IMG/VR virus record: IMGVR_UViG_3300033998_000181
Location: 1-53,416 of that record
Source: a virus
Lineage: Duplodnaviria; Caudoviricetes
Strand: one strand, 5' to 3'
DNA: 53,416 nt
Shown here: piece after piece, positions 1-53,416 of the stretch
Layout of the letters: the number at the start of each line of letters is the position of its first letter
How positions within the stretch are numbered: the first letter of the stretch is position 1
Translations under genes and position numbers: made by a program
The notes under the pieces: model-generated
Database searches by the model: none
Told to the model about the DNA's origin: nothing
Seen by the model: only the letters and a program-made list of their open reading frames with translations

Positions 1-1234
1 TGTGACCTGTAAAAGACCATTCTTGAGCACCACTAGAATTGATCTTACGAACTGTTCTATCTCTTGAACCGCTAAAACATCCACCATCAGTAGGGTGCGC
101 CGACACACTACCCACAGTATTGGTGTGACCTGTAAAAGACCATTCTTGAGCACCACTAGAATTGATCTTACGAACCGTGTTATCGTCTGAACCGCTAAAA
201 CATCCACCATCAGTAGGATGTGCAGACACACCGTACACAGTACTGGTGTGACCTGTAAAAGACCATTCTTGAGCACCACTAGAATTGATCTTACGAACTG
301 TTCTATCTCTTGAACCGCTAAAACATCCACCATCAGTAGGGTGCGCCGACACACTACCCACAGTATTGGTGTGACCTGTAAAAGACCATTCTTGAGCACC
401 ACTAGAATTGATCTTACGAACCGTGTTATCGTCTGAACCGCTAAAACATCCACCATCAGTAGGATGTGCAGACACACCGTACACAGTACTGGTGTGACCT
501 GTAAAAGACCATTTCTGTAATCCAGTAGCGTCAATTTTACGAACCGTGTTATCGTCTGAACCGCTAAAACATCCACCATCAGTAGGATGTGCAGACACAC
601 CGTACACAGTACTGGTGTGACCTGTAAATCTACCCACTATTGCTGGTTTTGTAAGACCTAACTTATCAGTGCTTATATAATCACCTATCTTGTAATCTCC
701 TTCTTTGACGGTGCCGGTAACTCCAAAAATTGTTACACCTTGTTTAATGTTCGAAGCTACTAAGTTCGCATCTCCTTTGACGTAGCCACTTCCATTGTGA
801 TAGCCAGCTGCTATCTCTTGGTTAGTAGTACCAGGCGTGATTACTACGGCACCTCTGTTAGGCATTGTACCTGTACGCTTCGCGCCGCCTTGATAGAAAG
901 TCTTACCGCTTAAAACATCACCTACAGCAGCATCAGCATCAGTAGAGATTGCACGTATCTTGTTTGCTAATGTATCGTAACTATCACTACCAGAAGCGGC
1001 TTGCCCCATAGCGGTAATAGCATCGGCTACAGTGGTTTTTCCGTTTACTGTATTAGTGTACAATTCATGTAGTGCGGCTTCGACGTTCTCAGCTACAAAA
1101 TGCCCTTCGGTGTCGATAAGTAGAATTCCGTCTGCGTTGCGTAGTACAGCGATGTTTCCTTCTATTCGATTCAAGTCAGTATCTGTTACCCCGTCTGCTG
1201 CAGTCCAGTTAGTTTTAGGAGTTTGCCAAGCCAA
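1..1234 (-). CDS. Tail fibre / receptor-binding protein, N-terminal part (runs off window start); shaft motifs then WD40-like repeats
   Basis: Not in the ORF track; translated by hand. TTG at 1234 after an AGGAGGGGAGG RBS: MAWQTPKTNW...DVLSGKTFY...GTMPNRG...GYHNGSG...NIKQGVTIFGVTGT (Firmicutes phage fibre motifs), then GHT..V..VSAHPTDGGCFSGS.D.TVRKI repeats. Open to base 1. Confidence 0.8.
   Translation of the reverse strand, partial: MAWQTPKTNWTAADGVTDTDLNRIEGNIAVLRNADGILLIDTEGHFVAENVEAALHELYTNTVNGKTTVADAITAMGQAASGSDSYDTLANKIRAISTDADAAVGDVLSGKTFYQGGAKRTGTMPNRGAVVITPGTTNQEIAAGYHNGSGYVKGDANLVASNIKQGVTIFGVTGTVKEGDYKIGDYISTDKLGLTKPAIVGRFTGHTSTVYGVSAHPTDGGCFSGSDDNTVRKIDATGLQKWSFTGHTSTVYGVSAHPTDGGCFSGSDDNTVRKINSSGAQEWSFTGHTNTVGSVSAHPTDGGCFSGSRDRTVRKINSSGAQEWSFTGHTSTVYGVSAHPTDGGCFSGSDDNTVRKINSSGAQEWSFTGHTNTVGSVSAHPTDGGCFSGSRDRTVRKINSSGAQEWSFTGH
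8..622 (-). repeat. Five tandem 123-bp (41-aa) WD40-like coding repeats
   Basis: TGTGACCTGTAAA recurs at 1, 124, 247, 370, 493 and 616. Unit order on the minus strand is B',B,A,B,A (A = TNTVGS/RDR, B = TSTVYG/DDN). Confidence 0.95.
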
Positions 1235-1246
1235 AAGCCTCCCCTC

Positions 1247-1438
1247 CTATCTAGTAACTGTATACAACTCATGTAAAGCACCTTCTAGAGTAGTGGATGT
1301 GAAATGTCCTTCTGTATCGATGATCAGTACATTGTCGGCCGTACGCAATAAACGAATGTTCTCTTCAATCCTGTTGAAGTCGTTGTAAGTTATACCTGGT
1401 ACCGAAGTCCAGTCGGTTTTAGGTGTTTGCCACGCCAG
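1247..1438 (-). CDS. 63-aa paralog of the tail-fibre N-terminus, probable CTG start
   Basis: (M)AWQTPKTDWTSVPGITYNDFNRIEENIRLLRTADNVLIIDTEGHFTSTTLEGALHELYTVTR aligns with the first ~60 aa of the downstream fibre. An AGGAGGTG RBS precedes the CTG, and an in-frame TGA lies just upstream. Confidence 0.75.
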   Translation of the reverse strand: MAWQTPKTDWTSVPGITYNDFNRIEENIRLLRTADNVLIIDTEGHFTSTTLEGALHELYTVTR

Positions 1439-1451
1439 AGTAGTTCACCTC

Positions 1452-4400
1452 CTATACCTTTTGTCCTTCCACTGTAGCCTCTAAAGATCCTGCCCAGTTA
1501 ATCTCTTGTCTCTTTACCATATACTCGTACGTAACGTTTTGTAGATGACCAGGTGCGACAACTCTGTGACCTAATTTAAGTGCTATATTACCTCTCGTGT
1601 TCATTACTATGTCATAGCGAGCGTTTTTGCACAAGTTTAACAGATCGTCTGCCAGCTGTTGTGCATACGCCCTGGTTTGGATGAAGTCGTGTTGTATTGT
1701 TGCTTTGATTTTACCAGTCTCTTTAATTAAAAGATCGTCTTTAGCTACAGCCACCACGCTACTCCTCTGCTCCAGTGGCTGCCCTTGTACTGTTATCTGT
1801 GTCACTCGTTCAGTGCCAGTACCATTGTTACGCAACTTGAGTGTAACACCCCACGCGTAGGAGGTGTAACTAACAAGTTGGATATCTGGATCGGCAACAA
1901 TTGTAGGAGCTTGCACGTTGACGACTGGGACGGAGGAGAAGCCATACGTGAGTTCAACTTCTTGTCCAGCAAGTATCTCTACTACTTCGTTACAATCGAG
2001 AACTGTACTAGCAGCACCTGGCGCCCACTGAGTTGCTACTACTTCGATATAGTTTGCAATTTGGTTCCATACCAGTGGGAAATCCTTGTCAAACAAGTTC
2101 TTATCATCGTCAAACGTATAGATTACAGTAGGCGTAGGCTGAGTTCTTTCTACTATAACTTTTCCATATTCCCTATCGCAGTAAACTTGTACAATAGCCA
2201 TACCAGCTAGTTGCTGAAGTGCGTCGCGATGGCTCATGCGATCGAACCATGCATATGGTATGATTATTGACTGTAGCGAAGGATCGATATAGTATTCATC
2301 GACTCTCAAACCTGCATCTCGAAGTACTAGCTCGAACAGCTGGTACAAACTATAGTTTTCATATACAGTAGACGTTACGAAATCTGTTTGTCTCAAAAGT
2401 TCAAGCCTATCACGTGCTGTTGTATATACCCATACCGATTGATCAGGAACTCTCCAAAGTACCGTCCAGAAGACTCCTAAGGGATGCCATTCAATCTCCC
2501 CGGGTACTATCTCGACACCCAGCCAAGCTCTTACTCTGCGGTTCTGTTTTAATAAACCGTTCAAAGGAGAAGCGGTGTTACCTAAATTGAACCTGCCGTC
2601 GGTGTTATCCAATGTAATATCTATTTCGTTAGATGAGACGGAGCCCAAAGTAACAGAAGCACTGGGGAACTCGAGCTCCTCTAGTAGATGTATGCTTTCA
2701 ATTTTATCTCCTTCGTATGTTTCTACAACGTTGGTGAAGAACTCTGTAATTTTCGCTACTTGGTTTGGCTTACTAATCCTAGTAATGGTAAGTACTATCT
2801 TCTTCACGTTTTGTACATCTGGTATGTCTTTGTGCCATACCGCTTGGTTGTTGTTCGTGACGACCTCTTCGTATAGTAGCAAGTTGTTTGAGTCGTATAG
2901 TTGTATTGAAAAGTCTACCGGATAGTTTTCCAACAACGAGTCACCGGCAACCATCAACTCATAAAGAAGACGTGGCTGTTGAAACTCGGCAGCTATAACT
3001 ACAGGAGTTGCGAAACGTCCTTCCGCATCGGAGAGCTCGGTGCCCCACCACCCTACAGAATATTCCTTGTTTCCTGGCATAGGATGGTAACTACCATCGA
3101 GTTTGTTGTCGTGCAAAGAGAACCACTTGTATTGTGGTTGCACGATGTTATCGGTGATTTGCTCAGGGTAAGTATATCGTCCAGTTGGTGGAGTAGTTAT
3201 TACCATGTCAGAATCCATAAATGGATTCGTATAAACTATTTCTACTTTGCCGTAGATGGTACGTGCATCCTCGTCCATCTTAGTATGGACATTAGTGGGT
3301 GTGCTTAGTTCTGCTAACACTGGTAGTAGTGTGTCAGGACGCGTTAAGTTTACAGTAATTTGACCGTCTTCAACACGAGACGATAGCAGAACCGTATCGG
3401 CTTTTGTAAAACGTACTGTAATGTCTTTTACCTCGTTAAGTTTAGATAGTAGTATATCTGTTTTTGTGAATTTGCTAACGACGGGCACTGATACTTCTTG
3501 TGTTTTAGGTAGTAGTGTGTCAGTTCTGCGGAATTGATACTGCCTGAAGAACGAACTATCTGCGACTTTAGGCAGCAAAGTATCTGCTTTGGCAAAACTT
3601 ACCGTGGTAGCTGCTTTGCTATCTACAAGCTTAGAAAGTAATGTGTCTGCCGACCATATACCTATGCCCACCGATAGTTTGGCGTCAGCTACTTTAGGTA
3701 ACAGAGTATCCTTACGTACTATAGAGAACTCGTTCGATGCCTCCGTTAGTACCACAGGGGAAGCTGCAGACATCTTATAAACGGTGACGTCCATTACAGT
3801 GAAGTCATAAGTCTGTGACAATACTTCAGACCATTGAACTTGTGTATTACCTCTAACCTGACGTTCTAGTAACTTGTTCGCGTTAGCGTCGTAGAGTTGT
3901 ATATCGAAATCGACAGGATAGGTATTGCGTTGTGTATCACCATGAACCCGTAACTTGTGCGCCGATCGTGGCGTGTCCAGCTTCCACCGAACTACAGAAG
4001 CACCAGGTACCTGTGTCCACGTAGCCCCGTAGATCGTACCATGGTTAGCATTCACAGTCTTATCGTAAACAACGTTACCTGAGCCTTCGTCCAAAGTCCA
4101 GTAACCAATTAAGCCTGATTCGTCACCCTTTAGGGGCTTGTTCATGTCACGTTGAATCTCTGCTTGCGAACGGACATAGTTCCATATCCTGAGTTCTAAC
4201 AGTACTCCAGGAAAACATCCATGACCTTCCGGCGGCGCCGAGGTACCACTAGGCCACGAAAATCTCCACCCGTTACTCGACTTGTCAAGCGCGCCGCCCC
4301 CAGATTTCATTACACCGCTGCGGCTAAGAGCACCGTTTTTATACGCGTAACCGTGTCCAGTAACACTGTCATAGGCGTAGGTTAGCCATGCGATTTCACC

Positions 4401-4889
4401 TACTGCTATTTGCTCACCTGAAAAGGCTCCACCGATACTCCGATAGTCGGTGTCACCTACCCGAACGGTAAAGTTGATTGTTCTGTTCTGCTCCAAAATA
4501 AGGAAGCAAGGTGCCGTCCAGCCTCGAGGATTCAACAACCATCTCCAGTTGTTGTTGTCATCGGTGTCTGGATTGGCTGTCAACATAATCTTTAACTCGA
4601 TGGTAATACTATCAGGCTGTAGTATAGATGCATAAGGAAAGTCTGTGTAGTCATCTATACCATCTAGATTGAGTGCAGGTCTCTGAATATTTCCACCGAC
4701 GTCCGGTAAGTATGCGCCGATGAAGCCTACTTGCTCACTACCATCTGCTGGTATAGGATGGAACGTACCATCCAGAAGATTGCCGGCGAGGGTGAACCAC
4801 TTACGGGCCGACCCTACAACTTCGTCAAAGACTTGCGCAGCAAACGAACCGTTTGCCTGTTTGGTTGTGATTACTCCCATTTGGCTCAC
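1452..4889 (-). CDS. Large tail-tip/hub protein with LamG (concanavalin A-like) domain
   Basis: 1145 aa downstream of TMP/Dit. LamG motifs LNLDGIDDY...ELRIWN...LIGYWTLDEGSG; duplicated YPVDF.IQLYD module; DTLLPK repeats. Confidence 0.75.
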   Translation of the reverse strand: MSQMGVITTKQANGSFAAQVFDEVVGSARKWFTLAGNLLDGTFHPIPADGSEQVGFIGAYLPDVGGNIQRPALNLDGIDDYTDFPYASILQPDSITIELKIMLTANPDTDDNNNWRWLLNPRGWTAPCFLILEQNRTINFTVRVGDTDYRSIGGAFSGEQIAVGEIAWLTYAYDSVTGHGYAYKNGALSRSGVMKSGGGALDKSSNGWRFSWPSGTSAPPEGHGCFPGVLLELRIWNYVRSQAEIQRDMNKPLKGDESGLIGYWTLDEGSGNVVYDKTVNANHGTIYGATWTQVPGASVVRWKLDTPRSAHKLRVHGDTQRNTYPVDFDIQLYDANANKLLERQVRGNTQVQWSEVLSQTYDFTVMDVTVYKMSAASPVVLTEASNEFSIVRKDTLLPKVADAKLSVGIGIWSADTLLSKLVDSKAATTVSFAKADTLLPKVADSSFFRQYQFRRTDTLLPKTQEVSVPVVSKFTKTDILLSKLNEVKDITVRFTKADTVLLSSRVEDGQITVNLTRPDTLLPVLAELSTPTNVHTKMDEDARTIYGKVEIVYTNPFMDSDMVITTPPTGRYTYPEQITDNIVQPQYKWFSLHDNKLDGSYHPMPGNKEYSVGWWGTELSDAEGRFATPVVIAAEFQQPRLLYELMVAGDSLLENYPVDFSIQLYDSNNLLLYEEVVTNNNQAVWHKDIPDVQNVKKIVLTITRISKPNQVAKITEFFTNVVETYEGDKIESIHLLEELEFPSASVTLGSVSSNEIDITLDNTDGRFNLGNTASPLNGLLKQNRRVRAWLGVEIVPGEIEWHPLGVFWTVLWRVPDQSVWVYTTARDRLELLRQTDFVTSTVYENYSLYQLFELVLRDAGLRVDEYYIDPSLQSIIIPYAWFDRMSHRDALQQLAGMAIVQVYCDREYGKVIVERTQPTPTVIYTFDDDKNLFDKDFPLVWNQIANYIEVVATQWAPGAASTVLDCNEVVEILAGQEVELTYGFSSVPVVNVQAPTIVADPDIQLVSYTSYAWGVTLKLRNNGTGTERVTQITVQGQPLEQRSSVVAVAKDDLLIKETGKIKATIQHDFIQTRAYAQQLADDLLNLCKNARYDIVMNTRGNIALKLGHRVVAPGHLQNVTYEYMVKRQEINWAGSLEATVEGQKV

Positions 4890-4908
4890 CCTCCCTTACC
4901 TAACGTTG

Positions 4909-5289
4909 TTAAGCACCAATATTAACAGTGATTTGCACTTCGAAAATCCATGTTTGTCCACTTAGTTTCGTTCCGTTATATTCAACCAAACGACTCAACA
5001 TAGTGCCTCCTGTAGCTGCGTTGAATACACCCCACTCCTGCCACTCAAAGTTTGCTTCAGTACCAGTGAAGGTAGATCTAAACGTGATTACATTGCCGCT
5101 ACGTGTAGGGTGTCCTGCATCCATTCCTTTGCGAAACTTGTTAGTTCCTTGTAAGTCCGTTTGCGCGGCATCAAAAGCAACTGTGCCGTCGCCGACGCCG
5201 ATGCAGGCATTCGCATTGTCAAACAAAACAGTTTCTGCACCAATCAACGCACCTGCAATGAAGTCACGTCCTGCATTAGTGAGTGGCAT
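4909..5289 (-). CDS. Minor tail/baseplate protein
   Basis: 126 aa; LTNAGRD..IGVGDG..TDLQG..EANFEWQEWGVFN pattern typical of phage tail-tip proteins; tail module position. Confidence 0.6.
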   Translation of the reverse strand: MPLTNAGRDFIAGALIGAETVLFDNANACIGVGDGTVAFDAAQTDLQGTNKFRKGMDAGHPTRSGNVITFRSTFTGTEANFEWQEWGVFNAATGGTMLSRLVEYNGTKLSGQTWIFEVQITVNIGA

Positions 5290-5557
5290 TCTTGATACCT
5301 CCTTTATGCCGTCTCATACTCTTTAGCTCTTCAGGTGTAAGTAACCTGCCGCGACGTTTCACTTCTTCTGGATCGACGCCTTGTTCTCTAAGTAGACGCT
5401 CTGCTTCCTCTCCCTCTAGCGCATGTACTTTTTCTACTATTTCGAACGGTTCATCTGTTTCTGGATTTTGTCCCTCGTGAAACTTATAAATTCTGTTCCT
5501 TACAGTTACAGTTATCTTGACGCCATCTCCTAACATAATATCCCTCCTATTGTTCAA
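5276..5557 (-). CDS. Hypothetical tail-module protein
   Basis: ORF overlapping both neighbours in the tail operon; internal AGGAGG RBS near 5543-5548. Confidence 0.55.
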   Translation of the reverse strand: MNNRRDIMLGDGVKITVTVRNRIYKFHEGQNPETDEPFEIVEKVHALEGEEAERLLREQGVDPEEVKRRGRLLTPEELKSMRRHKGGIKNATH

Positions 5558-5891
5558 TTAACGAAAATTCCACATCTGTCCAGTACCATTTGCCGTCAGT
5601 GCGGAAACGTTTGCGTTTGATTGCGCCCACATACACGATTGCACTACGTAACTGTCCATTATCTTCGTATTCTAGTGTAAAGAATGACTTGTCGCTGTAT
5701 AAAATGTTACGTATCTTTTCTAAATCCGTACCAGAAAGGACTTTGTAACTTAAATTAAACTTCCGTTTCTTAGCAATGACGTCCATCGTCATCTTACCAG
5801 AAGCGACCCTACCAGCTTTTGTTAGCTTATACTCCTCAACGTCCCAGTCGGTAGGATTTTTGATTTGAACACCGTCGATCTTGACTATCAA
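5547..5891 (-). CDS. Distal tail (Dit)-like protein
   Basis: 114 aa directly after TMP; GR.ASGKM..D.IAKKRK..L.Y and C-terminal V.FSLIEQ motifs. Confidence 0.65.
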   Translation of the reverse strand: MIVKIDGVQIKNPTDWDVEEYKLTKAGRVASGKMTMDVIAKKRKFNLSYKVLSGTDLEKIRNILYSDKSFFTLEYEDNGQLRSAIVYVGAIKRKRFRTDGKWYWTDVEFSLIEQ

Positions 5892-8800
5892 CGTATCCTA
5901 CCTCCTCTCCGTTGGGACTCTCTGAGATTGATAATCTCTAACTTCCTGGCAAGTTCTTTCAGTCCACGTTCGTCAGCAATCAATGTGCCTACATACAGAG
6001 GAGGCATTGGTGATGCGATGCCTTCTGGCATTACCGCAGCGATTGCATCTGCGATCATTTCCGCGAACGGTCTCGCAGCTTCTCCTTGCAACGGTATAAC
6101 AGCTTCAGGTCTGTTGTTACCTGCGAGTCTTACGATTGTATCTCTCGTCACGATGCCGCCGGTGTCTAAAAGTGGCAGCTCTGGAATGTCGGGCAGATCT
6201 ACAGTAAATCCACCAAACGTACCTACAAAAGGTATGTGAAACTCAGGTACACGAATTTGAATTCTATTAAACTTACGAATAAATTTGTTAATCGCTTCGA
6301 TTATATGGTTAATCGTACGTTTAATAGTATCTTTAATTTCATTCCACACCGACTGTGTAGCAGACTTCAAAGACTCCCATATACTCAAGACAGTGTTTTT
6401 CAACTCTTGAAATTTCCCAGTTACGCTTGTGTAAATACCTTGCACTATTCCGCTAATAGTTGTCTGTATAGTTGTCCAAACAGTCGTAACGCTGTTGCTG
6501 ATTTCTTGCATCAACGTTTCGATAGTAGTTTTGATGGCATCCCACCAAGTAAAAACAGACGTCCAAATATCAGTGAGAGCTGTTTCAATAGTAGTTTTGA
6601 TGGTATCCCACCAAGTAGAAACAGAGGTCCAAATATTAGTAAGAATTGTGTCGATAGTAGTTTTAATATTGTTCCACCAAGTGGAAACAGACGTCCAAAT
6701 AGCGACAAGCTTTGTTGTAATTGATGTTTTGATGGCATCCCACCGCGTTGTGATAGAAGTCCAGATTGCGTTAAGCTTCATTTCAATCGCTTGTTTTATC
6801 TGATCCCATTTCGTTTGTACTTCCTGCCTAGTCTGGTCTAACGTTGCAGCTGCTGCCTTCTTAGCATTCGTGAACATAGTAGTTACAACAAGTATAAAGG
6901 TAGCAGCGCCTGCAGCAACGGTCGCAGATATACTCGCAACCCAAGCAGCTACTGCAAAAACGATCGCACCGAGTATTCCAATAATCAACCCTTTATGCTC
7001 TTCGAAAAAGCTGGTTACGGCGCTCAGTCCTTCTGCTGCTCTCTGCTTAAAAGCGTCGAACGACTCGCCTACTCTTGCAGGTAGTTGTTTGATTACATCA
7101 ACGACTCCTTGTACTTTTTCCTGTACCGCCGTCCTAACATCTTCCCACACTTGCCATACCTTTGCGGGAAGGGCTTGAAACGCGTCGACGACACCACGAA
7201 CTCTTTGACGCACATCAGATTCGAAGCCTTCCCATGCTCTCCTCATCCGCTCGAGAGCATCTCTTAAAGGTTGTCCTAACCGATCTAAGCTCTCGTTAAA
7301 CCTGCGTACCCACTCACGCACTCCGGCAGTGGCAAGTGCGTAAAGCACAGCTAGCTTGGCAAGAAACGCAGCTAGATCTTCTACCACGGACGGTAGTGGA
7401 GGGAGGAACTGTGGCGGAGGAATAATAAGAGGTCCTTTATCCTTGAGAGACTTTCCTAACTCCTCCAACTTCTCCTTCAATCGATCTAGCCACCCTACTC
7501 CTTCTTTTAGCTTGCCTTCATCGATAGAAGGAGCACCAATCTCTGGTAGAGCAGGCACGTCAGGTATGTTAGGAATACCAGGTAGAAGGCCGCCCAGATC
7601 GCCTAAGCCTCCGGCACTCATATCTTTGACTTGTTCAGGAACTTCGTACACTTCGTCGAACGCAGCTAAAAACTTCTTAAACTCGCCCCCAGCTTTCTTT
7701 GCTTTGCCCCCTGCTTTCTTGGTGCTATCACCTACATCATCTATAGCATCCTTTGCTGTCCCCAAGCTCTGCCCGCTACTAATGAATTCTTTGAAACTCT
7801 TATTGTACTCACTCCACCATTTGTTTATAGCACTGGGATCTTCCGGCTGCAACATTGAGCCCATATCATATCCAAGCAGCTTCCCCATTTGCCTCATTAT
7901 ACGGTCGAGCCAAGCGCTGGCAGTTTTGGAACTTAAGGCCAGACCGATCAACGCAGCCGAAAGTAAAGTGATGACGCCAATTATCGGGTTTCGTACCATT
8001 GCTGCGTGCAAGGCAAGGATTGCGTTTTTCAACATTACAATTAAACGAGCTACAGGACCCGCAATAGCAAGTGCCTTGATCGCAAGTGCAAGTCGTTGGA
8101 GTAGACTTAACACCGTACCAGTGATGATGAGGGTAGCGATGGTACCTGCAAGGTGTCGCACTAATGGGACGTTGCTGGTAAGCCACTTAGCAAGTTCAGC
8201 TAGTGTCCTGACGAGAGCAGAGATGATAGGAAGTACTATTCCAAGAGTACGAAGGACTATCTCTCCAACGGCAGATGCAATAGGCATTACAGCGTCCCTT
8301 AAAGCTACAAAACCATCTGCTAAACTCTTCAAAGCTATAAGAATTGATTTGATGGTGCCTTGCAGCTGCGGCGGAAACAACTCCTGAAGTAGTGCACCTA
8401 GGCCACGTTCCCTTGTAATCTTCCTTAAATATTGCAACCTATCAGCTAACTGTTCCAATTTAACCCTGATGCTTTCAAAAACTGGAGTAAATACTGTATT
8501 ACCTAAGAACATCAGGTTATCGTGTATATTACTTATCAGTCCGCGAGTAGTCCTGTTAATTCTTTCTGCAGCGCCACCGAAGCGTTTTTCTATTCCAATA
8601 AGCAGTGCTCTAATAGCAGTTTCCGCAGGTATCCCTTGCTTACCTAGATTCTCCATTTGCTTAGCAGTCAACCCAAGTTCTTCCCGTAAAATCTGGAACG
8701 CAGGGATGCCGCGTTCGGCAAGCTGCATCATTTCTTCCCACTCGACCTTACCTTTGGTAAGGATCTGACCGAGTGCATTTGCAATACCTTCCACTACATC

Positions 8801-9328
8801 GGGGCCCGCACCACGCACCGTAGCGGCGTCAATGACTGCTTGCATTATGGGAATTACTGCCTTTGCGTTAAAACCTAAAGCCATCAGCTGCGTTGCGAGA
8901 CGCTGTGTCTGCTCATATACCAGTGGTGTTTTGGCAGTGAAATCCTCAAGAGCATAAAGGAAGCCTTCAGCTTCTCTTCTACTTCCCAAGAGCAGTTCGA
9001 AGGATACAGCGGCTTCTTGCATCTCAGCATTGAACCTACCGAGAGAGTAAACCGCACTCTCGACAGTGTTGAGCAAGTTGTAGAAGCTCTGGGATATTAA
9101 GATACCAGTGATAACCTTACTGGTATCTTTTACGTATCCCCGAACGGCCCAAGTGAACCGCTGAAATCTCTCTTCTGTCTTGTCAATTTCTTTTCTTGGT
9201 TTGGGCCCGAAGGACCTCTCCATCTCTTCGCCGAGTTTGCTGATTCGTCCTACGGCGTCATCAAGAGCCCTATGGAACTTAGATAAAGTTACGGAGAGGT
9301 CCAGACGCAAAGATCCAACGTTTAGCAT
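5888..9328 (-). CDS. Tape measure protein
   Basis: 1146 aa; tape-measure domain (ALGQI..KGKV..EEM.QLAERGIP); hydrophobic segments; 22-aa Trp-periodic repeats; follows the tail chaperones. Confidence 0.93.
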   Translation of the reverse strand: MLNVGSLRLDLSVTLSKFHRALDDAVGRISKLGEEMERSFGPKPRKEIDKTEERFQRFTWAVRGYVKDTSKVITGILISQSFYNLLNTVESAVYSLGRFNAEMQEAAVSFELLLGSRREAEGFLYALEDFTAKTPLVYEQTQRLATQLMALGFNAKAVIPIMQAVIDAATVRGAGPDVVEGIANALGQILTKGKVEWEEMMQLAERGIPAFQILREELGLTAKQMENLGKQGIPAETAIRALLIGIEKRFGGAAERINRTTRGLISNIHDNLMFLGNTVFTPVFESIRVKLEQLADRLQYLRKITRERGLGALLQELFPPQLQGTIKSILIALKSLADGFVALRDAVMPIASAVGEIVLRTLGIVLPIISALVRTLAELAKWLTSNVPLVRHLAGTIATLIITGTVLSLLQRLALAIKALAIAGPVARLIVMLKNAILALHAAMVRNPIIGVITLLSAALIGLALSSKTASAWLDRIMRQMGKLLGYDMGSMLQPEDPSAINKWWSEYNKSFKEFISSGQSLGTAKDAIDDVGDSTKKAGGKAKKAGGEFKKFLAAFDEVYEVPEQVKDMSAGGLGDLGGLLPGIPNIPDVPALPEIGAPSIDEGKLKEGVGWLDRLKEKLEELGKSLKDKGPLIIPPPQFLPPLPSVVEDLAAFLAKLAVLYALATAGVREWVRRFNESLDRLGQPLRDALERMRRAWEGFESDVRQRVRGVVDAFQALPAKVWQVWEDVRTAVQEKVQGVVDVIKQLPARVGESFDAFKQRAAEGLSAVTSFFEEHKGLIIGILGAIVFAVAAWVASISATVAAGAATFILVVTTMFTNAKKAAAATLDQTRQEVQTKWDQIKQAIEMKLNAIWTSITTRWDAIKTSITTKLVAIWTSVSTWWNNIKTTIDTILTNIWTSVSTWWDTIKTTIETALTDIWTSVFTWWDAIKTTIETLMQEISNSVTTVWTTIQTTISGIVQGIYTSVTGKFQELKNTVLSIWESLKSATQSVWNEIKDTIKRTINHIIEAINKFIRKFNRIQIRVPEFHIPFVGTFGGFTVDLPDIPELPLLDTGGIVTRDTIVRLAGNNRPEAVIPLQGEAARPFAEMIADAIAAVMPEGIASPMPPLYVGTLIADERGLKELARKLEIINLRESQRRGGRIR

Positions 9329-9339
9329 GTGTACCCCTC

Positions 9340-9570
9340 CTACAAGACTTGGTCGATATAACCAAGCCTCGAGGGTTTGCCTCGTCGACCTCGTTTCGTG
9401 TTAGCGTTTGTACTATTAGAATTCCTAATTACTTCTTCGTGCACATAGAGGAGCGCAATTAATCGCTTGGGTTGAGTACGCCAGAACTCTTCGTCTGACA
9501 TACCCAACACTACTGTACCTAGGTAGTACAGATACCTCCAATCCCATCCATCATCTACGTCTGAGAGTTT
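9340..9570 (-). CDS. Tail assembly chaperone -1 frameshift extension (gpGT-like)
   Basis: The -1 frame after GGGAAAC reads KLSDVDDGWDWRYLYYLGTVVLGMSDEEFWRTQPKRLIALL...GYIDQVL* and ends just before the TMP start. Confidence 0.8.
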   Translation of the reverse strand, partial: KLSDVDDGWDWRYLYYLGTVVLGMSDEEFWRTQPKRLIALLYVHEEVIRNSNSTNANTKRGRRGKPSRLGYIDQVL

Positions 9571-9914
9571 CCCGCGTCCACCTCAGCCTCAGCCTGAACG
9601 GGTTGCTCTCCCTTTTCTGGCAAGGAGCCGCCAATAGCTTCTGCCAACGCTTCGGTAACTCGCGGCAAAGTTTCCATATCCAACATAGCGCCCACTTGCT
9701 TAAGCGTCAAACTCTCATCTTCATGTATCAACCCTGCCCAAAGCACTGCACGAGCAGCCTTCATACTACCTTTCCTTACCTCTTCTAGCGCTTTGTTAAC
9801 AGAGCCGAACATGTCCTCAAGCTCGATGAAAGCGTTCAAATCAAACTTAATGGTACGTTCTCTATCTAGCATCAACTTAACTTTCTTTACCTTAACGTCT
9901 CTAGCATGACTCAT
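9555..9914 (-). CDS. Tail assembly chaperone (gpG-like)
   Basis: 119 aa between major tail protein and TMP; LD.ER.IKFDLNA..ELE...G motif. Confidence 0.85.
   Translation of the reverse strand: MSHARDVKVKKVKLMLDRERTIKFDLNAFIELEDMFGSVNKALEEVRKGSMKAARAVLWAGLIHEDESLTLKQVGAMLDMETLPRVTEALAEAIGGSLPEKGEQPVQAEAEVDAGNSQT
9567..9573 (-). other. -1 ribosomal frameshift slippery site G GGA AAC
   Basis: X XXY YYZ heptamer a few codons before the chaperone stop codon. Confidence 0.8.
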
Positions 9915-9930
9915 AAAACCACTCTCCTAA

Positions 9931-10818
9931 TTACGCGGTGGTGAAGTTCAGTACGTACGGCGAGGCTAGCTTGTTACCGGCCAGGTCGCGAATACCAGTA
10001 GTAAGAATTAGTCTGTAGGCAGTTGTGGCAGCCAAACTAGATGCAGGAGTAAAGGTAACAGTCTTGCGATCTGAACTCAGTGAAACAGTTCCGCTAACAT
10101 AATTGTCGTTGGCATCTAGTAAGAATACTGTATCGGAATTGACACTAGACGCGGCAAGCGCTTCGCTGAAGGTGACCGATGGTGCGATTGAAGTAGCAAC
10201 ACCAGTAGCACCGTCAATAGGATTAGAGCTTTGCACTGTTGGAGGTGTAGTGTCAGAAATGCCGCCACCTACAACAGTGAACCAGCCCTGTCCGATCGAA
10301 GGTACGTAGTCAGGCAGATCCTCGTCGGTTTGATGCATCCATTCATCATCGAAATCACGCTTCACAAAGTTACCAGTGAGAGTAGGTGTCTGGAAATTCA
10401 CACTATCGCCGCGTGTTTCGTGATTTTGTTCGGGTTCAGAAAATTTACCTTTCAGAAGCCAAGTATAACGATACTTGCCGTTACTCTTCAATGCCCTGAA
10501 ACCGATGGCTACCCAAGGAGGCGAGCTACTTGCCTTTCTCTTCAAGATAGCGCCGCTCATAGTATGTCCCAGTAAAACTGCTTGTACATCCAGTGGGATA
10601 TCTGCAGCAACTAGTTCCAGTTCAATCTGCCCCATAGTGGCGGCAGTCTCCATGGGACCATCGTCAGCAAACAACGTTTCTACAGAAGGGTTCGGGTTGA
10701 TGTTGGCTTGAATCGCACCTGCGATCTTTACAGGAGTACCATACGCGACTCCGGTAGAATCGTCTTTCTCGAGCAGCGCGTAGTACAGATCCTTCAAACC
10801 TACCAGTACACCAGGCAT
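9931..10818 (-). CDS. Major tail tube protein (phi13-like) with C-terminal Ig-like domain
   Basis: GLKDLYYA..., LFADDGP, VAIGFRALKSNGKYRY.WLLKGKF; C-terminal DTTPPTV..P.DGA.GV..VTFSE...DLAGN.L Ig-like (Big_5-type) motif. Confidence 0.9.
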   Translation of the reverse strand: MPGVLVGLKDLYYALLEKDDSTGVAYGTPVKIAGAIQANINPNPSVETLFADDGPMETAATMGQIELELVAADIPLDVQAVLLGHTMSGAILKRKASSSPPWVAIGFRALKSNGKYRYTWLLKGKFSEPEQNHETRGDSVNFQTPTLTGNFVKRDFDDEWMHQTDEDLPDYVPSIGQGWFTVVGGGISDTTPPTVQSSNPIDGATGVATSIAPSVTFSEALAASSVNSDTVFLLDANDNYVSGTVSLSSDRKTVTFTPASSLAATTAYRLILTTGIRDLAGNKLASPYVLNFTTA

Positions 10819-10835
10819 TCAAATCCCTCCTCGAA

Positions 10836-11225
10836 TTAGTCTCTAGGTGTGGTGATCGCTAGATTAAAACCCCATAAAATCCTGTTGTTCTCGTCTACGC
10901 CAATTTTAAATGGAGTTTGTCTGGCAGCAATTATAGCCCACCTGGTATCAGTAAGGTACAAGATTCGATCTTCGGGAACGTCTAATTCCTTGAAGATACT
11001 CCAAGCTTTCTGTTTGGCAGCGTCTGGATCTACATTACGCACCATAACTTGAACATTACGTACATCAGCAAGACCGGGAACGCCGCCATACTCGAACAGT
11101 ACTACCAGGTTGTTGGGAGCATTCGGGGCGAAGTCTCTAAAGGTGTCAATGCCGTCACCGGTCACGTGACCCTTATGCTGTAGGTACGTAACTAGATCCA
11201 GTAACAAGTCTGCCAATTTTCTCAC
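10836..11225 (-). CDS. Tail terminator-like protein
   Basis: 129 aa immediately upstream of the tail tube gene; VQVMVR and IGVDENNR..FN motifs. Confidence 0.7.
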   Translation of the reverse strand: MRKLADLLLDLVTYLQHKGHVTGDGIDTFRDFAPNAPNNLVVLFEYGGVPGLADVRNVQVMVRNVDPDAAKQKAWSIFKELDVPEDRILYLTDTRWAIIAARQTPFKIGVDENNRILWGFNLAITTPRD

Positions 11226-11653
11226 CTACCTAAAATAGTTATAACACGAGCAGCTAGTCTTTTCTCTAAACCGACTCGAGCTTCGTTGAGTGGATCTTCC
11301 AAAAACTTAGCTTTTCCTACGGGGTGCTTCACGTCTAGTCTCTCATGGACGTAGATCGCATAGTCTTTTGTTGGCTGTCCGGTTTTTGGATTGACAACCG
11401 AATCAGTACCAAAACCACACACTACTTTTACTTCGTCTTTCTTCTTTATAGGAGGTGTTACGAAGCGGCTGCGAAGCAGTGCGCCTGTATCTACTGGTAC
11501 TTGTTTAGCAGCTTCCTCTATTACTTCCTTGCCTTCAGCGAAGAGAGCCTTCCCTAGAGCACCAATTACTTTGTCCTCAGTTTGCTGGGGTTTTCGAGCT
11601 ATTCTTTTGATACCACGTACGTTGGCACGTAGTATACCTCTAGATTGAGGCAT
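11222..11653 (-). CDS. HK97 gp10-like neck/tail completion protein
   Basis: VPVDTGALLRS, YAIYVHE and GKAKFLEDP motifs. Confidence 0.8.
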   Translation of the reverse strand: MPQSRGILRANVRGIKRIARKPQQTEDKVIGALGKALFAEGKEVIEEAAKQVPVDTGALLRSRFVTPPIKKKDEVKVVCGFGTDSVVNPKTGQPTKDYAIYVHERLDVKHPVGKAKFLEDPLNEARVGLEKRLAARVITILGR

Positions 11654-11973
11654 TACAGATACACCTCGTAGTGATCAACGTTACCTTTACTATCATAAAG
11701 AGGGCTGATTAAAATGATGGGCGGCTGCTCTCCTGAAGGTAACGTGATTCTATCTTGCAGTGTCATCGAAGCAACACGAGAATCGTCGAAGTAGAGAGTC
11801 CAATTACTGATGACTTCTTCTCCGCGTCTGTCACGTACAATTCTACGAACACCCTCCATAAAACACTTTAACTCCACAGCCGGATCGTAGGTAGGCTTAC
11901 CAGTACCAGAGTAGGAGGTGAAAGGTTCCCAGATCACTGTAGTGTTTAACCAACTCTTTAGTACTGGGTCCAT
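11653..11973 (-). CDS. Head closure protein
   Basis: 106 aa; G.PTY...VRD..GEEV.S...DRITLP...HYEVYL; position in the neck module. Confidence 0.7.
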   Translation of the reverse strand: MDPVLKSWLNTTVIWEPFTSYSGTGKPTYDPAVELKCFMEGVRRIVRDRRGEEVISNWTLYFDDSRVASMTLQDRITLPSGEQPPIILISPLYDSKGNVDHYEVYL

Positions 11974-11990
11974 CCTCTCACCTCCTACTT

Positions 11991-12365
11991 CTATTTAACA
12001 TCGCTGACGTAATCCATCATTCCTCGCGAAAATGCCGCATCACCTTCGGTACCCCCTGCATAAGGTGTACCATAACCAACAACTCTACGTCTCAATTCCT
12101 TAGCTTTCTTGGTGTACTGCTCAAACTTGGCTGTAGCTTGGATGCTAGTCTTGCCGATAGTAGAGTTCGCGAGTCGAGCAAACTTAGACGCTATTGCCTC
12201 ACAACACTTAACAGCAGCTCTAAGTACGTTACCTCCTGACTGTGTTAACTCGTACTGTATTTCCTCGTCTGCCAGTAGCGGATCCGACTGAATTGTGTCC
12301 CCTATTAAGAACCTCACTGCGTCCAGAGGACTGTTCGACGGATTCCCGCTGTACGACCATGCCAT
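11991..12365 (-). CDS. Head-tail adaptor protein
   Basis: MAWSYSG.P....D.VRFLIGDT...L.DEEI motif. Confidence 0.75.
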   Translation of the reverse strand: MAWSYSGNPSNSPLDAVRFLIGDTIQSDPLLADEEIQYELTQSGGNVLRAAVKCCEAIASKFARLANSTIGKTSIQATAKFEQYTKKAKELRRRVVGYGTPYAGGTEGDAAFSRGMMDYVSDVK

Positions 12366-12576
12366 CTTTCACCGCCTCCTCTGTTCGAGGTTGCGCGGCA
12401 GTCCCTGCGGTAGAAGGTGCCGACGAACTGTTCGTCGACACCTCTTTCTTTACTAGAAAACCTGCCGAAATTAGAGCACGAAACGTTGGAAGCTTCTCTG
12501 CATTGGGTACAATTTCTCCGGGTTCGTACTTTACTCCGTTAATCAGCATACGTCGATGTGCTACGTAAGCAGTCAT
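12229..12576 (-). CDS. Small hypothetical protein after the capsid gene
   Basis: NGVKYEPGEIVP...LISAGFL motif typical of post-capsid small proteins; the 3' end overlaps the next gene. Confidence 0.55.
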   Translation of the reverse strand: MTAYVAHRRMLINGVKYEPGEIVPNAEKLPTFRALISAGFLVKKEVSTNSSSAPSTAGTAAQPRTEEAVKDGMVVQRESVEQSSGRSEVLNRGHNSVGSATGRRGNTVRVNTVRR

Positions 12577-12588
12577 CTAACCACCTAC

Positions 12589-13575
12589 CTACGCAACGGC
12601 ATTGGCGAAGAAGGCACCAAGATCAGGGGCGACAACCTTTATGTCGAATGCCATCTCGCCTTCAATCCTCTCGGTTCCTATACCTAGCATATCCATGGGG
12701 AACCTCACAATACGTCCGCCGTAAGCATTAGCACCCAACAACCCTTGCCACGCAAAGATGTACCCAGCACTCGGAGTCTTCAGGCCCGGTCTAGGTGCAG
12801 CGTAGGCTAATAGCGCATGCTTCCCTAAAATAAACTGGTAACTCGGAGTAGCGCCTTTAGCCGCAGTGTTCTTAACTGCACCTGCTATAACAACCTTGTC
12901 TACATCAAACAGCATAGCAAGTAGCTCCGGAGTCACGACGCCGCGTTGAGTATACTTAATGCGATCCAAAATGCTAGGATGGTTTTTCAGCGCTTTGTAG
13001 ACCCACGTACCCAGTACCAGTACGTTGGGTTTGAATCCAGTTAGCTCCTGAATGGTGGTTTGAGCTTTGTCGATGTCTTCTATAGGTGTCGAAGCAGCGT
13101 CGTTCCACTGTAAGAACTGGCCGCTGGTAGGCGCGGACGCTACACCAGTATACTCGGTGCCCCACACACCAGCAGTAAAGTATTTCGAAGCCCACAGAAC
13201 TTCACGCTTCAGCAGTAATTTTTGAGTAACAAACTGCATAGCGTCTTCGTCAGGCTTCAGCGGGCTGTCCGCGTTGACCCTGTCCTCTTCGGTAACGTCT
13301 TTGTGATAGGCGTACTTCTGGCAGAAGTACGTAGGAGTATTGTCAATGTCATAACCGCCACCCGCAGACTCGGTTGCCGGCGCCCTTAGTTGAGCCTCAT
13401 CACGGAACCAATCCTCACGCTTATATACGAAGTAGCGATCACTTTGCTTTTGTACTGGTACAATGGGAAAGACTTTGTCTGCGACAAATGCGCTCTCTTG
13501 CTGGATGTAAGCTACGCTCATATTGGTGAGCGCAGTGTCAATATGAATTTGCCTGTAGGAAGGGTTGGTCGGCAT
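12589..13575 (-). CDS. Major capsid protein
   Basis: 328 aa; HID..LTN.SVAY.Q..FVAD.VFP.VPV; G.KPN.LVLG..V...LKNHP.ILDRIKY (lambda E-like capsid family). Confidence 0.88.
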   Translation of the reverse strand: MPTNPSYRQIHIDTALTNMSVAYIQQESAFVADKVFPIVPVQKQSDRYFVYKREDWFRDEAQLRAPATESAGGGYDIDNTPTYFCQKYAYHKDVTEEDRVNADSPLKPDEDAMQFVTQKLLLKREVLWASKYFTAGVWGTEYTGVASAPTSGQFLQWNDAASTPIEDIDKAQTTIQELTGFKPNVLVLGTWVYKALKNHPSILDRIKYTQRGVVTPELLAMLFDVDKVVIAGAVKNTAAKGATPSYQFILGKHALLAYAAPRPGLKTPSAGYIFAWQGLLGANAYGGRIVRFPMDMLGIGTERIEGEMAFDIKVVAPDLGAFFANAVA

Positions 13576-13605
13576 TTAAGTCACTCCTTTCTACTAGTTA
13601 ACTAG

Positions 13606-13989
13606 TTAAGCGGTTTGGAAGCCAAAACTCTTCAACAAGATGGCACCTTCTTCACCAGCTGCGCCACCGGTAAGTGCCACTCCTACAACGTGGTTCGTTG
13701 CACCTGCGCCAGGAGCGGCATAAGGAACAAACTGACCGTCTGCATTTACCATCAATTTGTTGCCAGGCGCTACGCTTGCACCGTAAATAGCCTTAGTCAC
13801 ACCAAATACCATGACAGTGGCAGCTTGGCCGATGCCGGGGTCGTTTTGTAGTACTCCAACCGCGGGTTCACCAGCGCTGGCGAGGGCAGCCTTGCCATTG
13901 GCGTCGACTTTGATGGCGTGATATTGCTTGGTACTTAAATCAGCAGCGGCTTCCAAAGTAATACTTTGAAGCGGAATTTCGTATCCCAT
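13606..13989 (-). CDS. Capsid decoration/cement protein (DUF2190-like)
   Basis: 127 aa, Ala/Gly-rich; A.ADLS..QY...GE.AVGVLQN.P..G..A.V...G; upstream of MCP. Confidence 0.75.
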   Translation of the reverse strand: MGYEIPLQSITLEAAADLSTKQYHAIKVDANGKAALASAGEPAVGVLQNDPGIGQAATVMVFGVTKAIYGASVAPGNKLMVNADGQFVPYAAPGAGATNHVVGVALTGGAAGEEGAILLKSFGFQTA

Positions 13990-14015
13990 AGTCGCACCTC
14001 CATTGTTTATTAAAG

Positions 14016-15053
14016 TTAGCTCATTAACTCTTTCCGATACTCTTCATAGAGCTGCGGATTCTCGTGCATGACCTTGGAAATGGCGCTTTCTAACGTCATG
14101 TTAGGGTCACTCTTACGTACTTCTTCAGCCTTCTTAACAATGCGATCCCATGCAGATGAACCTTCCCCTTCACCATTGCTACCATAAGCCTTAAAGAGCC
14201 CACTAGTTTCGATGGCGTTATTTGCCGCCTTTAAAACAGCCTCCAACTTGACGTACTCTTCCGGACAAGCCTCAGCGACCTTCTTGAGCACTAGACCAAA
14301 CTCTTCTGGTTTGATGCCTAACGCGGAGAGTTGCTTCGCCTTAGCAATATATTCCTGTTTGAGTCGGGTCTCTCTTTCGGCTTTAGCAATCTCCTCTGCT
14401 TCTTCCGCCCTCTTGTTGGCCTCTTCTACCATCTTGCGGACGGGTTCAGGAAGTCCTTTAAGAATATCTTCTTCAGAGCCGCTAGTCTGAGTGCTCTTTT
14501 GAAGCTCTTCTACCTTCTTCTCCAGCTCCTCTACCCTAGCCGCTTTCTTTTCCAGTTCTTCGATTTTTTCCAGCTCCTTCCTAACTTCCTCGGGTAAGTT
14601 TTTGATTATCTCTTCGCTAAACTTAGGCACATTAGCTCCCTCCTTACTTTTATTAACTGAACTCCCATTTTGAGGGAAGTTTATCAAATTAAGAGCTTGT
14701 TGGAAGCCATTCGACACAAACTCGGAGAAATCACTTAGCGCTTGCCGGATGGCTGCTATCTTATCAGTTACAGTACCATCAGCTATAATGGATTGGATAG
14801 TACTCTTCAACGCCCAGTGCGCATCGTATAACATATCTGATAGCTGACTATCCATCGTTTCATAAGCAAGTGCTTGTGTAAAAGTAACTGCACCTGCCTT
14901 CTCCGGAAGGTATTGTTTGATGATATTAGCTAATTTCTCCTTTAAAGTGTGGCCCGGTGCCGCACTCTTCACTATTAGAAATTTTCGCATATTCGCAGGA
15001 GAACCGACGCCCGACACCTCTTTGATCTTGATATCCACTAGTTTATTGGGCAC
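14016..15053 (-). CDS. Scaffold protein with N-terminal prohead-protease segment
   Basis: GTG at 15053 after AGGAGG; N-terminal L.D..I.EVS.V..PAN motif; Glu/Lys-rich coiled-coil C-terminal half. Confidence 0.7.
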   Translation of the reverse strand: MPNKLVDIKIKEVSGVGSPANMRKFLIVKSAAPGHTLKEKLANIIKQYLPEKAGAVTFTQALAYETMDSQLSDMLYDAHWALKSTIQSIIADGTVTDKIAAIRQALSDFSEFVSNGFQQALNLINFPQNGSSVNKSKEGANVPKFSEEIIKNLPEEVRKELEKIEELEKKAARVEELEKKVEELQKSTQTSGSEEDILKGLPEPVRKMVEEANKRAEEAEEIAKAERETRLKQEYIAKAKQLSALGIKPEEFGLVLKKVAEACPEEYVKLEAVLKAANNAIETSGLFKAYGSNGEGEGSSAWDRIVKKAEEVRKSDPNMTLESAISKVMHENPQLYEEYRKELMS

Positions 15054-15054
15054 T

Positions 15055-15747
15055 CTATACACCTCCTTCTACTGGTATTCGTATCGCGGTGCCTCCCATA
15101 CTATACCCTGTTATCTCACCTTTCTTAACCTTCTCGTAGTACTCAGGCGTCCAGATAACGCCCATTAACCAAGTACCCTTCTTCACAGTCTGATCGCCAA
15201 TTACCATGTCGACGGGTGCGATGTAGTTCTCGACGATCTCGCCGATCCCATCACTCCAAACGGCGTGCATGTATCCTAAGCCAACTCCGTCGCTTTTCTC
15301 GACACGTTCTAGGAGATCTGTTACGTCTAACTTCAATGTTTCGTTGTTTTTTGCAGCCTTCACTACTATATCGAGTAGCTGCAGCCCCATCTTCGCAAGT
15401 GGTGTTTGTGCTTGTAAGAGTCTGCTGAACTCCCAACACGCTTTTTCTATTTCATCGGCCGTAGTAAAGTCACCTTGCGAGTCTATCGTATCAGGCCCAT
15501 AAACTATACCTAAAGTATATCTACGCTCGTCGTTTTTCTCTATAAATACCGTTTTCTTTACCCAATTACCTTGTTCATTTTTCTTCCAGCCGTTCTTCAC
15601 AGCGCTCCAAGCAATTCGCGCAGCCTCTGACTCGTCCTTACCTTGTCCTACAGCACTGTTAAATGCTTTCCTCCATACTGTCTGCGCCTCTGCTGGGAGG
15701 TTGTTCTTGACTCCTTCTGGGAGTTCGCTGTTCGTTTTGTACGGCAT
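15055..15747 (-). CDS. ChaB domain fused to XkdF-like prohead protease
   Basis: MPY..NSELP..VK..LP..AQ..WR.AFNSA...AWSAVK (ChaB), then GIVY.PD..DSQGD...EIEKA and GEITGYSMGG (XkdF-like). Confidence 0.8.
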   Translation of the reverse strand: MPYKTNSELPEGVKNNLPAEAQTVWRKAFNSAVGQGKDESEAARIAWSAVKNGWKKNEQGNWVKKTVFIEKNDERRYTLGIVYGPDTIDSQGDFTTADEIEKACWEFSRLLQAQTPLAKMGLQLLDIVVKAAKNNETLKLDVTDLLERVEKSDGVGLGYMHAVWSDGIGEIVENYIAPVDMVIGDQTVKKGTWLMGVIWTPEYYEKVKKGEITGYSMGGTAIRIPVEGGV

Positions 15748-17038
15748 TCTCCGTGTCACCTCCTCCCGTTGCCTGCTTCTGCTTTATCTCCTCCTCAGGC
15801 AAGCGAGGCATGCTAGCCATCTCTCTAAGGTAATTCTGTGTAGCAGGATCGTCTAAACTGATCTTAGCTCCTGTGAGTGCTGTAATGAAACGTGCAAGCT
15901 CGTCTAACGGTACTGATTCTATCTCGCCGTGTCTCAATTTTGGATAGTCAGTGATACCAGGGAACGCGTTGAGACGGAAGAGCCTCGGTACAGCATACTT
16001 GTTGATGACCTCTGTCGCACCATCTAATAAAGCCTCTAAGCCCGCAGCAAACATACTCTTCTTGACATCGGCTAGTGCAAAACTTCCTACTTTGTCAGCT
16101 CCGAGCATTACTAGGTCAGCTAAAATAGTTATCGCGATCCGTTGGTCGTAGCGGTTGATAATCGCGTTAGTATCGAACTGCCTCCTAGACCCCGTAGAAA
16201 GAAGCTTTAACTCCCATCCAAATGGCAAGACAACTCCTTCACTTCTATCCCTTCGAATATTCGTGACAAGAGCTTCCGCAGTTGCTCTCAGCTTTTGTGA
16301 ATCTTCATTAGATACATCCCATAAGTCAACGTCTTCAGGTGGCGTGAGTACTGGTAAACCTGCCAGGTCACGCTCGATACCTATGCCCTCGATTTCCTCA
16401 ATCCTCTTCTTAAAGTACCAGGGGCGGTAGGCGTTTCTCAGCAACGAACGCCCTTCAGGGTTGTCAAGGTTTGGTTCGGTTCTAAACAAGAGTGCCTTTT
16501 GTATCGGGATGACAACTCGTTTATATTCGGGTGGAGCTAGCTGTACCATTGCGCTTACGCCGCCATCATCATCAAATTGCCATTCACATAAGGAGTCCTG
16601 TGCCCTCCTAGGTAATTTTCGCCAACCGATCCTACCGTCGTTGAACTTGCTGTTGTATCGAGGATCTCTATTGTCGCCTCTGCGTACTTTGTAAACAATT
16701 TCATGGAAGCTCCATCCATAGACAATCATCGAAAGCATTTCTGTTATGAAGTCTGACCAGGTCATACTCATGTCATCCATGCACGATCGTAGGAAGTCGG
16801 CTGCCTCTAAATCGGCCCTCGAGCTACTTGCAGGCTCTACGCGCCATGTAGCTTTACGTATCAGCTGTTTGGCTGCGTACAAAATAGCGCCGATTACAGG
16901 GTCGTTAGAGGACATCTCTTTATAAATCTTCATACCTCTCGGTCCCCGTAACGCAGGGAGGAACTCGTCAAATACATGTCCTCCCCATCGATTGAGACCT
17001 GTTATACCTATTTCTGTGAGGATCGGTTGTCTAGGCAT
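15659..17038 (-). CDS. Portal protein
   Basis: 459 aa after TerL; NPEGRSLLRNAYRPW.FK..IE.IE.IG.ERD..G.P and GSFAL motifs. Confidence 0.88.
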   Translation of the reverse strand: MPRQPILTEIGITGLNRWGGHVFDEFLPALRGPRGMKIYKEMSSNDPVIGAILYAAKQLIRKATWRVEPASSSRADLEAADFLRSCMDDMSMTWSDFITEMLSMIVYGWSFHEIVYKVRRGDNRDPRYNSKFNDGRIGWRKLPRRAQDSLCEWQFDDDGGVSAMVQLAPPEYKRVVIPIQKALLFRTEPNLDNPEGRSLLRNAYRPWYFKKRIEEIEGIGIERDLAGLPVLTPPEDVDLWDVSNEDSQKLRATAEALVTNIRRDRSEGVVLPFGWELKLLSTGSRRQFDTNAIINRYDQRIAITILADLVMLGADKVGSFALADVKKSMFAAGLEALLDGATEVINKYAVPRLFRLNAFPGITDYPKLRHGEIESVPLDELARFITALTGAKISLDDPATQNYLREMASMPRLPEEEIKQKQATGGGDTENAVQNEQRTPRRSQEQPPSRGADSMEESI

Positions 17039-17049
17039 ATTTTCACCCT

Positions 17050-19395
17050 CTATACGGCGTACGTCCAGTAGGAATCAGTATCTAAACCAACCTCTATCGG
17101 AATCGCACTTATGTTGGGTGCCTTATCTATTACCTCAAAAGCACCGCTAAGAGCATCTACCTGGTCGTCATGTGTTCCCCCAGGGAACATTTCTAACTCA
17201 TCTAGGAAGTCATTGATCCAAGGACCACGAACCAGCTTAATTGCTCCTCTTTGTGCGTGTGCACTAACAGGATTCGCCCTGAGAACCTTACTCCCCGTCG
17301 TTCTATGTCCCCTCACGGCAAAGCCTTTTAACAGTTGAGCAAAATGCTCGATTACATACAATCCACTTGATCCAGGCTCCTGTTCTATATAGATACTTAC
17401 GTGACGACCGTCCTTGTATGCTGTTTCCTTAACAAGCTCCTCGACATCGTGCGGCGCCAACCTGTCTCTTTTCACGTCGAGTATGTACCAGTTGGATCTG
17501 GTAGCGCCTAATAGAAGCCCTACGGTCCAGTCGGGGTCCTTTGCTTTTGACTTACCTCTTTGTTGGCCTTTCTCAGTGCCTGCTAAATCCCAATAACGCA
17601 CAATCTTTCTTAGGTGAGGTACTCTATCCACAATTGGGAACCACTGTCTCTTAAACATGTACCCTGCTTCCTTAACGTCCCAATTACCCCACCTCAGCTG
17701 TGCTCTTGTAACAGGATCGAGTTTCGACAGCGACTCTTCGTACTGTGCATGATCGAGGAAAGGATTATCCTCCATACGGGCCGGTATAAATATGCGTCCC
17801 TTACTGGCGCCTTCTATAATAAAGCGTTGTTTTACCCAATCATGCCCTTCGCCGCCCGGGTTACTAGCTGCTCTCATTCTCACCGGCACGGGGAAGCCCT
17901 TCAAGCGACGCAGACGAGAGAAGAGGTAAGTGTATTGTGTCTCCGTAAACTGCGTGAGTTCGTCAAAACCAATAAACTGAAACTCTGCAGATTGATAGCG
18001 GTACTTGTCCTTCTCACTTTCTAGATACCCAAAAGTCAACGTAGCGCCGCTCGGAAAGATCCACTTCTTCTCCCTGTCGTCCCATTTCACTTCAGGGATG
18101 AAGGGTGTTAACAGTTCACGTGCACGATCCAACAACGCTCCTGGAAGCGCCAAGTCAGAATATGTACGACGGAAGAGGATCGCATTATAACCAGGCGTAT
18201 CTACATATTGCAATGCAGCCAAGAGAAGCGCTTCGCTATTGTGTGTCGGAATTAACTCTTTACCTATCAAGAAGATATGACTTAGGTGCTTAATCCGAAT
18301 ACATTTCACGTCTCTTTTGCCTACGTATTTGACACTCTTCACAAACACTTTATTACTGCATACTCTCTTAGATAACAGAGCCTTCTTTCTCTGTAGCCGA
18401 AAGACTTCCAAAGTAGTACTAAATGTTATTCTATGTGAAGGACACTTCTTTCCTTTGTAACTCGAAGGCGCTACAGACCTCGAATACGTAATACCCAACG
18501 ACGACAATAACGTGCAGATGTCATCTGCAAGCCGCTTCTCCTTAAATGCGATCTCACAACGCCCTCTTTTCTGGATGGAACCATCAGAATCCATAATGCC
18601 CTGCAATAAGCTGAGACGTTGCTTAAACGAGCTCAAAAAGTATATCTCTGGAATGTATTTTGTTTCGGGAGCTGTAGTTCTATTGTCATGCTTATCTCTC
18701 AACAATCCCAGCAATCTTAATTGTGTAGTAAGTCCTTCTGCCGTATATTGATTAGGCATACTAGCGTATCTATGCAAAGGCGGCAGATAATTCTTGACCT
18801 CTTCGTAATCCTGCTCTCCTATTGTAATACTACCAGTTCTACTATTTCCATCCCCCAGCCAATAACCAAGTACATAGGGGTCAATAGGTAAATCTTTCTC
18901 TTCGCCTACAACGGCCAACGCTGAAACCAACTTGTCTCCTTCTCTGAGGTCCTTTGTGGTGCAAATCAAATTTCGCCAATACTTTCTATGCTTATATTCT
19001 GTTATGGCCCATAGGTGTTCAGCATCTGCTACGATTTTAGCTCCGTTATTGAAAGTAATTTCATAACAATCATGATCCTTCTGGACGTCCGTAATATATT
19101 CGATATCTGACCAAGTCCCATCTTGCGCCAGCACTTTATCCTCAAGCGTTAACGTACCTATCGTCTTCCAACCCTTATCTGTCAAGATTGGTGTATCCAA
19201 CGCAAGCGCTTTGCCACCACCCGCCGCACCTCCGTAGAGGGCTTCGAGGGTATCTAAGAGGAGGAACGCAATCTGCTTCTCGGTCATAGTCTGGCGCATA
19301 TATTTTGTGGTTTTAGGCGTCATAGCTCTGAGTAACCGGTGGTATACGTCGTATGGCAGCGACGCTGTTTGATTAGATGACACCAAGATCACCAC
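17050..19395 (-). CDS. terL: Terminase large subunit interrupted by an intein
   Basis: Walker A YGGAAGGGK|S, Walker B FIGFDE, ASNPGG.GH.WVK, nuclease RYWDLA and HDDQVDA. Confidence 0.95.
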   Translation of the reverse strand: MVILVSSNQTASLPYDVYHRLLRAMTPKTTKYMRQTMTEKQIAFLLLDTLEALYGGAAGGGKALALDTPILTDKGWKTIGTLTLEDKVLAQDGTWSDIEYITDVQKDHDCYEITFNNGAKIVADAEHLWAITEYKHRKYWRNLICTTKDLREGDKLVSALAVVGEEKDLPIDPYVLGYWLGDGNSRTGSITIGEQDYEEVKNYLPPLHRYASMPNQYTAEGLTTQLRLLGLLRDKHDNRTTAPETKYIPEIYFLSSFKQRLSLLQGIMDSDGSIQKRGRCEIAFKEKRLADDICTLLSSLGITYSRSVAPSSYKGKKCPSHRITFSTTLEVFRLQRKKALLSKRVCSNKVFVKSVKYVGKRDVKCIRIKHLSHIFLIGKELIPTHNSEALLLAALQYVDTPGYNAILFRRTYSDLALPGALLDRARELLTPFIPEVKWDDREKKWIFPSGATLTFGYLESEKDKYRYQSAEFQFIGFDELTQFTETQYTYLFSRLRRLKGFPVPVRMRAASNPGGEGHDWVKQRFIIEGASKGRIFIPARMEDNPFLDHAQYEESLSKLDPVTRAQLRWGNWDVKEAGYMFKRQWFPIVDRVPHLRKIVRYWDLAGTEKGQQRGKSKAKDPDWTVGLLLGATRSNWYILDVKRDRLAPHDVEELVKETAYKDGRHVSIYIEQEPGSSGLYVIEHFAQLLKGFAVRGHRTTGSKVLRANPVSAHAQRGAIKLVRGPWINDFLDELEMFPGGTHDDQVDALSGAFEVIDKAPNISAIPIEVGLDTDSYWTYAV
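18238..19209 (-). mobile_element. Class 3 intein (324 aa) with LAGLIDADG homing endonuclease
   Basis: Starts with Ala (ALALDTPI), has the W-C-T triad (ADAEHLW, VKCI, PTHN), ends HN|S. Endonuclease motifs LGYWLGDG and LQGIMDSDG. Inserted in Walker A. Confidence 0.9.
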
Positions 19396-19441
19396 CTAAC
19401 GTATACGTTTGATTACGTTGACTGTTGCTTGCCGAAGGTGT

Positions 19442-20431
19442 CTACGTTGACTGTTGCTTGTCAATGGTAACTATATCGATTACTTTGTCGTCTTCGTCGG
19501 TTGGCTGCTGATCGTTGACCGTTGATTGACCGTCAGTTTCTTTGATTCCTTGTAAGTCTATCGGCAACGCGCCCGCTTGATTGAGGATTCGCAGTATCTC
19601 GAAGAGTCGACTCTCGCCCGCCTTCTGCCCTGTACCAGTGGTTAGGGTGCCTTGGTCGCTAGGGGTGTTCTGTTGTAGTATATTGAAGACGGCAGTTGTT
19701 CCACCGTGACAGTCGCCTTGTTTCGGCGGGCCGTCGGGCGGGAGCCCTAACGAGGTGCGGTGCAACCGTACCGCAAGTTCGAGAAGTTCGATGACCGTCT
19801 TGCCGTTTATCTCTTCGGGATTCTGTTCAAGGAACTGTAACGCCCTATCGAATAGCTTTTCAGCGGCTTTGGCGTGCTTATTCTCTAACTTTTCTATCTC
19901 CTTGCGTCTGCGAAGCTCCCTCTCTGCTTCAGTAAATTTGTCATACGCCATACACCGAACACGCCAGTGCCGTAGCTTGGAAAGAGCCATGAGTGCTTTA
20001 GGATGCACTTTTGTAAGCTCTGCTAACTTGGCAATAGATCTGGTACCGCTGAGAGGGTTATAAGGCATGTCCCTATACTGTTTAAACAAATTGTAATCGT
20101 CGATACTCTCATTCTCGAGTCGCTCCCAGATAGGAACACCATCTATAGTGGGAAACCCCTCAAGGTAATTGATGGGTATTGCAGCATCTAAAGGGTCATC
20201 CGCAACAGAAAATGTAGCAAGCGTAGGCGCATCTATAAGCGCAGTAGGAAGCCCTTCGTTACGTGGGTCCTTGCAAGTAGGTATTACACTCTGTGCCTGA
20301 ACCACTCTCTCTGCGAGTTGCGACATAAAGGCAACTTCTTTGGCTCCCCACATTTTGACCGACGTGAAGTTACCTGTGCTAGTTAGGTTGTAGTTGTGAT
20401 TGTTGGTAGTGTTATTAGTAGTGTTGTTCAT
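19442..20431 (-). CDS. Putative terminase small subunit
   Basis: Directly upstream of terL; WERL.NES..Y..F..YRD...RS..W..R...YD helix-turn-helix-like pattern. Confidence 0.6.
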   Translation of the reverse strand: MNNTTNNTTNNHNYNLTSTGNFTSVKMWGAKEVAFMSQLAERVVQAQSVIPTCKDPRNEGLPTALIDAPTLATFSVADDPLDAAIPINYLEGFPTIDGVPIWERLENESIDDYNLFKQYRDMPYNPLSGTRSIAKLAELTKVHPKALMALSKLRHWRVRCMAYDKFTEAERELRRRKEIEKLENKHAKAAEKLFDRALQFLEQNPEEINGKTVIELLELAVRLHRTSLGLPPDGPPKQGDCHGGTTAVFNILQQNTPSDQGTLTTGTGQKAGESRLFEILRILNQAGALPIDLQGIKETDGQSTVNDQQPTDEDDKVIDIVTIDKQQST

Positions 20432-20455
20432 TTTAGACGACTCCTTCTTACTTTA

Positions 20456-20484
20456 ATTATACATCAAAATCAAGGACAAGGCAA
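20456..20484 (-). promoter_or_regulatory. sigmaA-like promoter of the packaging/structural operon
   Basis: TTGCCT-17 nt-TATAAT upstream of the terS RBS. Confidence 0.6.
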
Positions 20485-20751
20485 CGGTTGTTTTTGTGTT
20501 TTTGATTTCGTGTCCTTGAGGGATTGCAAGGAATCGTGAGGGACTACATAATTTTGTAACAAAATGTTACCTGTAGTTTTGAGTAGTGTGTGGTGGTACA
20601 ACAAGGGTATGTTTTCGTTCGCGAGGAGCATTTGCTTTATATACGAGTGGTGTCTCAGTAAAGGTGCATTGTTCCCCGCGAAGTTTCACGTCATGTCACC
20701 TTTGGCCGCGATGCCCCTGCCCGGGCGCGTCGGACGTGAAGCGCGTTGCTT

Positions 20752-20888
20752 TTTAACCTAGTAAACAACTAAGTCGTGCCCTGTTTAACCTAGTAAACAA
20801 GTACACTACCGGCGTTTTACTAAGTTAAACTGGCAAACTGTCTACTGAGTAAACAATTAGTCAGCTAACACTTTAACTTAGTAAACTT
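20752..20888. repeat. Five copies of a quasi-palindromic TTTAACYTAGTAAAC motif
   Basis: tttaacctagtaaacaa twice, inverted ttttactaagttaaac, ctactgagtaaacaa, tttaacttagtaaac. Confidence 0.75.
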
Positions 20889-21121
20889 GTACACTAATCC
20901 ACAGCCATACATCGAACCTGCTGGCCCCTGGGCGCCGCATGGCCCATCCTCTCTGTACCGGGCCTGTAGTATACATTGGGCGCCCACGTTACATGGGGTA
21001 AGGCGTTTTCTAGGGAGCCCCCATTTTGGGTGGTAAGTAGTCAGCGTTTTCTAGGGAGCCCATGATTGTCGGAAGTTAAATGTATAGCGGGCGCCCACGT
21101 TGGGCCTGCTAGGGAATATTA

Positions 21122-21146
21122 AGAGCCCAGATTGTGTCTGGGCTCT
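21122..21146 (-). terminator. Hairpin after small early gene
   Basis: AGAGCCCAGA-ttgtg-TCTGGGCTCT, just after the stop at 21155. Confidence 0.6.
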
Positions 21147-21154
21147 CTGTACTG

Positions 21155-21322
21155 TTATTCTCTGTCTTCATCTGTGACTACCTCGTCTTCATCTGTGACT
21201 ACGTTGTTAGGAAAGGGCCACCCGTAAGGTCCTACACCTTCTTCTACTTTACAATACGCGCAGTGGTCAATCCCATCATAACATAACTTGCAGACGGTTC
21301 CACACAGTTCGCTTCTCTTCAT
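21155..21322 (-). CDS. 55-aa Cys-rich protein with acidic tail
   Basis: Translated by hand: MKRSELCGTVCKLCYDGIDHCAYCKVEEGVGPYGWPFPNNVVTDEDEVVTDEDRE. Has an AGGAGG RBS, its own promoter and a hairpin. Confidence 0.7.
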   Translation of the reverse strand: MKRSELCGTVCKLCYDGIDHCAYCKVEEGVGPYGWPFPNNVVTDEDEVVTDEDRE

Positions 21323-21352
21323 TGTAGTGCCTCCTTTATCTTATTTTTGTTT

Positions 21353-21382
21353 ATTATATACAAAACATAGTACCAAAATCAA
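21353..21382 (-). promoter_or_regulatory. Early-type promoter TTGATTTTGGT...TATAAT
   Basis: TTGATT-18-TATAAT; the same extended -35 occurs at 22643-22672 and 23190-23219. Confidence 0.75.
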
Positions 21383-21811
21383 TATGGTAGTGTTATATTT
21401 TCGAAGCATATCCCGGTATACAGACGGCAACCACTTACATACAGGTCTAACGTTTTCATGAGGCGCCTGCAGCGGTACCGACCCTCAGGTTCTATGCAGA
21501 GCTGGTTTTATATGTGTTCTGCGTTTTCTAGGGCGCCCACTTTGAGTTTGGTTATATAAGGGCGAGGCGTTTTCTAGGGCGCCCGTACCAGTTGTGTGTA
21601 GGGGCCTATTACCGGTCCGCGTGCGTTAAAGAGGTGGCTGAGGAAGATGCTACGCCAAGCGCTAGTGGGCGCCCACTATATCGTAGTAGCAAGACGCGGG
21701 CGTTTTCTAGTTCCTGCCCAGCACTCGTGGGCTCCCACGATACAGCTGGCACATAAGTTACAGTGTTTTCTGATGCCTGCCCAGCATACTTGGGCGCCCA
21801 CGTGTTGGGAG

Positions 21812-21840
21812 CAAAAAGAAAGGAGGGCGTGTAGCCCTCT
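21812..21840 (-). terminator. Rho-independent terminator
   Basis: GAGGGC/GCCCTC stem, followed on the minus strand by a T-rich tract. Confidence 0.55.
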
Positions 21841-21868
21841 GTGCTTAGCTACGCGTCGAGTCTCCTCT

Positions 21869-22063
21869 TTATAACATAGCGAACACTTCGTTCCACTCTT
21901 CATCTAGTCGTAATACAGTAGCTAAGTCGCAAATAGCTCCTATCAATTCCAGCGCGCGTAGGAAGTAATCGTGTTTGCCAGTTAGTACATAACTTTCCAT
22001 ACGGTCACTGACATGCTCCATTTGCATCTTGTAGAAACATTCGAACGTTTGCTTCTTATCCAT
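21869..22063 (-). CDS. Hypothetical early protein
   Basis: MDKKQTFECFYK... after an AGGAGGT RBS. Confidence 0.65.
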   Translation of the reverse strand: MDKKQTFECFYKMQMEHVSDRMESYVLTGKHDYFLRALELIGAICDLATVLRLDEEWNEVFAML

Positions 22064-22220
22064 AGTTGATGTACCTCCTCTTGGTGTAATCACTTGTCAC
22101 CTTCATCACTACGAACCATGGGGTCACTAATATCGCTTTTCCGTACCAAGGCCCGACTCTGAAGTAGTGCCCCATTGTTGGCTTGATCATCTGTTTTGTC
22201 CCAAACACCTTCAGCCTCAT
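22056..22220 (-). CDS. Hypothetical 54-aa early protein
   Basis: Translated by hand: MRLKVFGTKQMIKPTMGHYFRVGPWYGKAILVTPWFVVMKVTSDYTKRRYINYG. AGGAGG RBS; overlaps the next start. Confidence 0.55.
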   Translation of the reverse strand: MRLKVFGTKQMIKPTMGHYFRVGPWYGKAILVTPWFVVMKVTSDYTKRRYINYG

Positions 22221-22269
22221 AGTGTCGCCTCCTCGTACTTGTGGTTTAGGTAGGAAAAGGAGGTAAGCC

Positions 22270-22599
22270 TTAGCTTACCTCTGAACTCTCTTGTTCGTCC
22301 TCCTCGTTGCCTTCCTCTAACTGTTGGCGGAACTTTCTAACTACTTGGTGCACAAATGCGTAGTTGGTGTTCAGCTTCTTAGCAATTTGACCCGGAGTTA
22401 ATCCTTGTGCTGCAAGCTCCCTGATCATCTGGGAAGTGGTTACTGGATTAGCCTTCCTCACCTCTTCTCCCTTCTTAGCACAGTGACGCGATATCACGTT
22501 GTACGCAAACTGGTAACGCACTCCTACGGCCTCCGCGATCTCCGCTACTGTCATGTTAGTGTTGTCGTACATCTCTCTAATCTGTGCACTCTTAGACAC
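22270..22599 (-). CDS. Tandem helix-turn-helix DNA-binding protein
   Basis: Two repeats: S..IRE...(G)..VAEIAEAVGVRYQFAYNV and PGQIAKKLNTNYAFVHQV; acidic tail. Confidence 0.75.
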   Translation of the reverse strand: MSKSAQIREMYDNTNMTVAEIAEAVGVRYQFAYNVISRHCAKKGEEVRKANPVTTSQMIRELAAQGLTPGQIAKKLNTNYAFVHQVVRKFRQQLEEGNEEDEQESSEVS

Positions 22600-22642
22600 G
22601 GTAAACCCCTCCTGTTATTGGTTATTGTGTATTGTTACTTTT

Positions 22643-22672
22643 ATTATATCACATCTTGAGTACCAAAATCAA
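22643..22672 (-). promoter_or_regulatory. Leftward early promoter
   Basis: TTGATT-18-TATAAT. Confidence 0.75.
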
Positions 22673-23189
22673 GGTGGTACTTCAAAATTTTTCTGAAGTG
22701 TAACCACTTAAAGGTAAAGAGCGTTTATATGAGGCCCACGTTTTATATGCGACCCCGCCTCGCCTTGGGCGCCCACCGGTGGCCGGCTAGCAGTTTCTTT
22801 GAGGAGCCATAGAAAACGACCTGCACTTAGCAACAACTCTCTTTAAGGAGACATAGAAAACGCGCCGTCCTCATGTAACAAAAGACTCATGAGACGTCTA
22901 TCTAGTGGGCGCCCAATGGGCCTCGGGAGCTTCATCAAGAAGCTCCTTTACTTGTCTCTGCCCTAGCAGCGCGCCTACTCAGCAACTTTGCTATATTGCG
23001 GACAAATGTAATGTTTACATCGAGAGATTCCGCAATTTCCTCTGGTGTGAATCCCATCTCCAGAAAAGTTCTAATCTCAGAAGCCTTATTTCAGCTATGA
23101 CCTGCTTCAACAAGCCACGCGGCTCCCTACCAGTGTTGGGTGCATTCTGCACAGTGGGTGCGGCCACTTGAAGAATTTCAAATGCCCTC

Positions 23190-23219
23190 TTGATTTTGGT
23201 TCTTGATTCATGATATAAT
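23190..23219 (+). promoter_or_regulatory. Rightward early promoter
   Basis: TTGATT-18-TATAAT, with an AGGAGGTG RBS downstream. Confidence 0.75.
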
Positions 23220-23267
23220 CATATCAAAGATTATTGATCAAAACTACACAGGAGAGGAGGTGATGTC

Positions 23268-23489
23268 ATGTTCTGTCCTCTACTTTCGGTGCCGGCGGAT
23301 GAATACATTCCGTGCCCGCACACGAACGGTATAAGTGAAAAGAACGAAGCGGCACGCTGTTGCTGGTGGAACTCTATGGCACAAGAGTGCTCTTTCACAA
23401 CGTTAGCGAAAGCCTTTACACCTAGACATGTCGAGGTGAGTACCCATGAAAAGACGCAATCACGGTGGTTTAGAAAAGACGCAGACTGA
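23268..23489 (+). CDS. Hypothetical Cys-rich protein
   Basis: MFCPLL...C...CCWW...C; strong RBS; first gene after the promoter. Confidence 0.65.
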   Translation: MFCPLLSVPADEYIPCPHTNGISEKNEAARCCWWNSMAQECSFTTLAKAFTPRHVEVSTHEKTQSRWFRKDAD

Positions 23490-23670
23490 GCGACTGAAGG
23501 AGCGTTGTTTGGAGTCGCTTGCTAAAACAGTGAGAGTTCTCGATGTAAACGCTGACGACCCTGACCGGATCGTAGTTACGCTGATGTGTGAAACACCATG
23601 TGAGACTGTTTACTTGACGTTCTATGTTAATGATAAAGGTGCTGAGCTCATGGACGCATGCGCTGAGTAG
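23446..23670 (+). CDS. Hypothetical protein
   Basis: GAGGTG RBS; operon context. Confidence 0.5.
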   Translation: MKRRNHGGLEKTQTERLKERCLESLAKTVRVLDVNADDPDRIVVTLMCETPCETVYLTFYVNDKGAELMDACAE

Positions 23671-23719
23671 CAACTTAACAAGTCAAATAACTAACTTAAC
23701 CAAGGAGGGTCAAATAAAC

Positions 23720-23923
23720 ATGAAGGTACAAAACAACACTGTAAGTGCGGAGTTTCTTGAGAGGAAGGAGACAAAAGGGACATACTCGTTCTACGAAGTG
23801 GATGACGGGACCGGAGAGCAACTCACTGGGATCATCTACATCAAAAAGGGAGCGCTGCGCAAACTCGGGTATAAAACAGGAGACATTGTTGTAGTTACTG
23901 TCAGCGTCAAAAAGGAGGGCTAG
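23720..23923 (+). CDS. Small beta-rich protein, possibly AbrB-like
   Basis: MKVQ...IYIKKGALRKLGYKTGDIVVVTV; AAGGAGGG RBS. Confidence 0.6.
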   Translation: MKVQNNTVSAEFLERKETKGTYSFYEVDDGTGEQLTGIIYIKKGALRKLGYKTGDIVVVTVSVKKEG

Positions 23924-24403
23924 ATGATGGTGACGCAAAGTTACGAAGAGATCATAGCTGAGCTGAAGGAGAGGCTTGCTATTCGCGATGCGTTCGCGGG
24001 GTTGAAGAGAAGCTTCGAGGACCTAGTGAAGCTTTTCGGTTTGTACGGATTACATTACAGTGTGCACGGTGAACTCGAAGTACATGTAGAAAAAGGGAAA
24101 CTCCAGAGGTTGTGTCGTGTACTAGGTACCGAACTGCACACCATCAAAAGGAGTAGTTATAAGTTCTACCCCATAGAGCTCTACACATACGTCGAAGGCA
24201 TCAAAGTTTACGCATTGACAGGAGATGAAAATTATGCGCAAGAGACGTTGGAACCCGAACAAGTGTGTACCACTACAGATTCTGCACTACCTGATAGGGG
24301 CGCTAGCTCTAACACCGATCCTACTATACCTCATGAAGGGTATAATGTAGAGGAGTCAGAATTCGAAAGAGAAGAGGAACGGAGTGGTCGAGATTCCTAC
24401 TAA
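23924..24403 (+). CDS. Hypothetical protein
   Basis: 159 aa, AAGGAGGG RBS, abuts the previous stop. Confidence 0.6.
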   Translation: MMVTQSYEEIIAELKERLAIRDAFAGLKRSFEDLVKLFGLYGLHYSVHGELEVHVEKGKLQRLCRVLGTELHTIKRSSYKFYPIELYTYVEGIKVYALTGDENYAQETLEPEQVCTTTDSALPDRGASSNTDPTIPHEGYNVEESEFEREEERSGRDSY

Positions 24404-24549
24404 GACAATCGCTCAAACAACGCGCTCCAGTCATTACCTACAACGTGACGATTGAGCAACTGAACCTGTATCTACAAGGAAACATCGAGGAGCTCATTCC
24501 TAAGTCAGGGCGATTCGAAGTCTATAACCCACGAAGAAGAAAGAGATAG

Positions 24550-24578
24550 AGGAGGCGGTACAGCCTCCTTTCTTTCTT
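24550..24578 (+). terminator. Rho-independent terminator
   Basis: AGGAGGC-6 nt-GCCTCCT followed by TTCTTTC. Confidence 0.7.
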
Positions 24579-24699
24579 CGCGCTGCCTCTTCTTTCTACC
24601 ATGGGGTATGTGGTGCGTACTTTAAAACGCCGCGGTGCTTTGTGAGAGCATGACTCTTGCAAAAGTCCGTGGTTGTGGGGAAATATTTTCAGAAAATTC

Positions 24700-25425
24700 A
24701 GAATTTTGAAACTGGATCTGTTGGATCCAAAAATTTTTAACTTCTTTTTTTATATATTTTTATTCCCCATATTAATTAATATATTTAATTATTTCTATAT
24801 TAATTATTTCTATATTAACTATTTCTTTTTTCTTTATATTTTTTTTTTTAATTTTTTAGATCCAAAAGATCCAATTTATTCCCCATTCAATATTTATAAA
24901 GGTTTTTTAATGCACTTTTAATTGATTTCCCCTAAACTCAGGATCGTATACAAAAATTTACAATCTCTAACAAAAAGGCAACAAAATTAACAAAAGCTAC
25001 TAAATTAAACAGTTTGATAAAATTTTTACTCTACAACTGTCACACGTTCGCTCACTATAACTCACTTTTTTTACTTATTTTCCAAAAACTCTTACAAAAG
25101 CTAACAAAAACTAACAAAAAGTTACAAAAGTTTCCTAATTTGGATCAGAGCCTTGCTCCAAAATCACCGATCCAAACAAAATTTAACAAAAGCTAACAAA
25201 ACTTCACAAAAACTAACAAAAAATAACAAAAACTTACTCCCCCTCACTGAAAAATCTGACATTCGGAAACTCACAAAAACTAACAAAACTTCACAAAAAC
25301 TTACTCCCCAAACTTACTTAACTACAGAAATGATTAAGTCACCTAAACAATTTCTAAATTTTTTCCAAAAATAAATTCAAAATTTCTTGATCCAACAGAT
25401 CCAATCTGTTCCCCATTCAATAATC
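24700..25425. other. Putative replication origin (AT-rich, repeat-bounded)
   Basis: Very AT-rich with a T-rich then A-rich strand bias; 15-bp inverted repeat at 24713-24727/25389-25403; 34-bp direct repeat at 24859/25389; many (C/T)AACAAAA iterations; close to the primase-helicase gene. Confidence 0.6.
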
Positions 25426-25693
25426 TCTAAGCTCCCCACGAGGATCTATTTTTCTTCCCCAAAATTTCAAACCAATCAAACCAATCACACAACGAACCTT
25501 AACACAGAGCCTCGAACCGCCAATGACACCACGCCGAATGCACCCAAAAAACCCACCTGGTAGAGTCGAGGCACAGACTGCGCCTACCAATCGTTCGAGG
25601 TGGTGAGCTGAAGCGCAAGAAATTACAGGCACTCAACGGACTGTGGGCACCCAAAGACCTAATCACAGAGCAAGTTATCCGAACTAGACAGAC

Positions 25694-25719
25694 AAAGGCC
25701 TACTAAAACGTAGGCCTTT
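25694..25719 (-). terminator. Hairpin terminator
   Basis: AAAGGCCTAC-6 nt-GTAGGCCTTT downstream of the leftward replication operon. Confidence 0.65.
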
Positions 25720-25759
25720 CCTAAGTTAACTACCAGCTTCCTAAGTTAACTTCAATTCT

Positions 25760-26014
25760 CTAAGCCAATTGTATGTTAATTTCTACTTTAGCTTGTCCAA
25801 CCTTCTCAAACCTCCACTTGTGACGTCCGTTAAACTCGATTCTTGTTCGAAAGTCAAACAGTGGGTAGACGTAAAGTTTCCTGTCTTCTAATCGCATGCA
25901 AACCACTGTACTCGCATTGGATCTAGAGTCTCGTGCAATGCCTAATATTACGTACTCTTTCCCTCGATGGCACTGCCAGATATCGCCTACCACCGGAGAA
26001 GGTCTCGTCTTCAT
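25760..26014 (-). CDS. DUF1653-like protein
   Basis: G..W..H.G..Y...GIA.DS....VV...L...LYV.PL..F.......RF pattern. Confidence 0.65.
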   Translation of the reverse strand: MKTRPSPVVGDIWQCHRGKEYVILGIARDSRSNASTVVCMRLEDRKLYVYPLFDFRTRIEFNGRHKWRFEKVGQAKVEINIQLA

Positions 26015-26056
26015 AAGTGCACCTCCATAAACGATTTCACTTTCAATAATGCCCCT

Positions 26057-26100
26057 CGCTCCTTCATCCGCTCCTTCATCCGCTCCTTCATCCGCTCCTT
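26057..26100 (-). repeat. 12-bp tandem repeat (AAGGAGCGGATG) x3.7
   Basis: CGCTCCTTCATC three times plus a partial copy on the + strand. Confidence 0.95.
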
Positions 26101-26374
26101 ACTTCTGTCCTTGTCTCCTTAGTTGAAACTGTGTACCATCCTTCAACTCTATTGTGTCAAACATTTTTAGTGGGCCGCGCCACTCTCCGTTTCTCTTCAC
26201 GTACAGCTTATCGTCCGCGCGCGCTTTGCACCAGATGCGAACAAAATAAGCACTGACAGTACCTGCAGTGGTGCAGATTACTGTTTTACCATTGACAATT
26301 ACTGGTCGTAGCTGTCTCGCTTCGCCGCCACCAGTCACCACCAGTCACCACCAGTCACCACCAGTCACCACCAT
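26099..26374 (-). pseudogene. Small beta-grasp-like protein gene interrupted by a 10-bp repeat expansion
   Basis: AGGAGG-ATG (26374) is in frame with ORF 26099-26341, but the third repeat unit supplies an in-frame TGA. Confidence 0.55.
26331..26370 (-). repeat. 10-bp tandem repeat (TGGTGACTGG) x4
   Basis: CCAGTCACCA four times on the + strand. Confidence 0.95.
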
Positions 26375-26414
26375 CTTTGACCTCCTACATGATTCCTGTT
26401 TCTTGCCCCGGGGC

Positions 26415-28790
26415 TTAAGCTTCTAATACATTAACGACGAAGTTAAACTCCTTCTCGAATTCAGGCTTCACCCATATTCTCAGAAATGATGGTGTGCGAG
26501 TCTTGTTGTCTGCAGGCGCAGTCAAACTGGTACCTTTCCTTGGTGGTCTAGGTGCAACTTCGATGCCGTAGTTTCTGAGGCATCTTGTGAATTCTGTAAT
26601 ACTTACAGGGCGAAAGCCGCACTCGTTGCAGTACCATCGATAGTATTTATAAAGAGCCTCCTTATTAATGTAGAATGCGCCTAACGTCCCGCCTCTGCCT
26701 TTTCCTTTCCAAGGGGGCACCTCTATCTCACCTTTGATTACCGCTTCTTTCAACGTTTCTTCATACAACAAGCGCTCGACGACAAAGTTTGCAATATTGT
26801 CATTCTCTAATGCATACTCTTTCATTGCATCTAACACCGTTTGTGCTTCTGTAAATCTATTGTTGTTGTCTAATTTCAGTCTACGTAAACCCTCAATTGC
26901 CCAGTTCAACATGCCAGGCAGTTCCTTGGAAATAGCTTTCTCGAATTCTATTTTGAACGCAGAATTTCTCTCGAATCGAATAGGAAACTCTACTAGCTTC
27001 CACCTACTATACCAGCCTTCAGATCTGTCTCTTGCACGAGGTATCTCATTGGCGCTGAATAACAAACGCACTACGGGAGTAAAATGAAAGCTCTTACCAT
27101 GTTTATACTCACCTATAATTTTATCACCTGAAATAATCGCCTTCAGTACGCCAGTTTCTGACAAGTATTTGGGATCAATATCACCACAAACGTTGATTAG
27201 CTTGCCTTGCAAGTATGCAGTTTCGAAACGCTCTGCTAATCTGTGGAGAGGCGTAAAGTGTATTGCGTCGCCGAATAGCTTGGAGATTGCATCGATAAAC
27301 ATACTTTTACCGTTCGATCCTCTGCCATATAGAAACACTGCAGTCCTAAACGATGTATCCGGGATTAAACACAGGCCTATATATTCTTGCAGAAACGCTC
27401 GTACATCAGGATCTGGAAGCCACTGTTCAAGCGCTTCTAACCAAGTAGGGCACTCTGCGTCTGGATCCCATTCTACAGGCAACTGCGTCGTTAAGTAAGT
27501 TTGTGTATCCCATGGATAGAGTTCTAACTCTCTCCAGTCCAGTAAGCCGTTTGCTACGGAGATATAGTTTAAAACGTCAGGGCGCATCTGTACGTTTTGT
27601 CCTAAGTCTAAATACTCATCGATCGTGGGATTTGCCAATTCTTCTTTAATCGCTTCCATGGCTTCATTAACAAATCTTTGATAGTCCCACTCTTCTTTTT
27701 CTGCTATTAAAGCGAGGCGTACGTCTCTTGCTACTAACTGCTTATCATATATTCGCCAAGGGCCTTTTGTATCATCACAAATATAAAAACATCCATTTTT
27801 AATAGAGTAGTGCCATGAAAATCCTGCTCTCTTCTGGTCCTCGATGAACTTCTTCGCGAAAGCAGATGGCCTCAGCACTTCCTTTCCTTGCTCATTTAGT
27901 CGGCTAACAGCCTTGGATTGCTCTGAATAAGCTAAACCTTCTACCATTCGCTCCAGTTCCTCATCTGTTAAGGGAGGGTTGCAGTGACGCAAATTCCAAT
28001 GCTTAAGGAAAGCGAGTACCTCTTCCTTCGGAATAGTACCTCTGTGGAGCAAAGAGCCAGCTAACCTTACTATGCGGTCCTGTCTGCTTCCCTCATACAC
28101 AGTGCCTTTCCATTCTTCTTCAGTGACTCTAGGGCTAAGTTCGAACTCTTCGTCAGTATCTAAGTCGTTACTCTTCTTTTTGGACTTTCGAACCATCAAG
28201 TCAAGTATCCACTTAGGTGCTTGTGCAGGTTCTGGCATGTCGAACGGTGATCGTCCTTCCACCCAACTGTATTCGTAGCCCGAAGCATGAACAGAAGGAG
28301 GGATCACGGTCTGTTGACCGTCCCCAAGTAAAGCAAGCTCTTCATGAACAGCACCTTTCTCTGCTTGTTTGAACTTCTTAACTCTTACCCCTTCGGGCAA
28401 AGCATACAAAAGGCGTCGTCCTTTACCCGTCCTGAATTCCCACGTTTCAGGAAGGTCACCTTTAGAAAGCTCTTGTAAGAACTTCTCACCCGCTTCACCA
28501 TCTACATCTATACCAATCAAGCGCGAAGCATTTCCCATTGGAAGTCCTAAATTTCGTTTAGGATGTGCCGCGAACCATCTGAATAACTCTTCTTCCTTCG
28601 TCTCTGTACGCGTCTGCCAACCGAGTATGACGGGCACTTTACCAGGTGTCTTGCAAATCTCTTTGTGATTTAAACTCTCACTGCTATGGTCTGGGGCACA
28701 TATTGGGATGACTGGTAGCCCTAACCGTACGTACTCGCGTGCCGCTAGATATATCTTATTCTGTGCTAGTAAGTTCCTCAATTCCATCAC
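26415..28790 (-). CDS. Bifunctional primase-polymerase / PriCT / D5-like SF3 helicase
   Basis: N-terminal GK.P, IDVD, TGKGR.L.Y, VIPPSVH.SG..Y.W (Prim-Pol); EGSR...CNPPL (PriCT); LYG.GSNGKS and FSANEIP (SF3). Confidence 0.92.
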   Translation of the reverse strand: MMELRNLLAQNKIYLAAREYVRLGLPVIPICAPDHSSESLNHKEICKTPGKVPVILGWQTRTETKEEELFRWFAAHPKRNLGLPMGNASRLIGIDVDGEAGEKFLQELSKGDLPETWEFRTGKGRRLLYALPEGVRVKKFKQAEKGAVHEELALLGDGQQTVIPPSVHASGYEYSWVEGRSPFDMPEPAQAPKWILDLMVRKSKKKSNDLDTDEEFELSPRVTEEEWKGTVYEGSRQDRIVRLAGSLLHRGTIPKEEVLAFLKHWNLRHCNPPLTDEELERMVEGLAYSEQSKAVSRLNEQGKEVLRPSAFAKKFIEDQKRAGFSWHYSIKNGCFYICDDTKGPWRIYDKQLVARDVRLALIAEKEEWDYQRFVNEAMEAIKEELANPTIDEYLDLGQNVQMRPDVLNYISVANGLLDWRELELYPWDTQTYLTTQLPVEWDPDAECPTWLEALEQWLPDPDVRAFLQEYIGLCLIPDTSFRTAVFLYGRGSNGKSMFIDAISKLFGDAIHFTPLHRLAERFETAYLQGKLINVCGDIDPKYLSETGVLKAIISGDKIIGEYKHGKSFHFTPVVRLLFSANEIPRARDRSEGWYSRWKLVEFPIRFERNSAFKIEFEKAISKELPGMLNWAIEGLRRLKLDNNNRFTEAQTVLDAMKEYALENDNIANFVVERLLYEETLKEAVIKGEIEVPPWKGKGRGGTLGAFYINKEALYKYYRWYCNECGFRPVSITEFTRCLRNYGIEVAPRPPRKGTSLTAPADNKTRTPSFLRIWVKPEFEKEFNFVVNVLEA

Positions 28791-29370
28791 CCTCTCTCGA
28801 CTCCGTATTTTCTAATTTCTCTTCATATTCAAGAGTGTACCTACGTACAAAGTTAACTATTTTGTCCAGTCGTTCAGTCGAAAAGAAGGGATGGAGCATA
28901 TACCATTCTAAGAAGTCACAGTCCGCCTTACTTGCATTACAGTTAGGACAAGCAGGCACGATGTTATATTTCGAAAAGCTGCCACCCTTTACTACTGGTA
29001 CAAGATGGTCCTTTTGTAACTCTCGATCCTTACGTCCACAGTAAGCGCAAGCATATTCGAACTCTTTTAGTGTTTCCTGCCACTGCTCTTCTGTCAGCGT
29101 ATTAGGTAGTGCAGCCATTTTCTCGTCTCTTCTCTGCCGTGCCTTCTTCCTTGTCGCCTTCCTCTTCAGTTGTTTTCTGCGCTCTCTGTAGTAAAATTTT
29201 ACCTCCTCTTTCCTCTCTTCGTAGTACTTTTTGTTTTGTCGTTTGGTGCACTCTTTGCACATCCCGTTTAATCCATCTTTCTTCGTACGGTCTTTATGGA
29301 ACTCTGTAACAGGTAGCTCCTGCTTGCATCGACAGCACCTCTTTGTTTTGGTGGTCGTTGTGTTTTCCAT
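28756..29370 (-). CDS. HNH endonuclease with N-terminal zinc finger
   Basis: KRCCRC...CKEC; CAYCG...DHLVP..KGG....NIVPACPNCNASK. Confidence 0.88.
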   Translation of the reverse strand: MENTTTTKTKRCCRCKQELPVTEFHKDRTKKDGLNGMCKECTKRQNKKYYEERKEEVKFYYRERRKQLKRKATRKKARQRRDEKMAALPNTLTEEQWQETLKEFEYACAYCGRKDRELQKDHLVPVVKGGSFSKYNIVPACPNCNASKADCDFLEWYMLHPFFSTERLDKIVNFVRRYTLEYEEKLENTESREGDGIEELTSTE

Positions 29371-29372
29371 AT

Positions 29373-30497
29373 TTACCCCCCTATAACACACTCTCTTGGA
29401 TTTTTGTCACTGTGAATAGCTACGAAACTACAGTGTCTATAAGCACCATCTCTGGTATATTCCATTAACTTTACTCTTGCTACTTTACCTATATAAGCTT
29501 CAGGAGACTTTGAGAACCTTTCACGCATCGCTTCATCCATACCAGAACAGGTCCCTAGACGGACGAGATTTCCTTCTTTGTCATACTTCCCGAAAACAAT
29601 TGAACCTATCCAGTTTTTAGCGTAGTACTTTGTTACCGGATACCATTCAGGTCCTGGTTGCGGTCCTATAACGATTATTTCATCTGATGCGTAATCTATA
29701 TTGCAAGAGGCGTAACCTTCCGGCAGTATACACCACCCGTCGGCTCTGCGTCCCCAGTAGATCCAGTTCTCTACATATTTACCTGTGTAAATCTTTTCCG
29801 GCGGTTCGAAACCCATGATGACTACATCATCTTCCATTTCTACTTTACATTTAATCCAGTTCCAAGCTGGTCTCTTTCCTATGAGGTATTTGCCACCTAT
29901 ATTCTTTAACACAACACCTTCTTTACCTTGACCTAGAAGTTCGTCTAAGTATTGGCGTTTTCCTTGTATAGTAGTCAACGTTAAGTCGATGCCTTGCTCC
30001 TCCAGTTTCTCACCTAACTCACAGAACAACTGTTCCAGGTATTCTCTTCTTCTATACCATGGCAGGTTAGTGAGCCAATTTCCTTTTGCATCTCGCAAGA
30101 CATCGAATACCATGTAGCGTAGCCAGTTTCCAGACCTTTCTTGTTTAGCTATTGCTTCATCAGGTAATGAACCCGTGACCGTTATAACGTCTTGTGCCTT
30201 TCCTCCTGGATAGTAAACTTCTCCGTCCAAAATTAAGTTGCTCCCAAATTTACGTAGTGCTCCACTGATATGTGGCAACTGTTGTGTCTTCTCTACTGGA
30301 ATACCGTCTACATCAGAAATCCGTGGACTGAAGATACGTCCACCGATTGCAAAGTAGCGACAGCCGTCGATTTTCTCTTCAGCTACGTAAAGCTCAGATT
30401 CGAAAGCCTTCTCTAATGTCTTTTGACCACTCACTGTTTTTGGTGGCTTGGCTGGCTTCATTGGCTGAAGGAAGAAATTGAGCGGGTAATCTCTCAT
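29373..30497 (-). CDS. ATP-dependent DNA ligase
   Basis: EEKIDGCR (motif I), ILDGEV, FDVL, GKEGVVLK, WIKCK; OB-fold ending YRHCSF...DKNP.EC. Confidence 0.9.
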   Translation of the reverse strand: MRDYPLNFFLQPMKPAKPPKTVSGQKTLEKAFESELYVAEEKIDGCRYFAIGGRIFSPRISDVDGIPVEKTQQLPHISGALRKFGSNLILDGEVYYPGGKAQDVITVTGSLPDEAIAKQERSGNWLRYMVFDVLRDAKGNWLTNLPWYRRREYLEQLFCELGEKLEEQGIDLTLTTIQGKRQYLDELLGQGKEGVVLKNIGGKYLIGKRPAWNWIKCKVEMEDDVVIMGFEPPEKIYTGKYVENWIYWGRRADGWCILPEGYASCNIDYASDEIIVIGPQPGPEWYPVTKYYAKNWIGSIVFGKYDKEGNLVRLGTCSGMDEAMRERFSKSPEAYIGKVARVKLMEYTRDGAYRHCSFVAIHSDKNPRECVIGG

Positions 30498-30522
30498 GAC
30501 TTTACCTCCTTTGTTTAACCCT

Positions 30523-30861
30523 TCAGTCTAAATACATGGACAGTACTGACCGCCACGTCTGGTCAATGTCGCGTAATAGCTTTCGGCACTCATCTTCTGA
30601 AAAACCGTCGGCGGCAATCCCTGCATCATTGCACACAGTCAAGATTTTGTCTAACAGTGTTTCTAACTTCCGCACCCGCTGAAGCCAGTAGGGAATAGCT
30701 TCGCGAGCTTCGGCGATGAAGCGGGCGTCTGCAGCATTAACATGTTCGCAAATGTATGGCATTATCCGCTGCGCATATACTTCCGCGCGCCATGGCCCTG
30801 GGGTAGCTGCTTGGCACAATTCCCAATCCTTTTGCCAATCGCGCTTACTCTGCTTACTCAT
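30523..30861 (-). CDS. Ead/Ea22-like phage protein
   Basis: ATPGPW...ADARFIA.AREAIP..L..V..LE motif. Confidence 0.7.
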   Translation of the reverse strand: MSKQSKRDWQKDWELCQAATPGPWRAEVYAQRIMPYICEHVNAADARFIAEAREAIPYWLQRVRKLETLLDKILTVCNDAGIAADGFSEDECRKLLRDIDQTWRSVLSMYLD

Positions 30862-31078
30862 TTGCTTTTGCCTCCTCTATCTCACTGCTCTTTGCTTTTA
30901 TGTTTGCAACTACTAACACTTGCCCTTTACCCATTCCTAGCCCAATTCCATATGTGGAGAAGTGTTCATCACACATATATGCCCATCCACTCATAGTCGT
31001 CTTGCCATCATATATAGCAGGCCGCTCACAGAAATCACACTTCGGTCTCTTGTTTACGATAGCTACCATAAAAGACAT
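30854..31078 (-). CDS. Small zinc-binding phage protein
   Basis: CDFC..A.YDGKT..G.WAYMC..HF...G.GLG.G.GQ. Confidence 0.7.
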   Translation of the reverse strand: MSFMVAIVNKRPKCDFCERPAIYDGKTTMSGWAYMCDEHFSTYGIGLGMGKGQVLVVANIKAKSSEIEEAKANE

Positions 31079-31133
31079 AGGAGCACACCTTCCTTTCTTT
31101 CATTTCAAATTACATCAATATCAAAACAGTCCA

Positions 31134-31409
31134 TCAACCACCCCGTTCCCCCTTCGTGGTCACCTCCTGAGCTACTTTCTTAACTTGTCTAATCTCTTCC
31201 GTTGCTCGTGCAATCAGTTGTTCTGTTTCTTGTTTTTGCTGTTCGAGCCATAGTCTAGCTGCTTGTTCAACTGCTTGAGCCATAGTTAATCCACATCTAA
31301 TGGCTTCAATTTTAAACTCTGTGAACAATGCAGTCGGAATATCCCCACACAACCTCCTTACTTTCGGATTTACTACTGCTTCAGCTTCTGTTTTAGTGTT
31401 AACGCTCAT
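31134..31409 (-). CDS. Ribbon-helix-helix-like DNA-binding protein
   Basis: RRLCGDIP..LF..FK..AI..GLTM...VEQA...WL; GGAGGTG RBS before MSV. Confidence 0.6.
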   Translation of the reverse strand: MSVNTKTEAEAVVNPKVRRLCGDIPTALFTEFKIEAIRCGLTMAQAVEQAARLWLEQQKQETEQLIARATEEIRQVKKVAQEVTTKGERGG

Positions 31410-31453
31410 AGTTACACCTCCGCACATTCATTTGATCAAATTTTTCTATGAAA

Positions 31454-31482
31454 ATTATATCAAAAATTCTTTTTCAAGTCAA
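31454..31482 (-). promoter_or_regulatory. Promoter of the leftward replication operon
   Basis: TTGACT-17-TATAAT. Confidence 0.75.
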
Positions 31483-31573
31483 GAAGTACTTTAAAGAAAT
31501 TTTGACGAGGGCATCGCCAAACTGCACATATGGGCTGCGAAAAAGAAATTTTCAAAGTCCCTAAAGGCCCATC

Positions 31574-31610
31574 TTGCTTTAGTTTAGATTTCTGTTTTAT
31601 AATAGAATCA
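31574..31610 (+). promoter_or_regulatory. Promoter TTGCTT...TATAAT-AGAATCA
   Basis: TTGCTT-18-TATAAT followed by AGAATCA; shared with the promoters at 32451 and 38159. Confidence 0.7.
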
Positions 31611-31659
31611 ACAAACAATTAAGACTAAACCATTAATAACTAAAAGGAGGTTTTACTTT

Positions 31660-32325
31660 ATGACATTCACCAAGCAGGAAGATGGGAAGTACCAATTAGA
31701 GGACGGTCGGGTAGTAAGTAGAGCTGAGTTGATTCGTGAGCTGTTCAACACCGACTGGCACCGAAGGGACATTGCCAAAGAGCTCGACGTGCCTTACAAT
31801 GTTGTGTTTCAAGCAACTGCGAACATGACAAACAAACACCACCAACCTGGTAGGGGCGGCGTTGCTGTAGCTAAGACCGTTACCTTGCCTGACGGAACTG
31901 AAATGCCTCGAGCCGAGTACATCCGGCAAGAGGTTGCTAAGGGGCGGTCTAAAGCAGAGATCGCTAAGGAACTTGGTGTTAGCTACAGTGTCGTTTGGAA
32001 CGCAACTAAAGGCATGAGTGAGGCCAATAAAACCCAGCGCCATTATGTAGAACTTCCCGACGGAACTAAGATGCCGAGGACAGAGTACATCCGCAAACGC
32101 TTCGCGGAAGGTGCTACTCGTCGAGAGATTGCCAACGAGCTGGGTTGTGATTACACTGTTGTATGGCAAGCGACTCGGACGCTTAAAAAGGACGAGAGTG
32201 TTGCTAACGACGCCAACGACGCTGAAAATACTCAAACACCTTCAAACATCGTTGGTGGAGGTAGCGAAAGCAGCGAAAGTGTAGTTGTCGGTGACGGTGA
32301 CGTGGATGTAAACTTCCCTGAGTAA
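31660..32325 (+). CDS. Triple helix-turn-helix repeat DNA-binding protein
   Basis: Three copies of DG....R.E.IR.......R.EIA.EL...Y.VV..AT; acidic tail. Confidence 0.8.
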   Translation: MTFTKQEDGKYQLEDGRVVSRAELIRELFNTDWHRRDIAKELDVPYNVVFQATANMTNKHHQPGRGGVAVAKTVTLPDGTEMPRAEYIRQEVAKGRSKAEIAKELGVSYSVVWNATKGMSEANKTQRHYVELPDGTKMPRTEYIRKRFAEGATRREIANELGCDYTVVWQATRTLKKDESVANDANDAENTQTPSNIVGGGSESSESVVVGDGDVDVNFPE

Positions 32326-32357
32326 TAAACCCCTCCTTTATATCCTCTCACCCCCTG

Positions 32358-32410
32358 ATAAGGTGATAGGTAGCAGGTCCAGAGTACTGTTGCCTATCGC
32401 CTTATTTTTT
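32358..32410 (+). terminator. Rho-independent terminator
   Basis: ATAAGGTGATAGGTAGCAG / CTGTTGCCTATCGCCTTAT stem plus T tract. Confidence 0.75.
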
Positions 32411-32450
32411 GTGTGTTGGGCCAGGGATCTTAAAACTTTTAAGTCCCTTC

Positions 32451-32486
32451 TTGCTTTTTTGTACAAAATTTAATAAAATAGAATCA
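32451..32486 (+). promoter_or_regulatory. Promoter TTGCTT-17-TAAAAT-AGAATCA
   Basis: Same class as the promoters at 31574 and 38159. Confidence 0.65.
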
Positions 32487-32493
32487 TAGAACA

Positions 32494-32612
32494 GAGAATA
32501 GAGAATAGAGAATAGAGAATAGAGAATAGAGAATAGAGAATAGAGAATAGAGAATAGAGAATAGAGAATAGAGAATAGAGAATAGAGAATAGAGAATAGA
32601 GAATAGAGAATA
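32494..32612 (+). repeat. Heptamer tandem repeat (GAGAATA) x17
   Basis: 119-bp perfect array between the promoter and an AAGGAGGTG RBS. Confidence 0.97.
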
Positions 32613-32629
32613 GAGAACAGGAAGGAGGT

Positions 32630-32869
32630 GTGGAGTTGTATAGATATAGTCGTAGGAGCAGATACATGGACCCATTGACGAAACTACTACAGAAGGAGGA
32701 AGAGGAACAGGATTCGGAGTTCGTCAAGAAACGGCGCAGAGTTATGGCGATGATTGATAAGAGGCTCGAAGAGGAGGAGCGTCGACTGCGCAAGTTAGGT
32801 ACGTGTCCTATCTGCAATGTATATCTTACAACTACTGGACACTGCCCCTACGGGCACGTTAAGGAGTAG
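32630..32869 (+). CDS. Small zinc-ribbon protein (start uncertain: 32636 or 32666)
   Basis: Charged helix followed by CPIC...GHCPYGH. Confidence 0.65.
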   Translation: MELYRYSRRSRYMDPLTKLLQKEEEEQDSEFVKKRRRVMAMIDKRLEEEERRLRKLGTCPICNVYLTTTGHCPYGHVKE

Positions 32870-32924
32870 GAGAGGTAAATAGTACAAGGACTTGCGGTTC
32901 AAAGGTAGGAGGACGCGGGCAGCG

Positions 32925-33033
32925 GGCCGAATTCCATCTGCCTATAGAAACCTATATCGCAGGCGGCCCATGCGAGTTAGGTGGCTAGGTAGCCAGAACG
33001 GGATGTAACCCATAGTGCCGATGGAATTCGGCC
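32925..33033 (+). ncRNA. Candidate structured RNA element, family unknown
   Basis: 14-bp perfect closing stem GGCCGAATTCCATC/GATGGAATTCGGCC enclosing several short hairpins. Confidence 0.4.
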
Positions 33034-33167
33034 TATGACATTTTCGAAAGGAGGTGAGCACATGTCACAACCACTGGTAAGTGATGGAGCACACAAGAGC
33101 ACAACACGATCGACCAGCGATGGCTGTGTTCAAGAGCACACAAGGATGAGTTGGGAGGGAACTAAAC

Positions 33168-33872
33168 ATGATTGTCTTAAAACCGACTTTCGAGATCATT
33201 ACACCTATGCCATGGGATGAAATGGTTAAGCACGTTGAGAGAGCTGGCCGCGTATGTTATAAGTCTGAATACAGAATCAAGCAAGGGTCCGCGACACAAT
33301 TCATCCGATATATGATTGATAGAGGTCATGAAAGTGTTATCGAACACATTGGCTTCTCAGTACTCTTTACAGTCGATCGCGGCATCACCCACGAACTGGT
33401 ACGGCATCGGCTCGCAAGCTACTCTCAGGAAAGTACCAGATACTGTAATTATGCAAATGCTCGATTCGGCAGTGAGATTGCCGTTATTGGCTTAGGCAAA
33501 GCAATGGATTTGGATTTTAGTATGGATGCCATTACGCCTGAAGAGGCGACACTCATCTTGCAAGAGTGGTTTCAAGCAATGCAGGATGCAGAGCAGCACT
33601 ACATGAAAATGATCGACCTTGGTGCTTCTGCACAAATCGCACGATCCGTTTTACCGCAAAGTGTCAAAGCGGACATTATGGTGACTGCTAACATTAGAGA
33701 ATGGAGACACATCCTTCGCTTACGTACATCTAGAGCAGCGCACCCACAAATGAGAGAAGTCATGATACCATTGCTTTTGAAACTAAAAACGGAATGTCCT
33801 GTGTTCTTCGGTGACATTAAGCCCGATCCTGAAAGTGTAAGGAGGCTTGGTCTTGATGATCCAAATCATTAA
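33168..33872 (+). CDS. thyX: FAD-dependent thymidylate synthase
   Basis: GHESVIEH, RGITHELVRHRLASYSQESTRY, ARSVLP, N.REWRH..LR...AHPQMR. Confidence 0.95.
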   Translation: MIVLKPTFEIITPMPWDEMVKHVERAGRVCYKSEYRIKQGSATQFIRYMIDRGHESVIEHIGFSVLFTVDRGITHELVRHRLASYSQESTRYCNYANARFGSEIAVIGLGKAMDLDFSMDAITPEEATLILQEWFQAMQDAEQHYMKMIDLGASAQIARSVLPQSVKADIMVTANIREWRHILRLRTSRAAHPQMREVMIPLLLKLKTECPVFFGDIKPDPESVRRLGLDDPNH

Positions 33873-34092
33873 GGAGAATGGAGAAGTAATTCTCTGCGAA
33901 AAACTTTTAGGAGTCGCTTTTCGAGGTGGCGAAGTGTACCATGTAGTTGAGGGGAAGCTTGACCTAGTTGACATTCTCTATACGAAACATGTCATGAAAC
34001 ATCATGAGCTTAGTATACTTGATACTGTTCTCGCTAAACGAGCGCAGGGCAAAACTCTTCAAGTAGTGAAAGACTTTCCGCACCAACAGTAG
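33856..34092 (+). CDS. Hypothetical protein
   Basis: AAGGAGG RBS; overlaps the thyX end. Confidence 0.55.
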   Translation: MIQIIKENGEVILCEKLLGVAFRGGEVYHVVEGKLDLVDILYTKHVMKHHELSILDTVLAKRAQGKTLQVVKDFPHQQ

Positions 34093-34162
34093 CGAACGTG
34101 GATGTGCAGCCGAAACGAAATAAGAATCACAATAGAGCACACAACGGACGCGGGGTGAGTAA

Positions 34163-34537
34163 ATGAACGCCAAAAATACTTTAAAAGAGGAGTGTAGTAG
34201 AAGGACTCAGTTGCGAGAAAAATATACTTGGAATGATTTCGAGCTGCGTCCTAGAAAACAGTTTCGCTTCCTTATTATGACTGAAGAAGGGTTAATCTAT
34301 AAGGAGAGTCAACTCCTCACAAAGATTCAGGAGCTGGAATCCAAAAGGGACGCAGAGCTGCACATGATTGCGGAGAAGTATAACAAACAAATCGATGAAC
34401 TAGTGAAGCAGTGCAATCACTGTTGGGATGATGGCTCCTCTGCGATCCGCGAACATAGAGCAGGATACGCCTCATACATGAGCGTATGTCAAGTTTGCGG
34501 TAAGGTTATAGATATGATTACAGGTGAAGGAAAATGA
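34163..34537 (+). CDS. Hypothetical protein with C-terminal zinc finger
   Basis: CNH.W...C.VCG motif. Confidence 0.6.
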   Translation: MNAKNTLKEECSRRTQLREKYTWNDFELRPRKQFRFLIMTEEGLIYKESQLLTKIQELESKRDAELHMIAEKYNKQIDELVKQCNHCWDDGSSAIREHRAGYASYMSVCQVCGKVIDMITGEGK

Positions 34538-35076
34538 ACGATAACAGCAGAAATAGCTTTACTGAATTACTACAACAGGTACGTAGCAATATGAAACAAC
34601 AGCTGTTTATGGGACGTTTGTTAGCAATCGACCCAGGAGAAACTGTAGGTTGGGCACTGTTTCAAGCAGGGCAACTGACTGCGCATGGACAAATTACAGG
34701 ATCAGGCGAGGAGGTTATGGTAGCAACAGCCAATCTTATATATAAAACCTCTCCTGAAGTTGTAGTGTGCGAAGCGTATCGCATCTACAGTTGGAAGAAA
34801 GATCAGCACACTTGGAGTGATCTCTTCACGCCACGCTTAATAGGTGTAATTGAATACATGTGCGCAGCTCACGAACCATCGATTCCGCTTTTTTTCCAAA
34901 TGGCAGGAACTGCAAAAGGCTTCTGTACAGACGCAAAGTTAAAACAGTGGGGTTATTATAAACCAGGATTAAAACACGCACGTGATGCAATTCGTCACGG
35001 ATGTTACTGGTTGTTGTTCCACACCCCGATAGATGTCAAGGTTGAGCAGGGAGCAGGCAGACAGAGCAATAGGTAG
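34534..35076 (+). CDS. RuvC-like Holliday junction resolvase
   Basis: LAIDPG..VGWA, VVCE, IGVIE, HARDA.RH. Confidence 0.8.
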   Translation: MNDNSRNSFTELLQQVRSNMKQQLFMGRLLAIDPGETVGWALFQAGQLTAHGQITGSGEEVMVATANLIYKTSPEVVVCEAYRIYSWKKDQHTWSDLFTPRLIGVIEYMCAAHEPSIPLFFQMAGTAKGFCTDAKLKQWGYYKPGLKHARDAIRHGCYWLLFHTPIDVKVEQGAGRQSNR

Positions 35077-35209
35077 GTTCGAGTTGTATCATGATATTGC
35101 TTGGTACTTAAATTGAGTCGCACCTTATCATGAAGGGGTATGGGGAGGGCGGCGTGGTTGGCGTACTCCTTCTAGGTGCGACCTAAAGTACTGATGGAGG
35201 GTGGCGACG

Positions 35210-35525
35210 ATGTGCGACTGTCGTGAGCATCGAGCAGATGAAATTAAACGGCTAAAATCTCGTATACAGGTGTTGGAATCCTGCACGATAGACTTAATAA
35301 AAGCCGCTAGGCCCGCTTTAGAGTTTGTAGGGCGGTTCTTAAACTTTTGACCAGACCAAGGAAGAAGATATCTGTATTGACTTAGGTACAGTTATTCAAC
35401 GCGCTGAAGCTGCTATAGGACACGCATCACAGGGACAAGGAATCTCTGTAGTTTACAAAGGTATACCTGCGTCAAGAGAAATTGAGTATTGTCCGTTCTG
35501 CAGCAGTAGATTAAGTTGTGACTAA
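35210..35525 (+). CDS. Zinc-binding protein split by a +1 frameshift at TTT TGA
   Basis: MCDC... ends at TGA 35348-35350; the +1 frame continues to IEYCPFCSSRL and TAA at 35525. Confidence 0.5.
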
Positions 35526-35566
35526 AACCACATTGATGGTACAGATATCTGAAGGGAGGTATTTAG

Positions 35567-35674
35567 ATGCGCTGTCCTCGTTGTGGTGCAGATATGGTGC
35601 TTATACCTATTTCAGTAAAAGCTGGAAATTATGTATGTCCTCGTTGTGGTTATAAAGAGTACGTTCACGACTGA
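35567..35674 (+). CDS. 35-aa zinc ribbon protein
   Basis: MRCPRCGADMVLIPISVKAGNYVCPRCGYKEYVHD; GGGAGGT RBS. Confidence 0.65.
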   Translation: MRCPRCGADMVLIPISVKAGNYVCPRCGYKEYVHD

Positions 35675-35686
35675 TGAGGTGATACA

Positions 35687-36139
35687 ATGAGGCCTTCATG
35701 GGATGAGTTTTTTATGAATGTAGCGGTAAACCTTAAAACACGCTCTACTTGTCTACGAAGACAGGTTGGCGCTGTGCTTGTTGCTGAAAGACGTATACTT
35801 GCTACTGGCTACAATGGATCACCTCCCGGTGACGAACATTGCTCGGATATTGGCTGCCTGCGCCAAACTCTTGACATTCCATCTGGGGAGCGTCACGAAA
35901 TTTGTCGCGCAGTTCATGCGGAACAAAATTTGCTCGTGCAACTCGCCAAACATGGTACTACTTGGCCGAGTAGTGCTTGTGTAAAAGTTTACTGTACTAC
36001 GTTTCCTTGTTATATATGTGCAAAGCTTTTAGTGAGTATAGGTGTTAAAGAAATTTACTACATCGATGGTTATCCAGACAAATTATCGGAAGAGCTTCTC
36101 AAACGTATGAATGTGAGATGTATTCAGATGAAACTGTAA
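35687..36139 (+). CDS. dCMP deaminase
   Basis: RPSWDE.FM, RSTC.RRQVGA, TGYNG, HAEQN, PC..CAK. Confidence 0.92.
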   Translation: MRPSWDEFFMNVAVNLKTRSTCLRRQVGAVLVAERRILATGYNGSPPGDEHCSDIGCLRQTLDIPSGERHEICRAVHAEQNLLVQLAKHGTTWPSSACVKVYCTTFPCYICAKLLVSIGVKEIYYIDGYPDKLSEELLKRMNVRCIQMKL

Positions 36140-36154
36140 GACGGAGGTGGGAAT

Positions 36155-36346
36155 ATGACAGACAGAGAACAGATTCTTATTAGCTGGGTCATTGAAGAGT
36201 CCAAACGAGTTGGTAGAGAATTAATCGAAGGATTCGACTATGAAGTACGCAATGAAGGCGACGCATTAATCTTAGTATATTACACTGACCCTGATTTCAG
36301 CAACGTACAGATCTTCGAAATTACTGATAATCCATTACTACACTAA
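36155..36346 (+). CDS. Hypothetical acidic protein
   Basis: 63 aa, GGAGGTG RBS. Confidence 0.6.
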   Translation: MTDREQILISWVIEESKRVGRELIEGFDYEVRNEGDALILVYYTDPDFSNVQIFEITDNPLLH

Positions 36347-36356
36347 GGAGGCCATC

Positions 36357-36509
36357 ATGCAAAAGGAAAATAGTGGAGATAAAATGTTAAGACGGCTCGG
36401 GGATATAATGTCCTTAACGTCGGACGCGTTAACTATTGTTGCTTCTGTACTTATCATCAGATTCCTTTTAGAGACGTTGAAGGTTATTGAAGCGTTACGT
36501 ACTTTTTAG
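36357..36509 (+). CDS. Small membrane protein (50 aa)
   Basis: AAGGAGG RBS; hydrophobic ALTIVASVLIIRFLL segment. Confidence 0.5.
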   Translation: MQKENSGDKMLRRLGDIMSLTSDALTIVASVLIIRFLLETLKVIEALRTF

Positions 36510-36764
36510 GAGGTTAGATAGTGGTCAAAAATATTGTGTGGTTAGGTTATGTAGCTTTAGTAATTATGTACTTATATGCGACTATAAAAGGATAGAAAGG
36601 AGAAGAGATCAATAACGAAAAGAAACTTATCGAGAGTTGAGAGACGTAAAGCGTGGCGTACTCGTTGGAAAGCAACAAAAACGTTACTAGAAGGCAACAG
36701 AAGCGAAAGACGTAGACAATGGAGGGAAAGTTGGAAAGAATATACGGTATAGTGAGGGATCAAC

Positions 36765-38132
36765 ATGCAAGCACTTGAGTTAAAGCCACATCAGATAGAG
36801 GGCATAGATATACTAGTACGTCACGGAAGATTCCTGCTCGCAGACAAAGCTGGATTAGGTAAGACAGCAACTGTATTGAAAGCGGTCGAGAAACTCCAAG
36901 CTTTCCCTGCTCTAGTACTAGCTCCCAAGAACGCGCTCGGTGTATGGGAGTCAGAAGCTGAACAATGGCTCGACATGCCGGTAGCTATTTACAGTGGACC
37001 TCCTAAATGGAGGAAACAAGCTTGGCTACGTTTCGTAGAAAATCAACTACCATTTTTAGTAGCTAACTACGCCTTCATAGAAGAAATCTCAAAGCTCAAA
37101 AGTACGTGGCCAATTATAATAGCAGATGAAATTCACTTAGCAGGCTTGCTAAACCATAAATCGCAAACGTTCAGAAGGTTCAAGAATCTATTAAGGAGTA
37201 AGTATCTGTTCCTCGTAACAGGCTCTCCAATGAGGAAAAATCCTGCAGACTTATATGCACCACTCCATCTAATTGCACCCAAAGATTTTCCTAGCTACTG
37301 GAAATTTGTCTATCAACACTGTGTTGTAATAGAAGAGCCGTTTGGCAAAACTATCGAACCACTTCCTAAGAATCCTACTGCATTCCGTGCAATGGTAAAG
37401 AGGTATATGCTTCGGAGGTCAGAGCTCCCAGACTTGCCTCCGAAGCAACGTTTCCCTTTACCAATCATTATGACACCTAAACAGGAAGAATTGTATATAG
37501 AAATGGCCGAGGAAATGATCGCCGCAATGGACAATCAAATTGCTATTGCTCCCAACCCAATGGTAAGGGACATGCGGCTGCGTCAGTTGTTGGTAAGTCC
37601 CCTCTTGTTAGGTTTCAAAGACAAAGGTGCTATACTAGAAACACTCCCTGAGTTTGTGTGGACTGAGTATAGAGAAGACAACGCAGTTGCAGTTTTTACA
37701 CCTTTTAGAGAGGCAGTACCATTAATAGTAGACGAACTTAAGAAGGTATCGGATTTCGTCGGTACTATAACAGGTGGGATGAGCTACAAAGCAATTTCTG
37801 ATACCTACAAACATTTTCAGTCACTGAGTACTAAGAGGAAAGCTATTGTTTGTACAATTGCAAGTAGTACATCCTTTACCATTCACGAAGCGAATGTTGC
37901 ATATTTCGCCGGATGTGAGTGGGACTTTAACATGAATGAGCAAGCAGAGAAACGCATCCATAGAGAAGGACAAAAGAAGAATGTACGCATATACTATATG
38001 ATGCATAGAGGTACCATTGACGAGCATGTTATAGATATTGTAATCAACAAAAAAGTAGGTATTGATGTGGTACTCAGTCCAGAGCACTTACTGCCGATCA
38101 ATTACAAAAGACGGTTGGTACAGCAAACTTGA
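36765..38132 (+). CDS. SNF2-like SF2 helicase
   Basis: LKPHQ, LAD..GLGKT, IADEIH, TGSP, QAEKRIHR.GQ. Confidence 0.9.
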   Translation: MQALELKPHQIEGIDILVRHGRFLLADKAGLGKTATVLKAVEKLQAFPALVLAPKNALGVWESEAEQWLDMPVAIYSGPPKWRKQAWLRFVENQLPFLVANYAFIEEISKLKSTWPIIIADEIHLAGLLNHKSQTFRRFKNLLRSKYLFLVTGSPMRKNPADLYAPLHLIAPKDFPSYWKFVYQHCVVIEEPFGKTIEPLPKNPTAFRAMVKRYMLRRSELPDLPPKQRFPLPIIMTPKQEELYIEMAEEMIAAMDNQIAIAPNPMVRDMRLRQLLVSPLLLGFKDKGAILETLPEFVWTEYREDNAVAVFTPFREAVPLIVDELKKVSDFVGTITGGMSYKAISDTYKHFQSLSTKRKAIVCTIASSTSFTIHEANVAYFAGCEWDFNMNEQAEKRIHREGQKKNVRIYYMMHRGTIDEHVIDIVINKKVGIDVVLSPEHLLPINYKRRLVQQT

Positions 38133-38158
38133 AACTTTTAAAAGCTTTTAAAATCCTC

Positions 38159-38194
38159 TTGCTTTTTGTTGCATTTTGTAATATAATAGAATCA
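38159..38194 (+). promoter_or_regulatory. Promoter TTGCTT-17-TATAAT-AGAATCA
   Basis: Upstream of the recombination/deazaguanine/polymerase operon. Confidence 0.75.
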
Positions 38195-38208
38195 GAAGAA
38201 AGGAAGTG

Positions 38209-38316
38209 ATGCTATTGCGGAAGTGGTTAACAGACATTCAAGAACTGCGTGTGGCATGTGTCCTTAACTCTTTAGCTATACTTGCGTTAGCTATAACACT
38301 TCTCATACGCAAGTAA
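38209..38316 (+). CDS. 35-aa hydrophobic peptide
   Basis: MLLRKWLTDIQELRVACVLNSLAILALAITLLIRK; weak RBS. Confidence 0.4.
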   Translation: MLLRKWLTDIQELRVACVLNSLAILALAITLLIRK

Positions 38317-38334
38317 TGTGAGAGGAGGTGTTGT

Positions 38335-39438
38335 ATGGAAGACAAAAATTATATCTCTTTGCACACTCATGACAGGATCAATTTTAAGAGGTGTCGTTTG
38401 AGATGGTACCTGGCTAGCGATCTTAAATTGCACCTAGTACCGAAGGAAGAATCGAGTAGTGCTCTTTGGTTTGGGACTGGGATACACTTTGCACTTGAGG
38501 ACTTCCACGGCTATAGACGCTTCTCTTCACCAAGACATGCGTTTCAGGCCTTCTACAATTGCTTTAGAGATTACTACCCCGAACAGATGCCTGTAGATCA
38601 CGAAGACTTACTTGAGTTAGGACACGGTATCTTAGAGTACTATCCGATTTGGTTATCACAGCGAGACGAGTACAAAACACTTTGGGTAGACGGAGTACCT
38701 CAAGTAGAGGTTGATTTCAGTATTCCTATTCCCGAACTAACAGAGTACGTAGGAAAGGAGGTTAGATACGAAGGAACGTTTGACCGCGTCGTTACTGACC
38801 CCTTTGGGCGTCTTTGGGTAATGGACTACAAGACAGCAAAGCAGTTTGATACACTAAAACTGGAACTAGATGCTCAGGTTAGTGCTTACGCTTGGGCTGC
38901 AGAACAACACTATGGAAGGCCTGTAGAAGGTATGATTTATTTACAATTTAAGAAGGCTTATCCAAAATACCCTCGTAAGACATCTCAAGGCCTGAGCGTC
39001 GATAAGAAGCAGTATACAACAGCAAGACTGTTCAAATTAGCATTAGCTGAGATGGGTTACGTACCAGGAAAAACGTTGCCCGAAAAGTATGTCGACTTTA
39101 TCAATTATTTAGTTGAACAAGAGACGCCGGAGGGGGATAGATTCATACGTTGGGACTTGGTAAGACGTAACGATGCGGCGAAACAGTTCGAGTATAATAA
39201 CATCGTACTCGAAGGTATGGACATGCTAGATCCTAACCTTCGAATTTATCCTAACCCTACTCGAGACTGTTCGTGGGATTGCCCTTACCGTAGTGTGCAT
39301 TTAGCGATGATGGATGGTAGTGATTGGGAGTATATATTAGAAGAAGGATTCAGAAAGAAAGAGGAGGATAGGAGACCGTGGTTGAGCAAAATCAAGTGGG
39401 AGGATCCGCAACTGCCTCAAACGTCACTTCTTCGGTAA
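38335..39438 (+). CDS. PD-(D/E)XK Cas4/RecB-like exonuclease
   Basis: FKRCR, GT.IH..LE, GTFD.V...VMDYKT, QVSAYAWA, C.WDCPY. Confidence 0.85.
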   Translation: MEDKNYISLHTHDRINFKRCRLRWYLASDLKLHLVPKEESSSALWFGTGIHFALEDFHGYRRFSSPRHAFQAFYNCFRDYYPEQMPVDHEDLLELGHGILEYYPIWLSQRDEYKTLWVDGVPQVEVDFSIPIPELTEYVGKEVRYEGTFDRVVTDPFGRLWVMDYKTAKQFDTLKLELDAQVSAYAWAAEQHYGRPVEGMIYLQFKKAYPKYPRKTSQGLSVDKKQYTTARLFKLALAEMGYVPGKTLPEKYVDFINYLVEQETPEGDRFIRWDLVRRNDAAKQFEYNNIVLEGMDMLDPNLRIYPNPTRDCSWDCPYRSVHLAMMDGSDWEYILEEGFRKKEEDRRPWLSKIKWEDPQLPQTSLLR

Positions 39439-40271
39439 AGACAACGTCAACGCAAACGTCGCGACCACCGTTCACGATTGTGTCATCCAAAAGAGTACAT
39501 CGATGGTTAAAGGCTATGATTTACGGTGATTTTGGCGTAGGTAAAACTACACTTGCTACTAGTTCGGTGGAAGTACCAGAGATGAACGATTGTTTATTCT
39601 GTTCAGCGGAAGCAGGCGACATGTCCATCTCTGACTTCGACATTGATATGGTTTCCGTGCGAAATTATGCACAACTTGCACGTCTGCATGAGTTTTTACG
39701 TTTACATTGTAAGTATCGGGACGAAAACGACATCGAATCACTACGCAAGTTAGAAGCTAAGTACAAACAAGTGCCAGTGGAAGAGATTGAGGAACCAAGA
39801 CAATACCGCACAGTAATTTTGGATACCCTGAACGAAATTCAGAAGTACGCGATGTACCAGCTGTTGGGTATCGTAGTCGGTGAACAGCCGCTCGATGTGG
39901 AGCCTGAAAGTCCGCAATTTAAAGAGTGGAACTTAGCCACCGAAATGATCCGCCTACTGGTACGTTCCTTCCGTGACTTACCAATGCACGTCATCTTTGT
40001 GTGTTCAGAGCAAGTCAGCGAAGATGAGCGCAAACGGCGAATTCGCACTCCTGGACTACCGGGTAAACTGGCCAACGAAGTACAAGGGTTCTTGGACATG
40101 GTTGGCTACTACGTAGCTGCTCAAATGGAAGGCGGCGAAATCAAAAGGCGGTTATTCTTAGTGCCTGGCCAAACGTACCAGGCGAAGAATAGATTTGCAG
40201 GTTGGGATGGCAAGTACATTGACAATCCGACGATGAAGGACATTTACGCTCTTATGCGAAAAAGAGCCTAG
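39378..40271 (+). CDS. Sak4-like AAA ATPase / single-strand annealing protein
   Basis: IYG..GVGKTTLA, VILDT, FRDLPMHVIF, D.VGY, AKNR. Confidence 0.8.
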   Translation: MVEQNQVGGSATASNVTSSVKTTSTQTSRPPFTIVSSKRVHRWLKAMIYGDFGVGKTTLATSSVEVPEMNDCLFCSAEAGDMSISDFDIDMVSVRNYAQLARLHEFLRLHCKYRDENDIESLRKLEAKYKQVPVEEIEEPRQYRTVILDTLNEIQKYAMYQLLGIVVGEQPLDVEPESPQFKEWNLATEMIRLLVRSFRDLPMHVIFVCSEQVSEDERKRRIRTPGLPGKLANEVQGFLDMVGYYVAAQMEGGEIKRRLFLVPGQTYQAKNRFAGWDGKYIDNPTMKDIYALMRKRA

Positions 40272-40320
40272 GCGCGGGGCTCACTACCATATAGTAAACA
40301 AATATAAGGAGGTTTCTTAA

Positions 40321-40815
40321 ATGAGCAGAGACTTACTTGATCCTGATGCCATTATGGATCTGAGGGGCGACGGAAGCAACGACGAGAACTTCGACAATAT
40401 GGTATTAAACCTGGATGAGGTTAGTGAAGAACTACCAAAGTTCGAGGCAATACCTCCTGGTACCTACAATGCTATCGTTGAAAATGTCACCTTTGGCCCT
40501 TCTCAGAACAGTGGCAGTCCTATGCTGACTTGGGAATTCCGTATTACGGATCCTGCGTACGAAAACAGGAAGCTATTCTTCCATACTGTGCTTAACAAAG
40601 AGTTTGGTGTTAAGATGTTAAAGCGTACATTGCTGCGTATTTGTCCAGATATCGACTTGTCTAACTTTAGCCCCAAGGCTTTCGCCGAGACTGGTGCTGC
40701 TCTCGGGTTGCCTTGTAGGTTAAAAGTGACTGTACGTACCTACCAAGGCGAAAAACGTAACAACGTCAAAGAGGTTCTGCCTCCTGAGGGCGCTGACGAG
40801 TTCTTTGACGCTTAG
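40321..40815 (+). CDS. DUF669-like ssDNA-binding protein
   Basis: FE.IP.G.Y...V...S..SG.PML..EF.I...YENRKLF; acidic/aromatic C-terminus DEFFDA; follows the Sak4-like gene. Confidence 0.75.
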   Translation: MSRDLLDPDAIMDLRGDGSNDENFDNMVLNLDEVSEELPKFEAIPPGTYNAIVENVTFGPSQNSGSPMLTWEFRITDPAYENRKLFFHTVLNKEFGVKMLKRTLLRICPDIDLSNFSPKAFAETGAALGLPCRLKVTVRTYQGEKRNNVKEVLPPEGADEFFDA

Positions 40816-40823
40816 GAGGCAAC

Positions 40824-40860
40824 ATGGGTGAGTTAAGTACGCGCCACTTAACTCACCCAT
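40824..40860. promoter_or_regulatory. Perfect 15-bp inverted repeat
   Basis: ATGGGTGAGTTAAGT-7 nt-ACTTAACTCACCCAT with no U-tract. Confidence 0.6.
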
Positions 40861-40887
40861 ACCTTACCAATACGACAACGGAGGGAG

Positions 40888-41091
40888 ATGTGTATGGAAA
40901 AAGCTGCAGCCCGTCGCAGGGAGCTTACCTTACACGAAGCTGCGGAAAGGATAGGTAAGCATTACATCACTACATTGAAACTTGCTCGTAGTGGTAAGCT
41001 GCGTGCGATAAAAAAGGGAGGACAATGGTACGTAACGGAAGAAGAGGTAGAAAGATTCAACAGAGAAGGTAATTACAAAGGGGACGATTAA
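40888..41091 (+). CDS. Excisionase-like (HTH_17) DNA-binding protein
   Basis: LTL.EAA..IG.H..T......SGKL.A.K.GGQW.V. Confidence 0.8.
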   Translation: MCMEKAAARRRELTLHEAAERIGKHYITTLKLARSGKLRAIKKGGQWYVTEEEVERFNREGNYKGDD

Positions 41092-41092
41092 G

Positions 41093-41476
41093 GTGGCCAA
41101 TAATTTAACCGATACACGTTTATCTCCTTATATGGAAGATTGTGATGCACTTGACCGTAAGTTCAATCTTACGCATTTGCACGAGCCAAAGATGGTTCAC
41201 GTTGCGTTCTTTACACTTGCCTTGGCAGGTGAAGTAGGTGAATTAACAAATATAGTCAAAAAGATTTGGCGAGACGGAGAAAGTCCGGAGCTTTGGCAAA
41301 AGTTCGACGAAGAGATGGTTGATATCCTGATCTATTTTGTCGAACTTTTAAACGTTACGCGCTGTTCTTTTGATGAAGCATGGAGGAAGAAACGTGAAAT
41401 TCTCAGTAGACGTATGAAGGCGCAAACGGGTTACCAAGTGAAAGACTGGCTGCTATCGTTGATGCGAGAACTCTAA
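41093..41476 (+). CDS. MazG-like all-alpha nucleotide pyrophosphohydrolase
   Basis: LAGEVGEL.N.VKK ... EE..DIL.Y motifs. Confidence 0.85.
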   Translation: MANNLTDTRLSPYMEDCDALDRKFNLTHLHEPKMVHVAFFTLALAGEVGELTNIVKKIWRDGESPELWQKFDEEMVDILIYFVELLNVTRCSFDEAWRKKREILSRRMKAQTGYQVKDWLLSLMREL

Positions 41477-41488
41477 GGAGGTAACTAC

Positions 41489-42034
41489 ATGCCTATTGTT
41501 GCGATTGTTGGCCCTGACGGTGCCGGGAAAACAACTATTGTAGAAGCACTACGAAGCAAGTTGGATTGTGACTATCACAAAGGTTCGTATGAGCCACCAG
41601 ACAAAATGGTTCATACATTGGTAGAGGTCATTTCGAGAGCTCGTCCGAGTAGGATCTTGCTTTGTGATCGCCTTCATTACCCCGACGATATAGTATACTC
41701 TAGAGCAGTACGAAACATTCCTTCTACTTTAGAGTTTGTGGTACCTTTATGTGAATATGTTTTACGTGAGAATGATACGTTCTTACTCTACGTCAACGCA
41801 GGGTTGCACGTCTTAAAGCTTAGGCTCCTCGCTAGGGGCGATGATTATGTCAAAGATTTAAGTGTTTTACCTTTAATACAACGTTACTATGAAGATTTCC
41901 TGAGCAGAACTAGACTACCTTATAAGGTGATAGATACGAGTTGGGCTGATCCTGAAACGGTTGCCGAGCGCGCCGAAATGTATATCGCAGAGCGTTGGCC
42001 AAGACTATATAAGGAGGCTCTTAAACATGAGTAA
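41489..42034 (+). CDS. Deoxynucleotide monophosphate kinase (TMK-like)
   Basis: P-loop GPDGAGKTT, DR..Y...VY, RL.ARGD, IDTS. Confidence 0.8.
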   Translation: MPIVAIVGPDGAGKTTIVEALRSKLDCDYHKGSYEPPDKMVHTLVEVISRARPSRILLCDRLHYPDDIVYSRAVRNIPSTLEFVVPLCEYVLRENDTFLLYVNAGLHVLKLRLLARGDDYVKDLSVLPLIQRYYEDFLSRTRLPYKVIDTSWADPETVAERAEMYIAERWPRLYKEALKHE

Positions 42035-42686
42035 AGCTATAGTATTACTAAGCGGCGGTATGGATTCTGCAGTTACTGCGGCAGTAGCACGTCGAGAAAA
42101 CGAAGAAGTAATCGCGTTAAACGCTTACTATGGACAAAAACATTCCGTCGAGCGTGAGTGCGCTCGCAAGTTAGTAGGGCTACTGAAACTAGATGGCTAT
42201 ATTGAATTAGATTTAAGTTTCATTTTTACGCATATGCGTAGCTCACTCTTACGACTATCCAACATTCCTATTGACGATAACCAACCAAAAAACGAGGTAG
42301 GCGCAACATATGTACCAGGGAGGAATTCGATCTTCTTGTCAATTGCAGCAGGCATAGCAGACTCCATGGGAGCGCAGTTTGTATACTATGGGGCACATCA
42401 AGAGGACCATGCAGGATACCCTGATTGTAGAGCAGAATACTTTGTGGCAATCCGTGACGCTCTCAGATTGGGCACTAAGAATGAAGTGGTTCTCAAGGCA
42501 CCTTTTATCACTAAGCCTAAGAGCTACATTGTCCGAACTGGTATAGAACTCGGCGTCCCGTTCGAACATACACATTCCTGTTATCGCGGCGAGAGACCCG
42601 CGTGCGGCACATGTCCAACGTGTCAGATAAGGTTACAAGCGTTTGCAGAAGCTGGAATCGAGGATCCCTTGCCGTATAGGAGGTAG
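42027..42686 (+). CDS. queC: 7-cyano-7-deazaguanine synthase
   Basis: LSGGMDS, YGQKH..E, TYVPGRN, YPDCR, SCY...CG.C.TC..R; ATG at 42027 after AAGGAGG. Confidence 0.95.
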   Translation: MSKAIVLLSGGMDSAVTAAVARRENEEVIALNAYYGQKHSVERECARKLVGLLKLDGYIELDLSFIFTHMRSSLLRLSNIPIDDNQPKNEVGATYVPGRNSIFLSIAAGIADSMGAQFVYYGAHQEDHAGYPDCRAEYFVAIRDALRLGTKNEVVLKAPFITKPKSYIVRTGIELGVPFEHTHSCYRGERPACGTCPTCQIRLQAFAEAGIEDPLPYRR

Positions 42687-42691
42687 TTAAT

Positions 42692-43120
42692 ATGTACGCC
42701 GTTTCTAAAACGTTTACTTTTGACTGTGCTCATATGTTACCTTTTCATGAAGGACAGTGTAAGAACTTACACGGACATACGTACAAGTTAGAGGTCACTG
42801 TAGCACGAGATATCTTGAATGCTGGAAATAACATGATTGTAGACTTCGCAGAATTAAAGAGTATAGTACAGGAACGCATTATAGATCGTTTTGATCATGC
42901 TTTTGTGTATTGTCAACGTAACGAGTTTGAATGTGAAGTAGCCGAACTATTGGAGAAGCATAACCTGAAAACATTGAAGTTACCTAGTCCTACTACGGTA
43001 GAGAATATGTCTGCATATATTTATAATGTACTCGAAATAGCATTGGAAGACAAGGGCGTAAAACTGGTAAAGGTGCAGTTATGGGAAACCCCTACGAGTC
43101 ATGCTGCTTATTGGAGGTAA
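42692..43120 (+). CDS. queD: 6-carboxy-5,6,7,8-tetrahydropterin synthase
   Basis: FDCAH.L, C.NLHGHTY, DF..LK, FDH, PT.EN, WETPTS. Confidence 0.95.
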   Translation: MYAVSKTFTFDCAHMLPFHEGQCKNLHGHTYKLEVTVARDILNAGNNMIVDFAELKSIVQERIIDRFDHAFVYCQRNEFECEVAELLEKHNLKTLKLPSPTTVENMSAYIYNVLEIALEDKGVKLVKVQLWETPTSHAAYWR

Positions 43121-43124
43121 TGTG

Positions 43125-43721
43125 ATGTATAAACTACCAGTACTAGAAATATTTTCAAGTATTCAGGGCGAAGGATATCATATGGGCAAATGGACAATGT
43201 TTATTCGACTAGCCGGATGTAATTTAAAATGTCCTTGGTGTGATACCAAAGACATAATGCAGATGGCTGCGCGAGATCTTACTGTAGATGATATAGTGAA
43301 AATAGTAGCCAAAAGAAACGCCTCCGTTGTAACTATCACTGGCGGAGAGCCTACCATACATGATATGGAGGCTCTCTCCTACCTAATTTACAAGTTACAG
43401 CTGTTAGGCAAGTACGTTACAATTGAAACCAATGGCACTAACCCTACGCCTGCGAATGTCAATTGGGTTACATGTTCGCCAAAACCTGGTAATGATTACA
43501 AGATTCACTCCAAGTGTAGATACAACGAATTAAAGTACGTAGTAGACGAAACTTTTGCGCCTGAGTATATAACGACATTAGCGATATCGAGAAGGGTACC
43601 TATTTACGTACAGCCTGAAGGAATGAAACCAGAGAACATACGTCGTTGTCTGGAGCTAGTGCAGCATTTTCCTTTTCTTACTCTTGGTGTGCAATTACAC
43701 AAAGTATTGGGGGTACAATAA
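43125..43721 (+). CDS. queE: 7-carboxy-7-deazaguanine synthase (radical SAM)
   Basis: [42 protein letters not shown]. Confidence 0.95.
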
Positions 43722-44278
43722 TGAAAGCACCGAATTTCGTTGAAGCTGGATTTAGAATGATGCTTATCGGGTTAGGTGAAGATCCGGATCGAGAAGGATT
43801 GAAGGCTACTCCACGACGAGTACGTGAAATGTGGGAAGAGATCTTCCGAGGATTAGAATGCGATCCAAAACGTCATTTAGAAACTACTTTCCAAGAAGAT
43901 CACCAAGAGATGGTAGTTGTGAGAGATATTCCGTTCTACTCTATGTGCGAACACCACTTTGTACCTTTCTTTGGAAAAGCACATATCGCCTATATCCCAC
44001 AAGGCAAAGTAGTCGGACTTAGTAAGCTGGCACGTACCTTGGAGGAGTACGCCAGAAGGCCGCAGGTACAGGAACGCCTGACTTCACAAATAGCTGACGC
44101 TATCGACGAAGTGCTGAAGCCCTTAGGAGTAGGAGTAGTGATAGAAGCAGAACATATGTGTATGACAATGAGGGGTATCAAAAAGCCAGGGAGCAAGACT
44201 ATTACCTCTGCGATGCGGGGCGTGTTTCTTGATAAACCGGAGGTACGTGCCGAGTTCATGAACCTTATAGGGAGGTAA
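43721..44278 (+). CDS. folE: GTP cyclohydrolase I
   Basis: [40 protein letters not shown]. Confidence 0.97.
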
Positions 44279-44282
44279 CAAT

Positions 44283-45059
44283 ATGCAAGTTGCTTCCATT
44301 GTACCTATACACTATCTTCCTCTCATCAAGGGCAAACCGTACCATTTGTGTCTTGCTCACTTAGCTCTCAATTACACCGAGTATCGAGACTTTTACAAAG
44401 AGGAAGCACAAAACGGAAGCTATGTGATATTAGACAACGGAGCTGCGGAAGGAGAAACAGTAGAAATACAGGAGCTTTTACAACTCGCTATATACCTAGG
44501 AGCTTCCGAAGTGATTCTCCCGGACTTTATAGGGGATTACGAGAAAACTATAACAGAGTCTTATAGAGCATTACACTACATCAAAAGTAGAGAAGACTAC
44601 AAAGGAAAGGTTATGGCAGTGCCTCAAGCAAGTTCATTTAAGAGCTGGCTAACAGCTGCAGAGGAGATGTTAACTTGGCCTATCGATACCTTGGGGATAC
44701 CTAAATTTCTAACATACGCCTTCGGGCCTTGTGCTCGTTTACTTGCCTTACATCGCTTAAGATCCTCACTCAGCTTTCTTAGAGCACAAGGTAAAATACA
44801 GATTCACTTGCTTGGATGTGCGTATGATCCACGTGAGGTTGGTACCATAAAGGAACTGTCACCGATACCAGTCAGAGGGGTAGATAGCTCGTTGCCTTAT
44901 CTATTAGCGCGCGACGGACATTATTTGTTGCATGCATACAGGCATCATATACAACGCAGTCAAGAGCCTGTAGATTTCCTGGACAAAGAAACAGATCCAG
45001 GCTTCGTAGCTGCGAACATACAAGTGTGGGAAGACATATGTGCCGGCGAGCTTGTATAG
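44283..45059 (+). CDS. TGT-fold 7-deazaguanine transglycosylase-like protein (divergent DpdA-like)
   Basis: Ordered TGT-like motifs ILDNGA, EVILPD, IHLLG, RGVDSS; lies directly after folE in the preQ0 cluster. Confidence 0.65.
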   Translation: MQVASIVPIHYLPLIKGKPYHLCLAHLALNYTEYRDFYKEEAQNGSYVILDNGAAEGETVEIQELLQLAIYLGASEVILPDFIGDYEKTITESYRALHYIKSREDYKGKVMAVPQASSFKSWLTAAEEMLTWPIDTLGIPKFLTYAFGPCARLLALHRLRSSLSFLRAQGKIQIHLLGCAYDPREVGTIKELSPIPVRGVDSSLPYLLARDGHYLLHAYRHHIQRSQEPVDFLDKETDPGFVAANIQVWEDICAGELV

Positions 45060-45071
45060 GAGGTTGGGCAA

Positions 45072-47450
45072 ATGTCACAATGGTCTCATTTATGTAAAGG
45101 ATGTGTATATGAGCGTTATCCAAAGATACCGCCTAGTCCTTTAAAAGGGGCTAGGCTCGCTATTGTTGGCGAAGCACCAGGTGTAATAGAACTTGCACGC
45201 AAGAAACCTTTTGTAGGGCCTTCAGGGGAGTTGTTGAGGAAAACGTTTCAGCACGTAGGGTTGCCTAATTTAGACGAAGTCTTTATAACCAATGCACTCT
45301 TATGTCGACCTCCTAAAGGTCAGATCAACAAACAAGCAGTGAGCTTGTGTAGTCGAAGGTTAATCGATGAACTCGTCAGAGTGAGTCCTAGAGTAATAAT
45401 TGCTTTCGGTAATACTGCGATTCATGCATTGACGGGTGACTTCAAGTTAAAGATAACTCAAATACAAGGACAGGTGTTACAGTCTGACTTACTAAAACCT
45501 TGCAACCCTGCTATTGTACCAGTGTTGCATCCGGCAGCAGTGCTTCGTGCTGGAGGCGCCTTTGGGCAATTTGTACAGGCGTTGCGCAGAGCATACGAAG
45601 TATACGTCACAGGAGAAGTAAGAAAGTTGCCCGAGCCGACATTTACAGTCATCGAAAACGGAGCTATGTTAGAACGTGCAATTAAAGGACTAGTCAAACG
45701 TCCCTTGCTTGGCGGGGACATTGAAACCCACGGTAACCCTCGTACTGGACGTATATTGTGCTTAGGTGTGTGCTGGAACGAACCAAAAGGGACGGATCCT
45801 GAACCGGGACGAGTATTGATTTTCCCAGAGGATATGATTCCGTACACCAAACCACTCCTCGAGCACCCTTACCCTAAGTGGATATGGCAAGGTGGAAAGT
45901 ATGATATGGAATGGCTATGGGAGAGAGGCATTAAAGCGCGACTCGATCACGATACTATGATGTTACACTACGCTCTCTGCGAACAAACTGGTACTCATGG
46001 GCTAGATAAGTTGTCGGTGCTCTACCTGGGTGACGAGCCTTATAAGCATGTAGTTCGTGACTACAGTAAAGGCAAGAAAAAAGAAGGCTTCGGCGATGTA
46101 CCGAAGGAAGTGTTGTATCCTTACTTGGCAAAAGACGTAGACAGAATGGTACGTCTGTTCCATATATTCTACCCAAAGGTTATGTCAGACAGAGACCTTA
46201 TGAAATTGTACTACAGACTATTACTTCCAGCGAATCGTTTCCTTGTTAAAGTACAAAGCAGAGGACTCCTGGTAAACTTCGAAGAATTAGAGGAGGAAGA
46301 TGCGCGTCTACAGGAGGAAATAGAACAATTAGAGAGGGAGATTATAGAGCTAGCAGCGCCCTACTGGGACCCTGACGAGTACTTAGCACAAACAGACAGG
46401 AAAACAGCGACAGAAATTTTCAAGCCCAGTAGTACGTACCAGTTGGCGTGGCTGTTGTATGAAAAACTAGGATTACGTGCCAAGTATATGAAGGGGAGGA
46501 GTACCAAAGAAGAGGTTCTCGAGCAGTTAAAGGGACAACATCCAATAGTAGACAAGATTTTGGAGTATCGTGAGGTCAAAAAGTTACATTCGACGTACAT
46601 TAGAGGTACCCAAAAATGGATTGAGGAGGACGGTAGAGTACATACAGGATACAAGGTACACGGTACCGTCACGGGAAGGTTAAGTTCAAGCCAACCTAAT
46701 GTTCAAAACATACCAAAGAAGATTCGTAGAATCTATCACGCGCCTCCCGGATTCGTTTTAATTGATGCTGACTATAGCGGCGCCGAGTTACGCATACTAG
46801 CGTACGTTAGCGGCGACAAAGAACTGGTACAGATTTTTAAGGAAGGACGCAGCTTGCATAAGGAAGTGGCTAGAGAGTTCTTCGGCCCTAACTATACAGA
46901 TGAGCAGTACATGAGGGCGAAAGCAGTAAACTTTGGCATAGCCTATGGTAGGACAGCGTTCTCGCTATCCGTCGAGATGGACATTCCTCAAGAAGAAGCA
47001 CAATCGTATATCGATCGCTGGTATGCGCGGTTCCCTGAAGCGCATAAATACTTGTTAGAGTGCGATGCAGCTGCACGTCGTGGAGAAGTACTCGTTACTG
47101 ACTTAGGCAGAAAGCGGAGATTTGGTCTCGTGACACCTGAGAACGTAGATACTCTAGAAAATGAAGCACGTAACTTTAGAATCCAATCACTAGCGAGTGA
47201 TATGACGCTTATCTCTGCTATACGCATGGATCCACTTATCAATCGTTGGGGCGCTCGAGTTGTAAACTTGGTTCATGACAGTATTGTCATTGAGTGTCCT
47301 ATTACCGAAGTAAAAAGAACAATTCGTCTTGCACACAACATCATGGTACGTACGCCTAGAGAAATATTAAAGACAGACATCCCATTCGAAGCTGAGTTCA
47401 AAGTAGGCTTTGTTTGGGGTAAAGACATGATGGAATTTAAAGTCGAGTAG
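45072..47450 (+). CDS. polA: Family A DNA polymerase with N-terminal family-4 UDG-like domain and 3'-5' exonuclease
   Basis: UDG: C..C, GEAPG..E, PFVG.SG, NA..CRP, HPA. Exonuclease: DIET, KYD, Y...D. Polymerase: TGRLSS, DYS.AELR, KAVNFGI.YG, VHDS. Confidence 0.93.
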   Translation: MSQWSHLCKGCVYERYPKIPPSPLKGARLAIVGEAPGVIELARKKPFVGPSGELLRKTFQHVGLPNLDEVFITNALLCRPPKGQINKQAVSLCSRRLIDELVRVSPRVIIAFGNTAIHALTGDFKLKITQIQGQVLQSDLLKPCNPAIVPVLHPAAVLRAGGAFGQFVQALRRAYEVYVTGEVRKLPEPTFTVIENGAMLERAIKGLVKRPLLGGDIETHGNPRTGRILCLGVCWNEPKGTDPEPGRVLIFPEDMIPYTKPLLEHPYPKWIWQGGKYDMEWLWERGIKARLDHDTMMLHYALCEQTGTHGLDKLSVLYLGDEPYKHVVRDYSKGKKKEGFGDVPKEVLYPYLAKDVDRMVRLFHIFYPKVMSDRDLMKLYYRLLLPANRFLVKVQSRGLLVNFEELEEEDARLQEEIEQLEREIIELAAPYWDPDEYLAQTDRKTATEIFKPSSTYQLAWLLYEKLGLRAKYMKGRSTKEEVLEQLKGQHPIVDKILEYREVKKLHSTYIRGTQKWIEEDGRVHTGYKVHGTVTGRLSSSQPNVQNIPKKIRRIYHAPPGFVLIDADYSGAELRILAYVSGDKELVQIFKEGRSLHKEVAREFFGPNYTDEQYMRAKAVNFGIAYGRTAFSLSVEMDIPQEEAQSYIDRWYARFPEAHKYLLECDAAARRGEVLVTDLGRKRRFGLVTPENVDTLENEARNFRIQSLASDMTLISAIRMDPLINRWGARVVNLVHDSIVIECPITEVKRTIRLAHNIMVRTPREILKTDIPFEAEFKVGFVWGKDMMEFKVE

Positions 47451-47479
47451 AAAGGAGGGATAAAGATGTACAAAACAAG

Positions 47480-47659
47480 GTGGAGGCTTTCTTGAAGGAG
47501 TTATCAGAGTTAACTCAAAAGTATGGACTTGTTATCGAGTCCTGTGGGTGCTGCAACGGTCCTTGGTTAAGAGATCTACACAAAGACAAAGTTGTAGCCC
47601 GCTTGATTATGTTTGACAAAGAGAAACAAAAGTATGAGAAATTTGAGTTTAGCAAATAG
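47480..47659 (+). CDS. Hypothetical protein (CGCC motif)
   Basis: VEAFLKELSELTQKYGLVIESCGCCNGPWL...; fills the polA-nrdJ gap; start uncertain. Confidence 0.5.
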   Translation: MEAFLKELSELTQKYGLVIESCGCCNGPWLRDLHKDKVVARLIMFDKEKQKYEKFEFSK

Positions 47660-47673
47660 ACAGGAGGGGTAAT

Positions 47674-49848
47674 ATGAACAAATGGACGGCTCAACGCGAC
47701 ATTGTGTTTAAGGATCGTTATGCTTTAAGAGATGAAAACGGCAATCTAATCGAAACTACACCTGAGCAAATGTGGAGAAGAGTTGCTAACACTGTTGGCC
47801 AAAATGCAGGAGAGAGAATGCAATTTTATGAGATTCTCAAAGACTTCAAATTTGTGCCAGGCGGGAGGATACTCTCAGGGGCTGGCACAGAGCGCTTAGT
47901 GACGTTCTACAACTGCTACGTTATCCCCGTACGGTCCTCTGACCCATCAAAAGGGAACGACAGTCGTCAGGGGATAATGGACACCATAAAAACCATAGTT
48001 GAAATCACGTCACGCGGCGGCGGTGTCGGAGTGAACTGGTCAACTTTGAGACCTAGAGGTGCTTATGTCAAAGGCGTCAATGGTACCAGTTCAGGGCCAG
48101 TAAGTTGGATGATAGGAGCCGACGCTATTATACAGCAAGTAGAGCAAGGCGGCTCTAGACGTGGTGCGCAAATGTACATGCTTGATGACTGGCATCCTAG
48201 CGTTATTGAATTTATCCAAGCGAAACAGGATTTGAAAGTGATACAAAGTGCAAACTTGTCTGTAGGCGTATCAGATAAGTTCATGAAAGCAGTTGAGAAG
48301 GATGAAGATTGGACTTTCATTTTCCCTGATACAAAACATCCTGACTACAACAAGGTGTGGAACGGCGACATTCAAGAATGGCTTGACCGCGGCTTGCCTG
48401 TTGTAGAGTATGGTACCATTGGGGCGCGCGAACTCTGGAACATGATTTGTGAGTCTGCATGGAAGTGCGGTGAACCTGGTGTCGTCTGGACAGAACGGTA
48501 CAATAAAATGTCCAACACCTGGTACCTTGAACGTATTAGATGTGTCAACCCTTGTGGTGAGCAAGGACTAGGTGAATGGGGTGTATGTAACTTAGGATCT
48601 ATAAATTTGGCAGCCTTTGTCAAGAATAATAAGTTAGATTTCGAGAGCTTAGGAAGTACTATAGCTGTTGCTGTCAGGTTCCTCGACAATGTTATAGAAA
48701 TCAATCAGTACATCAATGAAGAAATGAAAAACCATCAGTTTAAGGTGAGACGCGTCGGCTTAGGTACCATGGGGTTGGCAGATGCGTTATTGTTACTTGG
48801 ACTACGATATGGCAGTGATGAAGCAGCCAGCTTCGTAGAGCTTTTGTTTAAGTTTATACGAGACGAAGCGTACAAGGCGAGCATACAGTTGGCTAAAGAA
48901 CGCGGCCCGGCACCAGGCTTCGACAAAGAGAAGTACTTACAAGGCGAATTTATACAACGACTTCCACAGGAAATTATTGAATCGATTGCCACGCACGGGA
49001 TACGTAACTTGGTCTTGCTAACACAGGCACCAACTGGTACTACGTCAATATTGGCTGGCGTCAGCTCTGGTATTGAACCTATCTATAGTTGGACTTATAA
49101 ACGTAAGGATCGTACCGGAGAACACATTGTTAAGCACCCACTGTACGAGCAGTATGAAGGCAAAGAACTTCCCAGCTACTTTGTAACTGCTATGGAACTT
49201 ACACCTGAAGAGCATGTACGAATGCAAGCGGCTATACAGAAATATGTCGATAGCAGTATCAGTAAGACTGTTAACGCACCTCAAAACCATACTGTAGATC
49301 AAGTTAAAAAGTTATTCACACTAGCATATAAATTAGGTTGCAAGGGGATTACTTACTACAGGGAAGGGTCAAGAGAAGGAGTATTACAAACAATTAAGGA
49401 GCAGTCATTAGAACCCTGTAAGAGGCCCAGGAAACTACAGGGGGTAACAGTCGATTGGGAGACGCCTCTAGGCAAACTGTTTGTAACTCTAAACAGAAAC
49501 CCGGAAGGAAGACCATTTGAAGTATTTTGTCAGATAGGTAAAGCTGGTTCAGATGTAGCTGCCTTTACAGAAGCGATCGCACGTCTTATTTCATTGTGTC
49601 TTAGAAGCGGGGTAGATATCAAACATGTTGTCGATCAACTCTACGGTATCGGCGGTTATATGCAGATAGGCTTCGGAGCTAACAGAGTACGTTCGGTGCC
49701 AGACGCGATCGCGCAAGCATTACATTACTTGATTGATGATAAAATAATAGGCACCGAACTTGGTATCTGTCCTTCTTGTGGCGCAGGCGCGCTAGTGCAA
49801 GAGGAAGGCTGCTCTAAATGTATGAGCTGCGGTTACAGCCAATGCTAA
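47674..49848 (+). CDS. nrdJ: Class II (B12-dependent) ribonucleotide reductase with C-terminal TSCPD/zinc ribbon
   Basis: PGGRIL, NCYV, GGGVG, QGG.RRGA, NPCGEQ, CNLGS, APTGT, SISKT.N, C-terminal CPSCG...C.KC..CGYS.C; no NrdB gene in the window. Confidence 0.9.
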   Translation: MNKWTAQRDIVFKDRYALRDENGNLIETTPEQMWRRVANTVGQNAGERMQFYEILKDFKFVPGGRILSGAGTERLVTFYNCYVIPVRSSDPSKGNDSRQGIMDTIKTIVEITSRGGGVGVNWSTLRPRGAYVKGVNGTSSGPVSWMIGADAIIQQVEQGGSRRGAQMYMLDDWHPSVIEFIQAKQDLKVIQSANLSVGVSDKFMKAVEKDEDWTFIFPDTKHPDYNKVWNGDIQEWLDRGLPVVEYGTIGARELWNMICESAWKCGEPGVVWTERYNKMSNTWYLERIRCVNPCGEQGLGEWGVCNLGSINLAAFVKNNKLDFESLGSTIAVAVRFLDNVIEINQYINEEMKNHQFKVRRVGLGTMGLADALLLLGLRYGSDEAASFVELLFKFIRDEAYKASIQLAKERGPAPGFDKEKYLQGEFIQRLPQEIIESIATHGIRNLVLLTQAPTGTTSILAGVSSGIEPIYSWTYKRKDRTGEHIVKHPLYEQYEGKELPSYFVTAMELTPEEHVRMQAAIQKYVDSSISKTVNAPQNHTVDQVKKLFTLAYKLGCKGITYYREGSREGVLQTIKEQSLEPCKRPRKLQGVTVDWETPLGKLFVTLNRNPEGRPFEVFCQIGKAGSDVAAFTEAIARLISLCLRSGVDIKHVVDQLYGIGGYMQIGFGANRVRSVPDAIAQALHYLIDDKIIGTELGICPSCGAGALVQEEGCSKCMSCGYSQC

Positions 49849-49949
49849 CCCTGGCTCGGGGAAACAATTTATTCCCCATCACTTAAAAATCAAGTGCTAG
49901 AGAAGTTATTTTCTAAACCATTTTAATCCAAATAATAAGACACCAGGTA

Positions 49950-50276
49950 TTAACCTGGTGTTTTATTATTTACTCGCGCAGTACGCACGTAGTTTAACAG
50001 TTCATAGATGACATCACTGCCGGCCGCGATCAGGAAGCCTGTTATGGTGATTTCTACCCAAGCATGCTTCACTGCTAAGCCCAAAGCACCCAAAATACCG
50101 GTGTTAGTTTCGTACGCTAACAGAACACCTAAAATAACCGACACTGTAATAGAAGTATACCTATGAAAGTTCTCAGGAAGCTTCAAATATTGTGTCCAAA
50201 GTTTAATTAGATCAACTACTACCTTAACAACAAACGACAAAGCTATAATCAACGAAACAGTTTGTTCGTTCACCAT
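49950..50276 (-). CDS. Holin
   Basis: 108 aa with about three hydrophobic segments, ITG..IA.GS; follows the endolysin. Confidence 0.75.
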   Translation of the reverse strand: MVNEQTVSLIIALSFVVKVVVDLIKLWTQYLKLPENFHRYTSITVSVILGVLLAYETNTGILGALGLAVKHAWVEITITGFLIAAGSDVIYELLNYVRTARVNNKTPG

Positions 50277-50897
50277 TTATGATTCTCCTTTCAAATACTT
50301 TATCGCCTTCACTACCATGGAGATTACCTCTGCACGTGTTGGATGATCGTCTGGCCTTATAGTTCCGTCGGGGTATCCTCCAACAATTCCCATCTTTATG
50401 GCTGCTTCAATATCTGCTTCAGCCCAATGATCCTTATAGTCTTTGTCGTCCAGTTGAGCGTATAGTCTATCCATCCATCGAGCCACCTTCTCTGCCCATT
50501 TCGGATCGGAAGCATAGCTTACGTTCATACCACGAAGTGTTGGCCCATGATAATGCCTACCTCCAGGAGTGAGATAGTGCTTCTTCATGTATCCAGCGCA
50601 ATAGTCGATACAATGTTCAAAAGAGTTAAACCGCATGGCACTGCCGTATGGGTCTTTATCGTAAGCCATAAAACCAAACAGATTCTTCTTATCACGCGCG
50701 ATTTGACTACGTCCGAAGTCGCTTTCATGAATGGCTAAAGCTACCAGAAAGACTCCATTCATCTGGTACTTCTGTTCGGCATTCACGAATGCGTCTCCGA
50801 GCCCTTGTAACGGAGTGTCCTTAAAAAGAGCATCTAACTGTCGAGGGGACACCCTTGAAGGTGTATTCAAGTTCAAATCCAAGTATCGTTGAAAACT
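50277..50897 (-). CDS. Endolysin: GH73 glucosaminidase plus SLH domain
   Basis: ALAIHES..G.S, K.NLFG..AYD, YASD..WA; C-terminal HWA...I......GIV.GYPDGT.RPD..TRAE (SLH). Confidence 0.88.
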   Translation of the reverse strand, partial: SFQRYLDLNLNTPSRVSPRQLDALFKDTPLQGLGDAFVNAEQKYQMNGVFLVALAIHESDFGRSQIARDKKNLFGFMAYDKDPYGSAMRFNSFEHCIDYCAGYMKKHYLTPGGRHYHGPTLRGMNVSYASDPKWAEKVARWMDRLYAQLDDKDYKDHWAEADIEAAIKMGIVGGYPDGTIRPDDHPTRAEVISMVVKAIKYLKGES

Positions 50898-50904
50898 CAT
50901 GACT

Positions 50905-51171
50905 TCACCTCCCAACTAACATGCCTATAACACCTATACAGATACCCAATAAAGTACACAAAATGGAAACGAATGCGGTACCCCATGGAGGCAGTCGATT
51001 GCTGTACATCGTCAAGATTGCGTTCAACTTATCATAGATGTCGGTTACCGTGTCTCTTTGATCTCTTTCGTGTTCTTCAAAGTCTGCCCGTAGCCGGTCA
51101 ACTCTCTCTTTGATTGTAGCACCTCCATAAGGACACTTCAGAATCTCGGCAGCCGCTCCATTGCTAGACAA
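50905..51171 (-). CDS. Small membrane protein of the lysis cassette (XhlA-like)
   Basis: Coiled-coil N-terminus with one C-terminal TM helix. Confidence 0.55.
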   Translation of the reverse strand: MSSNGAAAEILKCPYGGATIKERVDRLRADFEEHERDQRDTVTDIYDKLNAILTMYSNRLPPWGTAFVSILCTLLGICIGVIGMLVGR

Positions 51172-51187
51172 CGTAGCGCCTCCTCCC

Positions 51188-52255
51188 TTAAAGTGTTATG
51201 GTTACTTTTCGAGTCTTTTCGTCCCACTCCACTCGTGCGTTTAGTCCCTCTGCCACGAATCGAACCGGGACGAATGTGCGCCCGTCTTTAAGAAATGGAG
51301 CTACATCCATGGTACTTTTCAGCCCGTTCACTGTGTACTCTTTCTGTCCTATAGTCATTACGACTTCGCGTGGGACGGTGTCATCAGCATGAAAGCGACC
51401 GAAGCTGAAAACACCGAAACCATAACGTTCGTCCTTACCAGGTACACCTAAGTCATCTGCGTACAAATTCAACGCTACTCGGATCTCTTCAGGTGCCAGC
51501 TTCCTTCCGAAACGTTTCAGCGCTTTTGCTTGTAGGATTGCACAAGCACCTGCAATGTGCGGACACGCCATGCTGGTACCAGAAAGGAGGGCATACTGAC
51601 CGTTTAGATAAGTACTGTAGACATCTACTCCTGCGGCTGCCAAGTCCAATTCTAAGCCGTAAGCGGACCATTCGGCAGGCTTCTTGTCGATATCGACTGC
51701 AGCGACGGCAAGAACTTCTGGATACTTTGCTGGATATAAAACACCATAATCTCTGCCGAAGTTACCTGCAGCAGCTACCATGACGATGCCTGCTTCGTAA
51801 CACTTTTTGATTTCCTGACGTATCGAACTGTCGTCGGAGGGACTACCGAAAGACATCGATATGATATCTATTTTGTTCTTTTGACACCACTGTAAGGCTC
51901 CTGCTATTGCAGCAGGCGAGGCGCTTCCTTGATCAGGAAAAACCTTCAAGGTAACAAGCTCGACTTCTGGTGCTACACCTTTAATTTTCCCATTTGCAGC
52001 AATAATACCACAACAGTGAGTAGAGTGACCGCGACGATCTTCTACACCAGTACCAGTAAAGTCGACGTAATCAGCAATACGCAAGTCCGAATGGTTAGGT
52101 TTACCAGTGTCAATAACTGCAACTTTGATTCCCTTTCCTTTTGTTTCAGGCCACTCCAACGGGGCGCCAATCATCTGCACACCGTAAGGAATCTCTGGCG
52201 GTGCTTCAGACTGAACGTCTACTACGTGAAAGTAGGGTAACCGAAACTCGCACAA
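51188..52255 (-). CDS. Subtilisin (S8) protease with C-terminal copper-amine-oxidase-N (stalk)-like domain
   Basis: Triad VAVIDTG / GHSTHCCG / GTSMACPH with oxyanion AAGN; C-terminal IG...VNG...MDVAP...GRTFVPVRFVAE.L.A.V.WD; no signal peptide visible. Confidence 0.9.
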   Translation of the reverse strand: MCEFRLPYFHVVDVQSEAPPEIPYGVQMIGAPLEWPETKGKGIKVAVIDTGKPNHSDLRIADYVDFTGTGVEDRRGHSTHCCGIIAANGKIKGVAPEVELVTLKVFPDQGSASPAAIAGALQWCQKNKIDIISMSFGSPSDDSSIRQEIKKCYEAGIVMVAAAGNFGRDYGVLYPAKYPEVLAVAAVDIDKKPAEWSAYGLELDLAAAGVDVYSTYLNGQYALLSGTSMACPHIAGACAILQAKALKRFGRKLAPEEIRVALNLYADDLGVPGKDERYGFGVFSFGRFHADDTVPREVVMTIGQKEYTVNGLKSTMDVAPFLKDGRTFVPVRFVAEGLNARVEWDEKTRKVTITL

Positions 52256-52336
52256 TGTATATTCCTCCCTTCGAGTAGTTAATACATGATTTTAATATTC
52301 ATAAACTACACCTTCTATTATATTGTATATTAAGTC

Positions 52337-52462
52337 CTATTGTGTAGAAGCTAATCTACGCTCTACTTCTGCTTTATAATCTGGATCCTTGATTTGATCA
52401 ACAGTTAACTTACCATCCTTTATTAACGTAATAAGTGCCTGAACATAACTTTCCAATAACAT
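52337..52462 (-). CDS. 41-aa protein, XkdX-like position
   Basis: MLLESYVQALITLIKDGKLTVDQIKDPDYKAEVERRLASTQ; TAATG overlap with the upstream gene. Confidence 0.6.
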   Translation of the reverse strand: MLLESYVQALITLIKDGKLTVDQIKDPDYKAEVERRLASTQ

Positions 52463-52764
52463 TAGATAATACCCTCCTTTTCCAACATCATTAGCATGAG
52501 TGCACTCATCTTGTCATTTTGTTCTTCAATAGCCTCTTCTGGCGTCAAGGGTCTATCGACGAACTCGTACCAAAACTCACCAGTTTGGGGGTTACAATAC
52601 TCAAGTGCTGTCTTACCTTTTTGATAAGGCTTCGCTGGTATTTCATCAATAGTAATGTACGGCATGTTAATTTCTGCTAGCTCTTCTGGAGTCGGTTCCC
52701 TAAAGTAAATCAACATTACTCTAGCTTTGGTATCAGTTTCCTTTTCGTAAAATAACCACTTCAT
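52462..52764 (-). CDS. Tail-fibre-associated protein / assembly chaperone
   Basis: 100 aa directly after the fibre; P...GK...Y.NP.T.E.WYE..DRPLT.EE motif. Confidence 0.6.
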   Translation of the reverse strand: MKWLFYEKETDTKARVMLIYFREPTPEELAEINMPYITIDEIPAKPYQKGKTALEYCNPQTGEFWYEFVDRPLTPEEAIEEQNDKMSALMLMMLEKEGII

Positions 52765-52775
52765 AACGATACCTC

Positions 52776-53416
52776 CTAACCTGTTATTTTTAATTTATCT
52801 ATAAACTTAGTTACTGTAAAAAATCCACTGGTAGTGAGACCAACAAAACAACCGCTAATGTTAGAGCCTGGGATTGCAGATATACTGTATATATAACCAT
52901 CCGAGTAGGCCCACTCTTGGGCACCACTAGAATTGATCTTACGAACTGTTCTATCTCTTGAACCGCTAAAACATCCACCATCAGTAGGGTGCGCCGACAC
53001 ACTACCCACAGTATTGGTGTGTCCTGTAAAAGACCATACTTGAGCTCCACTAGAATTGATCTTACGAACTGTTCTATCTCTTGAACCGCTAAAACATCCA
53101 CCATCAGTAGGATGTGCAGACACACCGTACACAGTACTGGTGTGACCTGTAAAAGACCATTCTTGAGCACCACTAGAATTGATCTTACGAACCGTGTTAT
53201 CGTCTGAACCGCTAAAACATCCACCATCAGTAGGATGTGCAGACACACCGTACACAGTACTGGTGTGACCTGTAAAAGACCATTCTTGAGCACCACTAGA
53301 ATTGATCTTACGAACTGTTCTATCTCTTGAACCGCTAAAACATCCACCATCAGTAGGGTGCGCCGACACACTACCCACAGTATTGGTGTGTCCTGTAAAA
53401 GACCATACTTGAGCTC
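52776..53416 (-). CDS. Tail fibre C-terminal part (WD40-like repeats), continuing the gene at 1-1234
   Basis: Same 41-aa repeats, open from the window end, finishing with one degenerate blade-like segment and a stop at 52776. Confidence 0.85.
   Translation of the reverse strand, partial: AQVWSFTGHTNTVGSVSAHPTDGGCFSGSRDRTVRKINSSGAQEWSFTGHTSTVYGVSAHPTDGGCFSGSDDNTVRKINSSGAQEWSFTGHTSTVYGVSAHPTDGGCFSGSRDRTVRKINSSGAQVWSFTGHTNTVGSVSAHPTDGGCFSGSRDRTVRKINSSGAQEWAYSDGYIYSISAIPGSNISGCFVGLTTSGFFTVTKFIDKLKITG
52902..53416 (-). repeat. Four more 123-bp WD40-like repeats (A, B, hybrid, A) plus a partial unit
   Basis: Units begin at 53393, 53270, 53147 and 53024 on the minus strand. Confidence 0.95.

Follow-up and report, generated by a model that had tools for sequence, protein, structure and literature searches.

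At what stage does this phage exchange its guanine for a 7-deazaguanine: on free deoxynucleotides before replication, or in DNA that is already finished? The question is raised by one gene cluster in the window (the whole stretch of 53,416 nucleotides analysed here), an IMG/VR virus contig with a CheckV completeness of 79%, so that roughly one fifth of the genome lies outside it. Its owner is an uncultured tailed phage, a siphovirus. Positions 41093-49848 of the + strand form a single compact gene run, from a MazG-like gene to NrdJ, in the following order:

41093..41476, + strand: MazG-like all-alpha NTP pyrophosphohydrolase, 127 aa, GTG start (PHROG 229, E 6.6e-8)
41489..42034, + strand: P-loop nucleotide/nucleoside kinase-like protein, YorR/Tmk/dNK-like, 181 aa (PHROG 761 'thymidylate kinase', E 2.2e-13)
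42027..42686, + strand: QueC, 7-cyano-7-deazaguanine (preQ0) synthase, 219 aa (PF06508, E 2e-63)
42692..43120, + strand: QueD, 6-carboxytetrahydropterin synthase (PF01242, E 4.6e-35)
43101..43721, + strand: QueE-like radical SAM enzyme (7-carboxy-7-deazaguanine synthase), compact form (PHROG 2076, E 1.4e-38)
43721..44278, + strand: FolE, GTP cyclohydrolase I (PF01227, E 3.1e-79)
44283..45059, + strand: DpdA3-family transglycosylase, 258 aa, minimal TGT-fold TIM barrel (hhalign, AF2, Foldseek, VIA-align)
45072..47450, + strand: family A DNA polymerase (PolA), 792 aa (PF00476, E 3.2e-87)
47674..49848, + strand: NrdJ, class II (B12-dependent) ribonucleotide reductase (TIGR02504, 610.2 vs cut-off 399.95)

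Profile searches bore out the succession of genes that a sequence-only reading had proposed, each on the + strand where that reading had placed it. Such an order is repeated across 76 non-redundant IMG/VR loci, and the arrangement is not chance. The window genes are translationally coupled: the kinase stop overlaps the QueC start by 8 nt, as had been noticed before, the true QueC start being ATG 42027, preceded by AAGGAGG, while FolE likely begins at ATG 43721, sharing 1 nt with the queE stop. With 195.9 bits, QueC clears the equivalog threshold of TIGR00364 (150.3); QueD and FolE also exceed their cut-offs (TIGR03367, 95.6 vs 89.25; TIGR00063, 258.9 vs 181.6). QueE has a Radical_SAM match (E 3e-14), and every NCBIfam QueE model stays under its cut-off, the best reaching 91.1 vs 200. 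By their sequence assignments, FolE, QueD, QueE and QueC are a pathway from GTP to preQ0. A Pfam scan of the 52 window ORFs (in a record about 79% complete) returned no QueF, amidotransferase or PRTase. The earlier prediction of dPreQ0 or a derivative, made with neither QueF nor an amidinotransferase in sight, therefore still holds. We likewise favour preQ0, since the window QueC passes the equivalog cut-off and the QueC-like protein of Campylobacter phage CP220 fails it (139.5 vs 150.3).

The 258-aa protein has no match in Pfam or NCBIfam. Its TGT fold, previously only proposed, withstood testing: the AF2 model has a pLDDT of 96.1, all 50 Foldseek matches listed are TGT, and the top VIA-align match is DpdA 7ui4 (Z 17.0). 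The placement among DpdA subfamilies that had been suggested as a check gave a clear answer, as hhalign against CGPG_00065 of Cellulophaga phage phiST returned a probability of 99.8% (E 3.3e-29); on this profile evidence the protein is a member of the published DpdA3 subfamily. The sequence-only reading had not recognised the compact enzyme as belonging to a subfamily already named. The DNGA it saw in place of DSG is indeed there, at residues 51-54, and the DNGAAE motif of DpdA3 aligns with the DSGAF motif of DpdA1/DpdA2. Across 50 homologues, the invariant residues include D51, E56, D81, R152, H175, G178, D201 and N245. H175 is the sole invariant Cys/His in this set, and so the protein has no CxCxxC...H zinc motif, in agreement with the earlier remark that a zinc site was missing. 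We predict a minimal, catalytically intact TGT-fold enzyme that would exchange guanine for a 7-deazaguanine base. Compactness and the lack of zinc had also been taken as signs of an enzyme acting on free nucleotides, and this argument fell: DpdA2 of phi38:2, from a subfamily whose reported activity is insertion into DNA (Cui et al. 2023, PMC10516641), has only 240 aa, and the pI is ~5-6 in all DpdA types, so neither size, zinc nor charge discriminates.

According to the results given by the same authors, DpdA3 is the DpdA type tied to 100% guanine replacement, found in all three DpdA3 phages tested, and replacement with DpdA1, DpdA2 and DpdA4 is 30% or less (Cui et al. 2023, PMC10516641). The near-complete G substitution predicted for the window phage thus has a precedent. 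The gene set is a DpdA3-type module for 7-deazaguanine DNA modification, of a type already known; what is new here, judged at gene level, is a further member of that type.

We then have to ask what the neighbours of DpdA3 say about its substrate. The MazG-like protein scores just below the Pfam cut-offs (MazG 17.9 vs 22, dUTPase_2 22.2 vs 22.9); PF03819 is matched by 36 of its 40 homologues, and the metal-binding residues E47, E50, E74 and D77 are invariant across all 40. The family profile matches DCTPP1 (E 4.9e-14) and MazZ (7ody, E 4.8e-4), and the step we propose for it is cleavage of dGTP to dGMP and PPi. Residues 2-156 of the kinase match PDB 2axp (SPbeta YorR, E 1.7e-6), with G8, G13, K14, D60, R61, R112 and D118 invariant. 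It was rejected as a dTMP-kinase equivalog (TIGR00041, 22.9 bits vs cut-off 83.25), its resemblance to Tmk being confined to the P-loop; we propose that it phosphorylates the modified deoxynucleotide. A homologue of the window kinase forms the N-terminal domain of kinase-DpdA3 fusions, which make up 14 distinct protein clusters: all 14 long family members (431-463 aa) consist of a window-type kinase plus DpdA3 (KinA2 HMM, E 1e-27 to 1e-47; 13 of the 14 lie within the best 150 representatives). Such a fused form is also encoded at loci L021 and L031, and a MazG-kinase fusion occurs at two loci, L020 and L027.

In our sample of 76 loci, with denominators of 59 upstream and 73 downstream, DpdA3 is preceded within 2.5 kb by a MazG-like gene in 40/59 but not in the other 19/59, and the start of a PolA follows it within 1.2 kb in 58/73. 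The kinase is present in only 12 of the 76 loci (within 2.5 kb upstream in 8/59). Among 21 long DpdA3 records lacking the kinase at the locus, 12 of them at least 90% complete, none carries it elsewhere, nor DNMK (PF21448) or Tmk (PF02223), and only 1 of 157 unassigned ORFs upstream of DpdA3 has an N-terminal P-loop. The kinase family (YorR-like) is also carried by Bacillus phages without a DpdA3 match. ORFs annotated 'dATP/dGTP diphosphohydrolase' (PF18909) stand immediately upstream of DpdA3 at L006, L009, L011 and L014. The window PolA has an N-terminal family-4 UDG-like domain (PF03167, E 5.9e-22), seen in 60 of 62 such downstream PolAs, and a 3'-5' exonuclease domain (PF01612, E 2.8e-11); its adjacency is not specific to DpdA3, since DpdA1 genes also lie near a polymerase. 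NrdJ contains PF02867 (E 4.9e-135) and a TSCPD domain, and ThyX and dCMP deaminase are likewise encoded in the window.

Two DpdA3 phages with full G replacement share this surrounding in part. In phiST (dDG, 100% of G; Cui, Hutinet et al. 2023, NAR, PMC10516641), which like the window has FolE, QueD and QueE, along with a MazG-like gene and, immediately preceding a homologous DpdA3, a P-loop gene, the order is MazG, DpdL, AAA_18 P-loop protein, DpdA3. It has DpdL and no QueC, suggesting 7-deazaguanine, whereas the window has the QueC equivalog and no DpdL, suggesting preQ0; the AAA_18 protein is undetected by the window-kinase profile, and the polymerase is of another type (no PolA HMM match). 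In CP220 (dADG, 100% of G; Cui et al. 2023), a 177-kb myovirus, DpdA3 is gp056 (A1 profile, E 9.6e-26), flanked by gp055, an HD phosphohydrolase fused to a P-loop where the window has MazG, and by the kinase-like gp057 of the window kinase family (A2 profile, E 1.2e-5). Unlike in the window, its preQ0-pathway genes (QueC, FolE) are located ~46-55 kb from DpdA3, and its polymerase belongs to family B. DpdA3 loci were also found in cultured phages, namely the Bacillus BSTP5/BSP7 group, Weizmannia Youna2 and Brevundimonas MaInes. BSTP5 and Youna2 have in common the order QueC...QueD, QueE, FolE...kinase, DpdA3, UDG-like PolA, with QueC 62-64% identical to that of the window, but their loci have no MazG-family match; MaInes shares QueC, QueD, QueE, DpdA3 and UDG-PolA, its kinase being of another family (DNMK, PF21448), with an additional PRTase. 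The DpdA3 homologues of these cultured phages are mis-annotated, e.g., as 'integrase/recombinase'. DpdA1/DpdA2 phages (nonagviruses/seuratviruses, phi38:2/phiSM-like) likewise combine the preQ0 pathway with a TGT-fold DpdA, yet their modification is partial and post-replicative, at published levels of 30% or less; the A1 profile found no DpdA3 in them, and the whole records of three such control phages contained neither the kinase nor the MazG family (0/3).

Taken at about even odds (probability roughly 0.5), our reading is that guanine is exchanged before replication, on free deoxyguanine nucleotides, with near-complete conversion of dG to dPreQ0. The MazG-like enzyme would cleave dGTP to dGMP, removing the competitor and supplying the substrate; DpdA3 would then act on the deoxynucleotide, putting preQ0 in place of guanine; the product would be phosphorylated by the P-loop kinase or, where a phage lacks it, by a host kinase; a host NDP kinase would yield the triphosphate, and the adjacent UDG-like/PolA would incorporate it. 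The nucleotide-handling genes tied to DpdA3 suggest, but do not prove, such a free-nucleotide exchange. Support comes from the kinase-DpdA3 and MazG-kinase fusions and the conserved MazG-DpdA3 order, from the PF18909 genes and the P-loop/HD-phosphohydrolase flanks in CP220, from P-loop genes adjoining DpdA3 in the fully replaced CP220 and phiST, and from the lack of the kinase and MazG families in the three controls. Published results on DpdA3 also speak for it: full replacement in every phage tested, free ADG nucleoside in infected cells, and no activity of the enzyme when its neighbours were not expressed with it (Cui et al. 2023, PMC10516641). The rarity of the kinase, at the locus and elsewhere in long records, its occurrence in phages lacking DpdA3 and the loci without an upstream MazG-like gene weaken the idea, which also contradicts the published post-replicative proposal.

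The parallel with PurZ/MazZ/DpoZ drawn earlier survives as logic. In the Z-genome cluster PurZ/MazZ/DatZ/DpoZ, as described by Czernecki et al. (2021, PMC8342488), a MazG-like (d)GTP diphosphohydrolase supplies dGMP to a base-converting enzyme; there, as in our proposed route, the dNTP that would compete is eliminated, and incorporation of the new base falls to a PolA encoded close by. The two differ in chemistry, PurZ constructing its base on the nucleotide where DpdA3 would exchange it. The window PolA was rejected as DpoZ (NF038380, 99 vs cut-off 500), and the match of the MazG-like family to MazZ is weak, so we regard the likeness as a functional analogy and not as family membership.

Alternatively, DpdA3 might be a DNA-guanine transglycosylase that replaces G with preQ0 in finished DNA at very high efficiency, a serious possibility that we rate as somewhat less likely. 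The MazG-like protein and the kinase would then serve general nucleotide supply or host shut-off, a dTMP-kinase role being conceivable since ThyX and dCMP deaminase are present in the window, or else the P-loop protein would be an ATPase helper of DNA exchange, analogous to the bacterial DpdA/DpdB pairing. The closest solved fold, 7ui4, is a DNA preQ0 insertase, and the patchy distribution of kinases (three families missing from most sampled DpdA3 phages) and MazG-like genes fits this scenario, as do the YorR-like kinases outside DpdA3 phages. Every DpdA with reported tests acts on DNA, and the authors who named DpdA3 argue for post-replicative insertion (Cui et al. 2023, PMC10516641). However, the scenario leaves unexplained the recurrent fusions, the MazG-like, PF18909 and HD phosphohydrolase genes right beside DpdA3, and the absence of the kinase and MazG families from the DpdA1/DpdA2 controls, while the kinase resembles Tmk in its P-loop only. 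Moreover, DpdA3 without its neighbours was reported as inactive, leaving DNA unmodified in E. coli (Cui et al. 2023, PMC10516641).

We consider it rather unlikely that the modified nucleotide is made otherwise (for instance, from preQ0 and PRPP by a phosphoribosyltransferase, followed by a kinase and NrdJ reduction), with DpdA3 mopping up residual G, or that DpdA3 acts on nucleosides together with a deoxynucleoside kinase. PRTase genes do occur in some DpdA3 clusters (L056, with FolE2; MaInes), NrdJ lies just downstream of the window PolA, the fused kinases have a precomputed dNK (PF01712) match, and CP220-infected cells were reported to contain the free ADG nucleoside, not the nucleotide (Cui et al. 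2023, PMC10516641). Against this, no PRTase was found among the 52 window ORFs of a record about 79% complete, and phage replication modules often contain RNR genes whatever the modification. Should exchange on free nucleotides before replication prove true, dG would be almost wholly replaced by dPreQ0 in this phage, protecting its DNA from restriction.

The 53,416-base IMG/VR record, 79% complete according to CheckV, represents a siphovirus-type genome whose terminase, portal, major head, major tail and tape-measure genes (PHROGs) lie on the minus strand, with a replication and nucleotide-metabolism block occupying the plus strand from approximately 32 to 50 kb. The run of interest, from the HTH gene to polA, shows intergenic gaps of 12 nt at most and otherwise overlaps. 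The relevant features of the window are as follows:

33168–33872: ThyX
35687–36139: dCMP deaminase
40888–41091, plus strand: HTH_17 protein of 67 aa, ending 1 nt ahead of the MazG-like start
41093–41476, plus strand: MazG-like protein
41489–42034, plus strand: P-loop kinase
from ATG 42027, plus strand: QueC, with AAGGAGG ahead of the start and 8 nt shared with the end of the kinase gene
between QueC and FolE, plus strand: QueD, then QueE
from ATG 43721 (the most likely start), plus strand: FolE, with one base common to the queE stop
44283–45059, plus strand: 258-aa DpdA3-family protein
45072–47450, plus strand: PolA, with an N-terminal family-4 UDG-like domain and a 3'-5' exonuclease domain
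47480–47659, plus strand: 59-aa ORF between PolA and NrdJ, without a family in Pfam, PHROGs or NCBIfam
47674–49848, plus strand: NrdJ

All of the cluster genes named by the sequence-only reading are present, with Pfam, PHROGs and NCBIfam backing each assignment, and the overlap of the kinase gene with the queC start was also read correctly. QueC, QueD, FolE and NrdJ pass the NCBIfam equivalog cut-offs; the QueE, of compact form, scores below those of NCBIfam. The HTH_17 protein is a candidate regulator that could control the run. A scan of positions 36000–50500 gave no site convincingly dividing the cluster: there were 24 promoter-like sites, compared to 25.5 ± 5.7 in shuffled sequence, and 16 terminator-like sites, compared to 9.8 ± 3.2 (approximately 2 sd higher). 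Megablast found no near-identical DNA in phages for window positions 41000–50000. As for the structural genes, the terminase large-subunit ORF (17050–19395, minus strand) is long (781 aa), and its first 290 or so residues also match the primase and DnaC-like P-loop families phrog_510 and phrog_50; it may thus carry an additional N-terminal domain or be a merged gene.

The 258-aa protein belongs to no Pfam or NCBIfam family, its PHROGs match is the unnamed phrog_20335 of unknown function (E 4.1e-14), PDB sequences gave no meaningful match by phmmer or by profile, and hhalign of A1 (the profile of its 50 homologues) against a single E. coli TGT sequence was unsuccessful. Since sequence searches of this kind were unproductive, a fold search was needed. 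The AF2 model built from the 50-homologue alignment reached a pLDDT of 96.1, and all 50 matches listed by Foldseek were tRNA-guanine transglycosylases at probability 1.00. In VIA-align, which is independent of Foldseek, the top match was the DNA preQ0 insertase DpdA 7ui4 (Z 17.0, rmsd 3.6 Å, 235 residues aligned), followed by ArcTGT (16.7), TGT (16.6), and then QTRT2 and Cap10, with generic TIM barrels at 14.9 or below.

The sequence-only reading had called for a placement of this TGT-fold protein among the DpdA subfamilies, and the answer is DpdA3. Searching phages by tblastn matched 13 records, among them phiST CGPG_00065 (E 3e-12), the protein given the name DpdA3 by Cui, Hutinet et al. 2023 (PMC10516641), and hhalign of A1 against CGPG_00065 gave a probability of 99.8% (E 3.3e-29, 241 columns). 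The A1 profile also found CP220 gp056 (E 9.6e-26), and the family counts 5585 representatives at E ≤ 0.001. A tblastn search of phages with E. coli TGT returned only bacterial-type tgt and was of no help for the placement. Two other identities were rejected. Canonical tRNA-guanine transglycosylase (PF01702) matched neither the protein, nor its 50 homologues, nor the whole record, and no conserved Cys cluster occurs among the homologues, in line with the earlier remark that no Zn site is obvious. DpdA4/DUF6610 (PF20314) did not match the window protein, and weak matches in 8 of the 50 homologues (best E 1.7e-4) suggest a distant kinship at most.

Across the 50 homologues, D51, E56, D81, R152, H175, G178, D201 (in GVDS) and N245 are invariant and Q115 is almost so. 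D51 sits in DNGAAE, so the DNGA noted earlier in place of DSG holds, and it aligns, albeit weakly, with the DSGAF Asp of DpdA2 (E 3.6e-4) and DpdA1 (E 0.013). Going by residue order and numbering, acids of this set may be counterparts of TGT Asp102 and Asp280. The C-terminus lies approximately 57 residues past D201. From the invariant residues and the D51 alignment, the protein may be a base-exchange catalyst that is minimal but intact, and at the gene level the window set, judged by sequence, is a further system of the DpdA3 kind. Some DpdA3-like matches go under other labels: those in Bacillus phages MW354669 (BSTP5), MW354677 (BSTP10) and MW354678 (BSTP12) are listed as 'putative integrase/recombinase', 'polynucleotide kinase' or 'NADR_SALTY trifunctional...', the CDS so labelled in BSTP5 being a DpdA3 homologue, and in phiST and CP220 the homologue carries the label 'hypothetical'.

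FolE, QueD, QueE and QueC lie directly upstream of DpdA3 in the window, and at least three of these four are found in 35 of 44 well-flanked related loci. The absence of a visible QueF or amidotransferase was borne out by Pfam among the 52 window ORFs, where PRTase, DpdL, DpdM and DpdN were likewise not found. The base of the window phage is most likely preQ0, a preference that follows, as weak evidence, from the QueC equivalog score of 195.9 (cut-off 150.3), compared to 139.5 for the QueC-like protein encoded by CP220, a dADG phage. It may, less probably, be dADG or a further modification of a kind not yet recognised. Published tests cover three DpdA3 phages, and in each the final base is other than dPreQ0. 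According to Cui et al. 2023 (PMC10516641), DpdA3 phages have 100% of G replaced (dDG in phiST, dADG in CP220, fdPreQ1 in Flavobacterium phage immuto_2-6A), and modification reaches 30% or less in DpdA1, DpdA2 and DpdA4 phages. One DpdA3 locus (L075) carries a Vut_1 gene (YhhQ-type, preQ0 transporter-like; L075:7867-8505) approximately 0.5 kb upstream of DpdA3, with FolE and QueCDE absent from its 9-kb flanks, which suggests salvage of a host-made base. Some clusters contain a phosphoribosyltransferase (L056:7194-8657, with FolE2; L096:13026-14492 in Brevundimonas phage MaInes), annotated in MaInes as a xanthine PRTase and adjoining a DNMK-type kinase and FolE.

Regarding the two enzymes at the head of the run, the MazG-like protein keeps E47, E50, E74 and D77 of the EExxE...ExxD metal-binding motif invariant, and 36 of 40 homologues match PF03819, the window protein itself falling slightly below the Pfam cut-offs. 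Its family profile matches DCTPP1 (E 4.9e-14), and MazZ in part only (7ody, E 4.8e-4, profile positions 66–104). On this sequence evidence it is a member of the all-alpha NTP pyrophosphohydrolases. The kinase shows full-length homology to YorR (PDB 2axp, E 1.7e-6, residues 2–156), with G8, G13, K14, D60, R61 and R112 of the P-loop, DR motif and lid Arg invariant in 13 homologues; we assign it by homology to the YorR/dNK-like P-loop nucleoside or nucleotide kinases. Thymidylate kinase was rejected (TIGR00041, 22.9 vs 83.25; PF02223, 24.9 vs 27), the P-loop (residues 4–31) alone matching.

Synteny was assessed on 81 IMG/VR loci, collapsed at ≥90% identity to 76, with phiST left out. Of the 59 loci with 2.5 kb of upstream flank, 40 have a MazG-like gene within that distance of DpdA3, and in 58 of 73 loci the start of PolA falls no more than 1.2 kb downstream. 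Four loci have, directly upstream of DpdA3, an ORF of PF18909, 'dATP/dGTP diphosphohydrolase, N-terminal' (L006:8581-8997, L009:7898-8266, L011:789-1148, L014:3747-4205; E 1e-19 to 1e-22), which in L006, L009 and L014 comes on top of the MazG-like one, so that two NTP pyrophosphatases stand in tandem there; Pfam finds no PF18909 protein in the window. Three loci encode a DUF3310 protein closely preceding DpdA3 (L010:7969-8274, L041:2202-2810, L061:2789-3094). The kinase and MazG families are absent from the whole records of JenK1, GottfriedDienst and phi38:2, three DpdA1/DpdA2 phages that were the only controls; GottfriedDienst has an annotated pyrophosphatase that the MazG-family profile does not match.

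The N-terminal UDG-like domain of PolA (window 45072–45626) recurs in 60 of 62 non-redundant loci with DpdA3-adjacent PolA, as well as in BSTP5 and Youna2. Since 44 phage records contain this fusion, and many of them (such as Serratia, Yersinia, Microcystis and Thermus phages) have no DpdA3 match, it is not DpdA3-specific. Nor is PolA adjacency specific, DpdA1 genes also being near a polymerase, and the window PolA is not a DpoZ (NF038380, 99.2 vs 500; NF038381, 51.6 vs 350).

Among cultured relatives, Weizmannia phage Youna2 and the Bacillus BSTP5/BSP7 group come closest in QueC (62–64% identity) and in architecture, which hints at a Bacillota host for the window phage; a term search of the Youna2 paper found no mention of DNA modification. 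In CP220, unlike in the window, where DpdA3 is directly downstream of them, QueC and FolE are approximately 46 kb or more away from gp056. The latter is flanked directly upstream by gp055 (L095:2543-3574), in which an HD-domain phosphohydrolase and an AAA_33 P-loop kinase-like domain are fused, and by the kinase-like gp057, which matches the window kinase family (E 1.2e-5); gp055 may be a counterpart of the MazG–kinase fusions described below. phiST carries, in this order, MazG, DpdL, an AAA_18 P-loop protein and DpdA3.

We propose, at a probability of approximately 0.5, that the base is exchanged at the nucleotide level, before replication. The MazG-like hydrolase would act on dGTP, DpdA3 on the deoxynucleotide left by it, and the kinase on the modified product; kinase-less phages would rely on host kinases, as Z-genome phages do. 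Such a route would be the purine counterpart of the T4 logic of dCTPase, dCMP hydroxymethylase and dNMP kinase, and by analogy also of the Z-genome logic, in which the MazG-like enzyme MazZ turns dGTP into dGMP for PurZ (Czernecki et al. 2021, PMC8342488). The proposal draws support from the MazG-like, PF18909, CP220 and phiST neighbourhoods and the three control phages described above, and from gene fusions. All 14 DpdA3-family members longer than 300 aa (431–463 aa) have an N-terminal kinase of the window type (E 1e-27 to 1e-47), 13 of them among the top 150 family representatives, and the window kinase matches two fusion proteins by BLASTP (E 2e-10 and 3e-9); a search for DpdA3 homologues of 453–2000 aa found none, which is weak evidence. 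In two loci (L020 and L027), a MazG-like domain is fused to the kinase. That the opposed activities of dNTP cleavage and phosphorylation are fused to each other and to DpdA3 makes sense under the order of steps proposed above, and is difficult to reconcile with a DpdA3 that works on polymer DNA alone.

Exchange in finished DNA, in which the P-loop protein might serve as ATPase helper or dTMP kinase, is nevertheless a serious competitor, to which we give somewhat lower odds. It is the published view: Cui et al. 2023 (PMC10516641), the only phage-focused paper using the term DpdA3 that we found, propose all these modifications to be post-replicative, and DpdA3 activity was not obtained there in E. 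coli. It also agrees with the kinase not being general among DpdA3 loci, at least in the clade closest to the window: it is present in 12 of 76 (14 of 82 prior to collapsing). None of 21 long records lacking the kinase near DpdA3 (12 of them at least 90% complete) encodes it elsewhere, all four positive controls being recovered, and none has DNMK or Tmk; among 157 unassigned upstream ORFs, only one shows a Walker A motif at its N-terminus. In some phages, a different kinase family may take over this step, as MaInes has DNMK. The YorR-like family also occurs, by tblastn, in Bacillus phages without a DpdA3 match. Complex prediction for DpdA3 and the kinase scored 0.01 and makes no call either way. 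Two arguments from the protein itself fell away: compact size and missing zinc, taken by the sequence-only reading to imply a nucleotide substrate, do not do so, as DpdA2 of phi38:2 has only 240 aa, and charge gives no clue to DNA binding, the median DpdA3 pI of 5.4 (n=205) being similar to those of DpdA1, DpdA2 and E. coli TGT. We consider it improbable that the route is mixed or of another sort, for instance by a PRTase plus RNR or by nucleoside-level exchange.

In the literature searched, we found no published nucleotide-level route for DpdA3. There is, in our estimate, an even chance that DpdA3 is the first member of the TGT superfamily to exchange the base of free deoxyguanine nucleotides rather than act as a DNA transglycosylase, that MazG–DpdA3–(kinase)–PolA is a pre-replicative pathway to complete 7-deazaguanine genomes, and that the window is a self-contained, all-dPreQ0 version.

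At stake is the means by which certain phages come to carry 7-deazaguanines in place of 100% of their guanine. Since the architecture is shared by cultured, tractable phages (the B. subtilis BSTP5/BSP7 group, Weizmannia Youna2 and Brevundimonas MaInes), the level of exchange is directly testable. If it proves to be that of the nucleotide, a compact gene set would be at hand with which cells can make fully 7-deaza-G DNA, as the Z-cluster was for diaminopurine, the TGT fold would gain a new substrate class, and the DpdA family would divide into DNA-level and pool-level enzymes.
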